Shown here: positions 1 to 64,000 of the stretch, in pieces
Numbering within the stretch: position 1 is the stretch's first letter
Layout: every line of letters begins with the position of its first letter
NCBI GenBank assembly: GCA_020344055.1
Contig: CP070813.1
Span: 295,551 to 359,550, forward strand
Direction: 5' to 3'
Source of the DNA: Candidatus Zixiibacteriota bacterium
Lineage (GTDB): Bacteria > Zixibacteria > MSB-5A5 > UBA10806
DNA length: 64,000 nucleotides
Notes under the pieces: generated by a model
Seen by the model: the letters and a program-made list of their open reading frames with translations, nothing else
What the model was told of the DNA's origin: nothing
The model's database searches: none
Program-made: the position numbers and the translations under genes

Positions 1-108
1 GAAAGCGGACGAGGCTTATCAGCCGGCATTTATTTTATAGGTGAAAGCCAAAACCGCAGTTTTAAGAAGGTCTTGTATTTGAAATAGCGAAGGCGCCTGG
101 AGAGTTGT

Positions 109-825
109 ATGAACAATAAAATTATCGGTATTGCCCTCGTTGGAATATTGCTTTCAGCCGTTCCCGTTTCCGCCCAGGGGCAGGGTGATCTCAATTGTAA
201 TGGTTTTATTGACGTGGCTGATTTAATTACTATCATAAATATTCTTGAATACCCGTGCGAAAGAAACCTCATTGAATGTTGGCGGCGAAGCGGCGATGTC
301 GATGGTGATGGATGGCCGCTGACGATTGGCGATATGTACATAATTCCTTATTTTTTGATCAATGGTTATGGAAACTATCCACCCAATTTTCCGAATCACC
401 CCGAATCCGATACGATTTTAATTGAATCGATCGTTACTGTTCCGGGAGACTCTATATCGTTACCCGTCTGGATAAATACCATTGATACGCTCGTCGCCTT
501 CCAGTTCTGGCTCGAAGTAGATACAGACTATGTAGAATTTGATACCATGATCGTTTATGATTATATACCTGTTAGGCAGTCCAACTGTGGGGGAAATATA
601 TACCTTTATACCCTGTTTGCCGGTTATGACGATCCTATCATTCTCCTGCCGGGGAATTACCATGTTGCGGATATTATAGTTAACATAAAGCTCGAAGATG
701 ACGCACGGGTGACCACATACCTTTCATTCTCCTCCGATCCGCCGCGGATATTGTATTCCGGGTTTGCCAGTTATTCCTTTTTCCGGCCGGTCATGATCGA
801 CGCCGAAATACAGATCGTGCCTTAA
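109..825 (+). CDS. Secreted protein with an N-terminal dockerin-like double repeat and a C-terminal cohesin-like beta-sandwich module
   Basis: Signal peptide MNNKIIGIALVGILLSAVPVSAQG. Two EF-hand-like repeats follow (DLNCNGFIDVADLITIINIL and GDVDGDGWPLTIGDMYIIPYF). The rest (VTVPGDSISLPVWINTIDTLVAFQFWLEVDTDYVEF...ADIIVNIKLEDD...YLSFSS) follows the cohesin pattern. RBS ggaga upstream; TAA stop. Confidence 0.6.
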   Translation: MNNKIIGIALVGILLSAVPVSAQGQGDLNCNGFIDVADLITIINILEYPCERNLIECWRRSGDVDGDGWPLTIGDMYIIPYFLINGYGNYPPNFPNHPESDTILIESIVTVPGDSISLPVWINTIDTLVAFQFWLEVDTDYVEFDTMIVYDYIPVRQSNCGGNIYLYTLFAGYDDPIILLPGNYHVADIIVNIKLEDDARVTTYLSFSSDPPRILYSGFASYSFFRPVMIDAEIQIVP

Positions 826-863
826 TTCCTATGGTATTACTTTCAAAAAGCCTATCGTCGTAT

Positions 864-1916
864 TTAGCTTACGAGAGTTCCGGTATTGTCGTATAAAAAT
901 ACCCTGTCTGCCGAAAAGCTGATAGAGATATTATCGCCGATGGAGTAGTTACCCTCGCCCTGAACCCTGATTTTCTCGCCCTTTTCGAGCTCCACAAAAA
1001 GAAGAACCGATCGCCCCAGGTTCTCAAGAGATACAATTTTCCCGCCTATATCGCCGCTATCGACGATCTCTACATCGTCCGGCCGGATGCCGAGGGTAAT
1101 ATTTTGCGGTTTGGCCGGTTGCGGAGATCTTTCAAGGCGGACACGAGTACCATGTTCGCTGATAAAATTATTGCCCGATAATTCCCCTTTTAGAAGGTTC
1201 ATGGCCGGGAAACCGAGAAATCCCGCCGTAAACAGGTCGGGCGGTCTTTCGAAAAGATCTCTGGGAGAGCCCGTTGAAATAATCCTGCCCTCCTTCATTA
1301 TATATATGATATCCGCCAGGCTCATGGCCTCCACCTGGTCGTGCGTGACGTAAATCGATGTCCCCTTTACTCTTCGGTGAAGCGTCAGGATCTCGCCCCG
1401 CATTTTCATGCGAAGCTCGGCGTCCAGGTTGGAAAGCGGCTCGTCGAAGAGATACAGCTTCGGTTTCCTGACGATGGCTCGCCCCAGTGCCACCCTCTGG
1501 CGCTGCCCGCCGGAGAGCTCCCTCGGTTTTCGGTCTAATAGCTCCTTCAGTTCCAGAAGATCCGCCGCCCATTTAATGAACTGCTTTCTTTCCGCTTTGG
1601 GAATTTTCCTCGATTTCAGCCCGAATTCGAGATTTTCGACTACAGTCATGTGCGGATAAAGGGCATAATTCTGAAAAACCATGGCCACATCCCGTTTTTT
1701 CGGCTCCCAGCCGGTAATATCGGCGCCATCGATAAAGATTTTCCCTTCGGTGGGCCTCTCCAATCCCGAAATCAGCCTCAAAAGTGTCGATTTTCCGCAT
1801 CCCGAGGGCCCCAGAAGAACGGCGAATCGCCCCTCCTCCACAAACATATTAAGATCGTCGACCCCGATAGCGCCGTTCGGGTATAATTTTTTCAGATTCT
1901 CGGTCGTCAGTTTCAT
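864..1916 (-). CDS. ABC transporter ATP-binding protein, MalK/UgpC family (sugar/glycerol-3-phosphate importer ATPase with C-terminal TOBE domain)
   Basis: Walker A GPSGCGKST, ABC signature LSGGQRQRVALGRA, Walker B LYLFDEPLSNLD, and a C-terminal transport-associated OB domain. Start placed at MKLTTENLKKLY; the ORF extends to 1952. Confidence 0.85.
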   Translation of the reverse strand: MKLTTENLKKLYPNGAIGVDDLNMFVEEGRFAVLLGPSGCGKSTLLRLISGLERPTEGKIFIDGADITGWEPKKRDVAMVFQNYALYPHMTVVENLEFGLKSRKIPKAERKQFIKWAADLLELKELLDRKPRELSGGQRQRVALGRAIVRKPKLYLFDEPLSNLDAELRMKMRGEILTLHRRVKGTSIYVTHDQVEAMSLADIIYIMKEGRIISTGSPRDLFERPPDLFTAGFLGFPAMNLLKGELSGNNFISEHGTRVRLERSPQPAKPQNITLGIRPDDVEIVDSGDIGGKIVSLENLGRSVLLFVELEKGEKIRVQGEGNYSIGDNISISFSADRVFLYDNTGTLVS

Positions 1917-2334
1917 CGGGTATATATACAATATGGGGGAACCCCTTTTCAAATATTTTAGAGACCGGGAACTTAGAATACCGGGTAATAGTTAAAGTGG
2001 CTGAGTTGGCTTTGCCGTGTAAGCAATACAACTCATCTTTCTTCTCTCTCTCTCCTGAGGAATATCAGGAATAAACCCTGCCGGACCCGTAAAAGGGTTC
2101 GGCTTCGTTTATTTTTGGCCCCACGTCTTCTAACCTAACATATTACAATTAAACAAATTATAAAATTTATCCCCTTTTTGGGGAATGAAATTAGAGTTAA
2201 CTTGTAATCTTTATAGGGGAGAGGAAGCTCGTAGGCAAGGGAAGGAATTGACATCCGGCGCAAGCCTGATGAGGAGTAGTTTACCCCCGAATTCGTTCCC
2301 GGTCGCTATCCGGGATTCGGAAAGGGATTATGCC

Positions 2335-2910
2335 ATGCAAGTTTCTTCGCAAATATCGGGCCGCAACATCGCCAGATTCGAGAGAGTCGCTCTCGCCCAT
2401 TCCGGTTTTATGCTGAATCTGGCCCGGAAATTGACCGGGGATAGATCTCACGCCGACGATCTTTATCAGGATACCTATTTCAAGGCCTTCAGGTCTTTTG
2501 ACAGCTTTAACGGTGAGTCAAAATGCCGGGCCTGGTTAAAAAAGATCATGATCAACACCTTTATCAATATGTATAACAGAAAGCAAAAGGTGATATTCTG
2601 CTATCAGGACGATGACTCTTTCAATCAGTTTCAGGCGGCGCCCTCCGGACGGCAACCGGATTGCGAAAAAGTCGATCACGATTCGCTTCTGAGAGAATTC
2701 GTTTCCGATGAGGTCAAAAGATCATTGATGCTTCTGCCGGAATCCTACAGAACGGTCGTTATTATGTACGATATGCTGGGATTGACATATAAAGAGGTGG
2801 CGCGGAAGGTGCAGGCACCCATCGGCACAGTCAAATCAAGGCTTTTCCGGGGAAGGACCGCCCTCAAGGAAAACCTGCAGCATTACTACCTCAAAACCAA
2901 CGGGAAATAG
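2335..2910 (+). CDS. RNA polymerase sigma-70 factor, ECF subfamily
   Basis: Region 2 (DLYQDTYFKAFRSFDSF) and region 4 (LPESYRTVVIMYDMLGLTYKEVARKVQAPIGTVKSRLFRGR) motifs. The ORF is open from 2185; the ATG at 2335 gives a typical ~190 aa ECF sigma. Confidence 0.8.
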   Translation: MQVSSQISGRNIARFERVALAHSGFMLNLARKLTGDRSHADDLYQDTYFKAFRSFDSFNGESKCRAWLKKIMINTFINMYNRKQKVIFCYQDDDSFNQFQAAPSGRQPDCEKVDHDSLLREFVSDEVKRSLMLLPESYRTVVIMYDMLGLTYKEVARKVQAPIGTVKSRLFRGRTALKENLQHYYLKTNGK

Positions 2911-3060
2911 GTCTGATTCCATCCTTAATTATAAATTTTCATTTAAACTCGATCTAACGCCGTAAACGGTTAGCTTAATGTTTTTTTGCGAAAATTTATA
3001 TTGACATATCTCCGGCCGGTCTTTAAAAAATATATGTTCACGATTAAATAAGGAGGGAAT

Positions 3061-3480
3061 ATGAACTGGAAAAGGCTTTTGTTGGCGGCTCTAGTAGCTT
3101 TTATCTTCTTACAACTATCGGATTTTCTCGTCCACTGGGTCATCCTTAAATGCGTATACGAAGACTTAATGGCCCGGGGGATTTTCAGGAGCGCCGGCGT
3201 AATATGCGGGTATATATGGGTGATGATAATTATGACCGCGCTTTTCTCGTTTTTCTTCACCTATATTTTCGCAAAAGGCTATGAGGGTAAAGGGATTCTC
3301 GAAGGCGTTCGTTACGGAATCGTCATTGGATTCTTCTGGATATTCGTAAATGCCTACAACGTTTTCGCGGTCATAGATATCCCCTATGGTCTGGTATGGT
3401 CCTGGATACTCGCCGGTTTTATTCAGACAATAATTGCGGGAATTCTGCTGGCCCTTATCTATAAACCGAAGAAGCCGTAG
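3061..3480 (+). CDS. Small polytopic membrane protein (4 predicted TM helices); possible anti-sigma partner of the upstream ECF sigma
   Basis: RBS aaggaggg 6 nt before the ATG; four long hydrophobic segments; sits immediately downstream of the ECF sigma gene. Confidence 0.45.
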   Translation: MNWKRLLLAALVAFIFLQLSDFLVHWVILKCVYEDLMARGIFRSAGVICGYIWVMIIMTALFSFFFTYIFAKGYEGKGILEGVRYGIVIGFFWIFVNAYNVFAVIDIPYGLVWSWILAGFIQTIIAGILLALIYKPKKP

Positions 3481-3485
3481 AAAGC

Positions 3486-5309
3486 CTATTTCATAAAGAT
3501 CATGCTTCTGGTTTTTCCGGACCGGGTGTCGGATCTCAGACGGTAGTAATAGACGCCCGACGATACATATTTGGCGTAGTCGCTTCTCCCGTTCCAGACT
3601 ATTTCGCGCCGGTTCTCGTCGCTTATCACAAACGTTTTTACGATTTTTCCCTTTATGTCGAAGATTTCGAGGTAAAGCGGAAAAGTCATGTTTGTGACCG
3701 CAATCGGAATGCTGGTCGAGGCGTTGAAGGGATTGGGATAATTCCGTCCTACCATAAGGCCTTTCGGGGCCCCGGCTATCTCCCTGATTCCTCTCATGGT
3801 CGATTGATACAGAGCCGGCGCCGACTCCTGCCCCGCGAGGTCCACGGCCTTAACGCCGATTATGAAATCATCGAAAAGGAAATTTCCGATTTCAAAACGG
3901 TTATCATACAGAATCGAATCCCTTCCGTTAAAGTCGACTACGTAATGGCTGATATCGGGTTCGCGATTATCCATCCAGGTTATGATGTTATCTTCCCGGT
4001 GGTACCGGAAACCGCGAGGGATCAGGGGAGGAGAATCGTATATCGAATAGTAAACCTCCTCGTCTCCGAAAAGATGGGGATTTTCCCTGTTTGTTATATA
4101 GACCAGATGGAGATTTCCATATGAATCGGATGCGATAACCGGTCTCATATTGAAATAATCGCCCGAATTTGTGATCCGAAACGCCCCGGATAAAACGCCC
4201 GTGTTCAGATTGAACCTCTGGTGATAAAGTTGCGTAGTGGGGGAGTTATTTGGCGATTCATACACAAATTCGACGAAATCTCCGTTAATCGTGACGCAGG
4301 GATGACCGCTGGTGTTATCCCTGTTGGATAAAATCATCGGTTCGCTCCAGGATCCGGACCTGTTGGACAAAAATGCGGCCTTGGAATCCGTATCTCTAAT
4401 CTCGAAAGCGACGAAGATTAAATCGGTGCCTCCCTCCAGGGTCGAAACCCCGATATAAGGGAAAAGACAGCTTCTGGTCTCGTTGGGAGTGAGATCTTCA
4501 ATATCCAGAATCTGCGCGGTTCTTATATTCAATGTTAACAGGAAAATATGTCCCACCGGAAATTCGTCGGTTATCACGCGACAGGCCAGATAAACCTTAT
4601 TGTCGCTTCCCGCGCTTGCCGAAAGATGAACGCCCTTGTATGCCAGACCGGTTTCCGGCAAAGTAATCGGCAGCTCCTCCGTGGCAGGTACGCCGCTGTC
4701 ATATATCCTGAAATATACCGGCAGGCTTGCGGGCAGCTCGGTGTTGACATAGGGCCAGAACGTTATCGCCCTGTTTTCGTATACCGCTATGGTCGTCTGC
4801 CAGCCGGTGGATGAAAAGGTCAGGTAATTGCCGCCGGCGGTGGAGACCAGGTCCGATTCAATCCGTCTTGAGGGATGATCGTCAATCCAGGAACCGTATA
4901 ATTCCCCCCCGAACGATTTTTCCTCGACATAAACCGAGAAAAGTTTCCCGTTTGATTGCGGGTATATTGAAGGATGCCCGAACTTTACTACCGAATCTAT
5001 GGTTGAAAGTTCATAATCGGAGGCGTCCCATTTCATCCATGTGGGATCGGGATCCTTTCCTCTGTAATAAATCCTCAATGGATATCCATGCCGCCTGTCC
5101 TCCCAGACGACGTGCACGCGGTTATTTTTATCAACCGAGATAGACCAGGGACAGTCGGCTCCCCGGCTGGCCTGTTTCCCCGATGTCTCCACATTTACAC
5201 GAACATCGCCTTTCCATTCCGAACGGGCGGATTTCGACGCAAGCAATATCAGGCAAAACACCAGCAATGAGAGTAACAGCACGAATTTCCTGAAATTCAG
5301 ATTTTTCAT
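3486..5309 (-). CDS. Secreted protein with a T9SS C-terminal sorting domain; sialidase/BNR-like beta-propeller of unknown function
   Basis: Signal peptide MKNLNFRKFVLLLSLLVFCLILLASKSA. C-terminus GRNYPNPFNASTSIPIAV...GVYYYRLRSDTRSGKTRSMIFMK matches the Por_Secre_tail pattern. The ORF is open to 5369. Confidence 0.6.
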   Translation of the reverse strand: MKNLNFRKFVLLLSLLVFCLILLASKSARSEWKGDVRVNVETSGKQASRGADCPWSISVDKNNRVHVVWEDRRHGYPLRIYYRGKDPDPTWMKWDASDYELSTIDSVVKFGHPSIYPQSNGKLFSVYVEEKSFGGELYGSWIDDHPSRRIESDLVSTAGGNYLTFSSTGWQTTIAVYENRAITFWPYVNTELPASLPVYFRIYDSGVPATEELPITLPETGLAYKGVHLSASAGSDNKVYLACRVITDEFPVGHIFLLTLNIRTAQILDIEDLTPNETRSCLFPYIGVSTLEGGTDLIFVAFEIRDTDSKAAFLSNRSGSWSEPMILSNRDNTSGHPCVTINGDFVEFVYESPNNSPTTQLYHQRFNLNTGVLSGAFRITNSGDYFNMRPVIASDSYGNLHLVYITNRENPHLFGDEEVYYSIYDSPPLIPRGFRYHREDNIITWMDNREPDISHYVVDFNGRDSILYDNRFEIGNFLFDDFIIGVKAVDLAGQESAPALYQSTMRGIREIAGAPKGLMVGRNYPNPFNASTSIPIAVTNMTFPLYLEIFDIKGKIVKTFVISDENRREIVWNGRSDYAKYVSSGVYYYRLRSDTRSGKTRSMIFMK

Positions 5310-5597
5310 CCTCGGCCTCCGCATGCAAATCGGCGATAGTGATTTTTCTTTGACGCCGGGGTATTTCAAAAGGAATCCTGTTCATTTCTTGCGTTACAGC
5401 GTGTAACCGAGTCCTGAATTCGGCCTTGAACCGGGTTGAAAAGAGAAACAACTATTTATTTTTGAAACATCAGGCCCCGGGTCGGTAGAGAAAGAATGGT
5501 ATATCGGCAGCGGGTCTTAAAAATAAGGATTGTGAATTGATAATTATGTTGTATATTGCCGTTGAAGGGATAGAACAAAATTAAAGCGGAGGAGAGC

Positions 5598-8489
5598 ATG
5601 AGGATTCTCACAATCGTTGCGCTGGCATTTTTTCTCGCGGGTACGGCCGTTTCGGGAATGGTAGACCCGGAACTTGAAGCGAGGCTGGAAAATGCCGCCC
5701 CCGATCAGATGTTTGAGACTCTGATCTTTATGAAGGACCAGATCGATCTCGGGGAATTGAAACGGGATCTCCATTTCATAAATGCGACCCGGGCGGAACG
5801 CCACAGACGGGTAATAACGGAGCTGCAGCGTATAGCCACCGAATCCCAGCCCGATATCCTGGCATACTTAACCGATCGAAAGTACACAAGTGCGGTCGGA
5901 GAATTCAGAGGGTTCTGGATATGCAATATGATAGTCGCGGAATTGACGGCCTCCGAGATCTATGCCGTCGCCGCCCGCGATGACGTTGACAAAGTCCACA
6001 GCGATTTCAAGGGAGAATTGATCGAGCCTGTGAAGGTCGGAGGGGCCGATCCTCCGGTCATAAACAGTGTGGAGATCGGCGTCAGGGCCATCAAGGCCGA
6101 CAGTATGTGGGCGCTGGGGTACACCGGCCAGGGGCGGCTGGTCTGCAATATCGATACCGGCGTTGACGGCAACCATATCGCCTTGAGTCAGAGCTGGAGG
6201 GGCGCCAACGGTTATCCCCCGGCGGAGAGCTGGTATGATTCCGCCAATCCCAGCAATACTTTTCCGCATGACGAATACGGTCACGGTACGCATACCATGG
6301 GGACCATATGCGGCAGAAGCGCCAGCGGAACCGATACGGTGGGAGTGGCCATTGACGCCCAGTGGATCGCCTCTCGCGCCGTCGATGTTTCCGGCGGGAA
6401 TATTGCGGCCGCGTTTCAATGGGCCGCCGACCCGGACGGTAATCCCAACACCGTTCATGACGTCCCGGACGCTATCTCGAACTCCTGGGGCTCCATAGGA
6501 AGCTGTCCTCCCAGCTATTACTCGTTGATCGATAACTGCGAGGCCGCGGGGGCGGCGGTGGTGTTCGCCGCCGGGAACGAAGGACCGGGGGCGCAGACGT
6601 TAAGAATCCCCGCCAACAGAATAACCACGCCGTACAACTGCTTCTCGGTGGGGGCGGTAAACGGCGCCAACAGCAGTTACCCCATTGCGTATTTCTCATC
6701 CCGCGGGCCCTCCCAGTGCGACGGCCAAACCATTAAACCGGAAATCGTGGCGCCGGGACTCAACGTGAGATCCTCCACTCCCGGCAACGCCTACTCTTAT
6801 ATGAGCGGAACCTCCATGGCCTGCCCGCACGTGGCCGGCGCCATCGCCCTGTTGCGCCAGGTAAATCCCAACGCCACCGTCGATACCATAAAATGGGCGC
6901 TCATGCAGTCCGCCGCCGACCTCGGAAATCCCGGCGAAGACAATACCTATGGATGGGGAATCATAAACGTCCGCGCCGCCATGGATCTATTGCCCCCCGC
7001 GAACGAACCCTATCTCTTTGTCAGCGCAGCCTACGTGGTCGAACCCAACAACAATTATCCCGATCCGGGCGAAACTATCGACCTTTATATAAGACTCCAG
7101 AATACGGGGATCAGCGTCGATGACGTCGCCGCAGTGATTAGCACCAATGATGCCTATACCACCATAACGTCCGATTCGGTCTTCTACGGCACCGTGGCCG
7201 GAAATGATACATCCGCTACATCCGATCCCTACGTAATGTCTTTTTCAGAGGACACGCCCGTGGGTCATAATGTCGTCTTTGATTTACACATCACCGGGGA
7301 CGGCGGCTATAGCGTTACCAGGAATGTAACGCTTACAATCGGCATGCTGGCCGATCCCGATATAGCCGACCACGATATAGGCAGCGCCCGTTTCACCATC
7401 TCGAATTTCGGCCAGTACGGTCTGGCACCGACCAGCATAAATACTATCTGGAACGGTGTGGGATACAAGATGTCGCCTTACGGTCCCAACTATCTATTCG
7501 AGGGCGCGCTGTTTATCGGCGATGGCCCCACCCGCGTTTCCAACGGCGCCCGCGATGAAAATCAGAATATGGGCGATGATTTTAACGCCGTGACGGATAT
7601 CGTACTCCATGAACCCGGACCTCTCGCCGACCAGGAATATCATACCTCTTTCAACGATCAGAACGCCGCCGAGCCTCTCGGCGTGCTCGTCTCCCAGAAG
7701 TCCTTCGCCTTTTCAACCGCGCCCGATGACGAGTATATCATTACCGAATATACCATCACGAACGCCGGCTTCGACCCGCTGACCGGGGTGCTGGTAGCCC
7801 ACTTTGAAGATTGGGATATTCCGTGGAACACAGCCGACGATATGGTTAATTTCGATAGAAGCAGAAACCTCGGATACCTGTATAACGGCAGCAACTACCG
7901 GGGGCAACAGGTGCTCTCCGATTCGGGGATCTTTTCCTTCATGGCCCTGGATAATGCCGTTCATGTCTATCCGCCCGCTTTTACGCTGTCCGATAAATGG
8001 AGCTATATGAACGCCGGGATAATCGATACCGCCATCACCTCCATAAGGGATTGCTCCATAATAATAACCACCGGCCCATATGATCTCGCGCCGGGCCAGC
8101 AAGCGGTCGCCGCCTTTTCGATTCTCGGCGGAAACTCTCTCGCGGATCTGCAGGCCAACGCCGATGCCGCTATCGCCCGTTACGGCCTCATGACGTCGAT
8201 TGATGATGATTTCGCCGAACTGCCCGAACAGTTTTCTCTCTCTCAGAACTATCCCAACCCGTTTAACGCCAGAACGACCATAAGCTTCTCCGTACCGGTA
8301 TCGGGGCAGGTTCTAATCGAGGCTTTCGACCTGCTTGGCAGAAAAGTCGAGACAATTCTCGATGCCCATCTTGAAGCCGGGAACCATACCGCTCTATGGG
8401 ACTGTTCGAATCTGTCCTCCGGGATATATTTCTACAGACTTACCGCGGGAGATGAATCCGCGGTCAGGAAAATGACTTTAATAAAATAG
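5598..8489 (+). CDS. Subtilisin-like serine protease (peptidase S8) with an N-terminal propeptide and a T9SS C-terminal sorting domain
   Basis: Catalytic triad motifs NIDTGVDGNH, HGTHTMGTICG, GTSMACPHVAGAIALL. Signal peptide MRILTIVALAFFLAGTAVSG. C-terminal LSQNYPNPFNARTTISFSV...GIYFYRLTAG...KMTLIK. RBS gcggaggag upstream. Confidence 0.92.
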   Translation: MRILTIVALAFFLAGTAVSGMVDPELEARLENAAPDQMFETLIFMKDQIDLGELKRDLHFINATRAERHRRVITELQRIATESQPDILAYLTDRKYTSAVGEFRGFWICNMIVAELTASEIYAVAARDDVDKVHSDFKGELIEPVKVGGADPPVINSVEIGVRAIKADSMWALGYTGQGRLVCNIDTGVDGNHIALSQSWRGANGYPPAESWYDSANPSNTFPHDEYGHGTHTMGTICGRSASGTDTVGVAIDAQWIASRAVDVSGGNIAAAFQWAADPDGNPNTVHDVPDAISNSWGSIGSCPPSYYSLIDNCEAAGAAVVFAAGNEGPGAQTLRIPANRITTPYNCFSVGAVNGANSSYPIAYFSSRGPSQCDGQTIKPEIVAPGLNVRSSTPGNAYSYMSGTSMACPHVAGAIALLRQVNPNATVDTIKWALMQSAADLGNPGEDNTYGWGIINVRAAMDLLPPANEPYLFVSAAYVVEPNNNYPDPGETIDLYIRLQNTGISVDDVAAVISTNDAYTTITSDSVFYGTVAGNDTSATSDPYVMSFSEDTPVGHNVVFDLHITGDGGYSVTRNVTLTIGMLADPDIADHDIGSARFTISNFGQYGLAPTSINTIWNGVGYKMSPYGPNYLFEGALFIGDGPTRVSNGARDENQNMGDDFNAVTDIVLHEPGPLADQEYHTSFNDQNAAEPLGVLVSQKSFAFSTAPDDEYIITEYTITNAGFDPLTGVLVAHFEDWDIPWNTADDMVNFDRSRNLGYLYNGSNYRGQQVLSDSGIFSFMALDNAVHVYPPAFTLSDKWSYMNAGIIDTAITSIRDCSIIITTGPYDLAPGQQAVAAFSILGGNSLADLQANADAAIARYGLMTSIDDDFAELPEQFSLSQNYPNPFNARTTISFSVPVSGQVLIEAFDLLGRKVETILDAHLEAGNHTALWDCSNLSSGIYFYRLTAGDESAVRKMTLIK

Positions 8490-8517
8490 ATAAAATCAAA
8501 AACGTATAAATAAATAT

Positions 8518-8543
8518 GGGCCGGAAAACCGGCCCATTTTTAT
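8518..8543 (+). terminator. Rho-independent terminator downstream of the S8 protease gene, possibly bidirectional with the minus-strand NYN gene
   Basis: Perfect hairpin GGGCCGG-aaaa-CCGGCCC (8518-8535) followed by TTTTT. Confidence 0.7.
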
Positions 8544-8558
8544 GCCGGAGAATTTATG

Positions 8559-9191
8559 TCAACCAAAAAGGCTTTGATCAGGCTTTTCGTTCCTTTCCGG
8601 CTGCTGGATACCTTCGAGAAAGTCCTTGTCGATCAGGACATATTTGTCGGCGGTCTGACGGAGCAGATAGGAGCCCCCCAGGTTGGCCACCTCGACATGC
8701 TTGCCCAGGTCTTTTATGGTCTCCACCAGTATGGCGAAATCCTCGTCGCCGGATACGAGGATGGCGGTATCATAGTTGTCTTTGTAAGCGTGCGACAGCA
8801 TATCGATAACTATAAATGTATCGACTCCCTTCTCGACATATGTCGGCGCGGAGAAAAATGTACCGTCCGGAAGGGTCTGTTTTACCAGCCGTTTTTCAAG
8901 CCTTCCGAATTTTTTCGTCAGATAAGGAACGGAATCCAGCGAATCGAAAAACGATTGCTGCATGCGGTATTTCTCATCGTCATCCTCCCGGTTGAGAGGC
9001 GCGTTGTAATAATATACGCGAATAAGATGCCTTTCTTTGACGAGACGTTTGGAAAACTCCTGGAAATCTAAGTTGGTTCTGCCGGCAACATGCTTCAGAC
9101 TGTGATACAGGTTGTTGCCGTCTATGAAAATCATTACCCTCTCGTCGCCTTCGTTCCTTGAAAATAGTCTCATATCATTTCCCTCTTCCAA
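8559..9191 (-). CDS. NYN domain (LabA-like / PIN-like) protein
   Basis: MIFIDGNNLYHSLKH...LVSGDEDFAILVETIKDLGKHVEVANLG is typical of the NYN/DUF88 fold. Confidence 0.65.
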   Translation of the reverse strand: MEEGNDMRLFSRNEGDERVMIFIDGNNLYHSLKHVAGRTNLDFQEFSKRLVKERHLIRVYYYNAPLNREDDDEKYRMQQSFFDSLDSVPYLTKKFGRLEKRLVKQTLPDGTFFSAPTYVEKGVDTFIVIDMLSHAYKDNYDTAILVSGDEDFAILVETIKDLGKHVEVANLGGSYLLRQTADKYVLIDKDFLEGIQQPERNEKPDQSLFG

Positions 9192-9392
9192 TAAAGACTT
9201 TTCATTTTAAATAAAAGTCCAGATAAAGATCGAATATCCCGGATCAAAGTTGCCAATCGAAGTCTTTCGTATTTTAATAAATAAACATTCAGTAATTGTC
9301 CCAGAACTCCTTTACCGTTTGTTTCGGTCTATTGCCTCCTTTCTCTTCTAAAGCGGCGGCTGTCCGGCCGCCGCCTTGAATTTTGAATTTGC

Positions 9393-9890
9393 TTATGACG
9401 ATTCCCGCTGGCTGACAATATGTCTGTCGATATAAAACAGATTGCCCGGTTTCCCTTCCACCATCTTGATCTGGTTCAAGATATCCTCCGCCGTGGCCTC
9501 CTCCTCGACCTGCTCCGAGATAAACCACTGCAGATGAGCCTGGGTGGCGTAATCGTCTTCTTCAATGGCCAGTTTATTGAGATTATTGATTAAGCCCGTT
9601 ACTTTTCTTTCGTGCTCAAGGGTCTTTTCAAACGTGTCCTGTACGGATTTGAAATCCGAGGGCGGTTCATCGATACCCTTTAATATGACCCTTCCGCCTC
9701 TTTCCTGAAGATAATCGTACAGCTTGAAGCCGTGCATTTTCTCCTCCTCGGCCTGCAAACGAAACCATTCCGCAAATCCTTTGTAGTTTTCCGATTCGCA
9801 ATAGGCGGACATGGCCAGGTAAAAATAGGAGGAATAAAACTCGGCGTTTATCTGGGCGTTGATAGCATCCTGCATTTTCTTACTGATCAT
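9393..9890 (-). CDS. ftn: Non-heme ferritin
   Basis: MISKKMQDAINAQINAEFYSSYFYLAMSAY...EEEKMHGFKLYDYLQERGG...EHERKVTGLI matches the ferritin diiron-site pattern. The ORF is open to 9914. Confidence 0.85.
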   Translation of the reverse strand: MISKKMQDAINAQINAEFYSSYFYLAMSAYCESENYKGFAEWFRLQAEEEKMHGFKLYDYLQERGGRVILKGIDEPPSDFKSVQDTFEKTLEHERKVTGLINNLNKLAIEEDDYATQAHLQWFISEQVEEEATAEDILNQIKMVEGKPGNLFYIDRHIVSQRESS

Positions 9891-10085
9891 CTCGATCTCC
9901 TTACAAACTGTCAAATATTTAAAACAGATCCATCTTTAACTGATTATTTAACTTAGGCTTTGCGTTGAAGTCCCGCGCAGCCCCGACTGATTTAATCCCC
10001 TTCCCATTCCGTCTCAAATTTACATTAATTCGATAACTTTGGATCTGTTTTCCCGGTTCCCGATCCTTTTTGAAGATAAAATCGG

Positions 10086-11177
10086 TTACCCGGTCGAATC
10101 AAAGGAGTTGATTTCGTCAATAAGCAGTTTGAGAATCTCTGATTCATCATATCTTCCGACTATCTCCCCCCGGCGGGTCAGCATGACCCTGCCTTTTCCG
10201 CCGATCACGCCGATATCGGCCTCGGCGGCTTCGCCCGGACCGTTCACCAGGCATCCCATGACCGCGACCTTTATATCTTTATCGATACCTTCGAGCGCCT
10301 TCTCAACTTTTTCGGCCAATCCGTAAACATCGGTATCGGTTCTCCCGCACGACGGGCAGCTGACCAGCTCCAGTCCTTTCCTCCTGAGCCCTAATGCCTT
10401 GAGGATGGCCCAGGCCGCCTTTATCTCATGCTCGATGTCGGCGGTAAGCGAAACCCTTATGGTATCGCCGATACCGTCATATAGCAACTTCCCCATGGCC
10501 ATAGCGGATTTTATCGCTCCGTTAAACGCTGTCCCCGCCTCCGTAACTCCCAGATGAAGCGGATAATCGCATCGCTTCGCGACCATTTCATAACATTCTA
10601 TTGTTTCAATAACCGATGTGGCTTTAATGGAGATCACAATATCCTTGAAGTCATGTTTTTCCAGAATTTCCACATGCCGCAGCGCCGATTCCACCATCGC
10701 CTCCGGCCTGGGGCCGCCGTGCTTGTCGATCAGATCGACCTCCACCGAACCGTGATTCACTCCTATTCTTATGGGTATGCCTTTTTCGCCGGCCTTATCC
10801 ACCACCGCCCGTACTTTCTCCTCGCTGCCGATATTGCCGGGATTTATTCTCAACTTGTCGAAACCGGCGTCCGCGGCCAATAATGCGAATCGATAATTAA
10901 AATGGATGTCGGCCACCAGCGGCACGTCGGTTCCCTTTTTAATATCGGCCAGCGCCGACGCCGCTCTCTTATCCGGCACCGCCACCCTGACGATTTCGGC
11001 ACCACACGCCGCTGCCCGGTTTATCTCCGAAATCGTCCTCTCGACCTGATCCGGCGGCGTGTTAACCATGGTCTGGACGGCTATGGGATGACCACCGCCG
11101 ATAAGGATATTCCCTATCTTGACGATCCGGGATTTTCTTCTTTCAGTCTTCTTTCTCATCGTAAATTTTTGTTTCAT
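10086..11177 (-). CDS. ispG: 4-hydroxy-3-methylbut-2-enyl diphosphate synthase (MEP pathway)
   Basis: IVKIGNILIGGGHPIAVQTMVNT...ELVSCPSCGRT...KVAVMGCLVNGPGEA. The true start may be the internal MRKK at 11159. Overlaps the ispH 3' end. Confidence 0.92.
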   Translation of the reverse strand: MKQKFTMRKKTERRKSRIVKIGNILIGGGHPIAVQTMVNTPPDQVERTISEINRAAACGAEIVRVAVPDKRAASALADIKKGTDVPLVADIHFNYRFALLAADAGFDKLRINPGNIGSEEKVRAVVDKAGEKGIPIRIGVNHGSVEVDLIDKHGGPRPEAMVESALRHVEILEKHDFKDIVISIKATSVIETIECYEMVAKRCDYPLHLGVTEAGTAFNGAIKSAMAMGKLLYDGIGDTIRVSLTADIEHEIKAAWAILKALGLRRKGLELVSCPSCGRTDTDVYGLAEKVEKALEGIDKDIKVAVMGCLVNGPGEAAEADIGVIGGKGRVMLTRRGEIVGRYDESEILKLLIDEINSFDSTG

Positions 11178-12060
11178 AAACCCCTTTATCGGCCGCGATA
11201 TCCTTTATACGCTCCACCACCTGGCTTATTATTTTGTCCGGCGTGGATGCCCCGGCGGTGATACCCACATTTTCTATACCGGAGAACCATTCCGGTTCCA
11301 ATTCCTCGGCGCTGTCGATTAAATACGTTTCTGTGCCGGTCTTTTTGGATATGGATACCAGGCGCTTGGAGTTGGCCGACGTCTGCGAACCGACCACCAG
11401 CACCAGATCCACCCTCGGGGCCAGCTCGATTATGGCGGCCTGGTGTTTTCTGGTGGCGTCGCAGATGGTGTTCTTGATCTTGGCCTCAGGGTATTTTTGT
11501 CGAACCAGCTCGGCGGCCTTTTCAAACAGTTCGAGCGACTGCGTGCTCTGGGATATTAACGCTACCTTGCCGTCGATATCGGGCAGGTCCTCGGGTTTCG
11601 TAATTTCTTTTATCACGTGGACTTTTTCCGGGTTTCTCCCTTTTACCCCCTTCATCTCGTCATGATTGGGGTCGCCGTGCACCAGGACGGTGAAATTTCG
11701 ATTTATGAAATAGTCAGCCGACTTATGAATGACCTTTACCAGGGGGCAGGTTGAATCGATTACATTCAATCCTATTTTGCGGGCTTTTTCTATTACCGAT
11801 GGCGCGACCCCGTGGGCGGATATTATCAGAGTCCCGTTTTTTATATCATCCAGGTTCGTCGTGCGGGCGATCCCTTTTCGTTCCAGTTCGGCAACGACCG
11901 AATTATTGTGAACGATCTCGTTTAATATTGTTATATCTCCCTCGATTTCCTCCCGGGCCTTTTCGGCCATGCTTATGGATCTCTCCACCCCCATACAGAA
12001 GCCGCGAGCCCTAGCGAGATATATATTCAAAGTTGCCATAGTCGTCGTATCCTGAACCAT
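11143..12060 (-). CDS. ispH: 4-hydroxy-3-methylbut-2-enyl diphosphate reductase (LytB)
   Basis: LARARGFCMGVERSISMAEKA, ILNEIVHNNSVV, LVVGSQTSANSKRL. Confidence 0.92.
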   Translation of the reverse strand: MVQDTTTMATLNIYLARARGFCMGVERSISMAEKAREEIEGDITILNEIVHNNSVVAELERKGIARTTNLDDIKNGTLIISAHGVAPSVIEKARKIGLNVIDSTCPLVKVIHKSADYFINRNFTVLVHGDPNHDEMKGVKGRNPEKVHVIKEITKPEDLPDIDGKVALISQSTQSLELFEKAAELVRQKYPEAKIKNTICDATRKHQAAIIELAPRVDLVLVVGSQTSANSKRLVSISKKTGTETYLIDSAEELEPEWFSGIENVGITAGASTPDKIISQVVERIKDIAADKGVYETKIYDEKED

Positions 12061-12068
12061 CTTACTTC

Positions 12069-12623
12069 TTATAAACTCAGAAAATACTCGTGGAGGAGGC
12101 TGTTTTCGGTTAATTCCGGATGAAACGCCAGCGCCATCTTATTGCCCGAAATCACGCCCGTGATTTCGTCTCCCAGCCACGCGATCGGCTTGACCTTATC
12201 GCCTATGCGGATAAATTTCGGCGCCCTGATAAAGACCATCTCGAACGATTCATCGGAAATCGCTATTTTTCCCGTGGCCGTGAACGAGTTTATCTGCCTC
12301 CCGTAGGCGTTTCGTTTCGCGGTAATGTCCAGCATCCCCCATCCTTCGGCTTTCGGTGACTCGATCTCCTTCGCCATTAACACAGAACCCATGCAGGTTC
12401 CCATTACCGGACCTTTAAATGACGCCAGTCTGTTCCAGAATCCCTCCGATTTCGCCACCTTTCGAATTGTCGTCGATTCGCCGCCGGGAACCACCAGATG
12501 GGTAATGTCCGAAAGCTCTTTTTCGGATCTAATTTCTTTATAGGCGACGCCTAACTTCTTAAATACCCTTATATGCGCTTTAAAATCGCCCTGGATGGCC
12601 AGGACGCCTGCCAGGATACCCAT
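12069..12623 (-). CDS. pdxT: Pyridoxal 5'-phosphate synthase glutaminase subunit
   Basis: MGILAGVLAIQGDFKAH...LVVPGGESTT...GTCMG; class I glutamine amidotransferase immediately downstream of pdxS. Confidence 0.88.
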   Translation of the reverse strand: MGILAGVLAIQGDFKAHIRVFKKLGVAYKEIRSEKELSDITHLVVPGGESTTIRKVAKSEGFWNRLASFKGPVMGTCMGSVLMAKEIESPKAEGWGMLDITAKRNAYGRQINSFTATGKIAISDESFEMVFIRAPKFIRIGDKVKPIAWLGDEITGVISGNKMALAFHPELTENSLLHEYFLSL

Positions 12624-12624
12624 T

Positions 12625-13506
12625 CTATCTGGTCTGCAGGAGCTGATCCTCGGGTATCTGCTTGATATCGAGGCCCTTCATGGCCAGACCGAGCGATTTC
12701 GACGCTTCCGCCACGATTTTCGGGTCGCTGTAATGAGTGGTGGCGAGCACAATGGCTTTGGCGCGTCTTTTCGGATCGGATGATTTAAAGATGCCGGAGC
12801 CGACGAACACCGATTCGGCCCCCAGCTGCATCATCAGCGAGGCATCGGCGGGGGTGGCGATACCTCCCGCGGCGAAATTCGGCACCGGCAGTTTGCCGTG
12901 CTCCTTGACATATTTTACCAGCTCGTGGGGGGCCCCGAGGTTTTTAGCCTCGGTCATAAGCTCTTCATCGTCGAGAGTGGTTATCCGTCTTATCGCGCCC
13001 ACCACGGCTCTCATATGCCGCACGGCCTCAACGATATTACCGGAACCGGCTTCACCTTTAGTGCGTAAAAGCGCCGCTCCCTCGCCGATTCTGCGAAGCG
13101 CCTCGCCAAGATTGCGACATCCGCATACAAATGGGATCTTAAATTTCGTCTTATCGATATGATTGTGCTCGTCGGCGGGCGTAAGCACCTCGGACTCGTC
13201 GATGAAATCGACCTCCAGCGCCTCCAGCACCTGCGCCTCGGCGAAATGCCCGATCCTGGTTTTGGCCATCACAGGTATCGATACCGCCGCCTTGATCTGC
13301 TCGATTATGGTCGGATCGGCCATGCGGGCCACCCCGCCGTCCGCGCGTATATCTGCCGGCACTCTCTCCAGAGCCATCACCGCGCACCCTCCAGAATCCT
13401 CGGCGATCCTCGCCTGCTCGGCGTTGGTGACATCCATGATCACTCCGCCCTTCAACATCTCCGCCAGCCCCACCTTTACCTTAAATTCTTTATCGTTAAT
13501 AAACAT
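12625..13506 (-). CDS. pdxS: Pyridoxal 5'-phosphate synthase lyase subunit
   Basis: [35 protein letters not shown]...GVARMADP is highly conserved PdxS sequence. Confidence 0.92.
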
Positions 13507-14078
13507 AACGCACCTCTCTTTTCAGCCTCCGCAGAGGAAAATCCCCCTGCCGAGTATTTATATCCAGCATAAAAAGATAAGTTTGCGAAATACGGTTGTC
13601 AATATTTTTGGATGGCATCATGGACACCCGTTTACATTCTTGGAGGCGATGGGATGTGGGTAGGCCGCAGGCAGTCGGAAGCCCGGTTTACCGTCGAATA
13701 GCCCTGATCGCGACTGGAAAAGGTATCTTTGCGCTCGATATCACCCCGTAATAACCCCGACCTTACAGCCGGGGTGTAATACTGAAAAAAAACCTTGACA
13801 GAGCTTTAAAATGGATTATTTTGTTCACAATTGCTACTTTGATTATGCCTCATTGATTGTCTTCGGGAATTCAATATTGCGCTTTGACTGAAATGAATCC
13901 CTGCGAAAAAAATGAAAATCAGGATTATTCCGATCTCGTTGTCAATGCCGTCGGCTGCGGTATTTTCTCTAAAAGAATGGGGATACTGTTCGGCCATATA
14001 TTAATCCTGTAACTGGTCGGGAGCCAATGCTCGGGGATTTAAAAAAAATCATAACATTATAAAGATAAGGAGGTAATC

Positions 14079-15371
14079 TTGAAACTGGCAGTTTTAGCTT
14101 TGTTGGGGAGTGTATTATTTATTTTCACCAGTGTTTCATTAGCCCAGGCGCCGGATACCTTCTGGACAAGGATATATGGCGGGACATTCACTGACTGCGG
14201 TTATTCGGTTCAACAGACCTCTGACGGCGGATACATCATTGCCGGATATACGGAGTGCTTCGGTGCAGGTTTGGCGGATGTCTGGCTTATAAAGGCAGAT
14301 AACATCGGCGACACCCTCTGGGCGAGGACATACGGGGGACAAAATATCGATATTGGATATTCAGCTGACATTACTTCCGACGGCGGATTCATTATTGCAG
14401 GGCAAACGCAATCCTTCGGCGCGGGTGGTTCGGATGTTTATCTTATAAAGACAGATGCCAGCGGCGATACTCTGTGGACAAAAACATATGGAGGAACCGG
14501 TAATGACATCGGCTGGTCGGTTGAACAAACCTCTGATGGTGGATATATCATTGCCGGAAACACAACTTCGTTCGGTGCGGGCTCTAATGACGTCTGGCTT
14601 ATAAAAACAGATTCCAACGGGGATACGGCCTGGACAAAGACCTACGGGGGAGCAGATTCCGATGGAGGACGTTCTGTTCAGCAGACCTCTGACGGCGGAT
14701 ACATCATTACCGGAACCACATGGTCATTCGGCCCGGGTGAATATGATATTTACCTGATAAAGACAGACTCCTCCGGCGATACGCTCTGGACCCGGGCATA
14801 TGGCAGTGCGCTTTATGACTACGGTTATTCCGTCGATGTTACCTCCGATAGTGGATACATAGTCGCGGGATGCTGGCAAACGACGGTCCATCCTTACGAC
14901 AATAAGGCGGCTTATCTGATTAAGACGGATACCGGCGGCGATACTCTCTGGACGAAGATCATACCCTTTCCATGGCCGTATGTCACGGAAGAGGCTTTCT
15001 CGGTTCAGCAGACCTCCGATGACGGGTATATCGTCGGCGGGTACTCAGATCCGTACTATGGGCAGTCCAATTATGCTCTTCTTGTTAAAACGGATTCCGC
15101 CGGTGATACGCTCTGGGTAAGGAGATTTCGACTTGTCGACCAACCTTATCAACACCATGCATTTTATTCTGTTCAGCAGACCGCTGACGGCGGATATGTC
15201 GCCGTCGGGTATGGAAGGGGTTGGGATCTTTATTTCCTGAGAGGAGCCTATTTCCCCACCATCCCCACCCTCTCCGAATGGGGTATTCTCATAATGGGGT
15301 TGCTGCTGCTGGCTGTCGGAACAGCGGCCATTGTCAGAAGAAGGAGAACGGAATCGAGAGTACTGAATTAA
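14079..15371 (+). CDS. Secreted tandem-repeat (~47 aa x8, beta-propeller-like) protein with a C-terminal IPTL-CTERM sorting domain
   Basis: TTG start with RBS aaggagg 8 nt upstream. Signal peptide MKLAVLALLGSVLFIFTSVSLAQA. Repeats W(T/A)(R/K)TYGG..D.G.SV.QTSDGGYIIAG.T.SFGAG..DV(W/Y)LIKTD..GDTLW. C-terminal IPTLSEWGILIMGLLLLAVGTAAIVRRRR (15261-15368). Confidence 0.75.
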   Translation: MKLAVLALLGSVLFIFTSVSLAQAPDTFWTRIYGGTFTDCGYSVQQTSDGGYIIAGYTECFGAGLADVWLIKADNIGDTLWARTYGGQNIDIGYSADITSDGGFIIAGQTQSFGAGGSDVYLIKTDASGDTLWTKTYGGTGNDIGWSVEQTSDGGYIIAGNTTSFGAGSNDVWLIKTDSNGDTAWTKTYGGADSDGGRSVQQTSDGGYIITGTTWSFGPGEYDIYLIKTDSSGDTLWTRAYGSALYDYGYSVDVTSDSGYIVAGCWQTTVHPYDNKAAYLIKTDTGGDTLWTKIIPFPWPYVTEEAFSVQQTSDDGYIVGGYSDPYYGQSNYALLVKTDSAGDTLWVRRFRLVDQPYQHHAFYSVQQTADGGYVAVGYGRGWDLYFLRGAYFPTIPTLSEWGILIMGLLLLAVGTAAIVRRRRTESRVLN

Positions 15372-15574
15372 TATTGAAACAAAAAATATATTATACCGCA
15401 AGTATGGAACCGGCCCGACAAGACGGGATTGCGCCCAGGTGGTAATGATATAAGATGATTCTCCGGATATCACGGAGTGATAAAGCGGGTCAATCTTAGA
15501 GGAACACCTGTGGATATAAAAGAATTTCGCCTGTGAGGGTCATTCTCAGATCGACCCCAAAAGGCTAATTCTCT

Positions 15575-15603
15575 TGACTTCAGATCAATATCGGTTAAAT
15601 TAT
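15575..15603 (+). promoter_or_regulatory. Candidate sigma70-like promoter for the beta-helix gene
   Basis: TTGACT, 16-17 nt spacer, TAAATT; about 70 nt upstream of the GTG start. Confidence 0.3.
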
Positions 15604-15675
15604 TACAGAAGACGGCTTGCCGAATATTGAATAGCTCAGCTTCGCTTTAAAACTGCTGCTTTGCGGAGGCTGGTT

Positions 15676-17088
15676 GTGCGCAATAGATTAATATTATACG
15701 GCCTTATTATTGCTTGCATGCCCCTGACATTATGGGCTGCGGTCATCCATGTCCCCGGCGATTGCCCCGCCATCCAGGCGGCGGTCGATTCCTGTGCCGG
15801 AGGCGATACGGTCATGGTCGCGCCCGGAGTTTATTCCGGCGATGGCAACCGTGATATATCCATCTTGGCAATATCTATTACCGTCATCAGTTCCGATGGC
15901 CCGCTGTGGACTATTATCGACGGTGGGAACGGCTATAAAGGCTTCAATATAATCGGTGGCGGGGCGCCTGCCACCGTCATAGAGGGCTTTACCATCCAAA
16001 ACGTCTCCTACGGGGTTTACTGCGATTCCGCTTCCGTTGTCATGAATAACGTCATCATCGAGGATTTCCTGTTCCGGGCGATTCACTTCGACGGTTTTTT
16101 ATACGACCCGCCGTTAACAGCCGATATCGATGAGTGTATAATTCACCAGATAGATCCATCATACCAGGGGACCGGCATAGGCTTCCGCGGAGCCCGGAGC
16201 GTTATCGTGTCGGTATACGGATCTATATTCAGCGATTGCCTTTACGGTTTCGAATTTCATACCCTTGAAAATCGGGTTCCCAATTTCGATATCCAAAAAT
16301 GCGTCGTTAGAAACAATCTGCTCGACGGTATCTGGACTCATTCGTGACACCAGCTTTCGCCGGCGGGTTCGGCGCAATACTGTAATTTCTCGGGCAACGA
16401 CAACTACGATATCCGCGCCGAGGCCTGCAGCGATCCCAACACCGTTATCGACGGCCGCTACAACTTCTGGGTCCGGACCGATTCGGCCAGCATAGCCGAT
16501 AGCTGCATCTTCGATCATCTTGACGATCCCGAGGCCCCCACAGTCGATTTCATGCCTTTCCTGTCCCAGCCGGGCGTGGCCGTTATCGCCGGCGTCGTTA
16601 CCGACGATTCGCTGAACCCCATCGACGCGGTGATAGTGCACGTCGAGGGGCAGATATTCTCCGACACCACCGATATAAACGGCGAATATATGATTGCCGG
16701 GCTGCAGATGGGGTATTGCGATATCTCGTTTTCGCATGACCTTTATGATGACTCCGTGGTTACCGGCCTGTTCGCCGTGATACGCGACACCGCCGTTGTC
16801 GACATGGTCCTCTTCGAATGTACCGCGGACAATTACGTGGTCGGCGACGTTAACGAGAGCGGCGACTACAACGGCCTCGATATAATTTACGGGGTCGCCT
16901 ATTTCAAAGGCGGCGACCCCCCGCCATTTCGATGCATCTGCCCGCCCCACGGGGTCTGGCATCTGGCCGGCGACGTCAACGCCAGCTGCAGCTACAACGG
17001 CCTCGATATTACCTACGGGGTCAACTACCTCAAAGGGATAATCCCGGAACGGCTCCCCTGCCCCGACTGCCCGCCGATCGGGTCGTAG
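15676..17088 (+). pseudogene. Secreted right-handed beta-helix (pectate-lyase-like PbH1) + CarboxypepD_reg-like + dockerin-like-tail protein, interrupted by one in-frame TGA (16345-16347)
   Basis: ORFs 15661..16347 and 16552..17088 are in the same frame. Manual translation across the single TGA is continuous and sensible (...DGIWTHS*HQLSPAGSAQYCNFSGNDNYDIRAEACSDPNTVIDGRYNFWVRTDS...). N-terminal AVIHVPGDCPAIQAAVDSCAGGDTVMVAPGVYSG is the classic PbH1 start. C-terminal CTADNYVVGDVNESGDYNGLDIIYGVAYFKGG...CPDCPPIGS tail. Confidence 0.6.
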
Positions 17089-17138
17089 GCGGTCGGTTCA
17101 TCCGGCCGCGCATAAACCCCTTGACACCTTCTACTGAG

Positions 17139-17291
17139 CCGTCAGGAATCCTTTCCTGACGGTTTAAGACCACCTCAATTGTCATTCCCGAAATCGCTAA
17201 TCGGGAATCTATTATGGGCCAGTTGCAGTAGGTCGAAAGGCTTGCCTTTCGACAACCAGAGTGTCGAAACCATAAAGGTTTCGACCTACTG
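17139..17291. repeat. Cluster of short structured repeat modules: GTCAGG...CCTGACGGTTTA hairpin, attcccga...tcgggaat hairpin, and a 66-nt double hairpin
   Basis: GTCAGGaatcctttCCTGAC (17139-17160); gtcATTCCCGAaatcgctaaTCGGGAATc; cagtaggtcgaaaggcttgcctttcgacaaccagagtgtcgaaaccataaaggtttcgacctactg (17226-17291) holds two perfect hairpins (10-bp and 9-bp stems) plus an outer inverted repeat. The same modules recur at 18523-18680 in a different order. Confidence 0.6.
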
Positions 17292-17296
17292 CCTTC

Positions 17297-17500
17297 CCGC
17301 GTCCGTAGGCGGTCGGTTCATCCGGCCGCGGCCAAGTAGCGATCACGAATGCAAATTCGACAATCCACTTGACAGCAAGTTAAAATGGATTATCTTATAC
17401 ACACAACACGTTCGGCCTACTTTGATCGACTGCAAGGCTGAAATTGGATACGACGAGTTAGCGCCTTTGGATAGACAAACAGATTCAACGGAGGTCTGAG
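17297..17500 (+). promoter_or_regulatory. Conserved ~200-nt promoter/5' leader module shared with the 19007 gene
   Basis: Starts GTAGGCGGTCGGTTCATCCGGCCGCG (near-palindromic hairpin), then ...GCAAATTCGACAATCCACTTGACAGCAAG with a TTGACA -35-like hexamer at 17369-17374, then a conserved RBS region aacGGAGGtctgagGTG. It aligns with 18812-19006 along its whole length; a 27-nt identical fragment also sits at 17085-17111. Confidence 0.5.
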
Positions 17501-18514
17501 GTGAAGAGAGTTATTTCGTATTTTTCCAGATTGATTTTTATAGCTTGCCCCTTACTCGTATTTGTTTTTTCAAATGCCCGCCCAACGGAAAGGATGGTAT
17601 TAGGGGAGTTTTTTAATAATACAGGATGTCCCTACTGTCCTCCGGCAAGCCAGGTTTTGGACCAGTTAGTACAGAATTATGATTCAAACTTCGTTTCAAT
17701 CAGGTATCACATATGGTGGCCATTCTCAAACGATCCTTTCTGGCTGTACAATCAAGGCGAAATCGAGATAAGAAAAATTTACTATAATATTAGTTCCGTG
17801 CCACGTTGTTTTTTTGATGGATCTATTGATGGGGGCGGCGCCTACGGGAATTGGGAGACAATAGTCCAGGATCGAATCTTAGTTGACTCGCCGCTGGACA
17901 TCAGATCTTTTGCAGCTTTTGATAGCGTTTCTTTAACCGGCGATTTAAATATATATGTTATCGCGACGTCTAATATTTCGCAATCCGATTTAAAATTGAG
18001 AATCGCCATTACGGAAAATAACCTGGATTATGGCGGCAGTACATATAATCAGGTTTTCAGGGATATGATTCCGAGTACTGAAGGGATACCTTTTATTATA
18101 ACGGAGGGAGATACGGTAGAGTTTTTTGAGCAATATAGCTGCCCCGCGCCTTTGATTTATCAAAATTGTGAAATTGTCGTTTTTGTACAATCCGATGTTG
18201 ACAGGGAAATACTTCAGTGTAATAGGATAAAAATCCCGGAGGATCTGGTGGCGTGCAACTACGTAGTTGGGGATATCAACGGCAGCGACAGCTATAATGG
18301 TCTCGATGTAACCTACGGCGTGGCCTACCTCAAGGGCGGCAGCCCACCGCCGTTCTCCTGCGAATGTCCCCCGCACGGCGCCTGGTACGTGGCCGGCGAC
18401 GTTAACGCCAGCTGCAATTACAACGGTTTGGATATTACCTACGGCGTTAATTACCTCAAGGGGGTAATACCCATACTGCTCCCCTGCCCCGACTGCCCGC
18501 CGTCAGGGGAGTAA
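17501..18514 (+). CDS. Secreted thioredoxin/glutaredoxin-like (CPYC motif) protein with a dockerin-like Cys-containing C-terminal tail
   Basis: GTG start with GGAGG 8 nt upstream; signal peptide. VLGEFFNNTGCPYCPPASQVLDQLVQNY has a thioredoxin-fold beta-alpha layout with a CxxC. C-terminal CNYVVGDINGSDSYNGLDVTYGVAYLKGG...CECPP...GDVNASCNYNGLDITYGVNYLKG...PCPDCPPSGE (18254-18511). Confidence 0.6.
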   Translation: MKRVISYFSRLIFIACPLLVFVFSNARPTERMVLGEFFNNTGCPYCPPASQVLDQLVQNYDSNFVSIRYHIWWPFSNDPFWLYNQGEIEIRKIYYNISSVPRCFFDGSIDGGGAYGNWETIVQDRILVDSPLDIRSFAAFDSVSLTGDLNIYVIATSNISQSDLKLRIAITENNLDYGGSTYNQVFRDMIPSTEGIPFIITEGDTVEFFEQYSCPAPLIYQNCEIVVFVQSDVDREILQCNRIKIPEDLVACNYVVGDINGSDSYNGLDVTYGVAYLKGGSPPPFSCECPPHGAWYVAGDVNASCNYNGLDITYGVNYLKGVIPILLPCPDCPPSGE

Positions 18515-18522
18515 ATGCGTTA

Positions 18523-18680
18523 CAGTAGGTCGAAAGGCTTGCCTTTCGACAATCCGAGTGTCGAAACCATAAAGGTTTCGACCTACGCAACTGCCCGCCG
18601 GTGGGGCCGTAACAACCCATGCGCCGTCATGAATCCGATCCTGACGGTTTATTGTGTCATTCCTGCGAAAGCAGGAATCC
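18523..18680. repeat. Second copy of the structured repeat modules (double hairpin, GTCA(t)G..CCTGACGGTTTA, attcctgc-gaaa-gcaggaat hairpin)
   Basis: cagtaggtcgaaaggcttgcctttcgacaatccgagtgtcgaaaccataaaggtttcgacctac (18523-18586) is near-identical to 17226-17289. Followed by cctgacggttta and gtcATTCCTGCgaaaGCAGGAATcc. Confidence 0.6.
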
Positions 18681-18754
18681 ATAAAGAAAGGCCATTATGG
18701 ATGCCGGATCAAGTCCGGCACGACGATAAGATGATCTGAGATTAATTGTTTATT

Positions 18755-18797
18755 TAATTATATCCGTATCTTTTCTAGCTCCGCCTCCCCCGCCTAC
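18755..18797. repeat. 45-bp direct repeat copy A; a fragment identical to the 3' end plus stop of the PP-loop gene at 21563
   Basis: TTAATTATATCCGTATCTTTTCTAGCTCCGCCTCCCCCGCC. On the minus strand it would encode ...GEAELEKIRI*, matching the C-terminus of the 21563..22573 protein. Pairs with 21553-21597. Confidence 0.7.
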
Positions 18798-18811
18798 GCT
18801 ATCTGCTGGCT

Positions 18812-19006
18812 GTAGGCGATCGGTTCATCCGGCGGCGAGCAGGTAACGATAATGAACGCAAATTCGAAAATTCACTTGACAGCAATCTATTATCAATTAA
18901 CTTATAGCAGCAACGAAACTTGCCCGCTTTGATCAACTGCGTATTTGAGATGAAGACATTGGCAGAAAGCCTAAAAATAGATAAATAGATTCATCGGGGG
19001 TCTGAG
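18812..19006 (+). promoter_or_regulatory. Second copy of the conserved promoter/5' leader module
   Basis: GTAGGCGATCGGTTCATCCGGCGGCG...GCAAATTCGAAAATTCACTTGACAGCAAT (TTGACA at 18876-18881) ... ttcatcGGGGGtctgagATG. Alignable to 17297-17500, with more divergence in the 3' half. Confidence 0.5.
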
Positions 19007-21427
19007 ATGATGAGGATTTTAGTTTCCGGTTTTTCATTATTTTTCTTAATGATATCGTTACCTACATCCATCAGCAATACGCAGTCCACACTTGACGAAG
19101 ATCCGCAAGAGCACCAGGCAATGACAAATCTATTTTCTTTACCATTTTACTTTACAGAAAATCTTGGACAATGGGGAGAAAAAACGCTTTTCAAAACCGA
19201 GACCGTTGGAGCATCTTTCTATTTTTGTAAAGACGAAGTGGCATATCTATTTGTAAGGAAAACGGACGAATTAATGGATGAGGATTCTTCCATCCGCAAA
19301 ATGATGGGAATGGATGATAAATTTTATAGGCCGCCGTATAAGAAAGAAGCCGTTCTCGTGAAAGTTCAGTTTTTGAATGCCAATCCCAATCCCGAAGTCA
19401 TTGGTATTGATCGTTTGTCTCACAATAATAATTACTTTTATGGCAACGATCCTTCATTGTGGCAAACGAATGCACGTAATTATTCGGCAATTGCATACAA
19501 GGATATATACGCTGGAATCGATCTAAAATATCGCGCCAATGGCAGATCGATGAAGTATGATTTTATTGTCAATCCCGGTGCTGATTATTCGCAAATTCGG
19601 CTTCGCTTTGACGGTATAGAGGATTTAAGTGTCACAGCCACAGGCGATTTGCTGATAGAAACGTCACTTAACCCAGTTTACGAAAAGGCTCCTTCCATTT
19701 ATCAGGAAATCAAGGGAGAAAAACGGGAAATATCAGGCCGATATAATGTAACGGAGCCGGGAATCCTTAGTTTTGCTTTGGAAGAAGAATTTAATCCTCA
19801 TTATCCATTAATTATTGATCCAGAACTACTCTTCAGCACATATCTTGGAGGATCCGATGCAGATGAGATGTTCGAAATAGCTCTCGATACAGATAACGAT
19901 GTCTATGTTTGTGGCATTAGCGATTCCTATGATTTTCCGCTCCTCAATCCCTACGATAGCACAGTTAACGGCAATGACGCGGTAGTTTCAAAATTCGCAT
20001 CGTCAGGGGAAACGCTATTATATAGCACTTTCATAGGCGGTGGGCAATCCGACGTAGCTTATGATATAACGGTTGACCTTAACGGTAATGCGTATGTTAC
20101 CGGTATAGCTTATTCGTCCAATTTTCCGGTTATAAATGGTTATGATGAGATTTTCGATGGTGGCGCCGATGCATTCGTACTTAAATTATCAAGAGAAGGC
20201 GATTCTCTAGAGTATAGTACATTTCTGGGAGGAGGTGGCGGAGAGGTCGGTCGTGGTATCTGCCTAGATTATGAAAATAACGCATACATTACAGGCTACA
20301 CGAACTCTTCGGATTTCCCCATCGTTAATGCATATGATGAATACCTGGGAGGGATTGACGATGTTTTTATAACAAAATTATCATCGTTCGGGAATAGCCT
20401 TATATATAGCACTTACCTTGGTGGATCATCGGATGAACAGGCCCGCGGTATCGATGTTGATTCCGAAGGAAACGCATTTGTAACTGGATATACATCCTCT
20501 TCAGATTTTCCTGTGGTTAACGCATATGATGATAGCTATAACGGAAATATCGACGTATTTGTAAGTGGATTATGGCAGACGGGCGATTCACTCATATATA
20601 GTACTTATATAGGTGGAAGTGACGAAGATAGGGGCGCCGGAGTGGTTGTTGATATAAACGGTAATACGTATATAACCGGAACTACGCTCTCTTCGGATTT
20701 TCCAACTATACAAGCTTTGGACAGTAGCTACAATGGCGATCTGGACGGTTTTGTGTGCAAAATGCCACCTATTGGCAATTCTATAACATATAGTTCTTAT
20801 TTTGGTGGATCTGGAGATGATGGAGGTACGGATATTTGCGTAGATATATGTGAAAATGTATATATTACCGGAGGAACGTTCTCGCCTGATTTTCCGACAT
20901 TTAATGCATATGATTCCACCTACAATAATTGGCATGATGTATTCGTTATCAAACTATTCTCGACAGGAAACATCATTATATATAGCACTCTTTTAGGCGG
21001 AGGCTTTAGAGAGATCGCATATGGTATCAGCATCGATTCGGCAGGAAGCGCATATATTACGGGATATACCATGTCTTCAGATTTTCCGCTCGTCAATCCC
21101 TGTTTTGGAAATTTCGCCGGTTCATTTGATGCGTTTGTGGCCAAATTTGGGCCAAGTTTGGATACGGTTTGCATTTATGTAATTGGCGATGTTAATGCCA
21201 GCGGTGATTACAATTCTCTCGATATATCATTTGGAGTAACATATTTCAAGGGCGGCGAATTTCCGATTTGCGAACCTTGTTGGCTATGTAGTGATTGGTA
21301 CTATTGCGGTGATGTCAACGGTAGCTGTAATTATAATGGGCTGGATATTACGTATGGTGTCAGGTATCTTAAAGATGAACTACCAGAACTAATCCCTTGT
21401 CCCGACTGCCAACTAACGATGCAGTAG
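19007..21427 (+). CDS. Secreted SBBP-type beta-propeller repeat protein with a dockerin-like Cys-containing C-terminal tail
   Basis: Signal peptide MMRILVSGFSLFFLMISLPTS. Repeated units YSTFLGG...D.g.GI.vD..GNAYvTG.T.SSDFP..NAYD (x8-9) follow the SBBP pattern. C-terminal CIYVIGDVNASGDYNSLDISFGVTYFKGG...CGDVNGSCNYNGLDITYGVRYLK...PCPDCQLTMQ (21170-21424). By eye this gene is lower in GC than its neighbours. Confidence 0.7.
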   Translation: MMRILVSGFSLFFLMISLPTSISNTQSTLDEDPQEHQAMTNLFSLPFYFTENLGQWGEKTLFKTETVGASFYFCKDEVAYLFVRKTDELMDEDSSIRKMMGMDDKFYRPPYKKEAVLVKVQFLNANPNPEVIGIDRLSHNNNYFYGNDPSLWQTNARNYSAIAYKDIYAGIDLKYRANGRSMKYDFIVNPGADYSQIRLRFDGIEDLSVTATGDLLIETSLNPVYEKAPSIYQEIKGEKREISGRYNVTEPGILSFALEEEFNPHYPLIIDPELLFSTYLGGSDADEMFEIALDTDNDVYVCGISDSYDFPLLNPYDSTVNGNDAVVSKFASSGETLLYSTFIGGGQSDVAYDITVDLNGNAYVTGIAYSSNFPVINGYDEIFDGGADAFVLKLSREGDSLEYSTFLGGGGGEVGRGICLDYENNAYITGYTNSSDFPIVNAYDEYLGGIDDVFITKLSSFGNSLIYSTYLGGSSDEQARGIDVDSEGNAFVTGYTSSSDFPVVNAYDDSYNGNIDVFVSGLWQTGDSLIYSTYIGGSDEDRGAGVVVDINGNTYITGTTLSSDFPTIQALDSSYNGDLDGFVCKMPPIGNSITYSSYFGGSGDDGGTDICVDICENVYITGGTFSPDFPTFNAYDSTYNNWHDVFVIKLFSTGNIIIYSTLLGGGFREIAYGISIDSAGSAYITGYTMSSDFPLVNPCFGNFAGSFDAFVAKFGPSLDTVCIYVIGDVNASGDYNSLDISFGVTYFKGGEFPICEPCWLCSDWYYCGDVNGSCNYNGLDITYGVRYLKDELPELIPCPDCQLTMQ

Positions 21428-21552
21428 GGTGCGTTATTGTTATTTCTGCATTATCAAAGATCCCCAAAGGCAAAGCATGGATCTGAATCGAAAATCCATA
21501 ATGAATCCCCAATCAGTTTTAGTATGACAATAGAACAATATTAGATTTATTA

Positions 21553-21597
21553 TTAATTTTAATTATATCCGTATCTTTTCCAGCTCCGCCTCCCCCG
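21553..21597. repeat. 45-bp direct repeat copy B; the genuine 3' end of the PP-loop ATPase gene
   Basis: TTAATTATATCCGTATCTTTTCCAGCTCCGCCTCCCCCGCC; one mismatch to 18755-18797. Confidence 0.7.
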
Positions 21598-22573
21598 CCG
21601 GAGCGGTCTCCAGGGCCCCGTCACCGTTCCGGGCGACATAGGTTACTCGCAGAAGCGGTTCGTTTTTGCCGTCGCAGTAGCGCGCTACCACCGAGGCGGC
21701 GGTCTTCATGACCGTCTCATCGGCCTCCCCCCGCAATAGCCCGATCGGGGAGCCGAACTCCAGAACCTCCATTATGCAATCGTCCGGCCGCCGCAGCGAT
21801 TCGATCAGATCGTTTTCCCGTTCATCCCGCCCCACCACCAGCTTGACCCTGTCGCTCAACCGGAAATGCCGTCCTACCCTGAGCAGGTTCAGGTCGTTGA
21901 AATCGGGATCGGGATCGTATTTCAGAAGATCGCGCAGGCGGTCCGAATAACGTTCGTCGGTGAGCAGGCATCCGGCGGCGGGGTTGGGATATTCGGATAG
22001 GCCGAACTGTTCGGCCAGCGCCATCTGGCGTTTGCGGGAACGTCCCTCGATATCCAGAAGCCACTCCCTTTGTATCAGCCCCTCTTTTTCCGGTACGGTG
22101 GGGGGGAGGAGCCTGCCGCAAAGCGGCCGCACCAGCCGCCCCTCCAGGCCGCAGTTCTTGGCGATCAGGTCAAGTGTGAAACGCCTCTGCGACATGGGCC
22201 GTTGACCCAGCACCTCGCCGGTTATCACGAACTGCCCGCCGGTAAGCTCCATGTAATCCCTTGCCTCGGCCAGCATCACCAGCCGGCAGTCGATGCAGGG
22301 GTTCATGTTTCTGCCGCGCCCGTAACGGGGATTTTTCACGATATCGATGAATTTCTGCCCCAGGTGTGCCAGCTTCACCCTGAAGCCGAACTTTTCGGCG
22401 GCAGGGTAGGGGTCGTGCCCGCAGGTCGATCTGTCGGAGGCGTCGCAGCCGAAATGGGTCATGAAGGTTATCGCCTCCACCTCCACGCCGTATTTCATCA
22501 TCTGCAGTATCGCCAGCGTGGAATCCAGGCCGCCGGAATACAACGCTGCCGCCTTTACCTTGATTTTGCTCAC
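21563..22573 (-). CDS. PP-loop ATPase (adenine nucleotide alpha-hydrolase superfamily); ThiI/MnmA-like putative tRNA sulfurtransferase lacking a THUMP domain
   Basis: PP-loop SGGLDS near the N-terminus (KAAALYSGGLDSTLAIL). NPCIDCRL and ITGEVLGQRPMSQR resemble ThiI/MnmA-type motifs. ~120-aa C-terminal extension. Exact function uncertain. Confidence 0.5.
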   Translation of the reverse strand: MSKIKVKAAALYSGGLDSTLAILQMMKYGVEVEAITFMTHFGCDASDRSTCGHDPYPAAEKFGFRVKLAHLGQKFIDIVKNPRYGRGRNMNPCIDCRLVMLAEARDYMELTGGQFVITGEVLGQRPMSQRRFTLDLIAKNCGLEGRLVRPLCGRLLPPTVPEKEGLIQREWLLDIEGRSRKRQMALAEQFGLSEYPNPAAGCLLTDERYSDRLRDLLKYDPDPDFNDLNLLRVGRHFRLSDRVKLVVGRDERENDLIESLRRPDDCIMEVLEFGSPIGLLRGEADETVMKTAASVVARYCDGKNEPLLRVTYVARNGDGALETAPAGEAELEKIRI

Positions 22574-22631
22574 TATCTCATCCCGTTTGATCCAATAGCT
22601 GCATATTCGCGATAATAAAAGACATCAATTC

Positions 22632-22676
22632 TCTAAAAAATCAAATAAAAAGAAAAGGGGCGCGCACCCGCGCCCC
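22632..22676 (-). terminator. Rho-independent terminator of the Rrf2 regulator gene
   Basis: GGGGCGCG-cacc-CGCGCCCC hairpin (22657-22676) followed on the minus strand by TTTTCTTTTTATTTGATTTTTTAG. Confidence 0.7.
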
Positions 22677-22739
22677 TGATTACTGGAACTTCTTTCATTC
22701 CCGGAATCGACAATTCCGGGGATCGAACAGGTAACGCTT

Positions 22740-23210
22740 TTAATTGCTTACCGATTCGACCGGATTCGACTTGCCGGCTTTTTTTCTGGCGAAAGGATAG
22801 TACTTATCATAGTCGAATGAAGACAGATTGACGGAACCGAGCGATTTCACTACCCGCTCCTGCTCCGCCTGCCAGAATGAATGCATGGCGCATTGAGGCT
22901 TTTTGCTGCAGCCGCTTTCGTCGGAGTGACGAATACAGTCGTTTACCATGATCTTGCCCTGCATCGATTCAATTATATCCAGGAATGTGATATCTTCCCG
23001 GTTCTTGGCAAGACGATAACCGCCGTTGATACCCTTGTAACTGTGCAAAAGACCCTGGAGCGATAACTCCTTCAGGATTTTTGCCAGGTACTCTCTGGGA
23101 ACCTTCTCCGCATCGGAGATCTCGTTAATCGAACAGATCTTATCGCTCTCCCAAGCGGAGATGTAGACCATGGCCCTTAAAGCGTAATCTGATTTCCTTG
23201 AAATTTGCAT
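22740..23210 (-). CDS. Rrf2 family transcriptional regulator (IscR/NsrR-like, probable Fe-S cluster ligating)
   Basis: N-terminal wHTH MQISRKSDYALRAMVYIS...EISDAEKVPREYLAKILKELSLQGLL. Three Cys at C-x8-C-x5-C (DCIRHSDESGCSKKPQC). Confidence 0.85.
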   Translation of the reverse strand: MQISRKSDYALRAMVYISAWESDKICSINEISDAEKVPREYLAKILKELSLQGLLHSYKGINGGYRLAKNREDITFLDIIESMQGKIMVNDCIRHSDESGCSKKPQCAMHSFWQAEQERVVKSLGSVNLSSFDYDKYYPFARKKAGKSNPVESVSN

Positions 23211-23480
23211 CTTTTCTCCTTAATCATGGAGTTAATTCATCCATTTATCTCGAATCTATAAATGACTATACTCAAAGTCAAGAGAAAATGTTTCCGAACG
23301 ACGAAAATAATCGCAAAATTTATCCATATCACGTCTAACCCTATTTATTTTCAACACCTTACCTGACGACACTTTCTTTTTTTGTTTTCTTACCGGAACC
23401 GCAAAATTTAATGGTAAAAAAGATCCAAAATTTACAGATATTATAAACTAATCTGTTAATGGGAATAGTTCCCTATATTT

Positions 23481-24431
23481 TTAACGGCCTATATTCCTGG
23501 AGACTATTAATGCGTGCGCCCGGATTTTTTCGAATCCCTTGTCGTAAAGGACAGTGTCCCGGAACTGCCTGTTAAACTGCTGTTCGGTCATATTCAAAAA
23601 CGCCCCGATATCAAATTTAGATAGAAAATCCTTGGCAATAAAGCGGGTATCGGAGGTTTCAACAGGTTTGTTGTTGTACGGACACGTCAGCTGACAGATA
23701 TCGCATCCGATTACGATGTTGTTCATTTTAGCGGCGATATCCTCCGGGATTTCGCCCCTGTTACTGGTGGTGTGATACGAAATACATTTGATGGCATCTA
23801 TCGTACAATCTTCAAGTATGGCGCCGGTAGGGCAGGAATCGATGCAACGCCTGCATTTCCCGCAGGTGCCCTTGACCGGTTCATCCGGTTCCAGCCGCAG
23901 GTCTGTAACGATAACCCCGAGAAAATGAAAACTCCCTTTGTATATCGATCCGTTTATTTTGAATTTGGGAATGATAACCAGACTGTTTCTTCCTATAAAT
24001 CCTAATCCGGCCTTGACCGCCAACGTTTTCTCGGAGATAGGCGATGTATCGACAAAAATCCTGAAATTGAATTTCCCGTATTTATTCGCTATCCTGCCGC
24101 AGAGTTCCTTTAATTTTTCTTCTAAAACTATGCGATAATCCTCGCCGCGGGCGTAGATCGAGACATATCCCGATTCGGGATCATTGGTCGGATCAGTGTA
24201 ATAATTATGACCGCATACTATCACGGATGATGCATCGGGAAGGTGAATTCTGGGATCGAATCTCTTGCGTGTTTCTCTTTCGAGATAGCCCATGCTGGCG
24301 TGATACCGGTTTTTTATCCAGTTGAGGAGCTTGTCATGATGCACGGGGTCATATTCGGCCGCCGCGACCCCGGTTTTTAAAAAACCGAGCCGGGATCCCT
24401 CTTCTTTTATGAACTGTTTTAATTCCATCAA
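23481..24431 (-). CDS. queG: Epoxyqueuosine reductase
   Basis: GFLKTGVAAAEYDPVHHDKLLNWIKNRYHASMGYLERETRKRFDP is QueG N-terminal-region sequence. 4Fe-4S ferredoxin motifs CGKCRRCIDSCPTGAI and CDICQLTCPYN. Confidence 0.8.
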   Translation of the reverse strand: MMELKQFIKEEGSRLGFLKTGVAAAEYDPVHHDKLLNWIKNRYHASMGYLERETRKRFDPRIHLPDASSVIVCGHNYYTDPTNDPESGYVSIYARGEDYRIVLEEKLKELCGRIANKYGKFNFRIFVDTSPISEKTLAVKAGLGFIGRNSLVIIPKFKINGSIYKGSFHFLGVIVTDLRLEPDEPVKGTCGKCRRCIDSCPTGAILEDCTIDAIKCISYHTTSNRGEIPEDIAAKMNNIVIGCDICQLTCPYNNKPVETSDTRFIAKDFLSKFDIGAFLNMTEQQFNRQFRDTVLYDKGFEKIRAHALIVSRNIGR

Positions 24432-24453
24432 AAAGCTATTAGCCTAAATATAT

Positions 24454-25074
24454 TCAGTTTTCGATTTCGTGTCGGATAATAAGATCCGTTTCTGTAAAAT
24501 CGCCTACTGTTAAGGGAATTTTAAGTGTACTTTCCTTGAAGAAACAGGCGGCCTCCAGCCCTTTTGTACAGCAGACGACCCTGTAATACAGATACAGATC
24601 GGCCTTGCCCGGTTTTACGGATAAGGGGAACGTAAACCCTTTCTCGGGATCGTCGCCCGCGCCCTCGCCGATCGCTATTATTTCCGGATTTCCGGATTCG
24701 GCGACCAGCTTAACGGGGGCGTCCTTGACGAATTTTAGAGTAATGGGCACGGAGAGCTTAAGCTTCAATACGTCCGTTTTCGATGATATTTCTTTCCCCG
24801 CCAGCTCGATTACGTCATCGGAGGACCAGTCTATTACCTCTTCCGGTTTCTCCGCCGGGATAGTATCGCCCATGGATGATGTGATCGAATCCGGGGCGCC
24901 GTTTTTTAGCAGATCGAGCGTATCGGAACCGCCCCAGATTTTGCCTCCAATAATAGTGGGCGTCTTCGTCTCGTCATCCGTTTGCGCATTTATGGCTAAA
25001 ATCGGAATCGCTATCGTAACCAGGATAATCCCGGCCGTTATTTTTCCCATCCTTTTTATCCTTAATCTTTCCAT
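24454..25074 (-). CDS. Hypothetical secreted protein
   Basis: N-terminal hydrophobic signal (GKITAGIILVTIAIPILAINAQ); no recognisable catalytic motif. Confidence 0.4.
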   Translation of the reverse strand: MERLRIKRMGKITAGIILVTIAIPILAINAQTDDETKTPTIIGGKIWGGSDTLDLLKNGAPDSITSSMGDTIPAEKPEEVIDWSSDDVIELAGKEISSKTDVLKLKLSVPITLKFVKDAPVKLVAESGNPEIIAIGEGAGDDPEKGFTFPLSVKPGKADLYLYYRVVCCTKGLEAACFFKESTLKIPLTVGDFTETDLIIRHEIEN

Positions 25075-25523
25075 CTTTTAGGGGGATCCATATCCATCAT
25101 TCGAAAATAGGCTATTATCTCTCCCCGATGATGAATCTCATGTTCTATCACGGTGTTTATCATGACGGATACCGATACATGGGCGTGGCTTACGGTGAGG
25201 AACCGGGAATCCAATTTGTCATCATCGAGCCTCAAGATAAAATCGTCCCCCAGGTTATGGATTCTCCTCCATTGAGATAGCGAGGTTTCCAGGTCTTTCG
25301 ACGGTTTAAAATCGAACGGTATTTTATCAAGTTTCAGCGCCGTTGCGGTTTCATCCAGGATCTCGGCCTCCACCGCGGAGATATGATCTATCTGCTCGCC
25401 GAACGACATCAATTCCGGCAGCGGTTTGACATCAAACCACTCGGGCTTTATACCTTGAAGGACCATTTCCGTTCCCTCGAAAAAGGCCTTTCTCTGGGCG
25501 AGTATGAGCTCTACGGAGTTCAA
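25062..25523 (-). CDS. DinB/YfiT-like metal-dependent hydrolase superfamily protein (DinB_2)
   Basis: Four-helix-bundle His-rich pattern (DHISAVEAEI...EHEIHHRGEI). Confidence 0.5.
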   Translation of the reverse strand: MNSVELILAQRKAFFEGTEMVLQGIKPEWFDVKPLPELMSFGEQIDHISAVEAEILDETATALKLDKIPFDFKPSKDLETSLSQWRRIHNLGDDFILRLDDDKLDSRFLTVSHAHVSVSVMINTVIEHEIHHRGEIIAYFRMMDMDPPKRWKD

Positions 25524-26155
25524 AGCTTTACGGCTAATCCGAGCCCGTCGCGGATCGGAATTATCGACGATAAAATACCGTCGGAATTAAAAAGCCTGCG
25601 GTTAAATTCCTGTATACCTTTTGTGTTCTCATCGGACTTTTCCGAAAGCACTCTTCCCGACCACAGGACGTTGTCGGTTATGAAGATCCCGCCAGGTTTT
25701 AAAAGCCTTACGGCCGGATCGAAGGCCTTCGGGTAACCGTGTTTGTCAATATCGTTCATTATGATATCAAAGGGGCCTTCCAGATTCGAGGCTATCTCCA
25801 GGGCATCGCCAAGGCGAAAATCGATCTTCCTTTCGAAACCTCCCCGCTTCAGGTATTCCAGCGCCCTTTTTCTGTTGGATTCATCGCTGTCGGTGCAGAT
25901 TATACGGCCGTCATCGGGAATCCCGCCCGCAAACCAGTATGCCGAGTACCCGAAACCGGAACCCAGTTCAAGGATATTTTTCGCGTTGGTTATTATGGCC
26001 AGTTGTCTCAAAAACGGCCCCACCATGGGGCCGATAATCGGAAAATGGTTCTCGACGGCGTATTTCTCCATCTCTTTTAAGACCGGATCGGATGATTTTC
26101 CTATATTTTTTATGTACTCGTTTATCCTGGGGTCGGTTATCTCGAATGACTGCAT
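25520..26155 (-). CDS. Class I SAM-dependent O-methyltransferase (Methyltransf_3 / caffeoyl-CoA OMT-like)
   Basis: LELGSGFGYSAYWFAGG (motif I) ... RIICTDSDE ... FDIIMNDIDKHGYPKAF ... LLKPGGIFITDNVLWSGRV. Confidence 0.8.
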   Translation of the reverse strand: MQSFEITDPRINEYIKNIGKSSDPVLKEMEKYAVENHFPIIGPMVGPFLRQLAIITNAKNILELGSGFGYSAYWFAGGIPDDGRIICTDSDESNRKRALEYLKRGGFERKIDFRLGDALEIASNLEGPFDIIMNDIDKHGYPKAFDPAVRLLKPGGIFITDNVLWSGRVLSEKSDENTKGIQEFNRRLFNSDGILSSIIPIRDGLGLAVKL

Positions 26156-26164
26156 CGGCCTGTC

Positions 26165-26482
26165 TTATTCCAACGGATTAAGTCCAATAAGAATATTGTC
26201 ACCTTCGATTTTTACCGGGTAGGTTTTCAGAAATCCCCATGACTCCAGAGGAGGGTCGAGCAACGGTTCCAGGCTCCCGGCGACGTCGGGATGAAAATCG
26301 TACGGCAGCGAATAACCGTCGGGATTGGCCGCGTCATATACCTCGATGGCGAGCGGATCGTTCCCTATAAAGGTTATTATTATTACCTTGCCCTTCAGGG
26401 TAACCTTGAACCAGCCTTTTTCAGCCATCTGCTGTAGCTGGCCGACCTTTACGTATTCGGCAAATGTTACCATTAACGGCAC
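26165..26482 (-). CDS. Hypothetical protein
   Basis: ORF only; translationally coupled to the lipB 3' end; no recognisable motif. Confidence 0.35.
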   Translation of the reverse strand: MPLMVTFAEYVKVGQLQQMAEKGWFKVTLKGKVIIITFIGNDPLAIEVYDAANPDGYSLPYDFHPDVAGSLEPLLDPPLESWGFLKTYPVKIEGDNILIGLNPLE

Positions 26483-27177
26483 CCCGCCGGTTCCGGTACG
26501 ATTGAATCGATCGATTCCGCCGGCTCGATAATAAAATCGAATGTGTTGGCGAAGCTCTTTTCGAGCCTGTTTTTAACCTCATCCGGATCGACCTCATCGC
26601 CGATCATGGATTTTATGGAGCCCACCGGGAATTCGGATATACCGCAGGGCGTTATAAGCTTGAAATAATCGAGGTCGGTGTTAATGTTGAGGGCCGCCCC
26701 GTGATAGGTTATCCACCTGGATACCGCCACCCCTATAGCCGCCAGCTTATGATTGCCCGCCCAGACCCCGGTCAGCCCCTCTTTGGCGCCGGCGTCGATG
26801 CCATACTCTTTCAAAACGTCTATAATCGTTTTCTCGAGATTCCTCAAATACCTGTGCAGGTCGCGGCCGTGTTCGTTGAGATCCAGGATGGGATAGATCA
26901 CCAGCTGCCCGAGACCGTGAAACGTTACGTCGCCGCCCCTCTCGATCTCGAACAACTCGATGTTTTTCTTTTTCAGCTCTTCGGGAGAACAGAGAAGGTT
27001 TCCGGCCGAGCTGGCCCGGCCCATTGTTATCACCGGGTTATGCTCGGTAAAAAGCAGAACGTCCGGAATCTCCTCTTTCTGACGCAGTTCCACGAGCTTC
27101 TTCTGGAGATCCCAGGCGGTCTTGTAATCGGTTCGCCCGAGATCGACGCTTACCAGTTTTTTCAATTTTTCAGTCAT
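26473..27177 (-). CDS. lipB: Lipoyl(octanoyl) transferase
   Basis: YKTAWDLQKKLVELR...LLFTEHNPVITMGR...RGGDVTFHGLGQLVIYPILDL...NHKLAAIGVAVSRWITYHGAALN includes the catalytic Lys region. Confidence 0.9.
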   Translation of the reverse strand: MTEKLKKLVSVDLGRTDYKTAWDLQKKLVELRQKEEIPDVLLFTEHNPVITMGRASSAGNLLCSPEELKKKNIELFEIERGGDVTFHGLGQLVIYPILDLNEHGRDLHRYLRNLEKTIIDVLKEYGIDAGAKEGLTGVWAGNHKLAAIGVAVSRWITYHGAALNINTDLDYFKLITPCGISEFPVGSIKSMIGDEVDPDEVKNRLEKSFANTFDFIIEPAESIDSIVPEPAGCR

Positions 27178-27394
27178 TCGTCTTTGCCTCTTTACTAACT
27201 TCCCGCGCTATATACATTAACAACGGCGCGGGTCAAGCTGTTTCCGATTTCGACGTCAATTTCATCCCTCGACAGCCATGGCTTCAGTCGCTGGGCAGGC
27301 CCCGCCGGGACCAGAAAGTCCGACTCTTACCTTTACGGTCAAAAACCTGTTGTGTTTCGGGAACTATGATCGTCGACACTGGGGCCTGCAGATG

Positions 27395-27482
27395 GTAGGT
27401 CGGAAGCCCCGCCGAAGGCGGGGCGCTTCCGACGTCAGGATTAATAAGTTTTTTTGTCTGGAGCCGGGGGCTCCCGACCTAC
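27395..27482 (-). other. Structured RNA-like element in the lipB leader: outer stem GTAGGTCGG/CCGACCTAC enclosing two GC-rich hairpins
   Basis: gtaggtcgg [GAAGCCCCGCC-gaa-GGCGGGGCGCTTC] cgacgtcaggattaataagtttttttgtct [GGAGCC-ggg-GGCTCC] ccgacctac. It lies between the ferredoxin terminator and the lipB start, so it is transcribed with lipB on the minus strand. Confidence 0.35.
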
Positions 27483-27509
27483 TCGACTACTCGACTGTTA
27501 CCGTGGCCC

Positions 27510-27544
27510 CGCAAAATAAAAAGGGCCGATCCACGATCGGCCCT
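27510..27544 (-). terminator. Rho-independent terminator of the ferredoxin gene
   Basis: AGGGCCGATC-gtg-GATCGGCCCT hairpin (27522-27544) followed on the minus strand by TTTTTATTTT. Confidence 0.75.
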
Positions 27545-27619
27545 TACGTCAAAGATGTCAGCCACGGTTGAGGTCATTTTTTAGAGCGTTACGGCTCCCC
27601 GTGACCGCAAATAATTCAT

Positions 27620-27808
27620 TTATTCGATAAGCTTAATGCACTCTGCCGGGCAGGACTCCACCGCCTCGCGGGCAGCGTCCTCAACATCTTCCGGAACCTC
27701 GTCGACGATGACCTTGGCCACGTCGCCGTCCATCTCAAACACTTCCGGGCAGAGATCCACGCAAATCTCGTCTCCTGTGCACTCGTCTTGATCTATTTCG
27801 ACCTTCAT
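27620..27808 (-). CDS. Small single-cluster ferredoxin (Fd-type 3Fe/4Fe-4S)
   Basis: 62 aa, acidic. CTGDEICVDLCP ... ESCPAECI cysteine pattern. Confidence 0.8.
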   Translation of the reverse strand: MKVEIDQDECTGDEICVDLCPEVFEMDGDVAKVIVDEVPEDVEDAAREAVESCPAECIKLIE

Positions 27809-28292
27809 TCAGGTCTCCTTTCGATTGTCATCCGGGCCGGCAGCGGCCGCCTGCGGCCCAGGATCGGTTTTTCGCAAATTTTAGCACGTTAATATGGAAA
27901 TTTTGACCCGATGCGCAAGTATTTTTTTTCGGGGGGAGGCTTAAATTGATCTCTTGAAAAAAATATAGGTTAGCAGTGCGGTGTTCCTGTACCTTGGATT
28001 TTCGCATCAGAACCGCAGAAACTGATTGCCGGGCCGGCGGTAAAAACCGCTTGACAACAATTATCGGAGAAACTATGATTAATTTAATAGCGCACGCCCG
28101 ATATTATGGTGCGAGAGGTCTGCGACTGTTGGTGATCCGAGTGGTTTGAATAGCTTCAGGAATGAATTTGAAGATAAATTTCCCTCTCCAGATCAAACGT
28201 TTTTTCTCATCAATAATTTTTCAGGCATTTTAATCGAAAGTTATAGTGTTTTGATAGTAGGGGATTTCATTAAACGAAGGAGGCGTACAGCA

Positions 28293-29933
28293 ATGGTTAA
28301 TCGGATCACCTCTATTTTGGTTTTCGCGTTTGCAGCGGTTTTTTTTACACTATTCGGTTGTGGTGACGATAACGGCACGAATGGTCAGGTTCATGTGGGC
28401 AACGCCCAGGTGATGGTTGATTCTGCAAATAATATTCTGGCCGATATTTTATATGATCTGGTCAACAATGATAATATCGATCATCCCGACAGCCTGGATT
28501 TCACTGCGGCTTACAATCTGTATCTTGAGGCCCTGGATTCGTCGCTTTATCATCCGGGAGCAAACTTCGGGGCTGGTCTTCTGGAAGTTCTCATGCTTAC
28601 TCAGGACCCGGAGTTCCAGAACGCTTATGATCGCTGGGAGGAGTTTATTGACAGCGATGCCTATTTCCTGGTCGATGGCCCCTTAAGCGGCCCGTCGTTT
28701 TTCATCGGCCCCACAATAAAAATCGATAATGTCTCGATACCGATAGAAAACTCCTTGAATATCACCCGATCGTTTTGCAGGCTTTCTCTTCAGGACTATC
28801 CCACCATAGGCGAAGTTCAGAATATACTGATGACCAATATCCTCCCCAGAATCGATTTTGCCATCACATGTCTGGATAGAGTGACCGATAGTACCGATTT
28901 TGTATTTATGGTAACGGGGAGGATGCAGGGCGATTTAAACGAGGATCCCGTTGAATTGGATCTGACCGAAATTTATGCTACCCTGGCGGGTTTGTCTGCA
29001 GTGAAAGCAGCCATATATCAATCCTGCTCATACAATCTTAACCTGCAGGCTTATTCCGGCGAGGAAATGATCCAGTTTCTTTCGCAGAACTCATCATTTT
29101 TATCGCTTAACTCTGTTGGACAATCCCGCATGGACCTGGCTCTGGGAGCTTTGCAGGGTGCAGTTGATTATCTCGACGCCGGCGTTCAATTTTTGAAGTA
29201 TGAAACCGACCCTCAGGGAGATGATCTGATTTTTATCGATATGGATGATGAGTTTACCCAGGAAGAATTCGACAGTCTGGAAAACTGGATCCCTTACGTG
29301 AGAAACTCGCTGAATTCATCTCATACGTTTACATTTGAAATCGATGGAGTGGATGAGGATATCGAGATTTCCCTGTATTCATTCTATTCCTCTCCGGTGC
29401 AGAACTTAAAATCCCTTTTTCCCCCGTATCAGGTTACTCTGGATACTCAACTCGTGGATTGGCAAAACAGCATCAGCGGGCAGACCCCCATTTCGGCGAC
29501 AGTGAATGTGGGCAGCGCCGGTTATTACCAGTGGAGCCGCTCGGGCGAATTTCATTATGGTGATCCGCACTATTTTTATGAATATATCACAGAGGGCTTT
29601 TCGGCCCCGGGATTTGACTCGGCCTGGAACAGTATGGTAAGCACCATGTCGGCTCATCCTTATGTTTATATGTCCGTATGGTATTCGGGATATATTCAAC
29701 CTGGCCAACGGCAAATCTACAGCGAAATTTACTATTATTACAGCGATGATGCGTTATCTCGCTATATTCCGAAGATTACGTGGGATGCGGATACCTTCGA
29801 GGAATGGATATTCCCTGATCCGACTATGGGCGGATTGCTCCCGGGGATGACGGACAGCAGACTGAAAGACCTCCTGGATTTGACCGCCGATGATTGGCAA
29901 AAAACGGATGTTTGGGAATTGTGGTGGGATTAA
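28293..29933 (+). CDS. Hypothetical lipoprotein
   Basis: RBS aaggagg 9 nt upstream of the ATG at 28293. MVNRITSILVFAFAAVFFTLFGC has a lipobox LFGC. The ORF is open from 28146. By eye lower GC than the flanks. Confidence 0.55.
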   Translation: MVNRITSILVFAFAAVFFTLFGCGDDNGTNGQVHVGNAQVMVDSANNILADILYDLVNNDNIDHPDSLDFTAAYNLYLEALDSSLYHPGANFGAGLLEVLMLTQDPEFQNAYDRWEEFIDSDAYFLVDGPLSGPSFFIGPTIKIDNVSIPIENSLNITRSFCRLSLQDYPTIGEVQNILMTNILPRIDFAITCLDRVTDSTDFVFMVTGRMQGDLNEDPVELDLTEIYATLAGLSAVKAAIYQSCSYNLNLQAYSGEEMIQFLSQNSSFLSLNSVGQSRMDLALGALQGAVDYLDAGVQFLKYETDPQGDDLIFIDMDDEFTQEEFDSLENWIPYVRNSLNSSHTFTFEIDGVDEDIEISLYSFYSSPVQNLKSLFPPYQVTLDTQLVDWQNSISGQTPISATVNVGSAGYYQWSRSGEFHYGDPHYFYEYITEGFSAPGFDSAWNSMVSTMSAHPYVYMSVWYSGYIQPGQRQIYSEIYYYYSDDALSRYIPKITWDADTFEEWIFPDPTMGGLLPGMTDSRLKDLLDLTADDWQKTDVWELWWD

Positions 29934-31392
29934 GATAAATTCCCGGAATTCCGCCATTATATTAATCGCTCTTTGTACCCTCGGGTCATTTAAATCGGAA
30001 ATTGCTCGCGGGAATCAATATGATCGTTTGATTAAATATATTCTCGGGATTGACGGCGATAGCTTTTCATTCGGGGGTAACCTGGCGCGTCTTAAACCTG
30101 CGGATTTCGATTTTCCGTCCGAAAAGAATCGCCGTCTCTCTATCTCGGGGGCCTATTCGGATTATTACCGGCCTGGCGGACTTGAATCCTCGAATTCGTC
30201 GTTCGGGCGATGGATAGATCTGAACGCCGTCGTCTCCGGAAAAAACAGGATATGCTGGGAAATCAATTTTTCAATTATTAATCATTACTGGAAAATAACG
30301 TCTTTCAAGCAGGACATCAATCAATACGGTCGATTCAAATCCAATCGATCGCCTTCTCACTTCAACGGGAAAATCGCTTTCGGTCCCGAAATTATCGATA
30401 TCGGTTTTTCTCTGGAAAGACATGTTCCTTTCGAATTTCACATATCGAACGCACTCGATTTTAAAGAATACGGGGCGGTTGGAATCGGGTGGCGCCGCAA
30501 GCATTTTCGGCCGGAACTTGACGTGCATTGGCAGGATGATTCTGCATCCGTGGATTGTTTTATTTACAACGAGGGTTTCTTCAGCTGGACAAGACTTCCC
30601 AGAATATATATCTTCGATATTGAATTGAATTTCCAGCGTTATAATTATTTTCAAGATAATGACGACGCATCTCAGCCGATATTGACACCCTGGGGCAGAC
30701 AATATGGATACCACGGAATCTTTTCCTTTTCATTGGATCGCTGGAAAATTTATGGCGGGGCACGGGAGCAGGACTTCGATCTGATGGCATATGGTTACAA
30801 AGATCCATATGATTACGCCAAGGTAACGGCTTTTGACCTGAATATAAAATCTCTATTTTCGGGGATCGAGGTCAATTCGCGAGGCCTTGAAAAAAGCGCG
30901 TTTTTCGAGTTCGAATTGATGAATTGGGACGGGTTCAGCCGCGGTCATCTGGAATTCTGGCCATTTACATCGGGATTTATAGATCTGCTGGGATTGAGGA
31001 GATATTATATTTCGGAAACCGAGGGATCGCTCCGGCGTTTTCATTTTGGGGGATGGAAAAAGTTCAATGGAAGATGGATCGGTTCCGGAGGTATCAATAT
31101 GATATATATTAAACCTGAAGCCGAGTTGTCTCATTGGCGGCCGGCGTTTCTGATTTTTGGCAAGGCCGACGAGAAACATCACAGGCTGGATATTACAAAA
31201 AATTTTTCAGGCGTTCTTCATCTGTCGGCGATTTATAAACGCCGAGCATGGGATATCTGTTACTCTTTTAGCCAGATCATCCCTTTTAAAACATGGCGCA
31301 GGGAAAAAGAATTCGTTGATCAACCTGGAAGAAAAGCCGCAGCGGTGTATGGTGGCGGCTTTCATCAATTCAAGATAAACTACCACCTTTAA
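29908..31392 (+). CDS. Hypothetical secreted protein, aromatic-rich (possible outer-membrane beta-barrel), paired with the upstream lipoprotein
   Basis: N-terminal KINSRNSAIILIALCTLGSF signal-like region. Overlaps the previous gene by 26 nt in another frame. Alternating hydrophobic/aromatic pattern. Confidence 0.4.
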   Translation: MFGNCGGIKINSRNSAIILIALCTLGSFKSEIARGNQYDRLIKYILGIDGDSFSFGGNLARLKPADFDFPSEKNRRLSISGAYSDYYRPGGLESSNSSFGRWIDLNAVVSGKNRICWEINFSIINHYWKITSFKQDINQYGRFKSNRSPSHFNGKIAFGPEIIDIGFSLERHVPFEFHISNALDFKEYGAVGIGWRRKHFRPELDVHWQDDSASVDCFIYNEGFFSWTRLPRIYIFDIELNFQRYNYFQDNDDASQPILTPWGRQYGYHGIFSFSLDRWKIYGGAREQDFDLMAYGYKDPYDYAKVTAFDLNIKSLFSGIEVNSRGLEKSAFFEFELMNWDGFSRGHLEFWPFTSGFIDLLGLRRYYISETEGSLRRFHFGGWKKFNGRWIGSGGINMIYIKPEAELSHWRPAFLIFGKADEKHHRLDITKNFSGVLHLSAIYKRRAWDICYSFSQIIPFKTWRREKEFVDQPGRKAAAVYGGGFHQFKINYHL

Positions 31393-31617
31393 CAATCGAT
31401 ATATAACCGGCGGCTGATCTCCAATTCCGCCAGGCCGTTAAGTGTAAATACCTGGCGCCACTCGTTAACAGAGACAGCACAGTTTAATTTTTGATTACCA
31501 AACCTACCGGTTCGCCATCGGTTATGTAGGTAGACGCGGACCTCCGCCTACCACAACAATTCCATACCTGATCGAAATGTTATAGGGTCGGGTGACCCGA
31601 TAGCACCGATTTTAAAA

Positions 31618-32493
31618 TTACACTCTCAAAATTGGCCTGGTAAGACAGGTGGGGCCCCCGGCGCCCTTATGGCAGATCTCGTCGCCGTCGATCTCGAAAA
31701 CCTCTGCGCCTGCTTCTTCCAGCATCCCCCTTGTTATGGGATTGCCCGAAAGCATGATGCATTTCCGGGGTTCCACTGCCAGGACATTGCAGGCCATGTT
31801 GCCATATTCCGAATCGGGAACCTCAATAAGAGTCATCCCCCTTCTTAAGAGCCATTGTCGAAACGGCACCGGCATCATCTTTGGATATATCACCGCTAAA
31901 TCCCTGTCCACCGGGCTGATCATGGACATCAGGTGCAGGCAGTGTTCCGGCCCGCGCCAATGGGGGAGAGGCACAACGAAAAATTCGTATACCAATGACG
32001 ATGTCAGTTCCTTGAGCTGCCTGATCCCCTCGGCGTTGGTGCGATACCCCTCGCCCACGGCCATAGTCCTGTCATCCAGCCAGACAACGTCGCCCCCCTC
32101 GAGGCGGCCATTGCCTTCGATTCCGCCCAGCACCGGTATTTCCACCGCCTTGAAATATTCGGCGACGGCGCCGGGCTCGCCCCCCCGTTCGCCCTTGCCC
32201 ATATTGCATAGAATGGCACCTTCCCTGGTTACTAGAACTGAATCATGAACGTATATCGAATCGAGACCGGTCAATTCGCCTTGGGGCAGATATTCTATGT
32301 AATGAACGAATCCTTTCAGCAGGGCGACAAAATTGTCGTATTCGATAACCGCTCTTTTATAATCGGTCGGGCCGGTATAATTGAGCTTCTCCCACTGTTT
32401 ATCGATGGAATCCTGGTTGATATAGGCGTCTTTGGGATGCTTCAGCATAAGCCGTTCGATTTTGCCGTATTCACTCTGGCACCCGATTTTCAT
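31618..32493 (-). CDS. Amidinotransferase-superfamily enzyme (dimethylarginine dimethylaminohydrolase / arginine deiminase-like)
   Basis: C-terminal catalytic Cys in GAGGPTCLTRPI, a fold-wide conserved pattern (DDAH GGGxxCMT-like). Confidence 0.7.
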   Translation of the reverse strand: MKIGCQSEYGKIERLMLKHPKDAYINQDSIDKQWEKLNYTGPTDYKRAVIEYDNFVALLKGFVHYIEYLPQGELTGLDSIYVHDSVLVTREGAILCNMGKGERGGEPGAVAEYFKAVEIPVLGGIEGNGRLEGGDVVWLDDRTMAVGEGYRTNAEGIRQLKELTSSLVYEFFVVPLPHWRGPEHCLHLMSMISPVDRDLAVIYPKMMPVPFRQWLLRRGMTLIEVPDSEYGNMACNVLAVEPRKCIMLSGNPITRGMLEEAGAEVFEIDGDEICHKGAGGPTCLTRPILRV

Positions 32494-32519
32494 TTAATCC
32501 TCAACCATTTTCATAATGA

Positions 32520-32547
32520 TTATAAAAAGGGGCGCCCGAGGCGCCCC
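32520..32547 (-). terminator. Rho-independent terminator of the rubrerythrin-like gene
   Basis: GGGGCGCC-cga-GGCGCCCC (32529-32547) followed on the minus strand by TTTTTATA. Confidence 0.7.
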
Positions 32548-32562
32548 GCGCAAATCGCTATT

Positions 32563-33084
32563 TTAGAAAGGCTCGAACCTGGCCTCATCGAAAATCGCTC
32601 TCTGGAGAAAACGTTTTTGAGCGATCAAGGCACGCAAATGCTCGCCTTCCCAGATCGCCAGTTCGTGAAAGAACTTCTTAGTTTTGGGATCTTTGGAGCT
32701 TTCTTTCTGCTGGCGATAAAAATCGATAGCGTTTTGCTCCAGCATTATCCCGATGGAGAGCGCGGACATCTCGAAATTCTTTTTCTTTTTGCTTTCAAGG
32801 AATTCTCTGGAGAAAACGGGAGACTTTACCTTGAATCTCGATTTGGGCGGTTTTCTGAACGGTTTGAAATCCTTGCCCTGGATGATTAGCTGATACTGGT
32901 CGTTGAGCATATCGCGATGTCTCACCTCGTCGGCGGCCAGCGACTCGAACATCTTTTTCGCCCCTTCGTCCTTCGATTTCCCGGCGGCAATTTTGTAAAA
33001 TTCGAATCCCTCTATCTCGGTCTGTATAGCCACAGCCAAACCATCGGCGGCTGATAATGATTTCTTCGATGCTTTCTTCGGCAC
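32563..33084 (-). CDS. Ferritin-like diiron domain protein (rubrerythrin-like, no rubredoxin domain)
   Basis: Two E...E..H half-sites (EIEGFEFYK...ADEVRH and LEQNAIDFY...EGEH). Confidence 0.6.
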   Translation of the reverse strand: MPKKASKKSLSAADGLAVAIQTEIEGFEFYKIAAGKSKDEGAKKMFESLAADEVRHRDMLNDQYQLIIQGKDFKPFRKPPKSRFKVKSPVFSREFLESKKKKNFEMSALSIGIMLEQNAIDFYRQQKESSKDPKTKKFFHELAIWEGEHLRALIAQKRFLQRAIFDEARFEPF

Positions 33085-33106
33085 CCGGTCCTCCTTTACC
33101 CTGGTG

Positions 33107-34504
33107 TTAATTTATGATATGAATTGCCTTTTTGTTCACGTTTAATCCGGCTTCCATCAACGCTTCCGATAGGGTCGGATGAATCGCCATTATATGGCCG
33201 AGATCCTCGGCGGTACCGTCGAACTCCATCAGGGCCGTGCCGGCGAAAATTATATCGCCGGAATGTGGCCCGAAGATATGTATACCGAGAATTTGATCGG
33301 TCTCGGCATCGGAAATCACCTTGGCGAATCCATCGGTGGCCAGGGTGGCGATACCCTTTCCCACCGCTCTATAAGGGAATTTCCCGATCTTAACCTTTTT
33401 GCCCTCCGCTTCGGCCTCGTTTTCCGTCAAACCGATACCGGCGATCTCGGGATCGGTGAAGACGGCGTATGGCACCGCCTTCCAGTCGGCGCCGATGGTG
33501 GAACCCGCTATATCCTCGGCCGCGACTATTCCCTGGTGCGAGGCTTTATGCGCCAGGAGTATGCCGCCGGTTATGTCGCCGATGGCGTAAATATTGGATA
33601 CATTGGTGCGCATCCGTTTGTCCGTGGTTATGAATCCCTTTTTGTCGGTCGCGACTCCGGCCTTATCCAGGTTCAGGCTTTTCGTATTGGGCGTCATTCC
33701 CACCGCCACCAGCACCACGTCGAACGAGAGTTTCTCCTCTCCTTTCGGGGTTTTTACCGTCAATTCGATGCCGCTTTCCTTTTTATCCGCCGCCGTTACC
33801 TGCGACCCGGTATATATGGTCATCCCCTGTTTTGTGTACGCTTTCTCGGCGGCCTTCGATATCTCCTTATCCAGCATGGGGAGAACGTCGCTCAAAAGTT
33901 CGATAATTGTTACCTCGGAACCGAGAGTATTGTATACGGTCGCCATCTCGACCCCGATCGGCCCGGCGCCGATAACCCCCAGTCTTTTCGGCACCGAGGG
34001 AAGATCGATCGCCTCTTTGGCGCCGATAATTGTCTTGCCGTCTATTTTCAGCATGGGAAGGGAAGCTATCGATACGCCGGTGGCTATAATGAAATTCTCC
34101 GATTCTAGGTACGATTTTTTAGTGCCGTCGGAAATTTCTATTTTATTGGGATCGGCAAATGACGCCTCCCCCATGATAATATTGACTCCGGCTTTCTCCA
34201 GGAGCAGTTTAACTCCTCCGGTGAGCCTTTTTACCGTATCGTCCTTATGTTTTCTCAATTTATCGATATCGATGGTAACATTTTCGGCCTTCAGGCCGAT
34301 TCTTCCGGCGTGCTCTATTGTTCTTTTCAATTCGGTTGTATAAAGCAAGGCTTTCGAGGGGATACATCCCCAGTTGAGACAGACGCCCCCTAAACTCTCT
34401 TTTTCCACAATCGCGGTTTTCAAACCCAGCTGGGCGGCCCGTATCGCCGCCACATATCCACCGGGGCCGGCCCCGATCACCACCAACTGATACTTATCAG
34501 CCAT
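33107..34504 (-). CDS. lpdA: Dihydrolipoyl dehydrogenase (E3)
   Basis: MADKYQLVVIGAGPGGYVAAIRAAQLGLKTAIVEKE..GGVCLNWGCIPSK redox-active disulfide; full-length pyridine nucleotide-disulfide oxidoreductase. Confidence 0.95.
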   Translation of the reverse strand: MADKYQLVVIGAGPGGYVAAIRAAQLGLKTAIVEKESLGGVCLNWGCIPSKALLYTTELKRTIEHAGRIGLKAENVTIDIDKLRKHKDDTVKRLTGGVKLLLEKAGVNIIMGEASFADPNKIEISDGTKKSYLESENFIIATGVSIASLPMLKIDGKTIIGAKEAIDLPSVPKRLGVIGAGPIGVEMATVYNTLGSEVTIIELLSDVLPMLDKEISKAAEKAYTKQGMTIYTGSQVTAADKKESGIELTVKTPKGEEKLSFDVVLVAVGMTPNTKSLNLDKAGVATDKKGFITTDKRMRTNVSNIYAIGDITGGILLAHKASHQGIVAAEDIAGSTIGADWKAVPYAVFTDPEIAGIGLTENEAEAEGKKVKIGKFPYRAVGKGIATLATDGFAKVISDAETDQILGIHIFGPHSGDIIFAGTALMEFDGTAEDLGHIMAIHPTLSEALMEAGLNVNKKAIHIIN

Positions 34505-35788
34505 CTAAATCACTCCAATCAACCAGCTTTCAGGTTCTTCAAGATACTCTATCATTTTGCGTAAAAACTGGACGGCGTAACCGCCATCGATAACCCGATG
34601 ATCGAACGACAGTCCGAAATTCAATATCGGTCTTATAACTATTTCACCGTCCCGCGCGACCGGTTTATCCGTTATTTTATGCACGCCCAGGATAGCGACC
34701 TGCGGATGCGCTATGATGGGCGTGGAAGCGGTGGCGCCGAACATCCCGGCGTTGGTTATGGTGAAAGTCCCGCCCTGAATATCTTTGATGTCCAGCTTGT
34801 CGGCGTTGGCTTTCTCGCCCAGCTCCTTCATTTCCATCGCAATTTGCAGGATAGATTTCTGTTCGCAATTCCTCACCACCGGTACGATTAAAGAGTTTTC
34901 CCGCGCCACGGCGAAACCGATGTTGAAATTTTTCTTTACGCGAAGATTGTCCCCGTCGAAGGTCGCGTTGATCCAGGGAAATTTTTTAGCGGCATGGATG
35001 ACCGCTTTAACGAAAAACGGCATATACGTAATCCGTACACCATGCTCCGCTTCGATCCTGTCGACGTATTTCCTTCGCCAGGCGACGAGATCCGACATGT
35101 CGCAATCATCGAAGGTGGTGACGTGGGGAATGGTGAACGCCGCTTTGGTCATATGCTCCGATATTACCTTGCGGACGCCGGTAATCGGTATGACCTCCTC
35201 GACCTCCGTATCCGGCCAGATGAAATCCGGTTTTTTCTTGTCGATGGTGTGCCGGGCGTTGATATAATTTATTACGTCTTCCTTGGAGACACGCCCGTCT
35301 CTGCCGGTGCCGTGCACCAGGCGAAGGTCTATGAAATGTTCTCTGGCCAGCCTTCTGACGATGGGGGATGATTTTACCGCCTTTATGCCGGAGTCGATGG
35401 CTTCTTTATCCGCATGAATCCCCATCTTCTCGTGATGCGCGGTGGTCCCCACAAACTCTTCGGACGGCCTGGCGGTCTCCTGCTCGCCGGGAATATGCTC
35501 TTTCCCGTCCTCCGCCGTGGTTTGAAACGCTTTTGTCTTAATAGCCTCGCCTTCGACTTCCATTATAGCTATCTCCGCCCCGATCTCAACCACTGTATCC
35601 GCCGGCGACAGGTGCTTTATCATGGTCCCTTCATACGGAGAGGGGATTTCGATGTTGATCTTATCGGTCATTATCTCCACCAGAGGCTCGTCGACCTTGA
35701 CCTTTTCGCCTTCGGCTTTCAGCCATTTGACGATGGTCCCTTCAACAACCGATTCTCCCAGCGGGGGGACGACTATTTTATATTCCAC
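34505..35788 (-). CDS. Dihydrolipoamide acyltransferase (E2) of a 2-oxo acid dehydrogenase complex
   Basis: Lipoyl domain EGTIVKWLKAEGEKVKVDEPLVEIMTDKINIEIPSP. Subunit-binding domain SPIVRRLAREHFIDLRLVHGTGRDGRV. Catalytic DHRVIDG. Confidence 0.92.
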   Translation of the reverse strand: MEYKIVVPPLGESVVEGTIVKWLKAEGEKVKVDEPLVEIMTDKINIEIPSPYEGTMIKHLSPADTVVEIGAEIAIMEVEGEAIKTKAFQTTAEDGKEHIPGEQETARPSEEFVGTTAHHEKMGIHADKEAIDSGIKAVKSSPIVRRLAREHFIDLRLVHGTGRDGRVSKEDVINYINARHTIDKKKPDFIWPDTEVEEVIPITGVRKVISEHMTKAAFTIPHVTTFDDCDMSDLVAWRRKYVDRIEAEHGVRITYMPFFVKAVIHAAKKFPWINATFDGDNLRVKKNFNIGFAVARENSLIVPVVRNCEQKSILQIAMEMKELGEKANADKLDIKDIQGGTFTITNAGMFGATASTPIIAHPQVAILGVHKITDKPVARDGEIVIRPILNFGLSFDHRVIDGGYAVQFLRKMIEYLEEPESWLIGVI

Positions 35789-35797
35789 AAATCCTCC

Positions 35798-36781
35798 TTA
35801 ATATTCCATTAACCTGGTTGCCGCCGTGACGATCTTGTCGGCGTTTGGAAGGAAGAAATGTTCCATGGGCGGAGCGAACGGTATCGCCGGAACGTCAATT
35901 CCGCAGACCCGTGTAATGGGGGCGTCGAGGTAGTCGAATACCTCCTCGGTAATGGTGGCCGAAATCTCCGCCATCACGCCGCCGGTCTTCGAACCTTCCT
36001 GAACCAGCAATGCTCTCGATGTTTTCTTGACCGATTCCATAATCGTCTCCATGTCCCACGGCCTCAGGGTACGCAGGTCTATCACCTCTGCGGAAATCCC
36101 TTTTTTATCCAGCGATTCAGCAGCCTGCAGGGAACGATGATACATCAAACCGTATGATAAGATCGTCAGATCCGAACCCTCTTTCCTCACCGCGGCTTTT
36201 CCTATGGGAACCGTGAAATCCTCTTCGGGCAGATCTTCCTTGATCCAGCGATACAGCCGTTTGTGCTCGAAATAGATAACAGGATCATCGCCCCTGATCG
36301 CGGATCTCAACAATCCCTTGGCGTCGTAGGGCGTGGCCGGCATAACCACGATCAAACCCGGCTGAGAGAAGAACCATTGCTCGTTGATTTGCGAATGGTA
36401 TAATCCCCCGCCCACGTCGCCGCCGCAGCAGACCCTGACGGTCATGGGGCAGGTCCACTGTCCCCCGGTGCGGTATCTCATTTTGGCGGCCTGCTGGATC
36501 AGCTGATCCATGGCCGGCGTTATGAAATCGGCGAACTGTATTTCTGGTACCGGTTTCATTCCCACCATGGCCGCCCCCACTGATCCACCGGCGATATAGA
36601 CCTCCGAGATCGGCGAGTCGATAACGCGCTCCGGACCGAATCTGTCCAGGAGGCCCTTGGTGGCTTTGAATACGCCCCCGTAGACCCCTATATCTTCGCC
36701 GATCAAAAATACCCGTTCATCCCGCTCCATCTCCTCGAACAGGGTCTCCGTAATGGCCTCGATATAAGAAGTTTTTTTCAT
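35798..36781 (-). CDS. 2-oxo acid dehydrogenase E1 component beta subunit (transketolase-like)
   Basis: VFLIGEDIGVYGGVFKATKGL...; C-terminal transketolase domain. Start placed at MKKTSYIEAI, overlapping the thioesterase stop; the ORF is open to 36841. Confidence 0.88.
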   Translation of the reverse strand: MKKTSYIEAITETLFEEMERDERVFLIGEDIGVYGGVFKATKGLLDRFGPERVIDSPISEVYIAGGSVGAAMVGMKPVPEIQFADFITPAMDQLIQQAAKMRYRTGGQWTCPMTVRVCCGGDVGGGLYHSQINEQWFFSQPGLIVVMPATPYDAKGLLRSAIRGDDPVIYFEHKRLYRWIKEDLPEEDFTVPIGKAAVRKEGSDLTILSYGLMYHRSLQAAESLDKKGISAEVIDLRTLRPWDMETIMESVKKTSRALLVQEGSKTGGVMAEISATITEEVFDYLDAPITRVCGIDVPAIPFAPPMEHFFLPNADKIVTAATRLMEY

Positions 36782-37272
36782 TACGATTCCTGCCTTTTTA
36801 TCTCCAGCATTCTCTTTCTGATATTCTTGGCTTTTTCGCATTCGGCTTCTTCTTCCTCCGTCTCTAATATTAGAGGAGGAACAGCCCTCGGAACGCCGTT
36901 TTTATCCAGACATACAAATGTCAAATAGGCCTCAGACGTTTTCTTCATCTCGCCGGTATCCATATTCTCCGAATGAACGTCGACCTTGACCACCAGCGAT
37001 GTTTTGCCCACGCAAACCACTCGAGCCTTAAGATGCGCCAGATGCCCGACCTTGATAGGATTTAAAAATGATAATCCCTCTATTGCCGCCGTTACGCAGA
37101 TGGCCCTGCAATGACGATGAGCCGCCGTCGCCGCCGCCAGATCTATCCAGTGCATGACCCGTCCCCCCAGCACGTTACCCAGGACGTTGGCGTCGTTGGG
37201 AATGGCCAGCTCCGTCATTATTATTTCGGAATCGGCCGGTCTTTTGCCCTTTGGCGCGTTCGATTCAGACAT
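36781..37272 (-). CDS. Hotdog-fold acyl-CoA thioesterase (YciA/BFIT-like)
   Basis: ELAIPNDANVLGNVLGGRVMHWIDLAAATAAHRH...GKTSLVVKVDVHSEN. Confidence 0.75.
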   Translation of the reverse strand: MSESNAPKGKRPADSEIIMTELAIPNDANVLGNVLGGRVMHWIDLAAATAAHRHCRAICVTAAIEGLSFLNPIKVGHLAHLKARVVCVGKTSLVVKVDVHSENMDTGEMKKTSEAYLTFVCLDKNGVPRAVPPLILETEEEEAECEKAKNIRKRMLEIKRQES

Positions 37273-38305
37273 CTATGTTGTCGTTTCTCCTGACCGGAAA
37301 CGCCTCCGAGTAAACATCATTATAGGCTTCCTCCGGCTCCACATATTTGGCGGCTTCGCAGATTTTTATGGCCGCGTCGATTTCCTGGTCGATATCCTCC
37401 ACCATCGCGGCCCGTTTTTCAACAGTCAATATGCCCAGATCCATCAACAATTTTTCATGCCGAACCACAGGGTCCTGTTTCTTCCAGTATTCTATCTCAT
37501 CCGGAGAACGATAATCCGCGGGATCGATCTCGGAATGACCGTACCACCTGTAGGTCCTGCATTCTATAAGTGTCGGCCCCTCTCCAGCCCGGGCGCGCCG
37601 AACCGCTTCATAGGCCCTTTTGTGAACCAGCACCAGGTCGTTGCCGTCGATCGTCTCACCAGGAAATCCGTAAGCCTTGGCCCTGTCGGAAAAGTTTTCA
37701 ATACCGGCCTGTTTGGTGGAGGGGACCGATTCCGCCCAGAGATTGTTCTGGCAGATATAGACTATCGGCAGTTTGTGAATTCCTGCGAAGTTCAATGCTT
37801 CATGCCAGCCGCCCCGGGAGGTTCCGCCCTCTCCGAAAAAGGCTAATACCACGTTATCTTTTTTCTGAATTTGGAATCCCATGGCGCAGCCGGTGCCGAT
37901 AACCGCCTGGCTGGCGACGGTGGACGAGGGATGAATCACGCCCAGCTCCCGATCGCCGTAATGGCAGGGATGAGATTTGCCCTTATCGGGAGAGTTGGAT
38001 CGGGCATAGACCTGCGCGAATATCTTCTCCAGGGGAATGCCCTTGGTTATGGCGGCGCCTATCTCGCGATGAGAGGGGGCTATTATATCATCCTTGCGTA
38101 ATCCGTAGGTTGGACCGACGGTGGTGGCTTCCTGGCCCACAGCCGAAAAATATGTCCCGGCGAACCTGCCCTGCCGAAACAGCTTTCGGAGTCTTTCGTC
38201 GGTTGTCCTGGTTTTAACAATATTGATATAAAGTCCCAGAAGTATCTCCTCGGAAAGCCCGGGCTTATCCGGCTTCGCTTTCTTAGTCGCTGACTTTGAG
38301 GGCAT
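37265..38305 (-). CDS. 2-oxo acid dehydrogenase E1 component alpha subunit (TPP-dependent)
   Basis: FRQGRFAGTYFSAVGQEA ... GDGGTSRGGWHEALNFAG ... YRWYGHSEID. ATG at 38305 has GGAGGA 4 nt upstream; the ORF is open to a TTG at 38332. Confidence 0.88.
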   Translation of the reverse strand: MPSKSATKKAKPDKPGLSEEILLGLYINIVKTRTTDERLRKLFRQGRFAGTYFSAVGQEATTVGPTYGLRKDDIIAPSHREIGAAITKGIPLEKIFAQVYARSNSPDKGKSHPCHYGDRELGVIHPSSTVASQAVIGTGCAMGFQIQKKDNVVLAFFGEGGTSRGGWHEALNFAGIHKLPIVYICQNNLWAESVPSTKQAGIENFSDRAKAYGFPGETIDGNDLVLVHKRAYEAVRRARAGEGPTLIECRTYRWYGHSEIDPADYRSPDEIEYWKKQDPVVRHEKLLMDLGILTVEKRAAMVEDIDQEIDAAIKICEAAKYVEPEEAYNDVYSEAFPVRRNDNIDV

Positions 38306-38363
38306 TAGTCCTCCAGATCTCTTTATTGACAATATTTATCATTTCGAATCATTTATGCAATAT

Positions 38364-38387
38364 ATTGACGCAGTTGGATTTGTCAAT
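38364..38387. promoter_or_regulatory. Inverted repeat ATTGAC-n12-GTCAAT in the divergent E1alpha / tldD intergenic region (candidate operator)
   Basis: ATTGACgcagttggatttGTCAAT. A third TTGACA lies at 38326-38331. Confidence 0.25.
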
Positions 38388-38611
38388 CGCAAACCTGATA
38401 CTCCAGCTTCCTCTCTTCTGCAATCCATTCGGATCCTTTTTCAAAAAAAAGCGGCAATTTTCGCTATTATGGTAAAGAACCGCGACTTTTTTTATTCGTT
38501 CCCGAAAATTGCAATTTGGGGATTGTTTTTTACGGGAAAAAAATTGTATTATTAACGCATGTATCCACATCTCGCAGTCAAATTGGAATAGAGCAATAAC
38601 GCGGAGGGAAA

Positions 38612-40114
38612 ATGAAAATAGATAGAAGGGAATTCTTAAAATCCACCGCAGCCATATCGGCGGGAGCTGCTCTTTATCCCGGCATTATGAGCATCCTTTC
38701 CGGTAGCGGTTGTTCACCGGGCGTAAGAAGGGATCTCGATGAAGATCAAATAGCGGCCATTCTCGAAAAGGGATTGTCGAAGGGAGGGGATTTCTCGGAA
38801 GTTTACATAGAGGAAATCTCGTCTACCTCTTTTGATATGTCCGAGGGCTCGTTTGCCAGAGCGACGGTGGGCGTTTCTCAGGGAATCGGTGTCAGGACTG
38901 CGGAAGGACCTAAGAACGGCTACGCCTATATTAACGGATTCGATTATCGGGAGGCCATGGCGGCCGCCGAGGCATCGGCTTACATATCGGCGTCCGGTGA
39001 AATGGGCGAGGTTGCCTCTCCTGCGAAAAAGTCGCCTGCGGGATATATAACTATCGAAGTCCCGGTGAGCGATGTCGCCGAAACCGTGAAAATGGATTTG
39101 ATTCAAAGCGCCGAACAGGCCGGCCGCGATTTCAGCCCCCTCGTGAAACAGGTGGATATCGAGTATTACGACCATATGAAAAGACGCAAGATAGCCAACT
39201 CCAACGGGCTGAGGATCGAAAACGAAATTCCCCTGATCTGGGTGGTGATAAACGTCCTGGCCGAGAAAAATGGCGTACGCCACCGGGGACGTAAGCGTCT
39301 GTCCGCCCACCAGGGTTTTGAATTTTTCGAGCTAATAGATCTGGAGGAAGCGGCACGAGCCGCCGCCAACGAGGCGGTGACCATGCTGGAGGCCAGACCG
39401 GCGCCGTCGGGGAAAATGCCGGTGGTGTTGTATCCCGGCTGGGGCGGCGTGCTGATGCATGAGGCCGTCGGTCACGGGCTCGAGGGTGACGCGGTGTTCC
39501 GGGGCGCCTCCATATTCGCCGGGAAAATTGGGGAGAAGGTCGCGTCCGACCTGGTCACGCTGGTTGACGACTCCTCCTGGCCCAACGCCCGCGGCACCAC
39601 CGATTTCGACGATGAAGGAACGCCGGGACAAAGAAATGTCCTCATCGAAAACGGTATCTTGAAAGGTTATATGCACGATCTTATTTCGGCCAGACTCCTT
39701 AACGCCTCGCCCACCGGAAATGGAAGGAGAGAGTCTTATAGACATTTCCCGATTCCCAGGATGACCAATACCTTTCTCGAAAATGGAAACGCGAAACGGG
39801 AAGACATAATCGCAGAGACCGCAAGCGGGCTGTTCGTAAAGGCTCTTTCGGGAGGTTCCGTGGATACCACAACGGGCGAATTCAATTTCGAGGTCCGGGA
39901 GGCGTATCTGATAGAAAACGGGAAAATTACATCTCCCGTCTCGGGAGCATCTCTGATCGGAAAGGGTATCGATGTATTAAGCAATATAGACGCTATCGCA
40001 GGCGACCTCGAACTGGGTGTCGGTATCTGCGGCAAGGGCCAGTGGGTGCCGGTAACGTCCGGGCAACCGACCGCCAGGGTTGCCACCGGAATAACTGTCG
40101 GCGGGACGGCGTAG
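38612..40114 (+). CDS. tldD: TldD-family metalloprotease with a twin-arginine (Tat) signal peptide
   Basis: MKIDRREFLKSTAAISAGAALYP (RREFLK Tat motif); PmbA_TldD fold with HEAVGHGLEGD. RBS gcggaggg. Confidence 0.85.
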   Translation: MKIDRREFLKSTAAISAGAALYPGIMSILSGSGCSPGVRRDLDEDQIAAILEKGLSKGGDFSEVYIEEISSTSFDMSEGSFARATVGVSQGIGVRTAEGPKNGYAYINGFDYREAMAAAEASAYISASGEMGEVASPAKKSPAGYITIEVPVSDVAETVKMDLIQSAEQAGRDFSPLVKQVDIEYYDHMKRRKIANSNGLRIENEIPLIWVVINVLAEKNGVRHRGRKRLSAHQGFEFFELIDLEEAARAAANEAVTMLEARPAPSGKMPVVLYPGWGGVLMHEAVGHGLEGDAVFRGASIFAGKIGEKVASDLVTLVDDSSWPNARGTTDFDDEGTPGQRNVLIENGILKGYMHDLISARLLNASPTGNGRRESYRHFPIPRMTNTFLENGNAKREDIIAETASGLFVKALSGGSVDTTTGEFNFEVREAYLIENGKITSPVSGASLIGKGIDVLSNIDAIAGDLELGVGICGKGQWVPVTSGQPTARVATGITVGGTA

Positions 40115-40123
40115 GAGGGTAAA

Positions 40124-41449
40124 ATGGAATTTACGGAAAAAATTCTCGATAAATGCCTGGACGCCGGGGCGGATTCGGCGGAGGTTTTCAGCCTGAATCA
40201 GAAAAAGCTGTCTTTGACCGTGCGGGAAGGTCGGCTGGAGACGATTCAGAAATCGACCCCGGGCGGGCTGGCGGTAAGATTCTTTAAGGACAACAAGACC
40301 GCCTTCGCTCATACCACCGATCTCTCCGAAAAATCGGTAAATGAAATGGTCCGGACTACAAAGAATATGGCGGCGAAAACCGAGCCCGACGAGCTCGCCG
40401 TTCTTCCCGATCCCGGGCAGTACGGGAGAGATCTCGATATATTTGACGACAGCCGCGCCAATATTCCCACGGAAGCGAAGATCGCCTACCTCGTCAATCT
40501 CGAGAAGCTCGCCATGGATTACGATATTCTGATCGACAAATCCAAAGGCGCCTGGTGCTCGGAGGTGCTGTCGGAGATCGAGCTTTTAAACTCCAACGGC
40601 ATCAAATCGATTTATAAATCTTCGCATTATAACGTTGGTATATCGGTAATAGCCTCGAAGAACGGGAATATGTTTCCGGGGGAGGGTTTTATAAGCGCAA
40701 GGCATTTCAGCGATCTGCTCCCGGCGGAAAAGATAGTCGACAGATATGTATCCAGGGCGCTGAGATTGGTGGGCGGTACGCCGGTATCCGGCGGCGATTA
40801 TGAAATCATCTTTACGCCCTATGTCCCCTACACCATAATGTGGGGTTTGGGTTTCGCGCTGAACGGAGAAAACGCGCTTAAGGGAACTTCGTTTCTGGCG
40901 GGCAAAAAAGGTGAGGCTTTTGCCGACAGTAAGTTGAATGTGTACGATGACGCCATCAAACCGCGCGGTGTCTCCAGCCGCCCCGCCGATCACGAAGGTG
41001 TTCCATCTCAAAATAATAAGCTGGTCGAAAACGGCGTTCTCACCGGATACCTGTATGATACCAGGACCGCCGCCAGGGCCGGGGAAAAATCAACCGGTTC
41101 GGCCATAAGGGACGATTACAACGCCAATCCTGAAATTTCGCCCAGCAATTTTTATATCGCGCCGGGCGATGATAAGACCGATGATGTGATCAAATCCTGC
41201 AAAAAAGGGATAATGGTCGAAGCGGTTCACGGCTGGGGCTTAAATAGCGTAAACGGGCAGTATTCAGCCGGCATAAACGGTATACTGGTGAGGAACGGTA
41301 AAATGGTAAAACCGGTTGCCAATGTGACCGTGGCGGCAAACGCCGAAGATTTTTTCAAGGGGATCGGCGCGGTTTGCGATGATATCACCTTTTACCATGG
41401 ATTCAGTTTGCCTACTATAATGATTAAAAAGATGAAGGTAGGCGCCTGA
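40124..41449 (+). CDS. pmbA: PmbA/TldE-family protein (TldD partner) with no signal peptide
   Basis: Typical PmbA_TldD family length and sequence; starts 10 nt after the tldD stop. Confidence 0.8.
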   Translation: MEFTEKILDKCLDAGADSAEVFSLNQKKLSLTVREGRLETIQKSTPGGLAVRFFKDNKTAFAHTTDLSEKSVNEMVRTTKNMAAKTEPDELAVLPDPGQYGRDLDIFDDSRANIPTEAKIAYLVNLEKLAMDYDILIDKSKGAWCSEVLSEIELLNSNGIKSIYKSSHYNVGISVIASKNGNMFPGEGFISARHFSDLLPAEKIVDRYVSRALRLVGGTPVSGGDYEIIFTPYVPYTIMWGLGFALNGENALKGTSFLAGKKGEAFADSKLNVYDDAIKPRGVSSRPADHEGVPSQNNKLVENGVLTGYLYDTRTAARAGEKSTGSAIRDDYNANPEISPSNFYIAPGDDKTDDVIKSCKKGIMVEAVHGWGLNSVNGQYSAGINGILVRNGKMVKPVANVTVAANAEDFFKGIGAVCDDITFYHGFSLPTIMIKKMKVGA

Positions 41450-41601
41450 AAAACAACTGCGACAGCGTCTGACGCCTAACTCTTTTTTATTCATCCTGTT
41501 ATTAGCGGCACACGAGTGTCTCAAATTACTACATCCCGAAATCTCTTTTCCTGCCTGGATGGCTATTTAAAATAATATGCCGATAATATATTGAGGAGAA
41601 A

Positions 41602-41790
41602 ATGAAGAAACATGCCAAATACATTCCGCTGGAATTATCCGGATCGGAACTCGAGGAGCTTGTAACCCGCTTGAGAGACAGGCTTTTTTTGGAATTCTGG
41701 TCCGAGACCGAGGCAGATTCCAAAAAGGAAGAGATAAAAACCCGGATTGAAGAAAATATCTATGCGGTTCTGGAATCTTCTTTACGGTAG
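41602..41790 (+). CDS. Small hypothetical protein (62 aa, acidic)
   Basis: RBS gaggag 7 nt upstream of the ATG. Could be a spurious ORF. Confidence 0.3.
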   Translation: MKKHAKYIPLELSGSELEELVTRLRDRLFLEFWSETEADSKKEEIKTRIEENIYAVLESSLR

Positions 41791-41974
41791 GCGCATCTGA
41801 ATTCCGCAGTTCGAGCATCCATATTTTCATTGTATAACAAAAAAACCTTGCAATTATAACAACCTTTACTATTTTGTTTATGCCCGTTTCACGTCTTCAG
41901 GGGTCGGAAGCAAACCGAAAAATGAGGAAGGAATATCGAAAGCGCAGTCTAACTTATTTTGCCGGAGGTAGTTC

Positions 41975-43396
41975 ATGAAGAGGTTTGGTATTACGATTAT
42001 GTTTATTTTTTCGGCGGTATCATATACCGGGGCGCAGGATACGCTCTGGACCGGCCATTATGGCCTTATTGACACCACTGAATTGGGCTATTGCGGGGAT
42101 ATTACATCTGATGGAGGGTTTATCGTGGGAGGCGAGTCGAGCAAATTTCTTAACGGGGATATGTGGCTGGTTCGTTGCGATGCAAACGGCGATACTCTAT
42201 GGACTCGTAATTACGGCGCCGCGAGGTGGCAAATGGCCTATTCCGTTATTCAGACGTCAGATGAAGGCTTTATCGCCTGCGGCGAATATAGCGTGGCCGT
42301 GGGTGATTATGATATGTACGTGGTTCGAGTCGACCCCGCGGGCGATACCCTGTGGACTCGCCTGTTCGGGACCGTGGATCAGAATGATTATGGAAGAGAA
42401 ATTATTCAGACCTCCGATGGAGGTTTCCTGGCGCTGGGTCAAGGATATGGTACCAGCGGCTCCAGCGACCTCTATATGGCCAAAATAGATGAATCCGGAA
42501 ATCTGACCTGGAGCAAAACATACGGTTATAGCGGCGGTAGCGAATACGGCTATGGAGCGGTGCAGTTGCCTGACGACGGATATGCGATTGCCGGAAGCTA
42601 TGCCTATTTGTCAACCTCGGATCTCTGGCTTTTGAGAACCGATTCCAACGGGGACACTCTGTGGACCGAGAGATTTGATTTTCATGGTGATGTAGATCGA
42701 GGGGATGATATCGAGATAGCCGACGACGGTGGATTTGTAATTGCCGGGAGGACGAAAAATGCCGGAAACATGCGCCTTTTAACCATGAAAACCGATTCGC
42801 TCGGAAATATGCTCTGGTGGCGCGAATATGGTAGCTCCAGTTCCGATTTCGCCGAATCGATCGATAAAACCTCGGATGGCGGCTTTGTTATCTGCGGCGG
42901 AGCTAACGCTTATCCCTTTGATTTCTTTGTTGTTCGTATAAGCGCCATCGGTGACTCCCTTTGGGCCGGTATATATGATTATGATGGAATACCAGGAGAT
43001 TCCGATGATTCCTTCGAGGTAAGAGTCCATCCAAATGGAGATATAATGGTGTTCGGCTACGCCGACGTCAAAACCGGCACCGGCGCCGACAACGACTTCT
43101 GGGTTGTTAAAATACATGATGGCGCCCTTCAGCAACCGGGTTGCGAGTACGCTGTGGGCGACGCCAACAACAGCGGCAGCCTTAACGGCCTGGATGTCAC
43201 CTATGGCGTGGCCTTTTTCAAGGGAGGCCCCATGCCTCCGTACGAGTGCGAATGCACGCCGGGGAACACCTGGTTTGTGGCCGGCGACGTTAACGCCTCC
43301 TGCTCCTATAACGGCCTTGATATAACATATCTGGTGAATTACTTTAAAGGCGGATCGGATGTCGAACCGTGCGCCGACTGTCCGCCGGCCGGTTAA
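41975..43396 (+). CDS. Secreted beta-propeller-like tandem-repeat protein with a dockerin-like Cys-containing C-terminal tail (paralog of 14079 and 43415)
   Basis: Signal peptide MKRFGITIMFIFSAVSYTGAQ. Repeats WTR.YG...TSDGGF...G...DMWLVR.D.NGDTLW. Tail CEYAVGDANNSGSLNGLDVTYGVAFFKGG..CECTP...GDVNASCSYNGLDITYLVNYFKGG..PCADCPPAG (43142-43393). Confidence 0.75.
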   Translation: MKRFGITIMFIFSAVSYTGAQDTLWTGHYGLIDTTELGYCGDITSDGGFIVGGESSKFLNGDMWLVRCDANGDTLWTRNYGAARWQMAYSVIQTSDEGFIACGEYSVAVGDYDMYVVRVDPAGDTLWTRLFGTVDQNDYGREIIQTSDGGFLALGQGYGTSGSSDLYMAKIDESGNLTWSKTYGYSGGSEYGYGAVQLPDDGYAIAGSYAYLSTSDLWLLRTDSNGDTLWTERFDFHGDVDRGDDIEIADDGGFVIAGRTKNAGNMRLLTMKTDSLGNMLWWREYGSSSSDFAESIDKTSDGGFVICGGANAYPFDFFVVRISAIGDSLWAGIYDYDGIPGDSDDSFEVRVHPNGDIMVFGYADVKTGTGADNDFWVVKIHDGALQQPGCEYAVGDANNSGSLNGLDVTYGVAFFKGGPMPPYECECTPGNTWFVAGDVNASCSYNGLDITYLVNYFKGGSDVEPCADCPPAG

Positions 43397-43414
43397 ACAC
43401 TGATAGAATAGTTT

Positions 43415-44875
43415 GTGGCGGAGTATAAAATGAAAAAATCTGTATTTCTGGCAATCGCGTTCTCGCTTTTTGTCTCAAACGCTCTCGTGGCGCAGGATAG
43501 TCTCTGGAGCAGGTTTTACGGGCATACCGGAAATGGAGGAGTTTTTGACAGCGATCGCGGAATGTGCGGAACTGTCGCCTCGGATGGGGGTTATGCTATC
43601 GGAGGCGTTTCTTACGCGTTCCAGGGGCTGCTGTCCGAATTCTGGCTGGTTAGAACTGACTCAAACGGGGATACACTCTGGACAAGAAATTACGGGACCG
43701 TCGGATTTGAAGAAGCTCATTATCTGATCCAGACCGATGACGGCGGGTACGTATTATGCGGCGACACCAAACCCTCGGGAGGAAATTATAATTTATATAT
43801 AGTCAGAACCGATTCGCTGGGCGATACCCTCTGGACCCGGAGTTTCGGTTCGCCCGCCGGCGACGATAAAGGATGGGCTATTGTCCAGACCGATGACGGC
43901 GGATTTCTGGCGGTCGGCCACGGGTACGGGTCCGGCTGGGATGTTTATATGGTCAGGTTGAATGAATCCGGAGACTCTTTATGGTCGAAAAAATATGGCG
44001 GAAGCCATCCGGATGCCGCCTACGGAGTCACGCAAACGGCCGACGGCGGTTTTGCCCTGGTCGGGCAGTATGCCAACGATGACTTTGGCGATACCGATCT
44101 GTGGTTATTACGCGTCGATTCTCTGGGCGATACTCTCTGGACCCGGAAATACAGCTACAGCGGCGGATGGTCTCGAGGTGAAGCTATCGCGAAAACCTCC
44201 GACGGAGGGTTCGTTATCGCCGGTCAAAACTGGCTGACACTGACCAATGTTGTGATGCTTCTGGTTCGTACCGATTCCCTGGGCAACGAAATCTGGCATA
44301 AAGAATACGGAGGCCCCAATATCGATAACGCCATGTCGCTCGATATCACCTCCGACGGCGGAATTGTTGCCGGGGGACAAACCGATTCCTTCGGTGGCGG
44401 CAACAAAGATTTTTACATTGTCAGGACCGATTCGAGCGGTGATTCTCTTTGGTCAGCGGTTTTCGGCCATAACGGAATCGATTATTGCCACGAAATCAGG
44501 GTCGATCCGTCCGGCGATATAATGGCTTTCGGCCAGCACCATATATACGGCAGCCAGGATTTCGACTACTGGATGATAAAGATAGCCGACAGTACCGCGC
44601 AAAGTGGATGCGAGTATGTCGTCGGCGATGTCAATGACAGCGACAGCTATAACGGTCTTGATATCACTTATGGGGTCAACTTCTTCAAGGGCGGTTCCGA
44701 TCCGATGTGTCCTTTCGGTTCCTGTTCTATTTCTCCTTGCGACACGTTTTTCTACTGCGGAGATGTCAATGGCAGCTGTTCGTATAATGGCTTAGATATT
44801 ACCTACGGGGTTGCGTATTTCAAAAGCGGTCCCGATCCGATTCCCTGCCCCGATTGCCCGCCGACGGGCGATTAA
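43415..44875 (+). CDS. Secreted beta-propeller-like tandem-repeat protein with a dockerin-like Cys-containing C-terminal tail
   Basis: Signal peptide MKKSVFLAIAFSLFVSNALVAQ. Same repeat family. Tail CEYVVGDVNDSDSYNGLDITYGVNFFKGG..CGDVNGSCSYNGLDITYGVAYFKSG..PCPDCPPTGD (44609-44872). Confidence 0.75.
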   Translation: MAEYKMKKSVFLAIAFSLFVSNALVAQDSLWSRFYGHTGNGGVFDSDRGMCGTVASDGGYAIGGVSYAFQGLLSEFWLVRTDSNGDTLWTRNYGTVGFEEAHYLIQTDDGGYVLCGDTKPSGGNYNLYIVRTDSLGDTLWTRSFGSPAGDDKGWAIVQTDDGGFLAVGHGYGSGWDVYMVRLNESGDSLWSKKYGGSHPDAAYGVTQTADGGFALVGQYANDDFGDTDLWLLRVDSLGDTLWTRKYSYSGGWSRGEAIAKTSDGGFVIAGQNWLTLTNVVMLLVRTDSLGNEIWHKEYGGPNIDNAMSLDITSDGGIVAGGQTDSFGGGNKDFYIVRTDSSGDSLWSAVFGHNGIDYCHEIRVDPSGDIMAFGQHHIYGSQDFDYWMIKIADSTAQSGCEYVVGDVNDSDSYNGLDITYGVNFFKGGSDPMCPFGSCSISPCDTFFYCGDVNGSCSYNGLDITYGVAYFKSGPDPIPCPDCPPTGD

Positions 44876-45017
44876 AACCTTGACAACCTTTTAGATATCA
44901 GTATCTTAAATATATCATCGCGCGCTGTCATCTTTGAAAAATTATTATGTCAATATCGGGTGGGGGATTATTAAGATTCATAGGAAAATAAGTGTTTTAA
45001 AGGGTCGGAGGTGTGTG

Positions 45018-47825
45018 ATGTTTTATTTTCCAGTCCGCAAATCGATTGTTATTCTGTCAACAATGTTTTTATCCGTATTTATTATTACGGCAGCGTTGGC
45101 GCAAAAACCTAAGGTTAAGCTAGAACCGGTCTTGTTTGATAATTTTGAAAGCAGAACTCCCGAAGAGTTGTACGTGCCCGAACACATAACCAAAAAACCC
45201 GGCCACTACACCATCACCGACTGGCAAAACGCCATAGATTCAACCTGGGGATGGGGACGGATTAAATCTCAGAAGCTCGATATTTTTGATTCTGTTTGGA
45301 TGGCAATCGATGGAGAATTCGCCTGCTTTGTTAATCATCCAGATTATTATCCCGGGATGTGGATCGATCTGTACACTCTCTATCGAACGGAGATAGATAC
45401 AGGTAATCCTACATACGGCGTCAGCAGAGGTCGGTTTGCGGCCATCATGAATTACCTGACATTGGCTTTGAAAGAAAGCCATACTGAAGCCTGCGACCGT
45501 GATGTGAATCTTTACACATCTCTTTCACCCGGTGTTCCTCTGTTGGTTCTGGGGCCCTTCGGTGATAACGGACATTTCGGGGCGGGTTTAACCCCCCTTC
45601 CCGACAGCACCTCGCTGGTTTATAGAACCGTGCTGAATCATCCCCTTGGATTAGAGCCCGGTGACATCGTATTGGGTTATGATGGTATCCCCTGGAAAGA
45701 GCTTTATTTCGATCTCATAGACGCCCAGCTTCCTCTATATAGCTATTGGTATGAGGGGAGTTGTGAAAGCGCCTATACCCACGCATGGCTGATGAGCGCG
45801 GGCATGAACTGGCATCTTTTCGACACGCTCGATATCGTAAAATACGGAACCGGCGATACGCTTCATTTATCGGTACAACCATTGATCGGCCAGAACATGA
45901 CTCTTTTCTGCTCGGAACAAATGGACATACCGGGCGTCCCCATGCCGGATTTAAGTCAGGGTATACTCGCAAGTTACGGAGTTATCTCCGGAACCCAGAT
46001 CGGCTACATTTACGTCTGGGGCTGGTATGATGAGGATGTTGAATCACAATTCTATGACGCAGTAAGCGCGTTAGTTAGCAATCCTGATATCACCGGATTA
46101 ATCATAGACCTCAGGTTGAACTGGGGAGGTGAACATCATCTGGCAAATGCTGGATTAAATTTAATCTTCAATACGAAAGAATTAGGATTTGGCTATGGCG
46201 AACGCTGTTCTCCAACTGATCATCTTCTGATGTGTCCTAACGATTTTGCCTATTATCATTATATATACGGATCCGCCAAAGCCTATTTCGATAAGCCAAT
46301 TGCTGTCTTAACAGGTCCTGGTGCGCACAGCGCGGGAGATGTCTTTGCAATTACAATGAAACCGCATCCGATGACAAGGTTCTTTGGAAAGGCGTCGGAA
46401 TCCGCATTTAACGTTCCGGTTTATGTCAGTACTGGATATTCGGATTGGCGTTTTCGCAACGCAATTTGGAATGAGTACATGCTTGATGACCCCTCCAATT
46501 ATCTCACCCATTCCGAATTGGAAATTGATGAGTATATATGGCTTTCTCCATCCGATGTCGCCCAGGGTTTCGATACCGTTGTGGAGAGCGCCAGGAGCTG
46601 GATAAACAGCCAGCAGGGTTTACAGCCAGATATATCTGCCGATTCTACGAGTTATAATGTTACTCTTGATTACGGGGAGATTATGTCTGAGACCTTGATA
46701 ATAAACAATAACGGTAGCCGCACGCTGTTTTACTCTCTAACACCGGAAGTCGATTCCGGAACTGTCTATATGTCGAAAAAACTGCCATCGACCACGGGTC
46801 ATGGGGGTTATGATGATTACGGCTATACCTGGATAGATTCGGATCAGCCGCATGGCCCGGCTTTCAGCTGGGTAGATATTTCCGGGATCGGTACCCCCGT
46901 AAGCCTTGGAGATGATTCGTATGTGGGTCCCATAGATATCGGATTTACCTTCCCATTCTACGGCGACGACCATTCGGAGCTTTATATATGCTCTAACGGT
47001 CTTATAACTTTCGGAGCAGGTTCGGGAGTTTATAATAACACACATATTCCCGGCTCCGGCTCTCCGAATAATTTTGTTGCCCCCTGGTGGGATGATCTTA
47101 ATCCCGCAATCGGGGGAGAAGTTTATTTCCATTCAGATGAAGAACGCTTTATTGTGAGCTTTATAGGAGTTCCCAAATATGGTTATGTAAGTTCTGCCAC
47201 TTTCCAAGCGATACTTTATCCTGATGGTCAAATAGAATTCAATTACCTCAACACCGACCTTGAATACGTAGGTTTCTGGGATTTCTATACTACAACCATC
47301 GGCATAGAAAATTCGGGTGGTTCCGATGGACTCGAGATTTATTATAATGCCCCCTACACTATCGATAGCCTTAGTATTTTAATCAATACCGACTGGCTGG
47401 CCGTGAATCCCCACAGCAGCTACATCGCCCCTGGAGATAATGATACGGCCACAGTAACATTCAGTTCAAAGCATCTCGCCCTGGGGATATATACAGGGGA
47501 TATATATCTCGATTCTAATGATCCTACCGATTCGCTGATTATTATTCCGGTATCGCTTACGGTGACCGGAGGTTGCGATTATGTAACCGGTGATGTCAAC
47601 GGCAGTGATAGCTATAACGGCCTTGATATTACCTATGGCGTCAACTTCTTTAAAGGCGGGAGCGACCCGATGTGTCCTGAATGCGGTCTCTGCCCCGATT
47701 GGCACTACTGTGGCGATGTCAACGGAAGCTGCAGTTACAATGGCTTAGATATTACCTATGGTGTGGCTTATTTCAAGGGCGGCGATGCTCCGGTTCCCTG
47801 CGCCGACTGCCCGCCCATAGATTGA
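45018..47825 (+). CDS. Secreted peptidase S41 (C-terminal processing/tail-specific protease-like) with a dockerin-like Cys-containing C-terminal tail
   Basis: GGAGG 6 nt before the ATG at 45018; signal peptide MFYFPVRKSIVILSTMFLSVFIITAALAQ. S41 motifs GLIIDLRLNWGGEHHLA and PIAVLTGPGAHSAGDVFA. Tail CDYVTGDVNGSDSYNGLDITYGVNFFKGG..CGDVNGSCSYNGLDITYGVAYFKGG..PCADCPPID (47574-47822); TGA stop. The ORF is open from 44934. Confidence 0.7.
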   Translation: MFYFPVRKSIVILSTMFLSVFIITAALAQKPKVKLEPVLFDNFESRTPEELYVPEHITKKPGHYTITDWQNAIDSTWGWGRIKSQKLDIFDSVWMAIDGEFACFVNHPDYYPGMWIDLYTLYRTEIDTGNPTYGVSRGRFAAIMNYLTLALKESHTEACDRDVNLYTSLSPGVPLLVLGPFGDNGHFGAGLTPLPDSTSLVYRTVLNHPLGLEPGDIVLGYDGIPWKELYFDLIDAQLPLYSYWYEGSCESAYTHAWLMSAGMNWHLFDTLDIVKYGTGDTLHLSVQPLIGQNMTLFCSEQMDIPGVPMPDLSQGILASYGVISGTQIGYIYVWGWYDEDVESQFYDAVSALVSNPDITGLIIDLRLNWGGEHHLANAGLNLIFNTKELGFGYGERCSPTDHLLMCPNDFAYYHYIYGSAKAYFDKPIAVLTGPGAHSAGDVFAITMKPHPMTRFFGKASESAFNVPVYVSTGYSDWRFRNAIWNEYMLDDPSNYLTHSELEIDEYIWLSPSDVAQGFDTVVESARSWINSQQGLQPDISADSTSYNVTLDYGEIMSETLIINNNGSRTLFYSLTPEVDSGTVYMSKKLPSTTGHGGYDDYGYTWIDSDQPHGPAFSWVDISGIGTPVSLGDDSYVGPIDIGFTFPFYGDDHSELYICSNGLITFGAGSGVYNNTHIPGSGSPNNFVAPWWDDLNPAIGGEVYFHSDEERFIVSFIGVPKYGYVSSATFQAILYPDGQIEFNYLNTDLEYVGFWDFYTTTIGIENSGGSDGLEIYYNAPYTIDSLSILINTDWLAVNPHSSYIAPGDNDTATVTFSSKHLALGIYTGDIYLDSNDPTDSLIIIPVSLTVTGGCDYVTGDVNGSDSYNGLDITYGVNFFKGGSDPMCPECGLCPDWHYCGDVNGSCSYNGLDITYGVAYFKGGDAPVPCADCPPID

Positions 47826-47923
47826 ATATGCCCCAATAATTCAGGCCAAACCGCCGGTTGTCATTTCCTATAAATTATGTTATGTTTTAGTGGTATATAG
47901 CGAGGAGTAAAATCGCCCTGGGA

Positions 47924-48406
47924 TTGGAAATTGTAAAGATTACACAAAGCGACAGCGAGGTCTTAAAAAACCTCATGTCGATGTATCTTCACGACATGTC
48001 CGAGTTCGCCGGTTTTTTAAGGCTTGACCGGAACGGTTCATATAAATATCAAAACCTGCGTTATTACTGGGAAAAAGAAGGACTTTCGGCCTACCTAATA
48101 AAAATAGAATCCGAAGTCGCCGGTTTTATCCTCTCAAACAGAAAGCCTTTTATTCCTGACGATTGCGATATATCCATACAGGAGTTCTTTATTTTAAAAA
48201 AATACCGGGGTAAAGGATACGGTAAAAAAGCGGCGCTGGAATTTCTAAGGCTCTTTCCTGGAAAGTATTATATCGCTCAGCTGGTCAACAACAAACCCGC
48301 CATTGAATTCTGGCGCTCGGTTTACAAAAGTATTGGACTTGATTACGAAGAACGCGAGGAAGTAGATTCCAGGATCAAGATACTCACTCAGAGATTCACA
48401 ATATAA
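47924..48406 (+). CDS. GNAT family N-acetyltransferase
   Basis: Acetyl-CoA binding motif QEFFILKKYRGKGYGKKAA. The TTG start at 47924 is uncertain; internal ATGs are alternatives. Confidence 0.7.
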   Translation: MEIVKITQSDSEVLKNLMSMYLHDMSEFAGFLRLDRNGSYKYQNLRYYWEKEGLSAYLIKIESEVAGFILSNRKPFIPDDCDISIQEFFILKKYRGKGYGKKAALEFLRLFPGKYYIAQLVNNKPAIEFWRSVYKSIGLDYEEREEVDSRIKILTQRFTI

Positions 48407-48537
48407 AAGGCCTTCGGACACGTCCTGTTATTCCGGGCAAATATAATCGTTTTAAGAACTTTCGTATTTTATGTTGTTCCTTATAATTCCCATAAATCCT
48501 TCTTGACCGAATGCGATTCGTCTGGTAATCTTAAGAT

Positions 48538-49209
48538 ATGGCAAGACTGACGGCCGACCTGAAGCCGATTGAGCAGTTCTACAAATTCGGGAATCCCCAG
48601 AAGGAGATCCTCAGGCATTGTCTTTCCCTGGAGATGGCGGGCGTGGAGAGCGTTTTGATAAATACCGGCGACGGTTTTGAACCGTCCCGAAGCCGCTTGC
48701 TGGAGATCGTAAAGGACACCCTGAATATCGGGTTGACGGTGGAGACCGAGGCCGGCGAGCAGTGGATCGAGGCCCTGCAGGAAATCAAACCCTCCATGGT
48801 TATTTTCAACTATGATGATAGTCGCTATGAAGAGTATTCCGGTTTCGTTACCCGCCTGCAGGTGAAGGATATTCTGGTGGCGTTCCGCATCAAGGATAAC
48901 GTGGAATACGTCAAGAAAGCCGCCAGATTGAAATCCGATTATATCATTCTGGATTGCGGCCCCTATTGCGATACCGAGTCGATGAACAAAGAGGTGGAAG
49001 AACTGAATAAAATCGCGAAGATCTCCTCATTGGGCAAAAAGCTGTCCATGGGAGTTATAGCGTCGGGGGAATTCAACAAAAGAAAACTCAAACGGTTGCA
49101 CGATACCGGCGCGGTGGAGGAATTTATTCTGGAATTGAGGTTCTTTTCGGAATCGCTTCTCTACGGATACGGAACGGCCGTCTGGAATATCCGGTCCACT
49201 TTAATTTGA
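48538..49209 (+). CDS. PdxJ-like TIM-barrel protein, divergent and apparently lacking the N-terminal catalytic His/Arg motif of pyridoxine 5'-phosphate synthase
   Basis: Colinear similarity to PdxJ. [16 protein letters not shown]...[27 protein letters not shown] parallels AEQAGADGITVHLRED...[40 protein letters not shown] parallels ELARIAKAATFAASLGLKV. The N-terminal NIDHIATLRNAR-type segment is absent. Confidence 0.35.
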   Translation: [223 protein letters not shown]

Positions 49210-49305
49210 TACCATTTATTTGTCGCTGTTGTATATTTAATCGATTGCCAGCCGTTATATTTTTTTATATCTTAATCTTGGATTAAAATAAACCGGGAGG
49301 ATTCA

Positions 49306-50199
49306 ATGCTTACGGGAATTCACTTTCTTCTGACTTATAAATGCACCTTTGAGTGCGATCATTGTTTCGTATATTCCAGCCCCGATGCCGAGGGGGTGTT
49401 TACCATCGCCCGGGTCGAAAACGCATTGAAACAGATGAAAGAGACCGGTACTGTAAACAACGCTTATTTTGAGGGAGGAGAGCCGTTTTTATATTATCCC
49501 GTTCTCCTGGAATCTTTAGCGCTGGCCAAATCTATGGGATTTAAGACCGGTATTGTTACGAACGCCTACTGGGGAGAATCCGAAAGGGACGCCGAGCTGT
49601 GGCTGAAGCCAATAGCGGAGATCGGCATAGACGATCTCTCGATTTCAGATGACCTGTTTCACAATCCCGACGGCGGAAAGGGGCCGGCCGCTTACGCCCT
49701 CGACGCGGCCAAAAAGCTCGGTATGCCGGTCGGAGATATATGTATCGATAAACCCAAGCTGATTGAAAATGCCGATGCCAAAAAAGGCGAGCCGGTAATT
49801 GGCGGCGGCGCCCTGCTCAAAGGCCGCGCCGCGGAAAAGCTGATCGGGGATTTTCCGCGCAGGGAATATTCCATTTTCGATAAATGCCCTCATGAGGAGT
49901 TCGAAAAACCGTCGAGATTCCATCTGGATCCCTACGGGAACCTGCACCCCTGCCAGGGAATAAGCGTGGGCAATATGTGGGAAAAACCGCTTAAAGATAT
50001 CATGAATAACTATAATCCAATGAAGCACCCGATTCTGTCTCATATTTTAAAGGGCGGACCGGCAAAACTCGCGGAGGAATATGGATTTGACACCTCGCCG
50101 GGATTCGTGGATCACTGCCATCTGTGTTATGAAGTCAGAAAAACCTTGCTCGACCGTTTCCCCAAGGAGCTCGCCCCCAGGCAGGTTTATGGATTGTAA
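49306..50199 (+). CDS. Radical SAM protein with a C-terminal auxiliary Cys cluster (SPASM/twitch-like)
   Basis: LTYKCTFECDHC (C-x3-C-x2-C), GGEPFLY, and C-terminal C...HPCQG...DHCHLC. RBS gggagg. Confidence 0.7.
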   Translation: MLTGIHFLLTYKCTFECDHCFVYSSPDAEGVFTIARVENALKQMKETGTVNNAYFEGGEPFLYYPVLLESLALAKSMGFKTGIVTNAYWGESERDAELWLKPIAEIGIDDLSISDDLFHNPDGGKGPAAYALDAAKKLGMPVGDICIDKPKLIENADAKKGEPVIGGGALLKGRAAEKLIGDFPRREYSIFDKCPHEEFEKPSRFHLDPYGNLHPCQGISVGNMWEKPLKDIMNNYNPMKHPILSHILKGGPAKLAEEYGFDTSPGFVDHCHLCYEVRKTLLDRFPKELAPRQVYGL

Positions 50200-50203
50200 G
50201 TTG

Positions 50204-52318
50204 TTATTTCAATAGCAGGCATCTTCCGGTTTCGGTGAAACCATCGGATTCGATTTTATAAAAATATACCCCTGATGGGTAACCGGCGGCATTCCAGATC
50301 GTCTTATGCCGGCCGGCGTCAATATACCCGGAGCACAACGTTTCAAGTTTCCTTCCCAGCATATCGAATATTTCTACTTTGATGTCGGATCGGCTCGGCA
50401 AATCGTAGACGATGGTGGTAGAGGAGTTGAACGGGTTGGGATAATTATTGAATAAAACAAAATCGCCGGGTTTCGTTACACCAGGATCATCGACTGATGT
50501 AATCGCACCGAGTTTCAATATCATTAAGGAATAGCTGTCAGCCAGGAATATCAGGCTGTCCGATGTCGCTTCGATGCATCGGGCGATGCCGGGCGTTTTG
50601 TACTCCGAAATTAAGAAAGGATTATAAGGATCGGAGATATCCACGACCTGAACACCGCTGTTTTCAAAGGCGACATAAAGACAATCGCCGCGTAAATCCA
50701 GATCGCAAGTGATTCCATCCAGATCGAACATACCGGCCAAAGCCGGCAGGTATGGATTCGACACATCGACTATTTTTATGCCCGAGTAGCTATCGGCGAG
50801 GTAAACATAATCATCTCTCGCGATCAGCGAATACACTTCGCCGTAACAGATGTATTCGCCGCAATACTGAGGATCGGTGGGATCGCTGACATCGAGTATC
50901 TTAAAACCATACATAAGGTCCGATATATAAGCGTAATTGCCGTCAATATAAACATCGAAGGCAACATCGAAGCCCCCGAAAACAGCTGCTTGCACAGGAT
51001 AGGAGGGATTTGAAACATCGATAATGAAAAGACCATCCGACTCTGCGCACAAGTAGGCGTAATCGCCGTCAACGCAGATACCTGCCAGATAATTCGAAAT
51101 ATTCAGCAGTTGTCCTTCGAGATGGGGGTTGGCGGGAAAGGAAATGTTATAGATTTTCAAATGGCCGGGAGTCGAAGCATAGGCATAATCACCTTCGATG
51201 CAAAAGTCGTTCGCCCAGAATCCCCCCGGTGTGCTTCCCACAACAGTCGGGTTGAAAGGATCGCTGATATCAAGCGATAACAGGTTTTCACCTGCCTCGA
51301 CCCAGGCATAATCTCCGGACAACCGGACGATTTGAACCAATCCGTCGTTTTCGTAATGATCCCGGACGGTCGGATTAAAAGGATCGATGATGTTCATGGT
51401 ATAGAATCCGTACAGCGATGCGATATAGGCGGTATTCTGGTCAGCAAAGATTTCGAGGTAGTTATCCACTTGATAGTTTTCGCCGAGCAGTATGGGGTTG
51501 GAGGGATTCGATATATTGAAAATGTTCAAGGTATATCCATTGCCTGTATATTTTCCGATATAGGCATAATAGTTTCTTACGAAAACGGCGCGAACCGGCG
51601 ACGTATTATAAGTGTTTACTATTGAAGGAGTTGTGACGTCGGAAATATCGACGATATAAAAACCGTCATAATAACCGGCCATATAGGCGTAATCTCCCTG
51701 GACCACGTTATTTATAGCGATAAGTGAATCCAATTCGCTTACATATAACGGATTGCCGGGATCGCTGACGTTCAGGATCAATAAACCGCCGGTATAAAGA
51801 GAAACATAGGCGTAATCCCCCTGCACGCACGTATTCCTTGCGTACCCGGACGTTTGATAATTGGATAGCAATGAGATATTGTTGATATCAGATAAGTCGA
51901 GAATGCAAACTCCGGTGTCCTGATCGCTCAGGTAGCCGTAGTCGCCCGCAATAAAGATGTCGTAGGCATTACCGTCGGTGGAAAAACCGTTTACTATGGA
52001 CGGATTCTGCGGGTCGGAAATATCGACAATCTGCAGCCCCTGGAAACCGTCGGCAAGATATGCATAACTCCCTTCCACCCGGATCCCATGAGAGCCCCCT
52101 CCCACATAAAGCCTGCTTACAAAAGAAATATTATTCGGATCGCTGACGTCAAAAATGACCAGGCCGTTGGCATAGGAACAATAGGCGTAATTGCCCCCAA
52201 CCGCCACATCGAAATTCATTGACCATAACTTAGAATTAACATATTCGATATCCTGGGCGTTTATATTGAATGCCAATAATAGCATCAAACCTGAAATTAA
52301 TACTATCATCTTATTCAT
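50204..52318 (-). CDS. Secreted LVIVD-repeat beta-propeller protein with a T9SS C-terminal sorting domain
   Basis: Signal peptide MNKMIVLISGLMLLLAFNINAQ. Many YAY.A...G(L/F).I.D(V/I)S(D/N)P repeats. C-terminal NYPNPFNSSTTIVYDLP...GVYFYKIES...GRCLLLK. Confidence 0.8.
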   Translation of the reverse strand: MNKMIVLISGLMLLLAFNINAQDIEYVNSKLWSMNFDVAVGGNYAYCSYANGLVIFDVSDPNNISFVSRLYVGGGSHGIRVEGSYAYLADGFQGLQIVDISDPQNPSIVNGFSTDGNAYDIFIAGDYGYLSDQDTGVCILDLSDINNISLLSNYQTSGYARNTCVQGDYAYVSLYTGGLLILNVSDPGNPLYVSELDSLIAINNVVQGDYAYMAGYYDGFYIVDISDVTTPSIVNTYNTSPVRAVFVRNYYAYIGKYTGNGYTLNIFNISNPSNPILLGENYQVDNYLEIFADQNTAYIASLYGFYTMNIIDPFNPTVRDHYENDGLVQIVRLSGDYAWVEAGENLLSLDISDPFNPTVVGSTPGGFWANDFCIEGDYAYASTPGHLKIYNISFPANPHLEGQLLNISNYLAGICVDGDYAYLCAESDGLFIIDVSNPSYPVQAAVFGGFDVAFDVYIDGNYAYISDLMYGFKILDVSDPTDPQYCGEYICYGEVYSLIARDDYVYLADSYSGIKIVDVSNPYLPALAGMFDLDGITCDLDLRGDCLYVAFENSGVQVVDISDPYNPFLISEYKTPGIARCIEATSDSLIFLADSYSLMILKLGAITSVDDPGVTKPGDFVLFNNYPNPFNSSTTIVYDLPSRSDIKVEIFDMLGRKLETLCSGYIDAGRHKTIWNAAGYPSGVYFYKIESDGFTETGRCLLLK

Positions 52319-52428
52319 TGGAAATTCCTTTCCTCAGACTTAATATGCTATAAGATATCTATAATTAGTTCTTTTGTCAAGTAAACAGACTAGAGATTGA
52401 ATTTTATCGGTTGATTCTGGTATAATAA

Positions 52429-52710
52429 ATGGAAGACAGGAGGCTTGAGATGTTTGAGAAAAGGCTGCAATCGTTCACGTACGCCGTCGGGATAACGTTT
52501 ATTATACTGGCGGCGCTCACGGGAGTTACCTATTTCTGGTTTTTGCTTCTGGTGGGAGGAGCGTTCAGGAATATCCCCGCTTTCGGCGCTCTGCCCGCGA
52601 CCGAGATGGCAGAATATATGCTGGATCTGAAACTATTCTCTATAGTGATCGGGACGGTATTTATTATCTGCAGTTTGTGGCACAGAAAATTGAGAAGGGA
52701 AATTAAATAG
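52429..52710 (+). CDS. Small hypothetical membrane protein (2 TM helices)
   Basis: Two hydrophobic helices; RBS-like gacaggagg upstream. Confidence 0.35.
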   Translation: MEDRRLEMFEKRLQSFTYAVGITFIILAALTGVTYFWFLLLVGGAFRNIPAFGALPATEMAEYMLDLKLFSIVIGTVFIICSLWHRKLRREIK

Positions 52711-53227
52711 CCCTCTCATGCGCCAGAAGCCATTCTTTTCTCTTTAGACCGCCTCCGAATCCCGTGAGCGATCCATCCTTGCCGATGACTCTATGACAGG
52801 GGATAACGATTGAAATGCGGTTGCTTCCTACAGCGGCGCCGACGGCTCGTGCCGCCCCCGGGTTTCCGGTCTTTTCGGCGACCCCCCCGTAATTGACGGT
52901 TTTCCCGAACGGGATTTTTTCAAGCTGTTTCCAGATCGTCTCCTGAAACCCGGTTCCGGTATAGTCCAGGGGCAGATCGAATTTGGCCAATCTGCCGGAA
53001 AAATAAAGACTTAACTGCTTTTTCGCCTTTTTCAGGATCGGCGTTTCCTGTCTATTTAATTTCGCCCCGTAATGTCTGGAGAGAGTCTTTAAGGTTTTTT
53101 TTGTCCGGTCGCCTTTAAAATCCACCATGCAGATTTTGCCTTTGTGCTCTCCTATGATAATTTTCCCCAGAGGGGATTCGGTTTCGTTATGGTTGAGATC
53201 GCTGTCGAATTTTCTTGATTCTGCCAT
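52703..53227 (-). CDS. ogt: Methylated-DNA--protein-cysteine methyltransferase
   Basis: Active site IVIPCHRVIG; DNA-binding HTH ...GKTVNYGGVAEKTGNPGAARAVG. Confidence 0.9.
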   Translation of the reverse strand: MAESRKFDSDLNHNETESPLGKIIIGEHKGKICMVDFKGDRTKKTLKTLSRHYGAKLNRQETPILKKAKKQLSLYFSGRLAKFDLPLDYTGTGFQETIWKQLEKIPFGKTVNYGGVAEKTGNPGAARAVGAAVGSNRISIVIPCHRVIGKDGSLTGFGGGLKRKEWLLAHERAI

Positions 53228-53375
53228 TTTTCCTCCCGTTTTACCGCAAAAAAAAGGTTGAGGAGGGAAAGTCCAGCAAAATCGTGTTTTTTTGCAGAAT
53301 ACTGGAGTATCAACGGTTTTTTTACCGTAATAAAAAAAATTTGATCTTTATCGCTATGCTCCGATATTATATATT

Positions 53376-54623
53376 ATGAACATGCGTGAAGGATTAAAAA
53401 CCTTTCTTATTCCGGCGATTATTATTTCGTTCCTTGTTATTTGTTGTGACGGCGAGTCCACCAGGCCGGAAGACGGTATTCCCATTAGAATTACCGCCCC
53501 TGATGACGGTGACGTTTTATTTAATCCGGTCACGATTGCCGCTCAAACCGGGTCGGGATTTTCGATTACCGATGTGGAGTTTTATATCGACGGCGAGCTG
53601 GTATGGATTGATAATGACCGGCCGTTTGAATACTACTGGAATATTTTCGGTTATGAGAATAACTCCGAGCATACCATTATGGCGACCGGGTATTCCGATA
53701 CCGCAAGTTACACTTCGGATACCGTGACGGTAACGATTTCTCTTGAAGAGGGACTTTTATTCGTCGCCGCCTACAGGCCCAACGCGGACTGGACCTACGG
53801 GGTAGCGACTTATCAGAATATTATGTTTGTGGCCACCGGCGAAAGCGGCGTGGAGGTTATCGATGTTCTGGATAAGACATTTCCCATGTATATTTCTCGG
53901 TTTGAAAGTGCCGGACAGGCGCTAAAAGTCGACGTTCGATATCCCCACCTGTTTATCGCCGATTTTTCCGGAGGAGTGATAAGGGCCGATATTTCCGATC
54001 CGGACTCGTTGACGGAAGCCGGCCTGTACAATATCGAGGTGCAGGCTATCGACGTCGCCGTATCGGATGATATCGTATTCGTAGCCGATCAGAACGGTTT
54101 TATTATTCTCGATAATACCCTGCCGGATTTCCTGGTATCTTTATTCAGATCGTATTTATTCAGCGGCTCAAACTACGTTACCGCCAGGAACGATACCGCT
54201 TATATAACAAATCTGGGCAACCTGTATATTATTAATGCATCTACCCCCGATTCGCCGGAAATAGTTTTCGCCTATCAATCGCCCGGCGCCAGGGGAGTGG
54301 CGGTTATTGACACTTTCGCTTTTGTAGCCAGGGGCGACCAGGGGGTAGCCGCCTTATCCATCTCCGATCCTCAGAATCCGGGATACCTGGCCGGATATGT
54401 AACCCAGGGCGCGGTTTCCAGCGTGGAAGCGGCCGACTCCACTTTATTTGTCGGAACGTTCTCCGGCGAAGTAATAGCTCTGGATTATACTCAGCCCGAC
54501 ACCCTTCGCCTGTTCGACAACCTGGTAATTGACGGGGTTCTTATCAATTATTTGAAATTCGATTCTCCTTATCTTTATGCCGCCACCAGTCAAGGAATAA
54601 ACATTCTTAGATTTATCAGATAG
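53376..54623 (+). CDS. Lipoprotein with an N-terminal Ig-like domain and LVIVD-like beta-propeller repeats
   Basis: MNMREGLKTFLIPAIIISFLVICC (signal with Cys). VEVIDVLDKTFPMYISRF / IRADISDPDSLTEAGLY / IILDNTLPDF repeats resemble those of the 50204 gene. Confidence 0.6.
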   Translation: MNMREGLKTFLIPAIIISFLVICCDGESTRPEDGIPIRITAPDDGDVLFNPVTIAAQTGSGFSITDVEFYIDGELVWIDNDRPFEYYWNIFGYENNSEHTIMATGYSDTASYTSDTVTVTISLEEGLLFVAAYRPNADWTYGVATYQNIMFVATGESGVEVIDVLDKTFPMYISRFESAGQALKVDVRYPHLFIADFSGGVIRADISDPDSLTEAGLYNIEVQAIDVAVSDDIVFVADQNGFIILDNTLPDFLVSLFRSYLFSGSNYVTARNDTAYITNLGNLYIINASTPDSPEIVFAYQSPGARGVAVIDTFAFVARGDQGVAALSISDPQNPGYLAGYVTQGAVSSVEAADSTLFVGTFSGEVIALDYTQPDTLRLFDNLVIDGVLINYLKFDSPYLYAATSQGINILRFIR

Positions 54624-54776
54624 TCGAAAGATCGATTTTTTATCGCCCCTCAATTACCCCATCTCCGGTCAATAGCGGCAAAAACCTAAAATTAGCTTGC
54701 CAAATATATTCAGTTATACTATTTTAAATCAGCCATCGGCTTCTCTGTTTGGATTTGGTGCAATTCGTCTGATGAA

Positions 54777-55268
54777 ATGAAGGAATCAATCGTAGGCGAC
54801 CCCATCTTCTGGCCGGGATTAGTCTATTCTCCCATAAATCTTAACGGCCTCCTTTTCGCGTTGGGAACCGTTACCGACGAGATCGGTCTGCTATTCGAGG
54901 AGTTCTCCGAGGATGGATCTCTGGCTGTATGCCGCATGAAAACAAAAGACGGTTGGAGAAAAATCAGAGCTGCCTTTTCAATTAAGAGCTCGGAATTCAA
55001 TCTCACCGAGGATCGGCCGGATTTGCTTATATGCTGGGTGCATGATTCCGATCCCGGAACCGGAAAATTGTCCATACTGGAGCTCTCCGGGATAAGGGGC
55101 CAGCCAAGCTCCAATAATGCCTTGCCCCATAAGCCCTTGGGCGGTCTGGACGGCATATTTTCGGAGGATCCGACTAACGATCTTCTCCACAGGGGAGAAG
55201 CCATCGTCAACTTCGAAGAGACCATACGTCAACTGGACGATCGAATAAAAAAATTGAAAAATGGTTAA
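54777..55268 (+). CDS. Hypothetical protein
   Basis: ORF only; upstream of the cohesin-dockerin paralogs. Confidence 0.35.
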   Translation: MKESIVGDPIFWPGLVYSPINLNGLLFALGTVTDEIGLLFEEFSEDGSLAVCRMKTKDGWRKIRAAFSIKSSEFNLTEDRPDLLICWVHDSDPGTGKLSILELSGIRGQPSSNNALPHKPLGGLDGIFSEDPTNDLLHRGEAIVNFEETIRQLDDRIKKLKNG

Positions 55269-55446
55269 TAAAAACTTGCATTTTGATCCGTCGAAAACAA
55301 TATTGAGACGTCTACGGGAATTTCTTTTGGGGGCTTGTCCTGCCCGTTTAAGGGCCTGGCGTTTGAAAAGTTACTTAAATCTGACCGCAGATGTTTTTTG
55401 GATTTGAGATCTCAATTAATATGACCATTAAAAATGGAGAACCAAA

Positions 55447-57645
55447 ATGCTGGGAAACAGGGATATTATGAAGTTTATCGGCCTTACGGTTTTATGTTTG
55501 GTTTTGGGGACCTTTTCGGCAGTCAAGGCTCAGGATCCCGGAAATCCTGATTCCTTGATAATCGGAAACCTTGACGGTACTCCAATTTTGGCCGGGCTTG
55601 ACGTACAGATCGTAGTTCCGGTCTATTTGAAAACGGACGATTCTGTTGCTTTTATGCATCTCCCGGTAGCTACCGATAATGACTATATAGCGTCTCGGGA
55701 TGGCGGAACCTTTTATGAACCGCTTTCGCTTTGGGACGATGTCAGTTTCCTGGCCCCGGATTCGAACAGCCCTTCCGCGGGCTATACCAGCCAGAGTATT
55801 CTGGGATTCGCTTTTTTGGCGCCTCCGGAAGATCCGCAGAATTATCTTTATACGAATTACCAGTGGTGGCATATAGCCGATTATCATATGACTACGACTG
55901 ACGATATTTCTGTCTTGGGAGATACAACCTATACGCTTGAGGGTATTAATCCTGCAAACGGCGATATGCTCATGGGTTTGCCGGATGGCGTCATCGTCGT
56001 TATCCCTCAGACGATCTGGGGCGGGATATATTTTCCGCCTAACACCCCCCCGGTCTATACCGAGCCCTCCCCGGGCACCCTGCCTATAAACGAGCAATTC
56101 GGCATATGCCTGACCGTAACGGTCACCGACGAGGATGACGATAACCTTGTTCTGACCGTGGATTTCGGTCCCACCGACTATACTTTTGAAGAACTCGTCA
56201 ATATCCCCGGAGAAATATCTTATGAATTCTGCTGGTTTCCTCAATCCGGGATGGCGGGTACGTATCCGCTGACATTTACGGTTAATGACGGCGCCGGGGG
56301 GGTCATTGACCTCGATATTATCCTCGAAGTTACCCCGGCACAACTCATTATACACAGCGATTCGACTCTTCCCGGAGCCAACGTTTCTTTGCCGGTATCG
56401 CTCAACAACCTGGGTATTTCGTCGGCCGTGGGAGCCTTCGAAATTCTCATCGGATGGAATCTTAATGCTATGTCTTTAAATAGCGTGATTCGATCCGGCA
56501 GAACGGCTCCTTTCGAGTATTTCCATGTCAATCCCAATAGCGGCGGTGATGGAACCGTCAGGATTGTCGGAATCGCGGATTTGAGCTTCGGCGATATTAC
56601 GCCTCCTCTCCAGCCTGATACCGGAGCCATATTCTTTATCGATTTCTCCGTGTCCAACGATGAAAGCCTGATCGGCGTGGATCTACCTGTTGAATTCATC
56701 AATCTGGATCCGGCCGATAACACGGTGGCGGATTCGACCGGATACCTCCTCGTTCACCCGGAATTGACCGATGGCGTGGTCAGCGTCATCGGCCCTGACG
56801 ACGTTTTGACGGGCGATATCAATCTTAACGGTTGGCCCTATGAGGTCGGCGATGTTGTGCTTTTCGTCAACCATATCATTAATCCCTCCGCGTACCCCTT
56901 TAACGCAATTCAGAGAGAAGCCTCGGATATCAATGCCGACGGTATTCCTGAAACCATAGCCGACCTGGTCTTATTGATAAATATCGTAAACGGTAATGTG
57001 CCTCCTCCGAAAATCGAACCGTCGGGCGGAGATGTGATTGTGACCGTAACCCCATCGGGTGAGACTGGTTATATAACCGCCACCAGCAGCGTCGATCTCG
57101 GCGCCGTCTTGCTGAAGCTTTCTCATAATTCAATCCGCGATTTGACCGTAAGACCGACGGGCGATTTAACGGTTGTCTTCAACGACGACGACGGTGAAAT
57201 AATCGTTCTGGCTTATTTACCGATGGGCGGGGGAATTCCGGCCGGGGATATCAATCTCTTCGAAATAGGCGGAATGGGAGAGGATTTCGAAATTGTCGAA
57301 ATCGCCGCCTCTGATTCAAGAGGCAGCCTTTTGAGCGTGGTCTCGCGGATCGCAGCGGCTCTTCCGCAGAAATATGAACTGGCTCAGAACTATCCCAATC
57401 CGTTTAACGCCGCCACCAGGATCAGATTCGCTTTGCCGGAAGCCCGGATGACCACTATCGAGGTTTTCAACATTTCCGGCCAGAGAGTTGGCACGCTTAT
57501 TGATAGATATTTGGAGGCGGGAAAATATGATATAACCTGGAACGGGATTGGAGATAACGGCAAATCCGTCTCGTCAGGAGTGTATTTTTATAGACTAAGT
57601 ACCGATTCCAGCTCAATTACGAGGAAGATGACGCTTTTAAAGTAA
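55447..57645 (+). CDS. Secreted multidomain protein: cohesin-like module(s) + dockerin module + T9SS C-terminal sorting domain
   Basis: Signal peptide MKFIGLTVLCLVLGTFSAVKAQ. Cohesin pattern LPGANVSLPVSLNNLGISSAVGAFEILIGWNLNAMSLNSV...GTVRIVGIADLS...GAIFFIDFSVSND. Dockerin double repeat GDINLNGWPYEVGDVVLFVNHII...SDINADGIPETIADLVLLINIVNG. C-terminal LAQNYPNPFNAATRIRFALP...GVYFYRL...KMTLLK. Confidence 0.75.
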   Translation: MLGNRDIMKFIGLTVLCLVLGTFSAVKAQDPGNPDSLIIGNLDGTPILAGLDVQIVVPVYLKTDDSVAFMHLPVATDNDYIASRDGGTFYEPLSLWDDVSFLAPDSNSPSAGYTSQSILGFAFLAPPEDPQNYLYTNYQWWHIADYHMTTTDDISVLGDTTYTLEGINPANGDMLMGLPDGVIVVIPQTIWGGIYFPPNTPPVYTEPSPGTLPINEQFGICLTVTVTDEDDDNLVLTVDFGPTDYTFEELVNIPGEISYEFCWFPQSGMAGTYPLTFTVNDGAGGVIDLDIILEVTPAQLIIHSDSTLPGANVSLPVSLNNLGISSAVGAFEILIGWNLNAMSLNSVIRSGRTAPFEYFHVNPNSGGDGTVRIVGIADLSFGDITPPLQPDTGAIFFIDFSVSNDESLIGVDLPVEFINLDPADNTVADSTGYLLVHPELTDGVVSVIGPDDVLTGDINLNGWPYEVGDVVLFVNHIINPSAYPFNAIQREASDINADGIPETIADLVLLINIVNGNVPPPKIEPSGGDVIVTVTPSGETGYITATSSVDLGAVLLKLSHNSIRDLTVRPTGDLTVVFNDDDGEIIVLAYLPMGGGIPAGDINLFEIGGMGEDFEIVEIAASDSRGSLLSVVSRIAAALPQKYELAQNYPNPFNAATRIRFALPEARMTTIEVFNISGQRVGTLIDRYLEAGKYDITWNGIGDNGKSVSSGVYFYRLSTDSSSITRKMTLLK

Positions 57646-57660
57646 AAGGGGATCGAAATA

Positions 57661-59850
57661 ATGAACGTCAAAGGGTTGCACATTTTGGCAATTGTTGTAG
57701 CCCTGATGATGCCGGGGGAAGCATCGGGACAGGATCCTGATCTACAGGATTCGCTTATTATCGGTAATTTTAATGGATCCGTTATACCGGTGGGGCTTAA
57801 CCAGGAAATCGTTCTTCCCGTATGGATAAAGACCGATGACTCGGTAACATTCTTTCATACTCCTCTGGCGACGGATAATAATTATATAGTCTTGAGACTC
57901 GGGGGCGGGTTATATGAACCTCTGAGTTTATGGGATGAGGTCGGTTTTCTTACGCCCAATCCCAATTCCCCGTCGCCGGGCATGACCAGTCAGAGTATCC
58001 TCGGATTCGCCTATCTTTTCGATCCGCGGGATCCTCAGAATTTCCTTTATACCGATTACGAATGGTGGCATGTTGCCGATTTCCATATGCTGACCACCAG
58101 CGACACCACGGCCATAGGAGATACCGTTTGTCTGATTGAGGGTTTCAACCCGGCAAACGGAGGGTTGCTCTGGGGGATTCCCGACGGAGTGACCCAGATA
58201 GTTCCCGCCGCCATATACCCCTGTCTGTATTTTTCAGATAACGCGCCTCCGGAATTCAGTCAACCTGTTCCCGGAACGGAGTTTCTTGTAAATAACGAGT
58301 TTCCAATTAACTTTCTCGTTATAGCCACCGACGCGGATAATCACGTGATTTCGATCACCGTTTATTTTCCCGAGGATGGCGCTCAGTTCGACACCGTTTT
58401 CATGGCGCCGGGATATTCGAGTTATATGTTCAGCTGGTTGCCCGACTTTGAGGATACCGGCCAATTCATCGCCACCTTTACGGCCGACGATAATCATGGA
58501 GGTGTGGTAAACCTGGATGTCGCCATCAATGTCTCGAGGTCTATTTTGCAGGTCGACGAGGTAAGCGCCTTCCCCGGCATGGACGTGTCCGTTCCCGTTA
58601 ATATCATAAATCCGGGGGAAACCTCCTATATAGGCGGGTTCGATATTCTCCTGCAATATGGAATTCCCGAAATTATAGATCTTTTGAGCGTCGTGCGGGG
58701 ACCGCTGGTTGAAAGCTGGGAATATTTCCACGTGACTCTCGGCGACACCTCGACTATCAGAATAACCGGAATCGCGGACATTTACGGCAACGGAAACATG
58801 ATTCCGCCGGGCGAGGGGCCGATCGCCTTTCTCAATTTCGAGATTTCCGGCGACAGCGTTTATGTAGGCCATTACGCGGAGATAAATTTTATTTACGCGG
58901 ACGGTAACGATAACACTATTTCCGACAGCACCGGGTATCTGCTCATCCATCCCGACGTTGACAGCGGCTGGGTATACAACCAGGATCCCAGCAACGTCCT
59001 CATTGGCGATATAAATTTAAACGAAATAGCCTGGGAGATTTCAGATGCCGTGCTCCTGGTAAACCATATCATCGCCCCCCTTCAATTTCCGTTTAATTAT
59101 GTTCAGATGCTGGCCTCCGATACGAACCGCGACGGGGTTCCGGCGACCGTGCCCGATCTCATATATATAATCAGCGTTATAAACGGCTATATCATCCCCC
59201 CTCGAATAAATTACGAAAATGAGACTTATGCCTCCGTGGTCGCGGAATTCGATGAGATTGACGCTGAAAAGCTGATTTTCAGGTACGAATCATCCATACC
59301 GGCCGGCGGAATTTTAATGAGGTTGGATCATGGCCGGAATGAAATCAGGTCGCTTTCCACAAATACCGGCATGGATCTCCTCTCCGACGACGAAAGTGGA
59401 ATCCTGTCGGTGATGCTTTTGGATTACGACGGCGGCGTCATTCTGCCCGGGGAAGAGATTTTTGAGATGACCGTTTCCGATGGATCCGTTCCCATTGTAA
59501 CCGAGCTGCAGATCTCCGATCAGTACGGGAATTTCATACCGGCCGGATTGAGTCCGGTTTCAAGCATCCCGGAGGGATTCACGCTTTACGGAGCCTACCC
59601 CAACCCGTTCAATTCCTCCACCACCATCAAATTCTCGCTTCCTCAAAAGACCGATGTCGACCTTTCCATATATAATATGCTGGGGCAACTGGTGAAATCG
59701 TTCAGGTTCGAGAATATGAATTCGGGCGAACGCTCTATAAGCTGGGACGGCTCCGGCGACTCCGGCGACGAAGTATCTTCGGGCGTATACCTTTATCGTA
59801 TCACCGCCGGCGGATACGAAGCGGCGTCCCGTTTGACCCTTTTGAAATAA
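57661..59850 (+). CDS. Paralog: cohesin-like + dockerin + T9SS C-terminal sorting domain protein
   Basis: Signal peptide MNVKGLHILAIVVALMMPGEASGQ. Cohesin pattern FPGMDVSVPVNIINPGETSYIGGFDILLQYGIPEIIDLLSV...IRITGIADIYG...GPIAFLNFEISGD. Dockerin GDINLNEIAWEISDAVLLVNHII...SDTNRDGVPATVPDLIYIISVING. C-terminal YPNPFNSSTTIKFSLP...GVYLYRITAG...RLTLLK. 16 nt downstream of its paralog. Confidence 0.75.
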   Translation: MNVKGLHILAIVVALMMPGEASGQDPDLQDSLIIGNFNGSVIPVGLNQEIVLPVWIKTDDSVTFFHTPLATDNNYIVLRLGGGLYEPLSLWDEVGFLTPNPNSPSPGMTSQSILGFAYLFDPRDPQNFLYTDYEWWHVADFHMLTTSDTTAIGDTVCLIEGFNPANGGLLWGIPDGVTQIVPAAIYPCLYFSDNAPPEFSQPVPGTEFLVNNEFPINFLVIATDADNHVISITVYFPEDGAQFDTVFMAPGYSSYMFSWLPDFEDTGQFIATFTADDNHGGVVNLDVAINVSRSILQVDEVSAFPGMDVSVPVNIINPGETSYIGGFDILLQYGIPEIIDLLSVVRGPLVESWEYFHVTLGDTSTIRITGIADIYGNGNMIPPGEGPIAFLNFEISGDSVYVGHYAEINFIYADGNDNTISDSTGYLLIHPDVDSGWVYNQDPSNVLIGDINLNEIAWEISDAVLLVNHIIAPLQFPFNYVQMLASDTNRDGVPATVPDLIYIISVINGYIIPPRINYENETYASVVAEFDEIDAEKLIFRYESSIPAGGILMRLDHGRNEIRSLSTNTGMDLLSDDESGILSVMLLDYDGGVILPGEEIFEMTVSDGSVPIVTELQISDQYGNFIPAGLSPVSSIPEGFTLYGAYPNPFNSSTTIKFSLPQKTDVDLSIYNMLGQLVKSFRFENMNSGERSISWDGSGDSGDEVSSGVYLYRITAGGYEAASRLTLLK

Positions 59851-59891
59851 TATAAATTTGAAAATTTCATATGATGAAAATCCGCCAACTG

Positions 59892-62800
59892 TTATTGGCT
59901 GACCATTGAGAATTCTTTTTTTATTCGGGGTTCTTCGCCGGTTTGCGCTTCGGTCGAGTTTTCCGCTCTGGATAGTATCAGTCTTTTTCTATATCTGTCG
60001 GCCGCATAGCCTTCCGGGAGCGCGGACAGTAATTTTTCCCGGTAACCGTCAGCCCTGAGATTGCATTCTTCGTAAAGATCGATCCTCCCGCAGTTTTTTT
60101 GCAGCGCGCTCTCTGATTCGCAGGCCTGGAGCGCGATGGGGATATATCCCGAAGCCGCCGCTACGCTCTCTGTCTCGATCAAGCTTTCGGCTGCTTTCTG
60201 GTAATTACCCTGTTCGGCCAATATTTCTGTCCTGATTATTTCGGCTCTTAGCCTTATGCTCCTGGGCGTCCACTTTGCTTCGCATATATCCTCAAAATAG
60301 TGCAAAGCGTTATAACGGTTATTATGGTCTTTGTAATATTTCCCCAGGGATAACTGCAATTCCGCGACCAGATCAGTTAAATCATTTTTTTTGGCCTTCG
60401 AAAAAATAACCTTTAGATTTTCAATATTGTCTGTTCCCAGCGCTTCCGACCGGGATTCGGCGGCCACGATCTCCGCCTGGAGTTTAAGCTCGTGTTTTTC
60501 CATAATTGCAGCGGATCTGGATATTCGGTCCGCCATCGTAAGCGAAGCTTTACCGTCGCCCAGCGCCAGGCGGATACGGGCCTTTCTAAGGTCGGTCATA
60601 AGCCTCAGTAATTTGTCTTCATTATATATGCGGTCATTTTCGATCGCCTTAAGCATACTTAAGGCGAGAGAAAAGTTGCCCATCTCCACGGAAACGTCCG
60701 TTAGTTTGAGCTCAGCCACCGTTTTTAAACGTATATTGCAGGAGGTTTCCGCGATCTGTCTCGCGTCCTGAAAGCACTCAATAGCCATAAATAGATCGCC
60801 CGAAATCAAATGGCAGGAGCCCAGATTAAGTAGTGATTCGATTATTTCGTTTTTACGGCCCGTTTTTTCGGAAATTTCCAGCGCCTTTTTAAATTGTCCA
60901 ACCGCATCATCAAAATCCCCATTTTTCGCATGATATTGCCCCAGTTCGTTATGCGACCTTATGGTCATCCTGTGATTAACCAGCTTTTTCGAAATTTCCA
61001 GGGCTTCCGTCATTATATCATACGCATCGTTTTCCGAATCGCGCCGTCTTTCCCGCCGGCCGCTTTCGTAAGCGGCCGGGTATTTGCCGGCGGTTTTTAA
61101 GAGGTGTTCCAGGGAAAGCAAATAATCTTTCTTGTGCCACCACGCCAGCGCCATGATTTCGTTACATTCGGAGAAGCCGATATCGTCTTTCGCGCCCGCC
61201 GGATAATCGCGAGTTCTCTTTATATAATGAAGCGATTTTTTGTAATTTCCGGATAAAAGGTACAGTTCCCCCAGCTTTTTGTAGATCTCGCACCTCGTTT
61301 TTATATCACGTTCATTCAACAAAATATCGATATACATTTTTCTCGCGGTTTTGGAATAACCCATGGCCCGATTAATGTCGCCGTTTATTTCCAGCGCGGA
61401 TAGTCCGTCCGCCGGGTCATTAATTCCGCAGTTGATCAGCGTTTTCGCGAATTTTTCGGCCTTGATATAATTTCCACATTTATAAAATTCTTTTGCGGCG
61501 GCAGCGTTGAATCTATAGCTCTGCTGGATATCGCCGGAAAGAGCCCAGTGATACGCCGTCAGTTCGAGCCTTTCGTTATTATCGCTTATAAGCTCCTCGG
61601 CGTTTAATGCCCAGAATCTGTGATACCGTTGTTGCTCGGAATCCGGGATCAGGTTGTATACGTATTTTCTCAGACCGCCGGATAGAAACGATACCGAATC
61701 TCTGTGGCGAATAAGAATCCCGATGGCGGCCAAATCTTCGACAAGTTCGTGTTTATCCCTTTCGAATTTGACAAACATCAAAAGCGGGATGGTGTTGCCC
61801 CAGGCCGAAAGCATGGAGATTAATTCCCCCTGTTTATCGTTAAGCGTACCGAGCAATCTGCTGTAGAAATATTCGTTTTCCGGGATCGCGACCTCTGTCC
61901 GAAATTCCCCGTCACCCGATTCGGCCATGAGATAATCGAGGCCTTTTTGCCCGCCGGTGTGCTTTAAAAGATAGAAAATCTGTTCGGGATCGCCGCCGGT
62001 CGATTCGCTTAAAGGCCGCAGGTCGATACCCCTGTAATCCCGCTTCAGAAAGGCCTTGAGAGATTCTTCGGTCATACGCATTCGACGCCAGTATTTGATG
62101 GGATCGAAAATCTCGTGTTTGATGCCGGACCTGAACCACCGGCCCGCCGCCGCGGCGATGTGAATATTATGTGGATTCTCGATAATCTTCGCCAGTTTCC
62201 TGAGGTTCTCGTTGGCGAATGATTCCAGGTTATCTATAAGGAGTATTTTCTCGCGCCGGTCTGTTTTGGCAGCCGAGAGGCTATTCTCCAGGACCTTTTC
62301 GATCCGTTCATCATCGTCGGTTTCATGAATCCGAAAACAATCCATCTTTTCGATCCTGTATTGAGCCTCCTGGAAATCGAGCGAGCCGCCGCTGTAAGAG
62401 TAGCCGTTGATGATAAACAGCTTTCCGGGGTCGAATTTTCTGAATGAATCAAATTTCCTTTTGAGCTCCTCGGCAAAGGGCGCCGGGCCCGATGCGAGAT
62501 AATATTCCATCCTCGATTTTTCCAGGGTATCGAAATGGCCGTCGACCCCTAAAACCTTCGCGGCCTGCCTGGCATCCGATGGCCTCCTGTCCGGATCGCG
62601 ATTCAGCATCGATTCCAGGCCCTCGCGAAAACATGCCGGGACGTTATTCATATCGACACGTCCGGTTTCCGCGATATTCTCGATCAGCTCCGATTCATTT
62701 TCAGATTCGAAGGGCAAAACGCCGGCAAGAAGCTGGTAGAACAGGACCCCCATGGAGTATATGTCCGAGGATCGGGTGGTTCCATGACCCCGTATAACCT

Positions 62801-63341
62801 CCGGGGCAAGGTAATGTAATGTCCCTTTCCTGCGGGGCTTGTCGCTTGCCGCCGTCACCAGGTTAAAATCCATGAGCGCGATCTCGGGAACGCTTTTATC
62901 ATTATCGCCGTGTGCTATGATATTGGACGGCTTGAAATCGTTATAGCAATATCCTGAGAAATGAATGAATTGGGCGGCCTCCAGAATCGTGGCGAAAATT
63001 TTTCTTGTTATAGAAAAATACGCGGCGGATTCTGAATGATTCTTTAACGAGAGCATATATTTATCGATGGTGGGGCCCTCAAGGTAAGGCGTTATTATTA
63101 CGGGCCTGTCCTCGTCATAAATAATATCGTGTGGTTTTAGCAGGGAAGGATGGGTGTGCGTGAAAGCGAAGAAGTATTCCTTCTTCAGCGATTCGTTAAT
63201 TTTCCGGTTATCTTCTCCGGGAATTTTTAAGGCGAATCTTCTATCGCTCGACTTATCGACGGCGAGAAATATGCGGGCCGTTCCGCCCTCGCCGATCTTT
63301 CCGGTTATTTCGTATCGTCCCCCAACAAGGCGGGAAACCAT
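59892..63341 (-). CDS. Serine/threonine protein kinase fused to a P-loop/STAND-like region and C-terminal TPR repeats
   Basis: Kinase subdomains I/II (GKIGEGGTARIFLAVDK...FALKIP), catalytic loop YCYNDFKPSNIIAHGD (a variant of HRDLKPSN), DFNLV. Then a ~350-aa middle region and extensive TPR-like repeats. Confidence 0.75.
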   Translation of the reverse strand: MVSRLVGGRYEITGKIGEGGTARIFLAVDKSSDRRFALKIPGEDNRKINESLKKEYFFAFTHTHPSLLKPHDIIYDEDRPVIITPYLEGPTIDKYMLSLKNHSESAAYFSITRKIFATILEAAQFIHFSGYCYNDFKPSNIIAHGDNDKSVPEIALMDFNLVTAASDKPRRKGTLHYLAPEVIRGHGTTRSSDIYSMGVLFYQLLAGVLPFESENESELIENIAETGRVDMNNVPACFREGLESMLNRDPDRRPSDARQAAKVLGVDGHFDTLEKSRMEYYLASGPAPFAEELKRKFDSFRKFDPGKLFIINGYSYSGGSLDFQEAQYRIEKMDCFRIHETDDDERIEKVLENSLSAAKTDRREKILLIDNLESFANENLRKLAKIIENPHNIHIAAAAGRWFRSGIKHEIFDPIKYWRRMRMTEESLKAFLKRDYRGIDLRPLSESTGGDPEQIFYLLKHTGGQKGLDYLMAESGDGEFRTEVAIPENEYFYSRLLGTLNDKQGELISMLSAWGNTIPLLMFVKFERDKHELVEDLAAIGILIRHRDSVSFLSGGLRKYVYNLIPDSEQQRYHRFWALNAEELISDNNERLELTAYHWALSGDIQQSYRFNAAAAKEFYKCGNYIKAEKFAKTLINCGINDPADGLSALEINGDINRAMGYSKTARKMYIDILLNERDIKTRCEIYKKLGELYLLSGNYKKSLHYIKRTRDYPAGAKDDIGFSECNEIMALAWWHKKDYLLSLEHLLKTAGKYPAAYESGRRERRRDSENDAYDIMTEALEISKKLVNHRMTIRSHNELGQYHAKNGDFDDAVGQFKKALEISEKTGRKNEIIESLLNLGSCHLISGDLFMAIECFQDARQIAETSCNIRLKTVAELKLTDVSVEMGNFSLALSMLKAIENDRIYNEDKLLRLMTDLRKARIRLALGDGKASLTMADRISRSAAIMEKHELKLQAEIVAAESRSEALGTDNIENLKVIFSKAKKNDLTDLVAELQLSLGKYYKDHNNRYNALHYFEDICEAKWTPRSIRLRAEIIRTEILAEQGNYQKAAESLIETESVAAASGYIPIALQACESESALQKNCGRIDLYEECNLRADGYREKLLSALPEGYAADRYRKRLILSRAENSTEAQTGEEPRIKKEFSMVSQ

Positions 63342-63343
63342 GA

Positions 63344-64000
63344 TTACCTCAACGGAAGAGTTATTACGATACAGGCGCCCCCGTCCGGGTTATTGATCCC
63401 CGTAATCTGACCCCCATGGCCTTCCAGTATCTTCTTACACGTCGCCAGCCCCAGGCCGTGCCCCTTTTCCTTGGAGGTAAAATGGGGCTCGAAAAGCCGG
63501 GGGAATATCTCCTCCGGTATCCCCGGGCCGTTGTCCGATATTGTCAGAGTAACATTCGAATCGTCGGCTTCGACCGATATTTTTACGACGCCTTTTTCGG
63601 CCTTCCGGCTGTTTATAGCGTCGGCGGCGTTGATCAGGAGATTCAGCAGCACCTGATGGATCTGGCCGGGATCCATCATGATACCGGGAAGGTCCGGAGG
63701 CATATCGATTTCTATGTCGATATTCTTAAATCTCTGCTGCGGTTTTACGAAGAATACCACATCATCTATAACGGGAGCCAGCTCGCTCAGGGACTTGTTG
63801 GTCTCCAGGGCCGAAAAATCCATAAGTCCCGCTGTAAAACGTTTCATCCTGTCGATACTGTTGACGATCGATTCAACTTTTTCAGAGACCTTCTCAAACC
63901 TCTCCGATTCGATATATTTCGGCAGAAGCTGGGCGCCGGACATTATGGCGGTAAGGTAGTTGTTCATTTCATGCCCGATGGCGGCCGCCATCTCGCCTTT
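63344..64000 (-). CDS. Sensor histidine kinase, C-terminal part (HisKA + HATPase_c); 5' end lies beyond the window
   Basis: H-box AAAIGHEMNNYLTAI; N box LLNLLINAADA; G boxes ISDNGPGI, GHGLGLATCKKILEGHGGQI. Confidence 0.85.
   Translation of the reverse strand, partial: KGEMAAAIGHEMNNYLTAIMSGAQLLPKYIESERFEKVSEKVESIVNSIDRMKRFTAGLMDFSALETNKSLSELAPVIDDVVFFVKPQQRFKNIDIEIDMPPDLPGIMMDPGQIHQVLLNLLINAADAINSRKAEKGVVKISVEADDSNVTLTISDNGPGIPEEIFPRLFEPHFTSKEKGHGLGLATCKKILEGHGGQITGINNPDGGACIVITLPLR

Follow-up and report, generated by a model that had tools for sequence, protein, structure and literature searches.

The window analyzed here, 64,000 nucleotides of a Candidatus Zixiibacteriota contig (CP070813.1), opens on the end of one gene and continues with an intact open reading frame on the forward strand (109..825, ATG start, 238 codons before the stop), as had been described earlier. 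This is a real gene under selection, and its Sec-exported product has four parts (Table 1): behind the signal peptide come a dockerin of two repeats, a conserved linker of 16 residues and, up to the last residue, a type-I-like cohesin. The stop codon of the preceding gene lies 21 nt upstream and the gap holds no promoter-like site, so the two genes, called A and B below, are likely to be co-transcribed; a scan for promoters and terminators near the open reading frame found no signal over shuffled background. On the other side, 38 nt separate the stop codon from a convergent ABC gene. An NCBIfam search with the protein gave 0 matches.

Table 1. Features of gene B and its upstream neighbor, in window positions
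Feature	Position	Strand	Basis or remark
3' end of upstream tandem paralogue (gene A): last 28 residues of T9SS C-terminal sorting domain (...SAGIYFIGESQNRSFKKVLYLK)	1..87	+	stop TAG at 85-87
Shine-Dalgarno-like GGAGAG (GGAG-type RBS)	99..104	+	4 nt 5' of ATG
Sec signal peptide, residues 1-22	109..174	+	inspection and AF2; predicted SPase I site between VSA and Q23
Dockerin, residues 26-85	184..363	+	sequence and profile matches, conservation, AF2
Conserved structured linker, residues 86-101 (..PP..F..HPxxD)	364..411	+	conservation, AF2
Type-I-like cohesin beta-sandwich, residues 102-238	412..822	+	Pfam on relatives, AF2, Foldseek
Stop codon TAA, right after last cohesin strand	823..825	+	relatives have T9SS CTD at this point, window protein does not

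By inspection, the signal peptide reads MNNK, then a hydrophobic helix, then VSA before Q23, a residue at least 90% conserved across the family. The AF2 model places a helix at residues 3-16, with a mean pLDDT of 61 over residues 11-20 and values below 50 at residues 18-22.

Dockerins are recognized by two tandem repeats of about 22 residues, each a calcium-binding loop (D-x-[DN]-x-[DN]-G...D) that leads into a helix, and residues 26-85 have this type I build. Loop 1 (D27-x-N29-x-N31-G-x-x-D35-x-x-D38) takes up the 12 residues D27..D38 and precedes helix 36-47, and loop 2 (D63-x-D65-x-D67-G-x-P-x-T-x-x-D75) takes up the 13 residues D63..D75 and precedes helix 73-85. The calcium-loop geometry of these repeats, which an earlier note on this DNA had singled out for checking, is intact in both loops, and each ligand position is either invariant or conserved in 90% or more of 43 sequences. 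In the Pfam search that the same note called for, the Dockerin_1 model (PF00404) matched the single sequence weakly and below its cutoff (E 0.011; 16.3 bits versus 22.9), and the cohesin model (PF00963) missed this protein but matched 18 of 24 family members (best E 3.8e-5), with a precomputed match for one relative, P0187. Significant similarity to known dockerins comes from the PDB entry 5m2o_B, which was found at E 1.1e-4 by the single sequence and at E 5e-8 by a profile of 24 family members, the latter also finding 5m2s_B at E 4.6e-6. Both entries, the best sequence matches of the dockerin, are group 1 dockerins of R. flavefaciens, and like them the window dockerin has a cysteine in the fourth loop position (GD-NC-G), asymmetric repeats with a long segment between them, and a second calcium site one residue longer than canonical, with its acid at n+12 as in RfDoc1a/b (PMC5429695). 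Unlike the group 1 dockerins, however, the dockerin studied here keeps the canonical n, n+2 and n+4 acids in loop 2, stands at the N terminus, and has two extra conserved cysteines, C50 and C57, both in the inter-repeat segment. Because the repeats are asymmetric, it probably has a single binding mode.

The C-terminal half had been described as cohesin-like, and its predicted fold is that of a cohesin. Cohesins are nine-stranded flattened beta-sandwiches (jelly rolls) of about 140 residues, and residues 102-238 take this form in the predicted structure, where P238, the protein terminus, is the end of the last strand. With AF2 model 1 (pLDDT 78, pTM 0.72), the first 43 Foldseek matches in the PDB were cohesins; with model 2 (pLDDT 90.3, pTM 0.80), cohesins made up 50 of the 50 matches listed, the best being 2vn5_C (E 1.9e-10, TMt 0.77) and 1g1k_A (E 7.8e-10, TMt 0.78). 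Among the matches are the noncellulosomal cohesins of Archaeoglobus fulgidus (2xdh) and C. perfringens (2jh2), examples of the fold outside cellulosomes, although these are distant in sequence, come from other hosts and contexts, and rank below the clostridial type I cohesins. The most conserved cohesin motif, LYSGFAxxxFFxPV (215-228), was the pattern used in the genome scan reported below. The arrangement first proposed for this protein, an N-terminal dockerin followed by a cohesin, is thus borne out by the 5m2o_B profile match on one side and the Foldseek cohesins on the other.

Neither a T9SS C-terminal sorting domain (CTD) nor a Cys-rich tail is present in the protein, just as had been noted from the sequence alone. 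The type A sorting domain (PF18962) is a folded C-terminal domain of about 80 to 100 residues that ends in a ...K-x-x-L-L-K-like strand. It is carried by 13 of 23 first-round homologues and by the upstream gene, whereas the window protein ends at its cohesin. What does not hold is the idea that its module order is peculiar. Dockerin-then-cohesin is the norm in a family of T9SS cargo proteins of about 330 residues (SP-Doc-Coh-CTD) that comprises roughly 45 sequence clusters; beyond the first-round homologues, this architecture was seen in about 30 further 50%-identity clusters. A profile search returned 44 relatives, of which those named are all Candidatus Zixiibacteriota, and the genome scan with the cohesin motif placed the family in only three species-level genomes. 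The CTD-bearing homologues, labeled "T9SS type A sorting domain-containing protein" at NCBI (e.g., P0011 on CP070742.1), are 40 to 57% identical to the window protein over all 238 residues and have gene position, cysteines, calcium loops and linker in common with it, but they continue into a sorting domain of about 95 residues. The family is uncharacterized, and its dockerin and cohesin are unannotated. The neighborhoods of distant relatives (L008 and L009) offered no synteny and no functional hint.

A gene that lacks a domain of its relatives might be a truncated, functionless copy on its way to decay. At least 14 CTD-less proteins of 225 to 238 residues exist, however, all ending at the same residue and diverged down to 48% identity, and the open reading frame is intact behind a good ribosome binding site. 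Purifying selection acts on the short form, with a dN/dS of 0.28 against the L002 copy and of about 0.11 against that of L005, the latter a rough value since synonymous sites are near saturation (pS 0.73). A decaying remnant is therefore extremely unlikely, and a pseudogene reading was rejected because of the dN/dS values and the conserved length. In a neighbor-joining tree the CTD-less proteins form a single clade, consistent with one loss event at the boundary between cohesin and CTD. A one-base deletion was considered as the event behind the stop codon (CCG GTA ACA in L003 versus CCG TAA in L005) and set aside, the codon context being absent from other CTD-bearing copies. On all of this evidence, the protein is very probably a dockerin joined to a cohesin, a CTD-less paralogue that selection has kept.

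The gene does not stand alone. It is gene B, the downstream member of a tandem Doc-Coh pair conserved in Zixibacteria-like genomes, and gene A keeps the CTD. The shared gene order (SecDF, A, B, ABC on the opposite strand, sigma-70, a 139-residue protein, a T9SS protein of about 610 residues, an S8 peptidase) was seen with its A-B pair at L001, L002, L003/L004, L005 and L006, and the window's open reading frames follow the matching order. The window holds only the last codons of its gene A, and the gene A copies of L002 and L005, two loci in which A has the CTD and B lacks it, served as proxies; the ending encoded by the window's first bases recurs in gene A of L002, gene A of L001 and CTD-bearing family members. 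Identity between A and B is 42 to 45% in the dockerin, 53 to 76% in the cohesin and 69 to 98% in the CTD. The two proteins thus differ mainly in the dockerin, a pattern that fits different docking targets. A strict heterodimer in which A binds B was also considered and is weakened by two loci: the two tandem copies at L006 both carry dockerins of the B type, and the cohesin of gene A at L003 resembles that of B. The data therefore do not require such a heterodimer.

A Sec signal without a CTD, probable co-transcription with a CTD-bearing paralogue, and purifying selection after the loss of the CTD would together suit a periplasmic factor, one that caps the cohesin or dockerin of the CTD-bearing paralogues before export, as an assembly chaperone or a guard against polymerization, and is released at the translocon. 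Yet orthologous gene B keeps its CTD in other lineages, so that its ancestral role was extracellular, and no precedent for such a factor was found; we consider it very unlikely.

How the two domains sit together bears on what the protein could bind. Within the linker, P98 and D101 are invariant and conservation is at least 90% at P92 and H97; pLDDT is 90 to 93 over residues 81-100, with all five AF2 models at 82.6 or higher. Across 84 Doc-Coh modules, the four cysteines occur as CCCC in 50, C-C- in 11, ---- in 11 and -C-C in 2, so that C30 goes with C57 and C50 with C160 in occurrence, a co-occurrence that is uncorrected for phylogeny and that a few evolutionary events could produce. C160 is placed in the beta5-beta6 turn of the cohesin, and the unit is probably stapled by two disulfides, one inside the dockerin (C30-C57) and one joining dockerin to cohesin (C50-C160). 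Because the linker is conserved and confidently modeled and the dockerin-cohesin cysteine pair co-occurs, dockerin and cohesin look like one rigid unit, as the AF2 scores also suggest. The pair is always found as a unit, even where it is part of a larger protein (for example, P0038, P0042, P0045 and P0051).

One possibility is that this unit is self-contained, with the dockerin docked or stapled in cis on its own cohesin to make a single globular domain that bridges nothing, for example, a calcium-dependent head for binding a ligand or surface, and with the CTD deciding only whether it is displayed. The canonical dockerin-binding face of a cohesin is 8-3-6-5, and if the protein's own dockerin occupied that face, the unit could bridge nothing. 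The pTM of 0.80, the high-confidence linker with its invariant motif, the joint gain and loss of C50 and C160 in the 84 modules, and the constancy of the pair would all suit such a module. Against it, the residues of calcium loops and helices that typify functional dockerins are conserved, and the tandem paralogues have divergent dockerins with homogenized cohesins, as expected from changing partners. We find a purely self-contained module rather doubtful.

The earlier note had instead proposed a soluble adaptor that bridges dockerin-tailed enzymes and T9SS-anchored scaffolds, and the partners it assumed are indeed encoded in the window. The proteins at 55447 and 57661 combine one or more cohesins with a dockerin and a T9SS CTD, and six CTD-less proteins each have a Cys-rich C-terminal tail, dockerin-like and duplicated, that aligns with the type I dockerin 4dh2_B across both repeats (E 0.02). 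The tailed proteins include an S41 peptidase, SBBP/beta-propeller proteins and an Omp28-like protein. As a free adaptor, the protein would capture these tails with its cohesin, and its dockerin would plug into the cohesins encoded at 55447 and 57661. Monovalent adaptor scaffoldins likewise consist of one cohesin and one dockerin, an example being R. flavefaciens ScaC, which has a group 1 dockerin (PMC5429695), and like them the window protein is small, noncatalytic and secreted. In other respects it differs: the window protein is dockerin-first, reversed with respect to ScaC, its host is a diderm with a T9SS rather than a Gram-positive bacterium, and a conserved rigid linker with a probable interdomain disulfide (C50-C160) takes the place of the flexible, poorly conserved linker that leaves the modules of cellulosomal adaptors independent. 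Furthermore, the gene is unlinked to any gene for a tailed protein, its conserved neighbor being a Doc-Coh paralogue, and the dockerins at 55447 and 57661 belong to its own dockerin family (E 1.7e-13 and 1.4e-9), so a hierarchy of scaffold and adaptor is not evident. No outer membrane export signal is evident in the adaptor or in the tailed proteins, and in a diderm a Sec signal without a CTD does not obviously yield a protein that is soluble outside the cell. The observation behind the earlier note is confirmed and its interpretation partly supported; an adaptor role is possible, but in the free form proposed we judge it unlikely.

We tentatively favor a different arrangement, a plausible reading if somewhat short of probable: the CTD-bearing paralogues (gene A and the two proteins at 55447 and 57661) would be the anchored part of a cohesin-dockerin assembly at the cell surface, to which the window protein would belong as a subunit with no anchor of its own. 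Its dockerin would plug into the cohesin of an anchored partner, its own cohesin would be offered to a partner's dockerin, or both. A precedent for multimerization through modules of one's own kind is Amy4 of Ruminococcus bromii, which likewise carries cohesin and dockerin on one polypeptide and whose cohesin binds the protein's own kind of dockerin (PMC4611034), although in Amy4, a large GH13 amylase, the dockerin is C-terminal and self-binding is demonstrated, while the window protein is known from sequence and models.

Since the protein has no CTD of its own, the proposed subunit would need a partner or some other route across the outer membrane, or would act in the periplasm. The T9SS moves folded cargo and requires a folded CTD (PMC9251779). 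A CTD-bearing partner might be bound in the periplasm and the two might then pass through the T9SS together; alternatives to joint passage are another export route and action in the periplasm. In its most specific form, which we regard as quite unlikely, the Doc-Coh unit and its CTD-bearing tandem paralogue would assemble in the periplasm, possibly locked by cysteines, and the CTD-less protein would travel as a passenger through the type IX translocon, with one sorting domain exporting two proteins. A review of the T9SS cites no example of such "piggyback" co-transport (PMC9251779). If true, this would be the first case of T9SS hitchhiking, and passenger export would account as well for the way in which the window's six CTD-less, Cys-tailed proteins get to the surface.

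Cohesin and dockerin modules have been linked to a T9SS-type CTD elsewhere in the FCB group, in Candidatus Stygibacter (Cloacimonadota), for which a CTD-anchored, multi-cohesin, scaffoldin-like protein of 3,755 residues was proposed along with dockerin-tailed enzymes (PMC8542988). In contrast to that giant, the Zixibacteria units are single Doc-Coh modules encoded by tandem genes, one of them CTD-less. A literature search found nothing on Zixibacteria dockerins, Zixibacteria type IX secretion, or cohesins and dockerins of Latescibacteria. To our knowledge, cohesin-dockerin assembly is understood almost only from Gram-positive cellulosome producers. In the uncultured phylum Zixibacteria, a fixed dockerin-then-cohesin unit is a common and unannotated T9SS cargo, and one lineage retains a CTD-less copy under selection. 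If this short form gets to the surface, it would point to partner-dependent export through the T9SS, and if it does not, to a role of cohesin-dockerin pairs in the periplasm. In both cases, the family provides compact, possibly disulfide-locked cohesin-dockerin pairs from diderm bacteria, and it suggests a possible display route for peptidases and beta-propeller proteins with dockerin-like tails.

The window gene opens with an ATG and runs for 238 codons, and the reading frame and the two loop stretches quoted in the earlier note were present as described. The first 22 residues of the product are laid out n/h/c like a Sec signal peptide, and cleavage is likely between VSA and Q; AF2 placed a helix at residues 3 to 16 and modeled residues 18 to 22 with low confidence. 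The residue right after the predicted signal-peptidase site, Q23 (window 175-177), is Gln in at least 90% of the family (alignments A1/A3). A "Q-rule," N-terminal pyroglutamate, is described for secreted proteins of Bacteroidetes; family Q23 matches it and would extend the rule to Zixibacteria. At the other end, the chain stops at P238, the end of the last cohesin strand, and the TAA lies only 38 nt from a convergent ABC-ATPase gene. Neither a T9SS C-terminal sorting domain (CTD) nor a Cys-rich tail was found in the protein, as the earlier note had also seen.

Features in the window and tandem pairs compared in relatives
Feature	Position	Strand	Basis or remark
Shine-Dalgarno-like GGAGAG	99-104	+	ahead of window ORF ATG
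Window gene (gene B)	109-825	+	dockerin-cohesin, CTD-less
T9SS-CTD protein of ~627 aa, unknown fold	3486-5369	-	Pfam
T9SS-CTD S8 subtilase	5598-8489	+	Pfam
IPTL-CTERM protein, 430 aa	14079-15371	+	PF18203, E 4e-5
Six Cys-tailed proteins	16552-17088, 17501-18514, 19007-21427, 41975-43396, 43415-44875, 44934-47825	+ (all)	
T9SS-CTD LVIVD-repeat beta-propeller protein	50204-52318	-	Pfam
Tandem ~730-aa T9SS-CTD proteins	55447-57645 and 57661-59850	+	Pfam
A/B pair, L001	8993-10996		
A/B pair, L003	8986-11014		
A/B pair, L005	3641-5370		
A/B pair, L006	4054-6133		

By the features tested, apart from Pfam's own cohesin threshold, where the protein and most of its relatives differ (below), the protein belongs to the dockerin and cohesin superfamilies. 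Taken alone, it stays below the Pfam Dockerin_1 threshold (E 0.011; 16.3 bits against 22.9). Two solved structures of R. flavefaciens group 1 dockerins, 5m2o_B (E 1.1e-4) and 5m2s_B, align with the single sequence over both repeats. The N-terminal dockerin proposed earlier was borne out by the 24-member family profile, which matched 5m2o_B at E 5e-8, 5m2s_B at 4.6e-6 and further dockerins, and by the Ca-ligand positions D27, N29, D38, D63, D65, D67 and D75, each of which is either invariant or conserved to at least 90% across 43 sequences. Loop 1 (D27-L-N-C-N-G-F-I-D-V-A-D38), with 12 residues, is of the canonical EF-hand type and precedes helix 36-47, and loop 2 (D63-V-D-G-D-G-W-P-L-T-I-G-D75) has 13 residues and leads into helix 73-85. 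With its extra residue and an acid at n+12, loop 2 is reminiscent of RfDoc1a/b, where the second Ca site is atypical and uses n, n+6 and n+12 (PMC5429695). The two repeats are not symmetric, which suggests, by analogy with the same study, a single binding mode.

Residues 100 to 238 have no Pfam match, while 18 of 24 relatives match PF00963 (best E 3.8e-5). A first AF2 model built from 24 sequences (pLDDT 78, pTM 0.72) had 43 consecutive PDB matches to cohesins, led by 1g1k_A (E 5.7e-10, TMt 0.76). All 50 PDB matches listed for a second model from 43 sequences (pLDDT 90.3, pTM 0.80; five models all at least 82.6) were cohesins, led by 2vn5_C (E 1.9e-10, TMt 0.77), with 1g1k_A at TMt 0.78. A non-cohesin fold, named beforehand as the outcome that would overturn the assignment, is therefore not what is predicted. 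Clostridial type I cohesins come nearest among the matches listed, ahead of types II and III.

The 16 residues between the modules include conserved P92, H97, P98 and D101 and are modeled at pLDDT 90 to 93. A pTM of 0.80 despite a partly ill-modeled signal peptide means that the predicted placement of dockerin against cohesin is a confident one. There are exactly four cysteines in the protein, and across 84 dockerin-cohesin modules aligned to the family profile (raw counts, kinship ignored) positions 30/50/57/160 read CCCC in 50, C-C- in 11, ---- in 11 and -C-C in 2, with ten others. By this co-occurrence C30 in Ca loop 1 goes with C57 in the inter-repeat segment, and C50, also in that segment, with C160 in the cohesin beta5-beta6 turn. 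We infer two disulfides, one tying dockerin to cohesin; a bond in trans is a possible alternative to one within a single chain. On the models and the cysteine pattern the unit is probably rigid and stapled. A self-contained module whose dockerin is docked in cis, with a nonbridging role, is an unlikely reading; it agrees with the pTM, the linker and the pairing of cysteines, and less well with Ca loops that are conserved and dockerins that diverge.

Close relatives number 23, or 44 with a profile search, and every named one belongs to a Candidatus Zixiibacteriota MAG. In 13 of the first 23, which are ~330 aa long, the cohesin is directly followed by a T9SS type A sorting domain (PF18962). When 1.84 billion cluster representatives were searched, 300 matched at E <= 1e-3, of which 75 reached E <= 1e-10; among the 150 matches listed, which we scanned with our own dockerin, cohesin and CTD profiles, at least about 30 further 50%-identity clusters have the build signal peptide, dockerin, cohesin, CTD (320 to 350 aa), and larger proteins embedding the pair are also present. 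Dockerin-then-cohesin is thus the rule in an unannotated family of T9SS cargo, and the "reversed" order does not set the window gene apart. Five larger relatives (P0038, P0042, P0045, P0048 and P0051; 500 to 630 aa) have a 170- to 300-aa extension ahead of the pair and end in ...GWPNCEE-like motifs where the CTD otherwise stands; these ends may be another C-terminal signal.

In an NJ tree the CTD-less proteins group into a single clade that lies within the CTD-bearing ones. With the profile search included, at least 14 such proteins are known (225 to 238 aa), and all share the end ...I-x-I-x-P. The dN/dS of the window gene is 0.28 in a codon comparison with L002, its closest relative (87% identical), and about 0.11 against the MAG locus L005, a rough value since synonymous sites are near saturation. 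The clade, the common end point and dN/dS together mark the short form as an old state under selection, as opposed to a recent truncation or an assembly artifact; a decaying remnant, contradicted by the dN/dS and the conserved end, is highly improbable.

Five places share one arrangement of genes, which runs SecDF (-), gene A, gene B, ABC ATPase (-), sigma-70, 139-aa membrane protein, ~610-aa T9SS protein (-) and CTD-bearing S8 peptidase: L001 (a complete Zixibacteria chromosome), L002, L003/L004 (two metagenome contigs), and L005 and L006 (two further MAGs). Window 1 to 8489 agrees with this order, the window gene being gene B; bases 1 to 87 encode the T9SS CTD end ...SAGIYFIGESQNRSFKKVLYLK and a stop, and gene A of L002 ends in nearly the same way. 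In L005, gene A (331 aa, with CTD) is followed 23 nt on by gene B (236 aa, without CTD), and in L001, L003 and L006 both copies carry the CTD. L006 (CAZKYQ010000057.1) is labeled "uncultured Ignavibacteria bacterium" yet carries the full Zixibacteria synteny block, which may reflect misbinning or mislabeling. Within genomes A/B identity climbs from 5' to 3' (dockerin 42 to 45%, cohesin 53 to 76%, CTD 69 to 98%), with the exception of L006, where dockerin identity is 68% and both copies have the B-type dockerin. The first loop has 13 residues in dockerins of the A type (NG-Y-x-W-E-I-x-D) and is canonical in those of the B type. The gradient would fit gene conversion of the 3' parts with selection keeping two dockerin types apart, an outcome to be expected if the two had different docking targets.

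The window also holds candidate partners. The tandem ~730-aa proteins each comprise an N-terminal cohesin-like region, an Ig domain, a cohesin (matching Pfam Cohesin at cut-off in the second), a dockerin, a ~120-aa domain and a CTD; the family profile places this dockerin, downstream of the cohesin, in the same family as that of the window gene (E 1.7e-13 and 1.4e-9), with a 13-residue first loop and no cysteines. The Cys-tails invoked in the earlier note exist on six CTD-less proteins (CarboxypepD_reg, Omp28-like, DUF7948+SBBP, two beta-propellers and an S41 peptidase), all closed by the duplicated motif GDVNxSxxYNGLDIxYGVxYxKG...PCPDCPP; no T9SS CTD was found in any of the six. These tails match Dockerin_1 weakly (E 0.0034 to 0.12), and one aligns full-length, over both repeats, to the C. 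thermocellum dockerin 4dh2_B (E 0.02); they may represent a dockerin subtype of their own or else serve in sorting. Every part of the bridge between Cys-tailed proteins and tandem scaffolds proposed in the earlier note is present, but nothing ties the parts to the window gene, and adaptor scaffoldins carry independent modules on a flexible linker, a feature that the window protein, with its apparently rigid linker, lacks. We regard this bridge as doubtful. Of the earlier note, the observation stands and the interpretation holds in part. T9SS substrates are abundant in the window, and IPTL-CTERM is a second C-terminal sorting system there; no T9SS or T2SS core genes were among the 26 window ORFs (a minority) scanned against Pfam.

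The gene directly after the CTD-bearing paralogue encodes a secreted unit that lacks a CTD and that selection has maintained. The protein would be a nonanchored subunit of a cohesin-dockerin assembly, with its CTD-bearing relatives as the anchored members. A Sec signal by itself takes a protein of a diderm cell to the periplasm, a point of topology that the earlier note missed. T9SS export requires a folded CTD, and the system transports folded proteins (PMC9251779). The short protein could bind a CTD-bearing partner before export and travel with it, leave by a different route, or act in the periplasm. We tentatively rank partner-dependent export first, because the operon-like pairing is conserved and orthologues elsewhere are surface cargo; the T9SS review cited above (PMC9251779) gives no example of such cotransport. 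A periplasmic cap or chaperone seems improbable.

Dockerin and cohesin modules are themselves familiar. The putative working of the window protein may be likened to that of a monovalent adaptor scaffoldin of the ScaC type, or to R. bromii Amy4, where both modules sit on one self-associating protein (PMC4611034); unlike T9SS cargo, defined by the CTD, it has none. For Cloacimonadota, cohesin scaffolds anchored by a T9SS CTD have been proposed (PMC8542988), and our literature search found no paper on dockerins or T9SS in Zixibacteria. A fixed dockerin-then-cohesin unit is a common T9SS cargo in Zixibacteria, and the window copy is its selected, CTD-less form. The question of its export, together with a probable interdomain disulfide, makes this protein a clean experimental target.

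Follow-up and report, generated by a model that had tools for sequence, protein, structure and literature searches.

The IPTL-CTERM family of sorting domains has been described as largely beta/gamma-proteobacterial, and the product name of its exosortase (XrtH), "exosortase H, IPTLxxWG-CTERM-specific", incorporates the signature motif, as does the name used by JGI for XrtH homologues, 'exosortase H (IPTLxxWG-CTERM-specific)'. This system shares its tripartite tail logic and its enzyme superfamily with the PEP-CTERM system and exosortase A (XrtA, EpsH), and the XrtH proteins considered here match the exosortase/archaeosortase signature TIGR04178. The two systems differ in the motif, which is PEP in one and IPTLxxWG in the other, and in the enzyme, with XrtH representing a minimal form (~160-175 aa) in comparison with the larger, 8-TM EpsH. 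An EPS gene cluster was seen neither beside the gene described below nor beside xrtH in related genomes.

The sole experimentally dissected member of the superfamily is archaeosortase A, which acts on PGF-CTERM proteins in Haloferax volcanii and takes off the C-terminal helix, leaving a covalent lipid anchor (review PMC6098224). It is thus the experimental precedent for cleavage and lipid attachment, and the model for the mechanism proposed here. However, archaeosortase A is archaeal, is associated with another motif and operates in a single-membrane envelope; lipidation of XrtH products would follow by analogy only, and these products would in addition have an outer membrane to pass. In the literature searched, there is no biochemical study of XrtH or of an IPTL-CTERM protein, and nothing relevant was found on exosortases in Zixibacteria. 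Outside the Proteobacteria, the S-layer protein mela_00855 of Methylomirabilis lanthanidiphila is predicted to have an IPTL-CTERM domain (PMC8671808), and provides a precedent for IPTL-CTERM cargo at a diderm cell surface, albeit with an ectodomain that is unrelated to the protein studied here. Alternative sorting tails have also been described as "suffixes" on homologous families (Haft & Varghese 2011, PMC3237569), and tail exchange on homologous cargo is a principle published since 2011, not a new one.

The gene at 14079..15371 of the window (the whole 64-kb stretch of DNA that was analysed) is complete, lies on the + strand and encodes a 430-aa IPTL-CTERM propeller protein. It starts with TTG, 5 nt after a Shine-Dalgarno sequence, AAGGAGG, that can be read directly from the DNA (14067..14073, +). 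Inspection of the N-terminus indicates a Sec-type signal peptide (aa 1-24, 14079..14150, +), MKLAVLALLGSVLFIFTSVSLAQA with PD following the predicted cleavage site, which has no lipobox Cys; in an AF2 model, residues 2-21 are helical and a break of low confidence follows at 23-25. The exact protein is already public as UCC80029.1, "IPTL-CTERM sorting domain-containing protein", from a 3.83-Mb contig of a Candidatus Zixiibacteriota MAG.

The signal peptide is followed by seven ~52-aa repeats (aa 25-392, 14151..15254, +), which repeat dissection and the AF2 model both resolve as a 7-bladed beta-propeller. The repeats are anchored on the motif GDTLW, and the blade units begin near aa 25, 77, 129, 181, 233, 287 and 342. 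Using 54 homologues as alignment input, the model (pLDDT 89.3, pTM 0.83) has 28 strands, corresponding to seven four-stranded blades, with one helix preceding them at the N-terminus and another (398-429) at the C-terminus. The closest PDB structure is the propeller of CylK (7RON, 7FH6), with a Foldseek E-value of 1.8e-23, TMq of 0.72-0.74 and 21-22% identity. The C-terminal beta-propeller of CylK is of the same SBBP-like kind, but CylK has an additional N-terminal domain and is an enzyme, and there is no sign of that catalytic function in the 14079 protein; on the predicted model, the match gives the fold of the protein and not its function. Repeat models were matched below their cut-offs (NF047494, 49.7 vs 400; TIGR02608, 36.4 vs 76.5; PF17164, 14 vs 27), and the SBBP, delta-60 and DUF5122 families are kin at the level of the CylK-like, 7-bladed propeller fold only.

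The protein terminates in ...FPTIPTLSEWGILIMGLLLLAVGTAAIVRRRRTESRVLN, and this extreme C-terminus contains all three elements of the tail. The signature motif IPTLSEWG (aa 395-402, 15261..15284, +), placed by HMM matches and by the sequence itself, follows the last propeller strand after a linker of only ~4 residues. Next are a hydrophobic transmembrane segment, ILIMGLLLLAVGTAAIV (aa 403-419, 15285..15335, +), which lies within the C-terminal helix of the AF2 model, and a basic cluster, RRRR (aa 420-423, 15336..15347, +). A 7-residue cytoplasmic end, TESRVLN, precedes the stop codon (15369-15371). The original prediction had quoted these C-terminal letters correctly and had recognized an IPTL-CTERM tail in them, and two models agree: aa 395-422 score 25.8 bits (E 9.2e-6) on TIGR04174 (IPTL_CTERM), for which the cut-off is 20.5, and the tail reaches 23.8 bits on PF18203, where the gathering score is 20.8. 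No match to the T9SS C-terminal sorting domain (TIGR04183 / PF18962) was detected in this protein. A back-translated IPTLSEWG pattern occurs once in the 64-kb window, compared with 0.01 occurrences expected from shuffles, and this is the one IPTL tail within the window. As a protein-search query, the 50-aa tail alone is too short for the size of the database and returned just two fragments. In full-length orthologue comparisons, however, the tail is kept in P0005 (83% identity), P0009 (78%) and P0105 (46%), all of which score above the TIGR04174 cut-off. Judged by its sequence, the tail is a true member of the IPTL-CTERM domain family, and the 14079 protein is an ordinary, already-annotated case of a known surface-protein sorting system.

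The system is widespread among related genomes. A scan of one genome per species with the restrictive pattern PTLSEWG..IM produced 84 loci, and IPTL tails were recovered from Ignavibacteria, Acidobacteriota, Planctomycetota, Verrucomicrobiota, Desulfobacterales and Bacteroidia as well as from Zixibacteria. With this pattern, the closed Zixibacteria genome CP070742.1 has at least six IPTL tails, and five other MAGs have 3-9 each. All five of the full-length CP070742.1 tail proteins scanned pass TIGR04174 (26.6-30.8 bits), and three tail proteins of this genome are named IPTL-CTERM by NCBI. Unrelated proteins of related genomes share near-identical tails, [IV]PTLSEWG.[IL]IM[GA]LLLLA.GT.A..RRR, on cargo that includes FG-GAP-like repeats, peptidase-like proteins, DUF7901 and other repeat proteins; such near-identity of tails across unrelated cargo is what marks a sorting domain. 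The closest relative, CBFCYP01 (sample ERZ25073475), is ~81% identical at the nucleotide level over syntenic parts and contains the orthologue P0005. In that genome, a DUF7901 protein with the C-terminal series IPTLNEWG, helix and RKRKR is encoded 0.6 kb from xrtH. A cluster check of eight IPTL proteins from relatives added no further members from the genome of the 14079 protein. Overall, the 14079 protein resembles described IPTL-CTERM/XrtH substrates in its motif, transmembrane helix, basic cluster and signal peptide, and in having relatives in which the cargo varies within each genome. It differs from the family as described in its host, a Zixibacteria MAG, in a helix consensus particular to the Zixibacteria lineage, (M/I)(L/I)IMGLLLLAVGTVAVVRRRK, and in a shortened XrtH entry (vide infra). 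The XrtH/IPTL-CTERM system is thereby documented as common in Zixibacteria and in several other non-proteobacterial phyla.

A weak secondary match of the 14079 tail to NF033207, "midcut-by-XrtH", led to exosortase H being sought as its partner. Such an associated processing enzyme is on record: UCC79704.1 (P0244), deposited as "exosortase H, partial", scores 92 bits on TIGR04177 against a cut-off of 86. It was found through the 90% clusters and derives from a contig of 3,831,389 bp, equal in length to that of UCC80029.1, and is taken as the exosortase H of the same Zixibacteria genome; the two protein accessions are 325 apart, and xrtH is not adjacent to the 14079 gene. A search with the CP070742.1 enzyme returned dozens of Zixibacteria homologues named exosortase H. 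The original prediction therefore holds with respect to both the TIGR04174 match and the existence of a cognate enzyme, although its significance is small, given that the protein and exosortase H are already correctly named in GenBank.

The main caveat concerns the length of the enzyme. The catalytic residues of the exosortase/archaeosortase superfamily lie in conserved Cys, Arg and C-terminal His-containing segments. At 142 aa, UCC79704.1 aligns with positions 3-128 of the 158 in the profile and is missing the last ~32 residues. Its Cys segment (VVDGCNG) and Arg segment (NLVRV) are present, but it stops ahead of the EVHVYVWQ segment that is conserved in the full-length relatives P0123, P0124 and P0125. 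The short entry may be due to the end of a contig, to an indel introduced during assembly or to a genuinely truncated gene.

The 14079 protein is likely to be a cell-envelope substrate of the IPTL-CTERM/XrtH sorting system. The Sec signal peptide would carry it over the inner membrane, with cleavage after LAQA, and the seven-bladed propeller would fold outside the cytoplasm while the C-terminal helix and RRRR anchor the protein transiently in the inner membrane. XrtH, which belongs to the exosortase/archaeosortase superfamily and is a small, polytopic membrane enzyme, would then read IPTLSEWG at the membrane surface, remove the helix and, as in the archaeosortase A model, join the freshly exposed C-terminus to an acceptor, either a lipid or an envelope component. 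The end state would be a propeller tethered through its last blade, with almost no stalk. We infer the cleavage, the acceptor, the final location and any ligand or activity of the propeller, the first two by analogy only. Surface display is plausible in light of the Methylomirabilis S-layer precedent.

The strongest competitor is a permanent C-terminal transmembrane anchor, in which the propeller would remain periplasmic on the inner membrane and would never be processed, either owing to a defective XrtH or because the protein is not a substrate. The loss of the last ~32 residues from the deposited XrtH is compatible with this arrangement, as is the linker of ~4 residues between the last blade and the motif, which could restrict enzyme access, and XrtH biochemistry is absent from the literature searched. 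However, the eight-residue IPTLSEWG is kept down to 46% overall identity and is common to unrelated proteins, which is more than a plain anchor needs. Similarly short linkers are found in P0105 and in other IPTL proteins. Moreover, the XrtH fragment aligns gap-free with the full-length XrtH of CP070742.1 at 89% identity, and so appears to have been functional recently or merely to have been cut by assembly or annotation. A permanent anchor is accordingly regarded as unlikely, and processing by XrtH is the preferred reading.

The identity of the processing enzyme can be assessed from the genes that neighbor IPTL tails in other genomes. An exosortase-family ORF falls inside the 8-kb locus in nine of the 84 loci, and in six of the eight loci scanned, XrtH (TIGR04177) ranks first and passes its cut-off. 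These six loci are from Burkholderiaceae, Methylococcales, Blastocatellia, Planctomycetes, Verrucomicrobiota and the Zixibacteria genome CP070742.1, in which xrtH is within 8 kb of IPTL-tailed genes and scores 118.7 bits against 86. Recognition of the tail by a different or additional system, such as another exosortase subfamily, would find some encouragement in two loci. In L016, the exosortase beside an IPTL-tailed gene is XrtM-like, although it falls below both cut-offs (XrtM, 107.5 vs 125 bits; XrtH, 65.4 vs 86), and in L034 the two models are nearly equal (XrtM 91 and XrtH 87 bits), so that this enzyme passes XrtH narrowly while matching XrtM slightly better. Against this, the Zixibacteria enzymes beside IPTL tails, together with the one assigned to the genome of the 14079 protein, all score best on TIGR04177 and above its cut-off, and the Zixibacteria homologues named exosortase H number in the dozens; involvement of another system is considered quite improbable. 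Finally, a chance resemblance, in which any hydrophobic helix followed by arginines might match, is scarcely credible: with 27-28 positions the IPTL-CTERM model is short, and the cut-offs are exceeded by just ~3-5 bits, but the exact IPTLSEWG in orthologues, the near-identity of tails on unrelated Zixibacteria proteins through the helix and the shuffle expectation of 0.01 for the window effectively exclude it, and a cognate exosortase H is on record for what is taken as the same genome.

The window contains two further members of the same repeat family, at 41975..43396 (+; 32% identical to the 14079 protein, BLASTP E 4e-53) and 43415..44875 (+; 36%, E 6e-64), which are 47% identical to one another and are mutual closest relatives. 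The original prediction was correct in assigning a shared architecture to these three proteins, but its repeat period of ~47 aa must be revised to ~52 aa, in seven copies. It was also correct in noting that both siblings end differently from the 14079 protein: each has a Cys-rich, double dockerin-like module (~43109-43393 and ~44573-44872, both +) at its C-terminus.

A third type of tail is present in the window. T9SS C-terminal domains were detected by HMM at 3486-5369(-), 5598-8489, 50204-52318(-), 55447-57645 and 57661-59850, with TIGR04183 scores of 27.7 and 36.6 (cut-off 23) and PF18962 scores of 34.9, 30.5 and 37.3 (cut-off 27). XrtH/IPTL-CTERM is thus shown alongside T9SS in one cell. 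The carriers are a subtilase, an LVIVD propeller and cohesin/Ig proteins, and in a comparison within the window none of the five has the 14079-type repeat. The suggestion that one organism runs three targeting modes on paralogous cargo is therefore right as to the three tail types, but the T9SS domains of the window are on other cargo, and the dockerin-like module is more likely to serve in binding than in sorting (vide infra).

Beyond the window, the propeller is frequently paired with a T9SS tail. Homologues from WOR-3, TA06, Ignavibacteria and other FCB-group lineages are 51-58% identical to the 14079 protein, and most have a T9SS CTD. T9SS-tailed examples from WOR-3, TA06 and Ignavibacteria (among them P0010, P0055, P0047 and P0092) share the ~52-aa repeat at this level of identity over ~360-420 aligned residues, and have an ~80-aa Por_Secre_tail (PF18962) in contrast to the 36-aa IPTL tail of the 14079 protein. 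This substitution implies that the T9SS carries these homologues over the outer membrane, in place of processing by an exosortase at the inner membrane. Of the 120 best homologues, four end in IPTL tails, no fewer than 53 in T9SS-type tails and a few in ordinary dockerin-like or PEP-CTERM-like tails, and the rest have other or truncated ends. The window siblings, at 32-36%, are the most distant members compared.

A comparison of tail type with propeller phylogeny, as the original prediction envisaged, was made with a neighbour-joining tree of the propeller region, which is star-like and has no support values. In this tree, the IPTL clade P0001/P0005/P0009 is nested in T9SS-tailed sequences, P0105, also IPTL-tailed, is placed apart from that clade and beside the T9SS-tailed P0092, and the 41975 and 43415 siblings form the outgroup. 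Tail type does not track the propeller, and the IPTL tail occurs at least two times in the tree; tail exchange is therefore real at the family level and has happened more than once. The modular shuffling that was initially proposed is supported to this extent, but it is not a recent event among paralogues within the genome. Given that the siblings are 32-36% identical to the 14079 protein, less than the 51-58% of T9SS-tailed homologues in other phyla, the window proteins are, on these sequence identities, old paralogues and not products of recent in-genome shuffling. One well-folding propeller with natural IPTL, T9SS and dockerin-like ends represents a matched-cargo panel for XrtH biochemistry.

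The dockerin-like module is a conserved ~90-aa region that forms the C-terminus of six window proteins. The motif GDVN(G/A)S(C/D)SYNGLDITYGV.YFKGG occurs in it twice, with Cys residues on either side, and the module terminates in PC(P/A)DCPP. Each copy has DxNxSxxxNxxD spacing, which we take to be that of the dockerin Ca2+ loop. Matches to PF00404 (Dockerin_1) reach 19.3 bits, compared with a gathering score of 22.9, and a profile of the six window tails, compared with the PDB, matches only type I dockerins, weakly but with both repeats aligned (E 0.08-0.3). An AF2 model built from the six window sequences has a pLDDT of 35, too low for use. Cohesin-domain matches are found in two T9SS-tailed window proteins, at 57661-59850 (24.7 vs 24.1 bits) and 55447-57645 (15.5 bits). 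Taken together, the doubled Ca-loop pattern, the weak type I dockerin matches and the cohesin matches in T9SS-tailed neighbors suggest that the module is probably a binding domain that docks on surface cohesins, and not a third sortase-type signal.

A broader arrangement can be suggested tentatively, although it is more doubtful than the XrtH assignment itself: Zixibacteria might spread the propeller family and other cargo over XrtH/IPTL anchoring, T9SS export and a disulfide-rich dockerin that binds T9SS-anchored cohesins (57661-59850, 55447-57645), with tails repeatedly exchanged. If true, this three-route display would amount to a cohesin-dockerin assembly of a non-cellulosomal kind on the cell surface of an uncultured phylum of the FCB group, and the cohesin/Cys-dockerin lead is of more interest than the IPTL tail.

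Two other candidates were discarded. Selenocysteine at an in-frame TGA at 16345 was rejected because the hairpin downstream is no better than shuffles (z 0.82). An in-frame fusion of the Cys-dockerin module to an IPTL tail was sought in a metagenome scan, in which 27 loci matched CPP...PTLSEWG but none of them contained a dockerin-like module. The idea of such a fusion came from the CP070742.1 locus (L055), a single case in which the two are out of frame.

Two neighboring proteins with a type IX secretion system (T9SS) C-terminal domain, encoded on the plus strand at window positions 55447-57645 and 57661-59850, match the Pfam Cohesin model, with scores of 15.5 bits and 24.7 bits (gathering score 24.1), respectively. 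Six further secreted proteins within the window end in a conserved cysteine-rich double dockerin-like module, located at 16801-17085, 18227-18511, 21140-21424, 43109-43393, 44573-44872 and 47538-47822. The presence of both Cohesin matches and all six tails in one window suggests that Zixibacteria possess a cohesin-dockerin surface assembly, predicted from sequence, for which T9SS would be the anchoring route.

Among the proteins with this tail, one has an interrupted reading frame. The listed ORFs at 15661-16347 and 16552-17088 (plus strand) form a single continuous frame, 15661-17088, encoding a NosD-like beta-helix followed by the cysteine-rich tail and broken only by a lone in-frame TGA at 16345-16347 (...IWTHS-TGA-HQLSP...). 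This codon could mark a pseudogene, stem from faulty assembly or be recoded; the hairpin downstream of the TGA was no better than those of shuffled sequences (z 0.82). The tail is also found on an Omp28-like protein (17501-18514, plus strand), for which the top NCBIfam match is the 'Omp28-related selenoprotein' model, at 53.5 bits far below the cut-off of 200. Separately, a small secreted protein at 109-825 (plus strand) has an ordinary, non-cysteine dockerin-like repeat, GDLNCNGFIDVADLI, close to its N-terminus, with a Dockerin_1 score (16.3 bits) below the gathering score.

The region separating the IPTL-CTERM-tailed gene from the ThiI-domain gene varies between genomes. In the window (15661-21427), it contains three genes with cysteine-rich dockerin-like tails, whereas the corresponding region in a relative at ~81% nucleotide identity (locus L001, 1804-3685) instead contains a pair of unrelated genes on the minus strand, one encoding 185 and the other 443 amino acids.

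In the closed Zixibacteria genome CP070742.1 (773-1220 of locus L055, minus strand), a 112-amino-acid gene consists solely of a signal peptide and the cysteine-rich dockerin-like module. Its TAG stop codon is directly followed by a complete IPTL tail, VPTLSEWGMLIMGLLLLVLGTVAVVRKRAALSKAA, offset by one frame, and fusion of the two would take the loss of one A within CAACAAATTAG. A metagenome scan for a comparable in-frame fusion found none.

Very small ORFs, of ~83-141 amino acids and some in tandem, occur in six loci from Acidobacteriota MAGs (L042, L057, L069, L070, L071 and L077). They encode hardly more than an EEIPTLSEWG(F/L)(I/V)IMG tail preceded by a signal peptide, and are possibly mini-substrates or precursors of the exosortase H (XrtH) system. 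Finally, in a gammaproteobacterial MAG (locus L016, 4086-4640, minus-strand frame), an exosortase gene adjoins an IPTLSEWG-tailed gene. This exosortase scores higher against XrtM, another exosortase subfamily (107.5 bits, cut-off 125), than against XrtH (65.4 bits, cut-off 86), with both scores below cut-off. The pairing of motif and enzyme may be looser than one-to-one.

Follow-up and report, generated by a model that had tools for sequence, protein, structure and literature searches.

Shared upstream and downstream regions at adjacent genes encoding dockerin-tailed proteins in a Candidatus Zixiibacteriota genome

Three adjacent genes ending in a dockerin-like tail

The DNA considered here is a 64,000-nucleotide stretch (the window) of the complete 3.83 Mb genome of an uncultured Candidatus Zixiibacteriota bacterium (locus tags JSW64_). 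Examination of the window confirmed the presence of three adjacent tail-bearing genes on the forward strand, with alignable leaders of ~200 nt before genes 2 and 3, as reported in a preliminary description of the region. On the basis of translation and Pfam comparison, gene 1 (15661-17088) encodes a signal peptide, a parallel beta-helix, a CarboxypepD_reg domain and a dockerin-like tail. Although previously assigned a start at 16552, that position is internal and corresponds to the first ATG past an in-frame TGA (16345-16347) revealed by translation. Because this TGA column, together with the open frame, is conserved in four gene 1 orthologues, gene 1 probably encodes a selenoprotein; beyond the TGA, differences are in excess at the third codon position.

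Gene 2 (17501-18514), initially described as glutaredoxin-like, instead shows a match to the Omp28 family in Pfam (PF11551), together with a CPYC motif, with orthologue alignment placing its GTG start opposite the ATG of its orthologues. Its body presents a GC content of ~40%, as compared to ~60% in its tail, of subtype A. Gene 3 (19007-21427), of about 40% GC over its whole length, encodes a DUF7948 domain, SBBP beta-propeller repeats and, as judged by tail comparison, a subtype B tail. The bodies of genes 2 and 3 are unrelated.

That the three genes end in a common cysteine-rich, dockerin-like tail of ~86 residues was borne out by repeat families, which comprise homologous segments of ~260 nt at 16825-17087, 18251-18513 and 21167-21424, as well as three further segments in the window, at 43139, 44606 and 47571. 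Nucleotide identity between tails is 53-75%. Tail 1 (16825-17085, forward strand) is, like that of gene 2 (18251-18511), of subtype A, whereas that of gene 3 (21167-21424) is of subtype B, sharing 61% nucleotide identity with the gene 2 tail. An AlphaFold model of the gene 2 tail, the first row of the tail family alignment (A6), reached a pLDDT of 92.5, and all of its significant fold matches in the PDB are type I dockerins, on which it superposes with target-normalised TM-scores of 0.80-0.88 and an rmsd of about 2 Å. At the level of this predicted structure, the type I dockerin fold of the tail is confirmed. As in type I dockerins (Pfam PF00404, including non-cellulosomal examples), two loop-helix repeats bearing a GDxNxxGxxNxxD signature are found. 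By contrast, Pfam scores of the tail lie below the gathering cut-off, and the tail contains six conserved cysteines, a cysteine-rich beta-hairpin linker of ~20 residues and a C-terminal PCPDCPP motif.

More than 1,000 protein clusters, with passenger domains of great diversity, carry the module at their very C-terminus, and it accordingly appears to behave like a sorting or anchoring tag. In this respect, it resembles the T9SS Por_Secre_tail, IPTL-CTERM and PEP-CTERM sorting domains, likewise short, conserved C-terminal modules found on many unrelated secreted passengers, yet differs from these in its dockerin fold. In other genomes, the tail is replaced by a T9SS CTD or IPTL-CTERM in gene 2 and gene 3 homologues.

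Palindromic elements between the genes

A GTAG-headed hairpin, H (GTAGGCGGTCGGTTCATCCGGCCGCG), occurs on the forward strand at 17085-17110, 17305-17330 and, with two mismatches, 18812-18837, whereas no copies are expected by chance. In the first copy, which comprises an 8-9 bp stem and a TTCAT loop (-16.3 kcal/mol; z -2.2), GTAG contributes the TAG that terminates gene 1; this copy, additional to the two in the leaders, had been overlooked earlier. The second and third copies define the 5' edges of leaders 1 and 2, respectively, the stem of the latter being weakened (-13.7 kcal/mol; z -1.5). The near-palindrome GTAGGCGGTCGGTTCATCCGGCCGC previously noted in each leader is indeed present but precedes the -35 hexamer, at a distance of 39 nt, and so falls outside the predicted transcript.

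Hairpin H overlaps the gene 1 stop codon both in the window and in a relative with a complete chromosome (bin38), and the gene 2 stop codon in relative L006. The bin38 hairpin, at the orthologous position, matches at 25/25 nt, as compared to only 79% identity in the gene itself, implying selection or mobility. Elsewhere in the Zixibacteria, unrelated genes likewise have it on, or immediately past, their stop codons. Leaders orthologous to those of the window show a degenerate form of the hairpin, or none, in L006, L010 and L013. Given its place ahead of the -35 box and its occurrence behind unrelated genes elsewhere, hairpin H is best read as a REP-like stem-loop at the 3' end of the preceding gene rather than as part of a leader RNA.

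The REP, BIME and REPIN elements of Proteobacteria are repetitive extragenic palindromes with a GTAG head that are handled by RAYT transposases. Similarly, hairpin H consists of GTAG followed by an imperfect GC-rich palindrome, is extragenic and is found at gene 3' ends at several unrelated loci and genomes. Unlike REP elements, its copy number is apparently low, the complete bin38 chromosome containing one exact copy and the window three copies. Element M, a 68-nt inverted doublet of GTAG-headed hairpins (17222-17289, forward strand; repeat family D19), is REPIN-like. Its second copy (18519-18586; 96% identical) is carried by an 87-nt insertion in the 3' end of gene 2 (18503-18589, forward strand), with an 11-nt direct repeat (ACTGCCCGCCG) on either side (18492-18502 and 18590-18600). 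The pre-insertion end of gene 2, including its TAA, is preserved at 18590-18612, with 18590-18611 being 95% identical to the intact gene 2 end in L006 (1734-1755). IS200/IS605-type mobilisation is not known to produce such a direct repeat, a point at which the insertion departs from REP and REPIN elements. Two additional palindromes are repeated on the forward strand between the genes, namely, hairpin S (CCGTCAGGAATCCTTTCCTGACGG; 17139-17162 and 18624-18647; 90% identity between 17138-17166 and 18623-18651), also found in L003, and hairpin R (GTCATTCCCGAAATCGCTAATCGGGAATC; 17181-17209 and 18656-18680), also found in L006 (90% identity between 17180-17209 and L006 positions 479-508).

The leaders of genes 2 and 3

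Nhmmer searches aligned the leaders over their full lengths (17298-17500 and 18805-19006), with 85% identity over the 5' 74 nt (blastn E 1e-12) and 117/172 identical positions from about -160 to +12. The TTGACA hexamer reported in both was located at 17369-17374 and 18876-18881. Consensus promoter matching combined with phylogenetic footprinting, used to predict transcription start, points to aligned sigma-70-type promoters on the forward strand, TTGACA-16-TATCTT for gene 2 (17369-17396) and TTGACA-16-TAACTT for gene 3 (18876-18903). The -35 and -10 hexamers are retained in five leaders from four populations, including L006, L010 and L013, while flanking sequence varies. A diverged third promoter copy (TTGACA-16-TATTTT; 13795-13822, forward strand), sharing TTAAAATGGATTAT with leader 1, precedes a gene encoding an IPTL-CTERM repeat protein (14079-15371); in L006, its orthologue directly follows the gene 2 tail and hairpin H.

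The predicted 5' UTRs, of ~95 nt in gene 2, would extend over 17403-17500 and 18910-19006 (forward strand), each including a 29-nt RBS block (ATAGACAAACAGATTCAACGGAGGTCTGA in gene 2; 17471-17499 and 18977-19005) that corresponds to the conserved RBS context noted previously and for which no such repeat is expected by chance. In the unconstrained middle of the UTR, identity equals that at 4-fold sites, namely, 67% vs. 67% between the window and L006 and 48% vs. 48% between the window and L010. Identity is higher outside this portion, at 72-75% in the promoter and 78-90% in the RBS block, where conservation extends well past Shine-Dalgarno requirements.

The preliminary description proposed co-regulation of the tail-bearing family, possibly by way of a structured 5' UTR. 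On this view, the leader would be a riboswitch-like or attenuator RNA dedicated to the control in cis, and hence the co-regulation, of dockerin-tailed secreted proteins. The two alignable ~200-nt leaders preceding secreted-protein genes, the strong conservation of the 30 nt ahead of the start codon in five sequences and a possible 7-bp hairpin over the Shine-Dalgarno sequence and start codon in four of the five are all consistent with such a role. However, the UTRs were no more stable than shuffled sequences (z +0.5, +1.1, +1.4 and -0.25), RNAalifold analysis of the five homologous leaders yielded -4.8 kcal/mol and no compensatory pairs, and an Rfam search of the leader returned no match even at E<=10. 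In window gene 2, moreover, pairing of the small hairpin is interrupted; the middle of the UTR changes at the neutral rate, and the leader precedes only two of the six tail-bearing genes in the window. A large structured leader element is thus largely refuted, and a regulatory RNA of this type is very improbable.

It is also possible, albeit unlikely, that the RBS block (ATAGAYAAAYARATTCAWCGGRGGTYTGAG and ATGATGAGG) serves as the site of a translational regulator, such as a CsrA-type protein or a small RNA, exerting post-transcriptional control common to Omp28-like genes and to gene 3, which would have captured the block. CsrA-type proteins recognise GGA in a hairpin loop, and the predicted 7-bp hairpin displays GGAGG in its loop; the identity of the block (78-90%, against 48-67% at neutral sites) and its chance-defying occurrence twice in the window point in the same direction. 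Yet, because the stem never varies, it offers no covariation, and disruption of the hairpin in window gene 2, the finding of only one further copy in an exact-pattern scan of metagenome contigs and the fact that highly expressed genes commonly show strongly conserved translation-initiation regions all argue against this role. As the leader shows no signature of RNA structure, it is mostly ordinary, being an old copy of a promoter and untranslated leader that, like the downstream flank, is common to genes 2 and 3.

Gene 2 orthologues in three other populations (L006-L009, L010-L012 and L013) are also preceded by the leader, but gene 3 homologues in L014 and L015 are not, their upstream regions being unrelated. 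This suggests that the leader is ancestral to gene 2 and was captured by gene 3. Indeed, gene 3 opens with the same 12 coding nucleotides (ATGATGAGGATT) as the Omp28-like genes of L006 and L013. Within the window and the relatives compared, the leader is not a family-wide trait.

Duplicated flanks and the origin of the locus

Homology is also seen behind genes 2 and 3, a relation missed in the preliminary description. The duplicated 3' flank (18668-18809, forward strand; source copy 21472-21614) consists of intergenic DNA and the last 57 nt of a thiI-like gene. Its 18668-18794 portion is 75% identical to 21472-21599 (97/130 positions; score 91, as compared to a shuffle maximum of 26), while the thiI-like relic (18753-18809) is 86% identical to 21558-21614 (repeat family D20). 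The intact thiI-like/NFACT-R_2 gene (21563-22573, reverse strand) forms the conserved right border of a variable locus, as reflected by synteny with bin38. Between pdxS and this gene, content and order differ in every relative examined: pdxS is followed by gene 1, an integrase island and the thiI-like gene in bin38, by gene 2 and a 14079-type gene in L006, and by gene 1 in L017 and L018.

Since both flanks are homologous and the gene bodies unrelated, an old segmental duplication with cargo replacement is proposed. In this scenario, the leaders would be paralogues derived from an ordinary upstream region that originally belonged to the Omp28-like gene 2, one comprising a sigma-70-type promoter, an unstructured UTR of ~95 nt and an RBS block reaching into the first codons. 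Duplication would have taken in the whole slot, from the hairpin through the promoter and UTR to the gene start at its 5' end and, at its 3' end, the intergenic DNA behind the tail together with 57 nt of the convergently oriented thiI-like gene. The GTAG-headed hairpin, outside the leader transcript, would mark the old tail/promoter junction. As in tandem duplication with promoter capture, direct repeats of both flanks and a relic of the neighbouring gene's 3' end at the junction between copies are found, and the downstream copy would use the promoter and translation-initiation region gained by duplication. Unlike a simple, recent tandem duplication, the copies are old (about 68% identical), and their unrelated bodies call for cargo replacement or the illegitimate joining of two alleles. 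Moreover, in its neutral part the leader pair (35/66 identical) has diverged further than the 3' flank (75%), so that the 5' and 3' copies may stem from separate events, or part of the region may have undergone gene conversion.

Cassette-like duplication, as first suggested, therefore holds in that genes 2 and 3 occupy homologous slots with unrelated cargo, the promoter and leader having been copied as a unit, and the 3' flank likewise. It does not hold for family-wide spread or for the tail, which, with genes 2 and 3 bearing different subtypes, was not recently co-duplicated with the leader.

Homologous flanks around unrelated bodies could also reflect a slot for exchange, with the leader (5' arm) and the tail and downstream flank (3' arm) acting as homology arms for swaps of surface-protein cargo between strains by homologous recombination, and REP-like elements marking or promoting the junctions. 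The variability of the pdxS to thiI-like interval, the chimeric composition of gene 2 (40% GC body, 60% GC tail), the alternative C-terminal modules (dockerin-like, T9SS CTD or IPTL-CTERM) of homologous passengers across genomes and the integrases adjoining the locus in bin38 and L010 would fit such exchange. Still, the single duplicated pair seen is old and offers no sign of ongoing exchange, the different tail subtypes of genes 2 and 3 present no clear recombination breakpoint, the two integrases are generic tyrosine recombinases only 27% identical to each other, and one duplication followed by one replacement accounts for the data. Such exchange is, hence, quite improbable.

Taken as a whole, paralogous ordinary upstream regions, slot duplication and promoter capture by gene 3 likely explain the locus. 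One copy would now house unrelated cargo, the DUF7948-SBBP gene 3, driven by the captured promoter and translation-initiation region of an Omp28-like gene. Given the shared promoter and RBS block, the co-regulation previously suggested for the family is plausible for genes 2 and 3.

Leaders of genes 2 and 3

Three consecutive plus-strand genes end in a Cys-rich C-terminal dockerin-like module, the tail, namely, gene 1 (15661-17088), encoding a beta-helix/CarboxypepD_reg protein, gene 2 (17501-18514), encoding an Omp28-like protein, and gene 3 (19007-21427), encoding a DUF7948-SBBP protein. In the preliminary description, the first of these began at 16552, although its true start is found at 15661, and gene 2 was termed glutaredoxin-like, although its product is an Omp28-like protein bearing a CPYC motif. 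The three tails were indeed found to belong to one repeat family, of which the window holds six copies (16825-17085, 18251-18511, 21167-21424, 43139-43396, 44606-44875 and 47571-47825).

The regions upstream of genes 2 and 3, leaders 1 and 2, respectively, can be aligned across ~200 nt and, as described earlier, have in common a TTGACA hexamer and a stretch, here 29 nt, surrounding the ribosome-binding site. Each element of the preliminary description was thus confirmed, at levels well above those due to chance. Examination of leader 1 revealed a near-palindromic hairpin, H, at the 5' edge (17305-17330), followed by an A/T-rich stretch, a sigma-70-type -35 hexamer (TTGACA; 17369-17374) and, after a 16-nt spacer, a -10 hexamer (TATCTT; 17391-17396). 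Transcription from this promoter is predicted to yield a 5' UTR of some 95 nt, leading into the conserved block, ATAGAYAAAYARATTCAWCGGRGGTYTGAG, which includes a GGAGG Shine-Dalgarno site and is followed by the start codon.

Three additional populations were found to carry homologous leaders ahead of their gene 2 orthologues, namely, L006-L009, with the gene being 79-80% identical, L010-L012, with the gene being 72-74% identical, and L013, where the leader precedes a gene for an Omp28-like protein that is longer and bears a classical dockerin. In a five-sequence alignment, the promoter hexamers (-35: TTGACA, TTGACC, TTGACG or TTGATA; -10: TATCTT or TAACTT) and the ribosome-binding-site block were retained, while the remainder was variable. 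The presence of both hexamers, spacing within 16-18 nt and conservation among orthologous upstream regions are all as expected of a sigma-70-type promoter. Identity was 72-75% for the promoter and 78-90% for the ribosome-binding-site block. The central part of the UTR, by contrast, was as diverged as 4-fold degenerate sites, with both being 67% identical between the window and L006 and both being 48% identical between the window and L010, such that this part of the leader evolves neutrally and constraint does not extend along the entire element. No conserved upstream ORF was found in leaders 1 and 2, with the sole ATG-started short ORF of leader 1 beginning within the -10 region and not occurring in leader 2. 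When metagenomes were scanned for the ribosome-binding-site block, one locus was returned.

The possibility of a structured 5' UTR, raised in the preliminary description, was not borne out. When the stability of four homologous UTRs was compared to that of dinucleotide shuffles, no excess was seen (z-scores of +0.54, +1.10, +1.41 and -0.25). RNAalifold returned consensus energies of only -3.8 kcal/mol for four leaders and -4.8 kcal/mol for five, with 10 pairs, a positive covariation term in both alignments and no compensatory changes; the check proposed earlier, namely, folding the aligned leaders, thus yielded no covariation-supported structure. The only helices predicted were one of 3 bp and one of 7 bp, the latter enclosing the Shine-Dalgarno site and start codon, yet being invariant and broken in gene 2 of the window. 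Searching the whole window against Rfam 15 gave nothing at gathering score, and at E<=10 only chance-level matches were obtained between 16300 and 19100. A riboswitch or attenuator leader is argued against by the fold z-scores, the lack of compensatory changes, the neutral UTR middle and the absence of an Rfam family, and we conclude that the leaders hold no riboswitch-like element. The conserved ribosome-binding-site block might simply provide for strong translation initiation, or might be bound by a regulator.

Nor is the leader a family-wide feature, as had been proposed, being carried by just two of the six tail-bearing genes in the window; the three contiguous genes of the tail-gene cluster at 41972-47825 lie behind a different upstream region. 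As such, the co-regulation suggested earlier is plausible for genes 2 and 3, via their common promoter and ribosome-binding-site block, but not for the other tail genes.

Hairpin H and related palindromes

The near-palindromic element of the preliminary description was confirmed, with three copies being present in the window (beginning at 17085, 17305 and 18812) as compared to none expected. The copy beyond the two described earlier, at 17085-17110, coincides precisely with the gene 1 stop codon. H reads GTAG-GCGGTCGG-TTCAT-CCGGCCGC and comprises a GC-rich stem of 8-9 bp and a TTCAT loop, folding at -16.3 kcal/mol (z about -2.1 to -2.2). With 39 nt between H and the -35 box that follows it, H would not form part of the mRNA predicted for the next gene.

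Instead, several observations would place H with the gene that it follows. The GTAG of H provides the stop codon of gene 1 in both the window and bin38 (L005; CP070742.1), the complete chromosome of a sister genome, where H is identical at 25 of 25 positions as compared to 79% identity across the gene; in L006, this GTAG terminates the reading frame of gene 2. The junction of tail, H and promoter is itself conserved, following gene 1 in three cases (the window, bin38 and L018) and gene 2 in one (L006). In a genome-collection scan that did not include the source genome, exact copies of H were found at five loci in three Zixibacteria genomes, 3' of unrelated genes; in L002 and L004, H appears 20-40 nt past the stop codon of an SDR-type gene. 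The number of copies per genome is apparently low. H is degenerate in, or missing from, the L006, L010 and L013 counterparts of the leader. An intrinsic (Rho-independent) terminator was also considered and rejected, since no copy is followed by a T run and a terminator scan was blank at the H sites.

A second element, the 68-nt double hairpin M, is an inverted doublet of GTAG hairpins similar to H and is found at 17222-17289 and 18519-18586, the two copies being 96% identical. We take H and element M to be akin to REP and REPIN elements, given the GTAG head and imperfect palindrome, the repetition at unrelated extragenic sites, the 3'-end position and, in element M, the inverted doublet. We therefore read H as a REP-like 3'-end stem-loop of the preceding tail-bearing gene. 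As a class, GTAG-headed hairpins are not enriched in the window (11 observed versus about 16 in shuffles, under permissive criteria), and only specific repeated elements stand out among them.

Element M at 18519-18586 is borne by an 87-nt insertion within the 3' end of gene 2, between 11-nt direct repeats (ACTGCCCGCCG); repeats, insertion and old gene end together occupy 18492-18612. This insertion altered the last residues encoded by gene 2 from VGP* to SGE*, with the old gene end surviving downstream. The other copy, at 17222-17289, likewise has a tail-end-like remnant at its 3' side. Such an arrangement suggests that element M may be small and mobile, favouring tail-end-like sequence. A further intergenic GTAG-headed, GC-rich hairpin, GTAGGTCGGGAGCCCCCGGCTCCAGAC, of a form related to element M, is found on the minus strand at 27456-27482.

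Duplication history and variability of the locus

Genes 2 and 3 share a 5' flank that extends from the leader through at least the first 12 coding nt, as well as a 3' flank, with 97 of 130 positions being identical between 18668-18794 and 21472-21599 (alignment score of 91, as compared to a shuffle maximum of 26). The 3' flank continues with 57 nt left over from the end of a thiI-like gene (its 3' part; 18753-18809 versus 21558-21614; 86% identity). The junction of this thiI relic with the H-bearing leader at about 18810 would be the signature of segmental duplication of the whole slot. Between these flanks, the bodies of the two genes are unrelated (Omp28-like versus DUF7948-SBBP) and their tails are of different subtypes. 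The idea of a joint duplication holds for the promoter and 5' UTR, whereas a recent co-duplication of the tail with the leader is not supported.

Gene 3 homologues found elsewhere are at most about 57% identical at the amino acid level, with upstream regions that are unrelated to the leader, and the first codons of gene 3, ATGATGAGGATT, are identical in the Omp28-like genes of L006 and L013. On these grounds, the leader would be ancestral to the Omp28-like gene and would have been captured by gene 3. As leaders 1 and 2 are identical at only 117 of 172 positions overall and at 35 of 66 in the neutral part, the duplication is old, and not the simple recent remnant that had been offered as the contrary outcome. 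In the sequence of events proposed here, an old segmental duplication of the whole slot would have provided a copy of the promoter and 5' UTR that was then captured by gene 3. A diverged third copy of the promoter is found upstream of the gene at 14079-15371, which it is predicted to drive.

The surrounding region of bin38 is syntenic with the window, with gene 1 being 79% and the thiI-like gene 83% identical. The locus is bordered by conserved housekeeping genes, with the minus-strand pdxS (12625-13521), then ispH and ispG, to the left, and the minus-strand thiI-like/NFACT-R_2 gene (21563-22573), then an Rrf2 regulator gene and queG, to the right. Between pdxS and the thiI-like gene, gene content differed in each relative examined. 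In the window, the interval holds the 14079 gene, followed by genes 1, 2 and 3; in bin38, gene 1 is followed by an AT-rich island with a tyrosine recombinase; in L017 and L018, gene 1 adjoins pdxS; and in L006, gene 2 is followed by a 14079-type gene, directly 3' of the gene 2 tail and H. Such variation, along with the chimeric composition of gene 2 and the 87-nt insertion in that gene, fits a recombination-prone surface-protein locus.

Several other features of the interval were noted. The 14079 gene encodes a repeat protein containing seven ~52-residue repeats and an IPTL-CTERM sorting signal, and has no counterpart at this position in bin38, L017 or L018. Tyrosine recombinase genes lie beside the variable locus in two relatives (L005, 1950-3870; L010, 53-1006). 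In bin38, the AT-rich island with its integrase takes the place of genes 2 and 3, and in L010 the gene 2 orthologue is preceded by an integrase at a distance of 1.5 kb. Both enzymes are generic tyrosine recombinases, with only 27% identity between the two. The composition of gene 2 is chimeric, its body being ~40% GC and its dockerin-like tail ~60% GC, while gene 3 is ~40% GC throughout. This suggests that gene 1, or some other GC-rich source, may have donated the gene 2 tail. When the gene 3 tail was considered as a recombinant of a subtype B tail and the gene 2 tail, sliding identity revealed no clear breakpoint.

The varying gene content among relatives, the GC chimera of gene 2 and the 87-nt insertion in that gene would also be in line with the pdxS to thiI-like interval serving as a dedicated Zixibacteria surface-protein exchange slot, in which a conserved 5' arm (hairpin, promoter, UTR and start) and a 3' arm (dockerin-like tail and REP-rich flank) allow for the swapping of unrelated passengers and the ribosome-binding-site block acts as a shared translational operator. 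Were this so, any passenger gene swapped in would find a promoter and ribosome-binding-site block already in place for its expression. Such cassette exchange is nonetheless judged quite improbable, since a single old duplication together with one replacement suffices. Integron gene cassettes were likewise considered and rejected, given that each gene has its own conserved promoter, that H lacks a GTTRRRY core or attC site and that the nearby integrases of relatives are generic and 27% identical. What precedes genes 2 and 3 is a predicted promoter and 5' UTR that were duplicated long ago, one copy having probably been captured by gene 3, and neither a structured regulatory RNA nor a family-wide signal. 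The preliminary description is thus partly supported, its observation being confirmed and its interpretation borne out in part.

The dockerin-like tail and the in-frame TGA of gene 1

To characterize the tail, an AlphaFold model was generated from an alignment of 28 tails (pLDDT 92.5). In a Foldseek comparison of this model with the PDB, ranks 1-28 were all dockerins (probability 0.95-1.00), with the best matches presenting target TM-scores of 0.80-0.88 and an rmsd of about 2 A, and with the significant ones all being type I dockerins. A profile search of PDB sequences with the tail likewise returned only dockerins (E 0.01-0.9). Three tails compared to Pfam PF00404 scored 16.3-19.8 bits, below the gathering cut-off of 22.9, and 26 of the 28 family members matched Dockerin_1 weakly (best E 7.8e-5). 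The predicted model thus shares the dockerin fold and duplicated loop-helix of type I dockerins, whereas six conserved cysteines, a Cys-rich linker and a terminal PCPDCPP motif distinguish the tail from classical dockerins. Two subtypes were recognized, with the motifs PPPYxCxCPPHG and PMCPxCxLCxDW; subtype A tails are found in genes 1, 2 and 41972-43396, and subtype B tails in gene 3, 43412-44875 and 44910-47825.

A profile search with the tail identified 1,160 protein clusters at E<=1e-10. The tail is nearly always found at the extreme C-terminus, at times with about 30 more residues after it, in proteins that range from 100 to 3,600 residues and whose passenger domains vary widely, and gene 2 and gene 3 homologues elsewhere carry a T9SS C-terminal domain or IPTL-CTERM in its place. 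Because of this position on diverse passengers and this substitution by known sorting signals, we infer that the tail is an interchangeable anchoring or sorting module. A literature search on Zixibacteria and dockerins returned nothing relevant.

Gene 1 contains an in-frame TGA at 16345-16347, at which public annotation cuts the gene in two, yielding a 223-residue protein and a second ORF. For the N-terminal beta-helix part, nine orthologues (38-77% identity) were obtained, each annotated with a length of 222-223 residues and so ending at the TGA codon, which lies at the same alignment column in four orthologues with DNA sequence. Gene 1 and its orthologues span 15661-17088 in the window, 491-1900 in L005, 1986 to the contig end in L017 and 1587-2990 in L018. 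Past the TGA, the frame remains open for about 245 codons, via CarboxypepD_reg to the dockerin-like tail, and differences in the 68 codons after the TGA show a third-position excess (e.g., 4/4/15 and 12/15/24 by codon position). The UGA lies in a W(T/A)HS-U-HQxSP context (WTHS-U-HQxSPAGS for gene 1). A conserved in-frame UGA and downstream coding constraint, both expected of a selenoprotein, are thus found. A hairpin located 10 nt 3' of the UGA showed four one-sided compatible changes, no broken pairs and no compensatory changes in four sequences, and matched nothing in Rfam. No tRNA gene was detected in the window, no homologue with Cys at the UGA was seen among 16 matches, and a literature search on Zixibacteria and selenocysteine returned nothing relevant. 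Based on codon conservation and downstream constraint, the TGA is probably a selenocysteine codon, making gene 1 a representative of a previously unrecognised secreted selenoprotein family, or else a site of programmed read-through.

Elsewhere in the window, two more cases were noted in which a pair of long ORFs is contiguous and in frame (38600-41449 and 55432-59850), with nothing but a single stop codon between the two (TAG at 40112-40114 and TAA at 57643-57645, respectively). These could be adjacent genes or interrupted genes.

As originally posed, the finding is of little importance, and one candidate new structured leader RNA can be struck from the list. At the same time, the analysis corrects the gene model of gene 1, considered as one gene where public annotation has two, and describes an extensive family of Cys-rich C-terminal modules with the dockerin fold, comprising more than 1,000 protein clusters and behaving like a sorting or anchoring tag. 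It also offers a usable picture of Zixibacteria promoters, namely, a predicted TTGACA-16-TATCTT promoter together with a GGAGG Shine-Dalgarno site. Finally, it points to a secreted-protein gene of an uncultured phylum that would have obtained the promoter and translation-initiation region of its neighbor via an old segmental duplication.

Follow-up and report, generated by a model that had tools for sequence, protein, structure and literature searches.

A probable mosaic of REP-type palindromic repeats, including GTAG-type REPINs, behind two paralogous genes in Zixibacteria

Results

The analysed window (the whole 64-kb stretch of DNA) contains two genes, ending at 17088 and 18514, which have a common tail of 263 nt with 75% identity and which are both followed by an intergenic region rich in short palindromic sequences (Table 1). 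As originally predicted, the two intergenic regions have three hairpin modules in common but in a different order: ii-iii-i behind the first gene and i-ii-iii behind the second. The two arrangements are cyclic permutations of each other in which modules ii and iii remain neighbours, and the strand orientation of all three modules is unchanged. The structured character of the modules was borne out by folding, with predicted RNA fold energies of -25 to -37 kcal/mol that are far better than those of shuffled sequences (z -4.7 to -7.9); the palindromic doublets are equally stable on both strands. A fourth hairpin (module iv) and three copies of a GTAG hairpin, here termed box A, had been missed by the original prediction. 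Further downstream, the promoter/leader blocks of the two regions are duplicated (81% identity), and promoter-like hexamers are found at 17357-17396. The relic of a gene end at 18753-18809 indicates past rearrangement of this region.

Module i had been described as a double hairpin, and it is indeed formed by two perfect stems, one measuring 10 bp (9 bp if the loop is taken as 4 nt) and the other 9 bp. The repeat comprises positions 17222-17289 and 18519-18586 (96% identity), its outer inverted repeat is longer in copy 1 (14 nt) than in copy 2 (11 nt), and neither hairpin sequence was encountered in 100 shuffles of the window. The hairpins read GTAGGTCGAAA-GGCttGCC-TTTCGAC and GTAGGTCGAAA-CCtttatGG-TTTCGAC, each with GTAG at the 5' side on its own strand. 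Written out in full (GTAG-GTCGAAAGG-cttg-CCTTTCGAC and GTAG-GTCGAAACC-tttat-GGTTTCGAC), both are short palindromes with an unpaired GTAG at one end, i.e. the layout by which we recognised GTAG-type REPs (stem of 6-13 bp, short loop). Such inverted pairs with GTAG on the outside have been called head-to-head dimers (PMC3733652). The REPs are identical in the two window copies and in the sister chromosome CP070742.1, while the spacers vary; the two window copies and the unrelated locus L008 combine identical REPs with three different 9-nt spacers. Conserved REPs with variable spacers are the pattern described for REPINs (10.1101/2021.07.10.451892). The sequences directly flanking the two copies are unrelated to each other, and in copy 2 the GTAG begins 10 nt past the stop codon (18512-18514) of the preceding gene. 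Integron attC sites were also considered and dropped: the conserved ends are GTAGGTCG and CGACCTAC, which, as far as can be read from their letters, are unlike attC core sites.

Two open reading frames overlapping the modules (17179-17499 and 18515-18739) had been regarded as spurious and as encoding near-identical peptides because of this repeat. Module i does encode a common peptide in the same frame of both, SRSKGLPFDN(Q/P)SVETIKVSTY, but the near identity holds for a stretch of 22 residues only, as the open reading frames have nothing else in common.

Genome and metagenome collections were scanned for the doublet pattern GTAGGTCGAAA-N5-12-TTTCGAC-N5-14-GTCGAAA, which yielded 21 genomic loci, most of them in Candidatus Zixiibacteriota MAGs, and 27 metagenomic loci. 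BLAST similarity between the window and these 48 unrelated loci is limited to 17227-17290 and 18524-18587, which correspond to the ends of the element, and the neighbouring genes show no DNA similarity to the window beyond it. Altogether, 107 REP singlets (54 distinct) were collected across 56 sequences. Related genomes thus contain numerous copies. Among the 35 distinct 27-mers, to which the covariation count was confined because 26-nt REPs suffered from a misplaced gap in the mixed MAFFT alignment, pairing is preserved in 98.4% of the cells of the stem and the two apical stem pairs covary (CG 17, GC 16, AU 1, UG 1; and CG 20, GC 11, UA 2, UG 1). The covariation score was reached by none of 500 shuffles and collapsed in slid controls; the outer seven stem pairs are uninformative in this respect, as they are fixed by the search pattern. 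The GTAG tag is conserved at 90% or more among the 35 distinct family members.

The family is predominantly extragenic, with 84 of the 107 singlets outside and 23 inside a crude ORF mask spanning 83% of all bases. According to crude gene calls, singlets lie between tandem (29) or convergent (26) and only twice between divergent genes. The variant heterodimer pair is specific to each MAG and is repeated on different contigs, for example in DAOWMZ01 with five identical copies of GTCTTGAC across four contigs. Classical REPIN hosts harbour hundreds of copies. Here, the strict doublet pattern was found at one to four loci per MAG and at a single locus in the complete sister chromosome; other MAGs showed 2-10 singlets within the pieces fetched. 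The 64-kb window contains four significant singlets, representing two doublets, plus one related doublet, and no more significant copies were retrieved when the window was searched with a profile of aligned REPs. The related doublet is the lipB-upstream element with which a common core had been predicted: GTAGGTCG is present there, and the adjoining gene encodes a lipoyl ligase B-type protein.

REP-associated tyrosine transposases (RAYTs) are Y1 HUH enzymes. Homologs of E. coli rayT adjoin or are located near REPs at two of the loci (L027 and L038), and six of the eight Zixibacteria RAYT genes whose flanks were read (P0078, P0100, P0241, P0257, P0264, P0342) are bracketed on both sides by GTAGGTCGAAA..TTTCGAC REPs in inverted orientation. 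Four RAYTs scanned against NCBIfam NF047646 'REP-associated tyrosine transposase' (P0001, P0014, P0078, P0100) scored 94-144 bits with a cut-off of 80, and P0078 is similar to TnpA-REP (PDB 4ER8; E 1.9e-22), the alignment including the HUH and Tyr motifs. The RAYT clade of this REP family includes hundreds of proteins, many of them labelled Zixibacteria. The 64-kb window itself yielded no RAYT: Pfam analysis of ten small window ORFs detected no Y1 transposase, and tblastn with E. coli RayT gave no match in the window and the first 21 loci, with matches appearing only once metagenome loci were included. Since the best 120 hits of two RAYT homolog searches include no protein from the source chromosome (3,831,389 bp) or from its sister (3,744,838 bp), the REPINs described here may be orphans.

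The predicted repeat of module ii is genuine, with TCCTGACGGTTTA present exactly at 17154 and 18639, although the stem of copy 2 is imperfect (GTCATG). Family members with compensatory stem changes were detected at L035, L036, L044 and L048, and module ii represents a third family of dispersed palindromes. Likewise, module iii could be confirmed: the motif GTCATTCC..GGAAT occurs in the window only at 17181-17208 and 18656-18678, with 0.06 matches expected by chance. In about 400 kb of Zixibacteria-type loci this motif has ten matches, nine with complementary stems and one (L001) unpaired, including the compensatory variants CCGA/TCGG, CCAG/CTGG, CCGC/GCGG, CGGG/CCCG and CTGC/GCAG; within these loci, module iii thus belongs to a dispersed multi-copy family with stem covariation. 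Near-identical copies of module iii are present at the unrelated locus L008 (1780-1807) and in the orthologous intergenic region of L060. REPs of the CGTC type consist of a CGTC, TGTC or CCTC tag, an 8-9-bp stem starting with AT, a 4-5-nt loop and a CCA tail (PMC3733652). Module iii copy 2 and module iv, which together form a head-to-head dimer, show this layout, and the former matches the description of CGTC-1 (PMC3733652), whereas module iii copy 1 departs from it by a 9-nt loop and a CTA tail. Judged by their sequence, modules iii and iv both conform to the layout of CGTC/dRS3-type REPs.

At the ortholog locus L060, where the neighbouring gene is 77% identical, the homologous intergenic region contains module iii with a conserved stem and a diverged loop, while modules i and ii are absent. 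The L060 gene terminates in the TAG of a box A, as does the gene 16552-17088 of the window, for which the TAG of box A copy 1 doubles as stop codon. We considered box A as another dispersed REP but dropped this assignment; being present only in this gene cluster and its orthologs, box A is better regarded as belonging to the duplicated junction of the cassettes.

Table 1. Palindromic elements in the window
Feature	Position	Strand	Description
Box A copy 1	17085-17110	+	GTAG and hairpin GCGGTCGG-ttcat-CCGGCCGC; exact repeat; -16.3 kcal/mol, z -3.5
Module ii copy 1	17139-17166	+	Palindrome CCGTCAGGAA-tcct-TTCCTGACGG, then TTTA
Module iii copy 1	17180-17211	+	TGTC-ATTCCCGA-aatcgctaa-TCGGGAAT-CTA; CGTC-type variant with long loop
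Module i copy 1	17228-17289	both	Probable REPIN, head-to-head heterodimer
REP a, copy 1	17228-17253	+	GTAGGTCGAAAGGCTTGCCTTTCGAC
REP b, copy 1	17263-17289	-	GTAGGTCGAAACCTTTATGGTTTCGAC; spacer to REP a 9 nt
Box A copy 2	17305-17330	+	Opens duplicated promoter/leader block 17305-17399
Module i copy 2	18525-18586	both	Probable REPIN; REPs identical to copy 1, spacer differs at 2 of 9 positions
REP a, copy 2	18525-18550	+	
REP b, copy 2	18560-18586	-	
Module ii copy 2	18624-18651	+	CCGTCATGAATCCGATCCTGACGG, then TTTA; stem imperfect
Module iii copy 2	18655-18681	+	TGTC-ATTCCTGC-gaaa-GCAGGAAT-CCA; CGTC-type
Module iv	18698-18725	-	CGTC-GTGCCGGA-cttga-TCCGGCAT-CCA; read from sequence
Box A copy 3	18812-18837	+	2 mismatches; start of duplicated promoter/leader block 18812-18906
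Related GTAG doublet	27395-27483		GTAGGTCGGAAGC..GCTTCCGAC (+), GTAGGTCGGGAGCCcccGGCTCC (-); between ferredoxin-like ORF and lipB

Discussion

The modules can be regarded as REP palindromes of the ordinary bacterial type. Such repeats are small mobile DNA elements of a known kind, found here in a little-studied phylum, and no new mechanism is revealed by them. Their original classification as 'REP/MITE-like structured repeats' was correct and can now be specified: module i is very probably a GTAG-type REPIN whose family is spread through Zixibacteria and flanks RAYT genes in related genomes, and module iii shows the CGTC/dRS3-type layout. We likewise consider it very probable that both intergenic regions represent a mosaic of REP-type palindromic repeats. 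By analogy to E. coli TnpA-REP, a RAYT would recognise GTAG and hairpin on single-stranded DNA and would cut and rejoin the DNA there, and through this activity the doublets would multiply and persist at extragenic sites, most of them behind genes. If transcription reads through from the upstream genes, the hairpins would secondarily form very stable RNA stem-loops, which may protect mRNA 3' ends and, in the case of module i copy 2, might affect translation termination. Two observations bear indirectly on transposition, namely that module i is missing from the homologous intergenic region of L060 and that the flanks at the 48 loci are unrelated.

Compared to the REP-BIME/TnpA-REP system of E. 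coli and the REPINs of Pseudomonas fluorescens, module i shows the same unpaired 5' GTAG, 9-bp stem and 4-5-nt loop, the same inverted arrangement of two conserved REPs around a variable spacer with the GTAG ends facing outwards, the same extragenic location mostly behind genes with genome-specific variants and, in related Zixibacteria, the same bracketing of RAYT genes by inverted REPs. It differs from known GTAG REPINs in its very short spacer (9 nt), in the invariably heterodimeric nature of the doublet (one REP with apical GG..CC or GT..AC, the other with CC..GG), and in that there are apparently a few copies per genome rather than hundreds in the genomes scanned. The host phylum is also different: GTAG repeats have been listed for Proteobacteria, Cyanobacteria, Chloroflexi and the PVC group, Zixibacteria (FCB group) not being among them (PMC3733652).

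REPs of the CGTC type include Neisseria dRS3, Rickettsia RPE-6/RPE-4 and the families CGTC-1 to CGTC-4 (Di Nocera et al. 2013). Modules iii and iv agree with these in the CGTC or TGTC tag, the 8-bp stem, the 4- or 5-nt loop and the CCA tail, in the AT at the start of the module iii stem, in their head-to-head arrangement and in having no linked transposase, but the stem of module iv opens with a G-T pair, and module iii copy 1 deviates in loop and tail. We know of no transposase for the CGTC/dRS3 class. The interleaving of several unrelated palindrome families, whose order varies, in a single intergenic region downstream of genes is likewise known from E. coli BIMEs and Neisseria NIMEs, and the same mixing of families is found at the Zixibacteria loci L008 and L014; the clusters described here are small, however, consisting of three to five elements, and they contain neither the accessory motifs of BIMEs nor the RS units of NIMEs.

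Instead of being REP-type repeats maintained by a transposase, the modules might mainly be RNA elements of 3' untranslated regions, i.e. terminators, barriers against 3' exonucleases or small RNAs, that are kept by selection on gene expression. The location directly behind genes, with module i REPs rarely between divergent genes at the fetched loci, the very stable folds, and the conservation of the module iii stem but not its loop between the window and L060 are consistent with this explanation. Module i copy 2, at a distance of 10 nt from a stop codon, is also within the 15-nt range that has been linked to translational control (PMC12306157). Yet a scan of 16800-19200 on both strands for intrinsic terminators (a G+C-rich hairpin directly followed by a T-run) retrieved none, with 2.9 expected from shuffled sequences, and the stretches that follow the hairpins read TGCCTTCC, GCAACTGC and GGTTTA; the terminator function originally proposed is therefore not supported. 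The alternative suggestion of small RNAs received no positive support either, as in an Rfam search of 16500-19500 (E up to 10) no family reached its threshold; the best match, a weak partial one to FtrB (E 0.78; 23.8 bits, with the threshold at 66), owes its score to the hairpins of modules iii and iv and was accompanied by a chance snoRNA match. In addition, the palindromic doublets fold alike on both strands, and an RNA role leaves unexplained why RAYT genes are bracketed by the same REP. As the main explanation we therefore regard an RNA function as rather unlikely. An RNA role and a transposase role are compatible and not mutually exclusive.

It is quite improbable that the module sets are leftovers of a local tandem duplication of a cassette (promoter, gene, dockerin-like tail, box A) which was later scrambled by deletions, with no mobile or family-level elements involved. 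The similar gene tails and promoter/leader blocks, the triplication of box A, the preserved module orientation, the cyclic permutation with modules ii and iii still adjacent, and the gene-end relic as a sign of rearrangement would all be in agreement with such a history, and, separated by 1.3 kb and situated in paralogous gene cassettes, the two copies of module i could be the product of a local duplication. However, each module has relatives at unrelated loci of other genomes, with similarity ending at the module ends, the immediate flanks of the two module i copies are unrelated, and L060 possesses module iii without modules i or ii. Local duplication may thus account for this pair of copies, but not for the nature of the elements. 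There is hardly any chance that the GTCGAAA/TTTCGAC palindromes are double-stranded operators bound by a dimeric transcription factor of the neighbouring surface-protein genes: each element does provide four half-sites near promoter-like hexamers, but covariation keeps intrastrand pairing and not a fixed half-site sequence, most copies follow genes and only 2 of 57 are flanked by divergent ones, the genes around the element at the 48 loci are without DNA similarity to the window outside it, and an invariant unpaired GTAG tag is a typical property of REPs.

Accepting the modules as REP-type repeats, a more far-reaching scenario can be conceived. NIME/dRS3 clusters are thought to shuffle gene cassettes by recombination in Neisseria. 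In a similar way, Zixibacteria might possess their own old, vertically inherited REPIN-RAYT partnership with obligate heterodimers and very small populations, and the REP mosaics behind dockerin-tailed surface-protein genes might serve as recombination points at which cassettes are shuffled; this scenario is speculative, and we would not expect it to hold. To our knowledge, work on REPs and REPINs has been confined almost entirely to Proteobacteria. The presence of a family of GTAG REPs together with a RAYT clade of their own in an uncultured phylum of the FCB group thus widens the known range of this system and offers a clean REP-RAYT pair for tests of sequence recognition. The REP mosaics also mark rearrangement-prone intergenic regions, and with respect to genome annotation the REP elements explain the two spurious open reading frames at this locus, which should not be called as genes.

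Structured repeats in the two intergenic regions

The REP reading of the original prediction is supported and can be made more precise by GTAG hairpins, their relatives in other genomes, the flanks of RAYT genes and a CGTC layout: the elements are GTAG REPs (short tagged palindromic repeats) and REPINs (inverted REP doublets) with RAYT, the REP-associated tyrosine transposase, together with CGTC-type REPs, in Zixibacteria. All three predicted modules (i, ii and iii) are present in both intergenic regions (see table), which follow a gene with a CarboxypepD_reg domain and a dockerin-like tail and an Omp28-related gene with a tail of the same kind. As had been proposed, their order is permuted: the first region reads ii-iii-i and the second i-ii-iii. 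The permutation is cyclic, with ii and iii adjacent in both. Chance occurrence of these modules is not expected, and they fold far better than shuffled sequence. A fourth hairpin (module iv) and a separate GTAG hairpin (box A) had been overlooked. The spurious ORFs 17179-17499 and 18515-18739, described as encoding near-identical peptides, are alike only over the 22 residues that module i specifies.

Positions of the repeats and regions in the window
Feature	Position	Strand	Structure or context
First intergenic region	17089-17500		between gene ending 17088 and gene starting 17501
Second intergenic region	18515-19006		between gene 17501-18514 and beta-propeller-repeat gene starting 19007
Module i	17222-17289; 18519-18586		two perfect hairpins, outer inverted repeat; copies 96% identical
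Module i hairpin		+	GTAGGTCGAAA-GGCttGCC-TTTCGAC
Module i hairpin		-	GTAGGTCGAAA-CCtttatGG-TTTCGAC
Module ii	17154; 18639		terminal TCCTGACGGTTTA
Module iii	17181; 18656		GTCATTCC..GGAAT; nowhere else in window
Module iii copy 1	17180-17211	+	TGTC ATTCCCGA aatcgctaa TCGGGAAT CTA; variant of CGTC layout (9-nt loop, CTA tail)
Module iii copy 2	18655-18681	+	TGTC ATTCCTGC gaaa GCAGGAAT CCA; full fit to CGTC layout
Module iv	18698-18725	-	CGTC GTGCCGGA cttga TCCGGCAT CCA; full fit except G-T pair at stem start
Box A	17085; 17305; 18812		GTAG hairpin, three copies
68-nt coding repeat	16842-17035; 18268-18461; 21184-21374; 43156-47778		dockerin-like

Both hairpins of module i open with GTAG, each on its own strand. 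REPs are recognised by an unpaired GTAG ahead of a short palindrome. An inverted REP pair with GTAG outermost is the head-to-head dimer of Di Nocera et al. 2013 (PMC3733652), named REPIN by Bertels and Rainey. The element between a ferredoxin-like ORF and lipB (27395-27483), with which the modules had been said to share a core sequence, follows the module i plan with a different stem (GTAGGTCGGAAGC...).

A second REP superfamily, which includes Neisseria dRS3, has a CGTC (often TGTC) tag, an 8-9 bp stem beginning with AT, a 4-5 nt loop and a CCA tail; its members occur mainly as head-to-head dimers and without a linked transposase (PMC3733652). Such a head-to-head dimer is formed by module iii copy 2 and module iv, and the long-loop variant of module iii is nearly unchanged both in L008, an unrelated locus, and in L060, which carries an ortholog of gene 17501-18514. 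Ten module iii-type matches were found in about 400 kb of loci fetched from other genomes and metagenomes; nine of these stems are complementary with compensatory changes and one, in L001, is unpaired. A weak Rfam FtrB match arises from this type of hairpin. Module iii copy 2 (18656-18682) translates to VIPAKAGIH, resembling a peptide frequent in spurious hypothetical proteins called across CGTC/dRS3-type repeats.

Module ii (CCGTCAGG..CCTGACGG) bears neither REP tag, GTAG or CGTC; relatives with compensatory changes occur at four fetched loci (L035, L036, L044, L048), twice beside a REPIN. Its stem (GTCAGGAA..TTCCTGAC) is similar to that of the REP flanking RAYT P0310, where GTAGGTCAGGATCcctgcGATCCTGAC lies on both sides of the gene (L070 1440-1500 and 2005-2045); module ii lacks the GTAG tag of such REPs. 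Despite this likeness, module ii is left unassigned, as a palindrome family apart. The repeat families are also mixed in varying order at L008 and L014, so permuted order is a general trait of these Zixibacteria mosaics, as it is of BIMEs and NIMEs.

Relatives of module i in other genomes

A scan pattern that fixed the doublet arrangement and, within the stem, no more than the outer seven pairs detected 21 loci in the genome collection and 27 further loci in metagenomes. The genome loci belong mostly to Candidatus Zixiibacteriota MAGs, the remainder to two Ignavibacteria-type MAGs, one FCB-group MAG (two loci) and some sequences labelled only uncultured bacterium. By BLAST, the window resembles these loci only at 17227-17290 and 18524-18587, and module i thus has sharp ends and lies in unrelated contexts. 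A relaxed search yielded 107 REP singlets (54 distinct). In 35 distinct 27-mers, 98.4% of the cells of the 9-bp stem are paired, and the two apical pairs, which the pattern had left free, show strong covariation (CG/GC/AU/UG); the score observed was not attained in any of 500 shuffles, and sliding the partners makes the pairing collapse. The variant REP pair is specific to each MAG and recurs on different contigs; between the window and the complete sister chromosome CP070742.1 the REPs are identical, with spacers of three different kinds.

Only 23 of the 107 singlets fall inside the ORF mask, although this crude mask takes in 83% of bases, and most of these lie within spurious ORFs like the window's own. 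By crude gene calls, singlets are found in tandem (29), convergent (26) and divergent (2) contexts, and REPs elsewhere show a matching positional pattern (PMC3733652). Strict doublets are few per genome (only one in CP070742.1), and the 64-kb window contains only four significant singlets. REP tandem arrays are unusual, and head-to-tail REP pairs are rare; L030 carries eight head-to-tail singlets (GTAGGTCGAAACACCAGTTTCGAC) with a 29-nt period (9400-9665, minus strand), followed by two copies of another GTAG hairpin, GTAGCGGCGAAACTAGGGTTTCGCCGTAC.

Association with RAYT transposases

When E. coli rayT (NC_000913.3) was compared with the fetched loci by tblastn, a truncated RAYT gene was detected about 150 nt from GTAGGTCGAAA REPs (L027), as was a RAYT with flanking REPs of the sister type GTAGGTCCGACA.. 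(L038). Homolog searches with the L027 protein and with P0078 returned 158 Y1_Tnp proteins (about 167 residues, several labelled Zixibacteria) and 666 proteins, respectively. All four proteins scanned (P0001, P0014, P0078, P0100) score 94-144 bits on the NCBIfam equivalog model REP-associated tyrosine transposase (cut-off 80 bits), and P0078 matches the solved TnpA-REP (PDB 4ER8; E 1.9e-22) with the HUH motif and catalytic tyrosine region aligned. The flanks of eight RAYTs were inspected, and six (P0078, P0100, P0241, P0257, P0264, P0342) are bracketed by GTAGGTCGAAA..TTTCGAC REPs in inverted orientation, a few to about 60 nt from the gene. This is the defining REP-RAYT arrangement. P0310 is flanked by GTAGGTCAGGATC..GATCCTGAC and P0014 by GTAGGGCAGAACC..GGTTCTGCC. 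The MAGs JAQUSF01 and JAFGNW01 combine an inspected RAYT gene with dispersed REPIN loci. No RAYT was found in the 64-kb window (Pfam on ten small ORFs; tblastn with E. coli RayT), and none from the source chromosome was among the best 120 matches of the two homolog searches; the window REPINs may represent a small or decaying population.

REPs beside RAYT genes at L053 3505-3580, L067 2005-2080 and L071 (1440-1500 and 2005-2080) carry a G+C-rich loop insert of 30-45 nt, itself a hairpin, which dispersed copies lack. An identical P0100 protein is encoded in six contigs (L054-L059), where the right flank (two small ORFs, PorV, LptE) is kept and the left flanks are of three kinds, which suggests rearrangement of this RAYT locus; a further Y1_Tnp gene lies at 236-733 in L054.

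Local history

The window comes from a Zixibacteria chromosome of 3.83 Mb, and the homologous protein P0121 is 100% identical to the window gene product across the 85% covered. The L060 ortholog of gene 17501-18514 is 77% identical, with a homologous upstream region in which module iii and a promoter/leader block are kept. Modules i and ii are absent from it, so either the window lineage acquired them or the other lineage lost them. On the 3' side of the ortholog only box A is present. In the first region the ii-iii-i segment is enclosed by two identical box A copies. The module area has clearly been rearranged, and a gene-end relic at 18753-18809, inside the second region, marks a past rearrangement; it is 86% identical to 21558-21614, where the minus-strand gene 21563-22573 (ThiI/NFACT-R_2 domains) has its 3' end. 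Local duplication could be the source of the pair of module i copies in this window, but it leaves the nature of the elements unchanged.

Possible function

The REP classification rests on tool results, whereas functional points are drawn from E. coli and Pseudomonas. By this analogy, RAYT would recognise GTAG plus hairpin on single-stranded DNA and would spread the doublets, and the hairpins, predicted by folding to be very stable as RNA, may also act at the RNA level. REPs at most 15 nt past a stop codon are linked to translational control in E. coli (PMC12306157), a range that includes module i copy 2 (10 nt past the stop). The suggestion that the modules are terminators is not supported, as no hairpin with a T-run behind it was found in 16800-19200.

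Zixibacteria are absent from the phyla given for GTAG repeats in PMC3733652, and among literature on Zixibacteria and RAYT we found no title or abstract concerned with REPs. The elements are of a known kind, in a host phylum beyond that list.

Neighbouring repeats

A duplicated block (17305-17399 and 18812-18906; also L060 560-739) combines box A with a promoter-like pair, TTGACA..TATCTT, and with a conserved leader; this leader ends in AATAGATAAATAGATTCATCGGAGGT ahead of the start codon. It precedes both genes following the intergenic regions, is kept in the ortholog of the first and may be a shared regulatory leader. At 17085-17088 and L060 1753-1756 the TAG stop of the dockerin-tailed gene is the TAG of the box A GTAG, so that the hairpin starts within the stop codon both in the window and in the neighbouring gene's ortholog.

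The 68-nt coding repeat (GDVN.S..YNGLDITYGV.Y.KG) has twelve window copies, which pair up to form the C-terminal tails of six or more genes. These genes lie in two clusters, in which 14079-15371 and genes in 41975-44875 have a common 156-nt periodic repeat. The genes with the 68-nt repeat are a family of tailed surface proteins.
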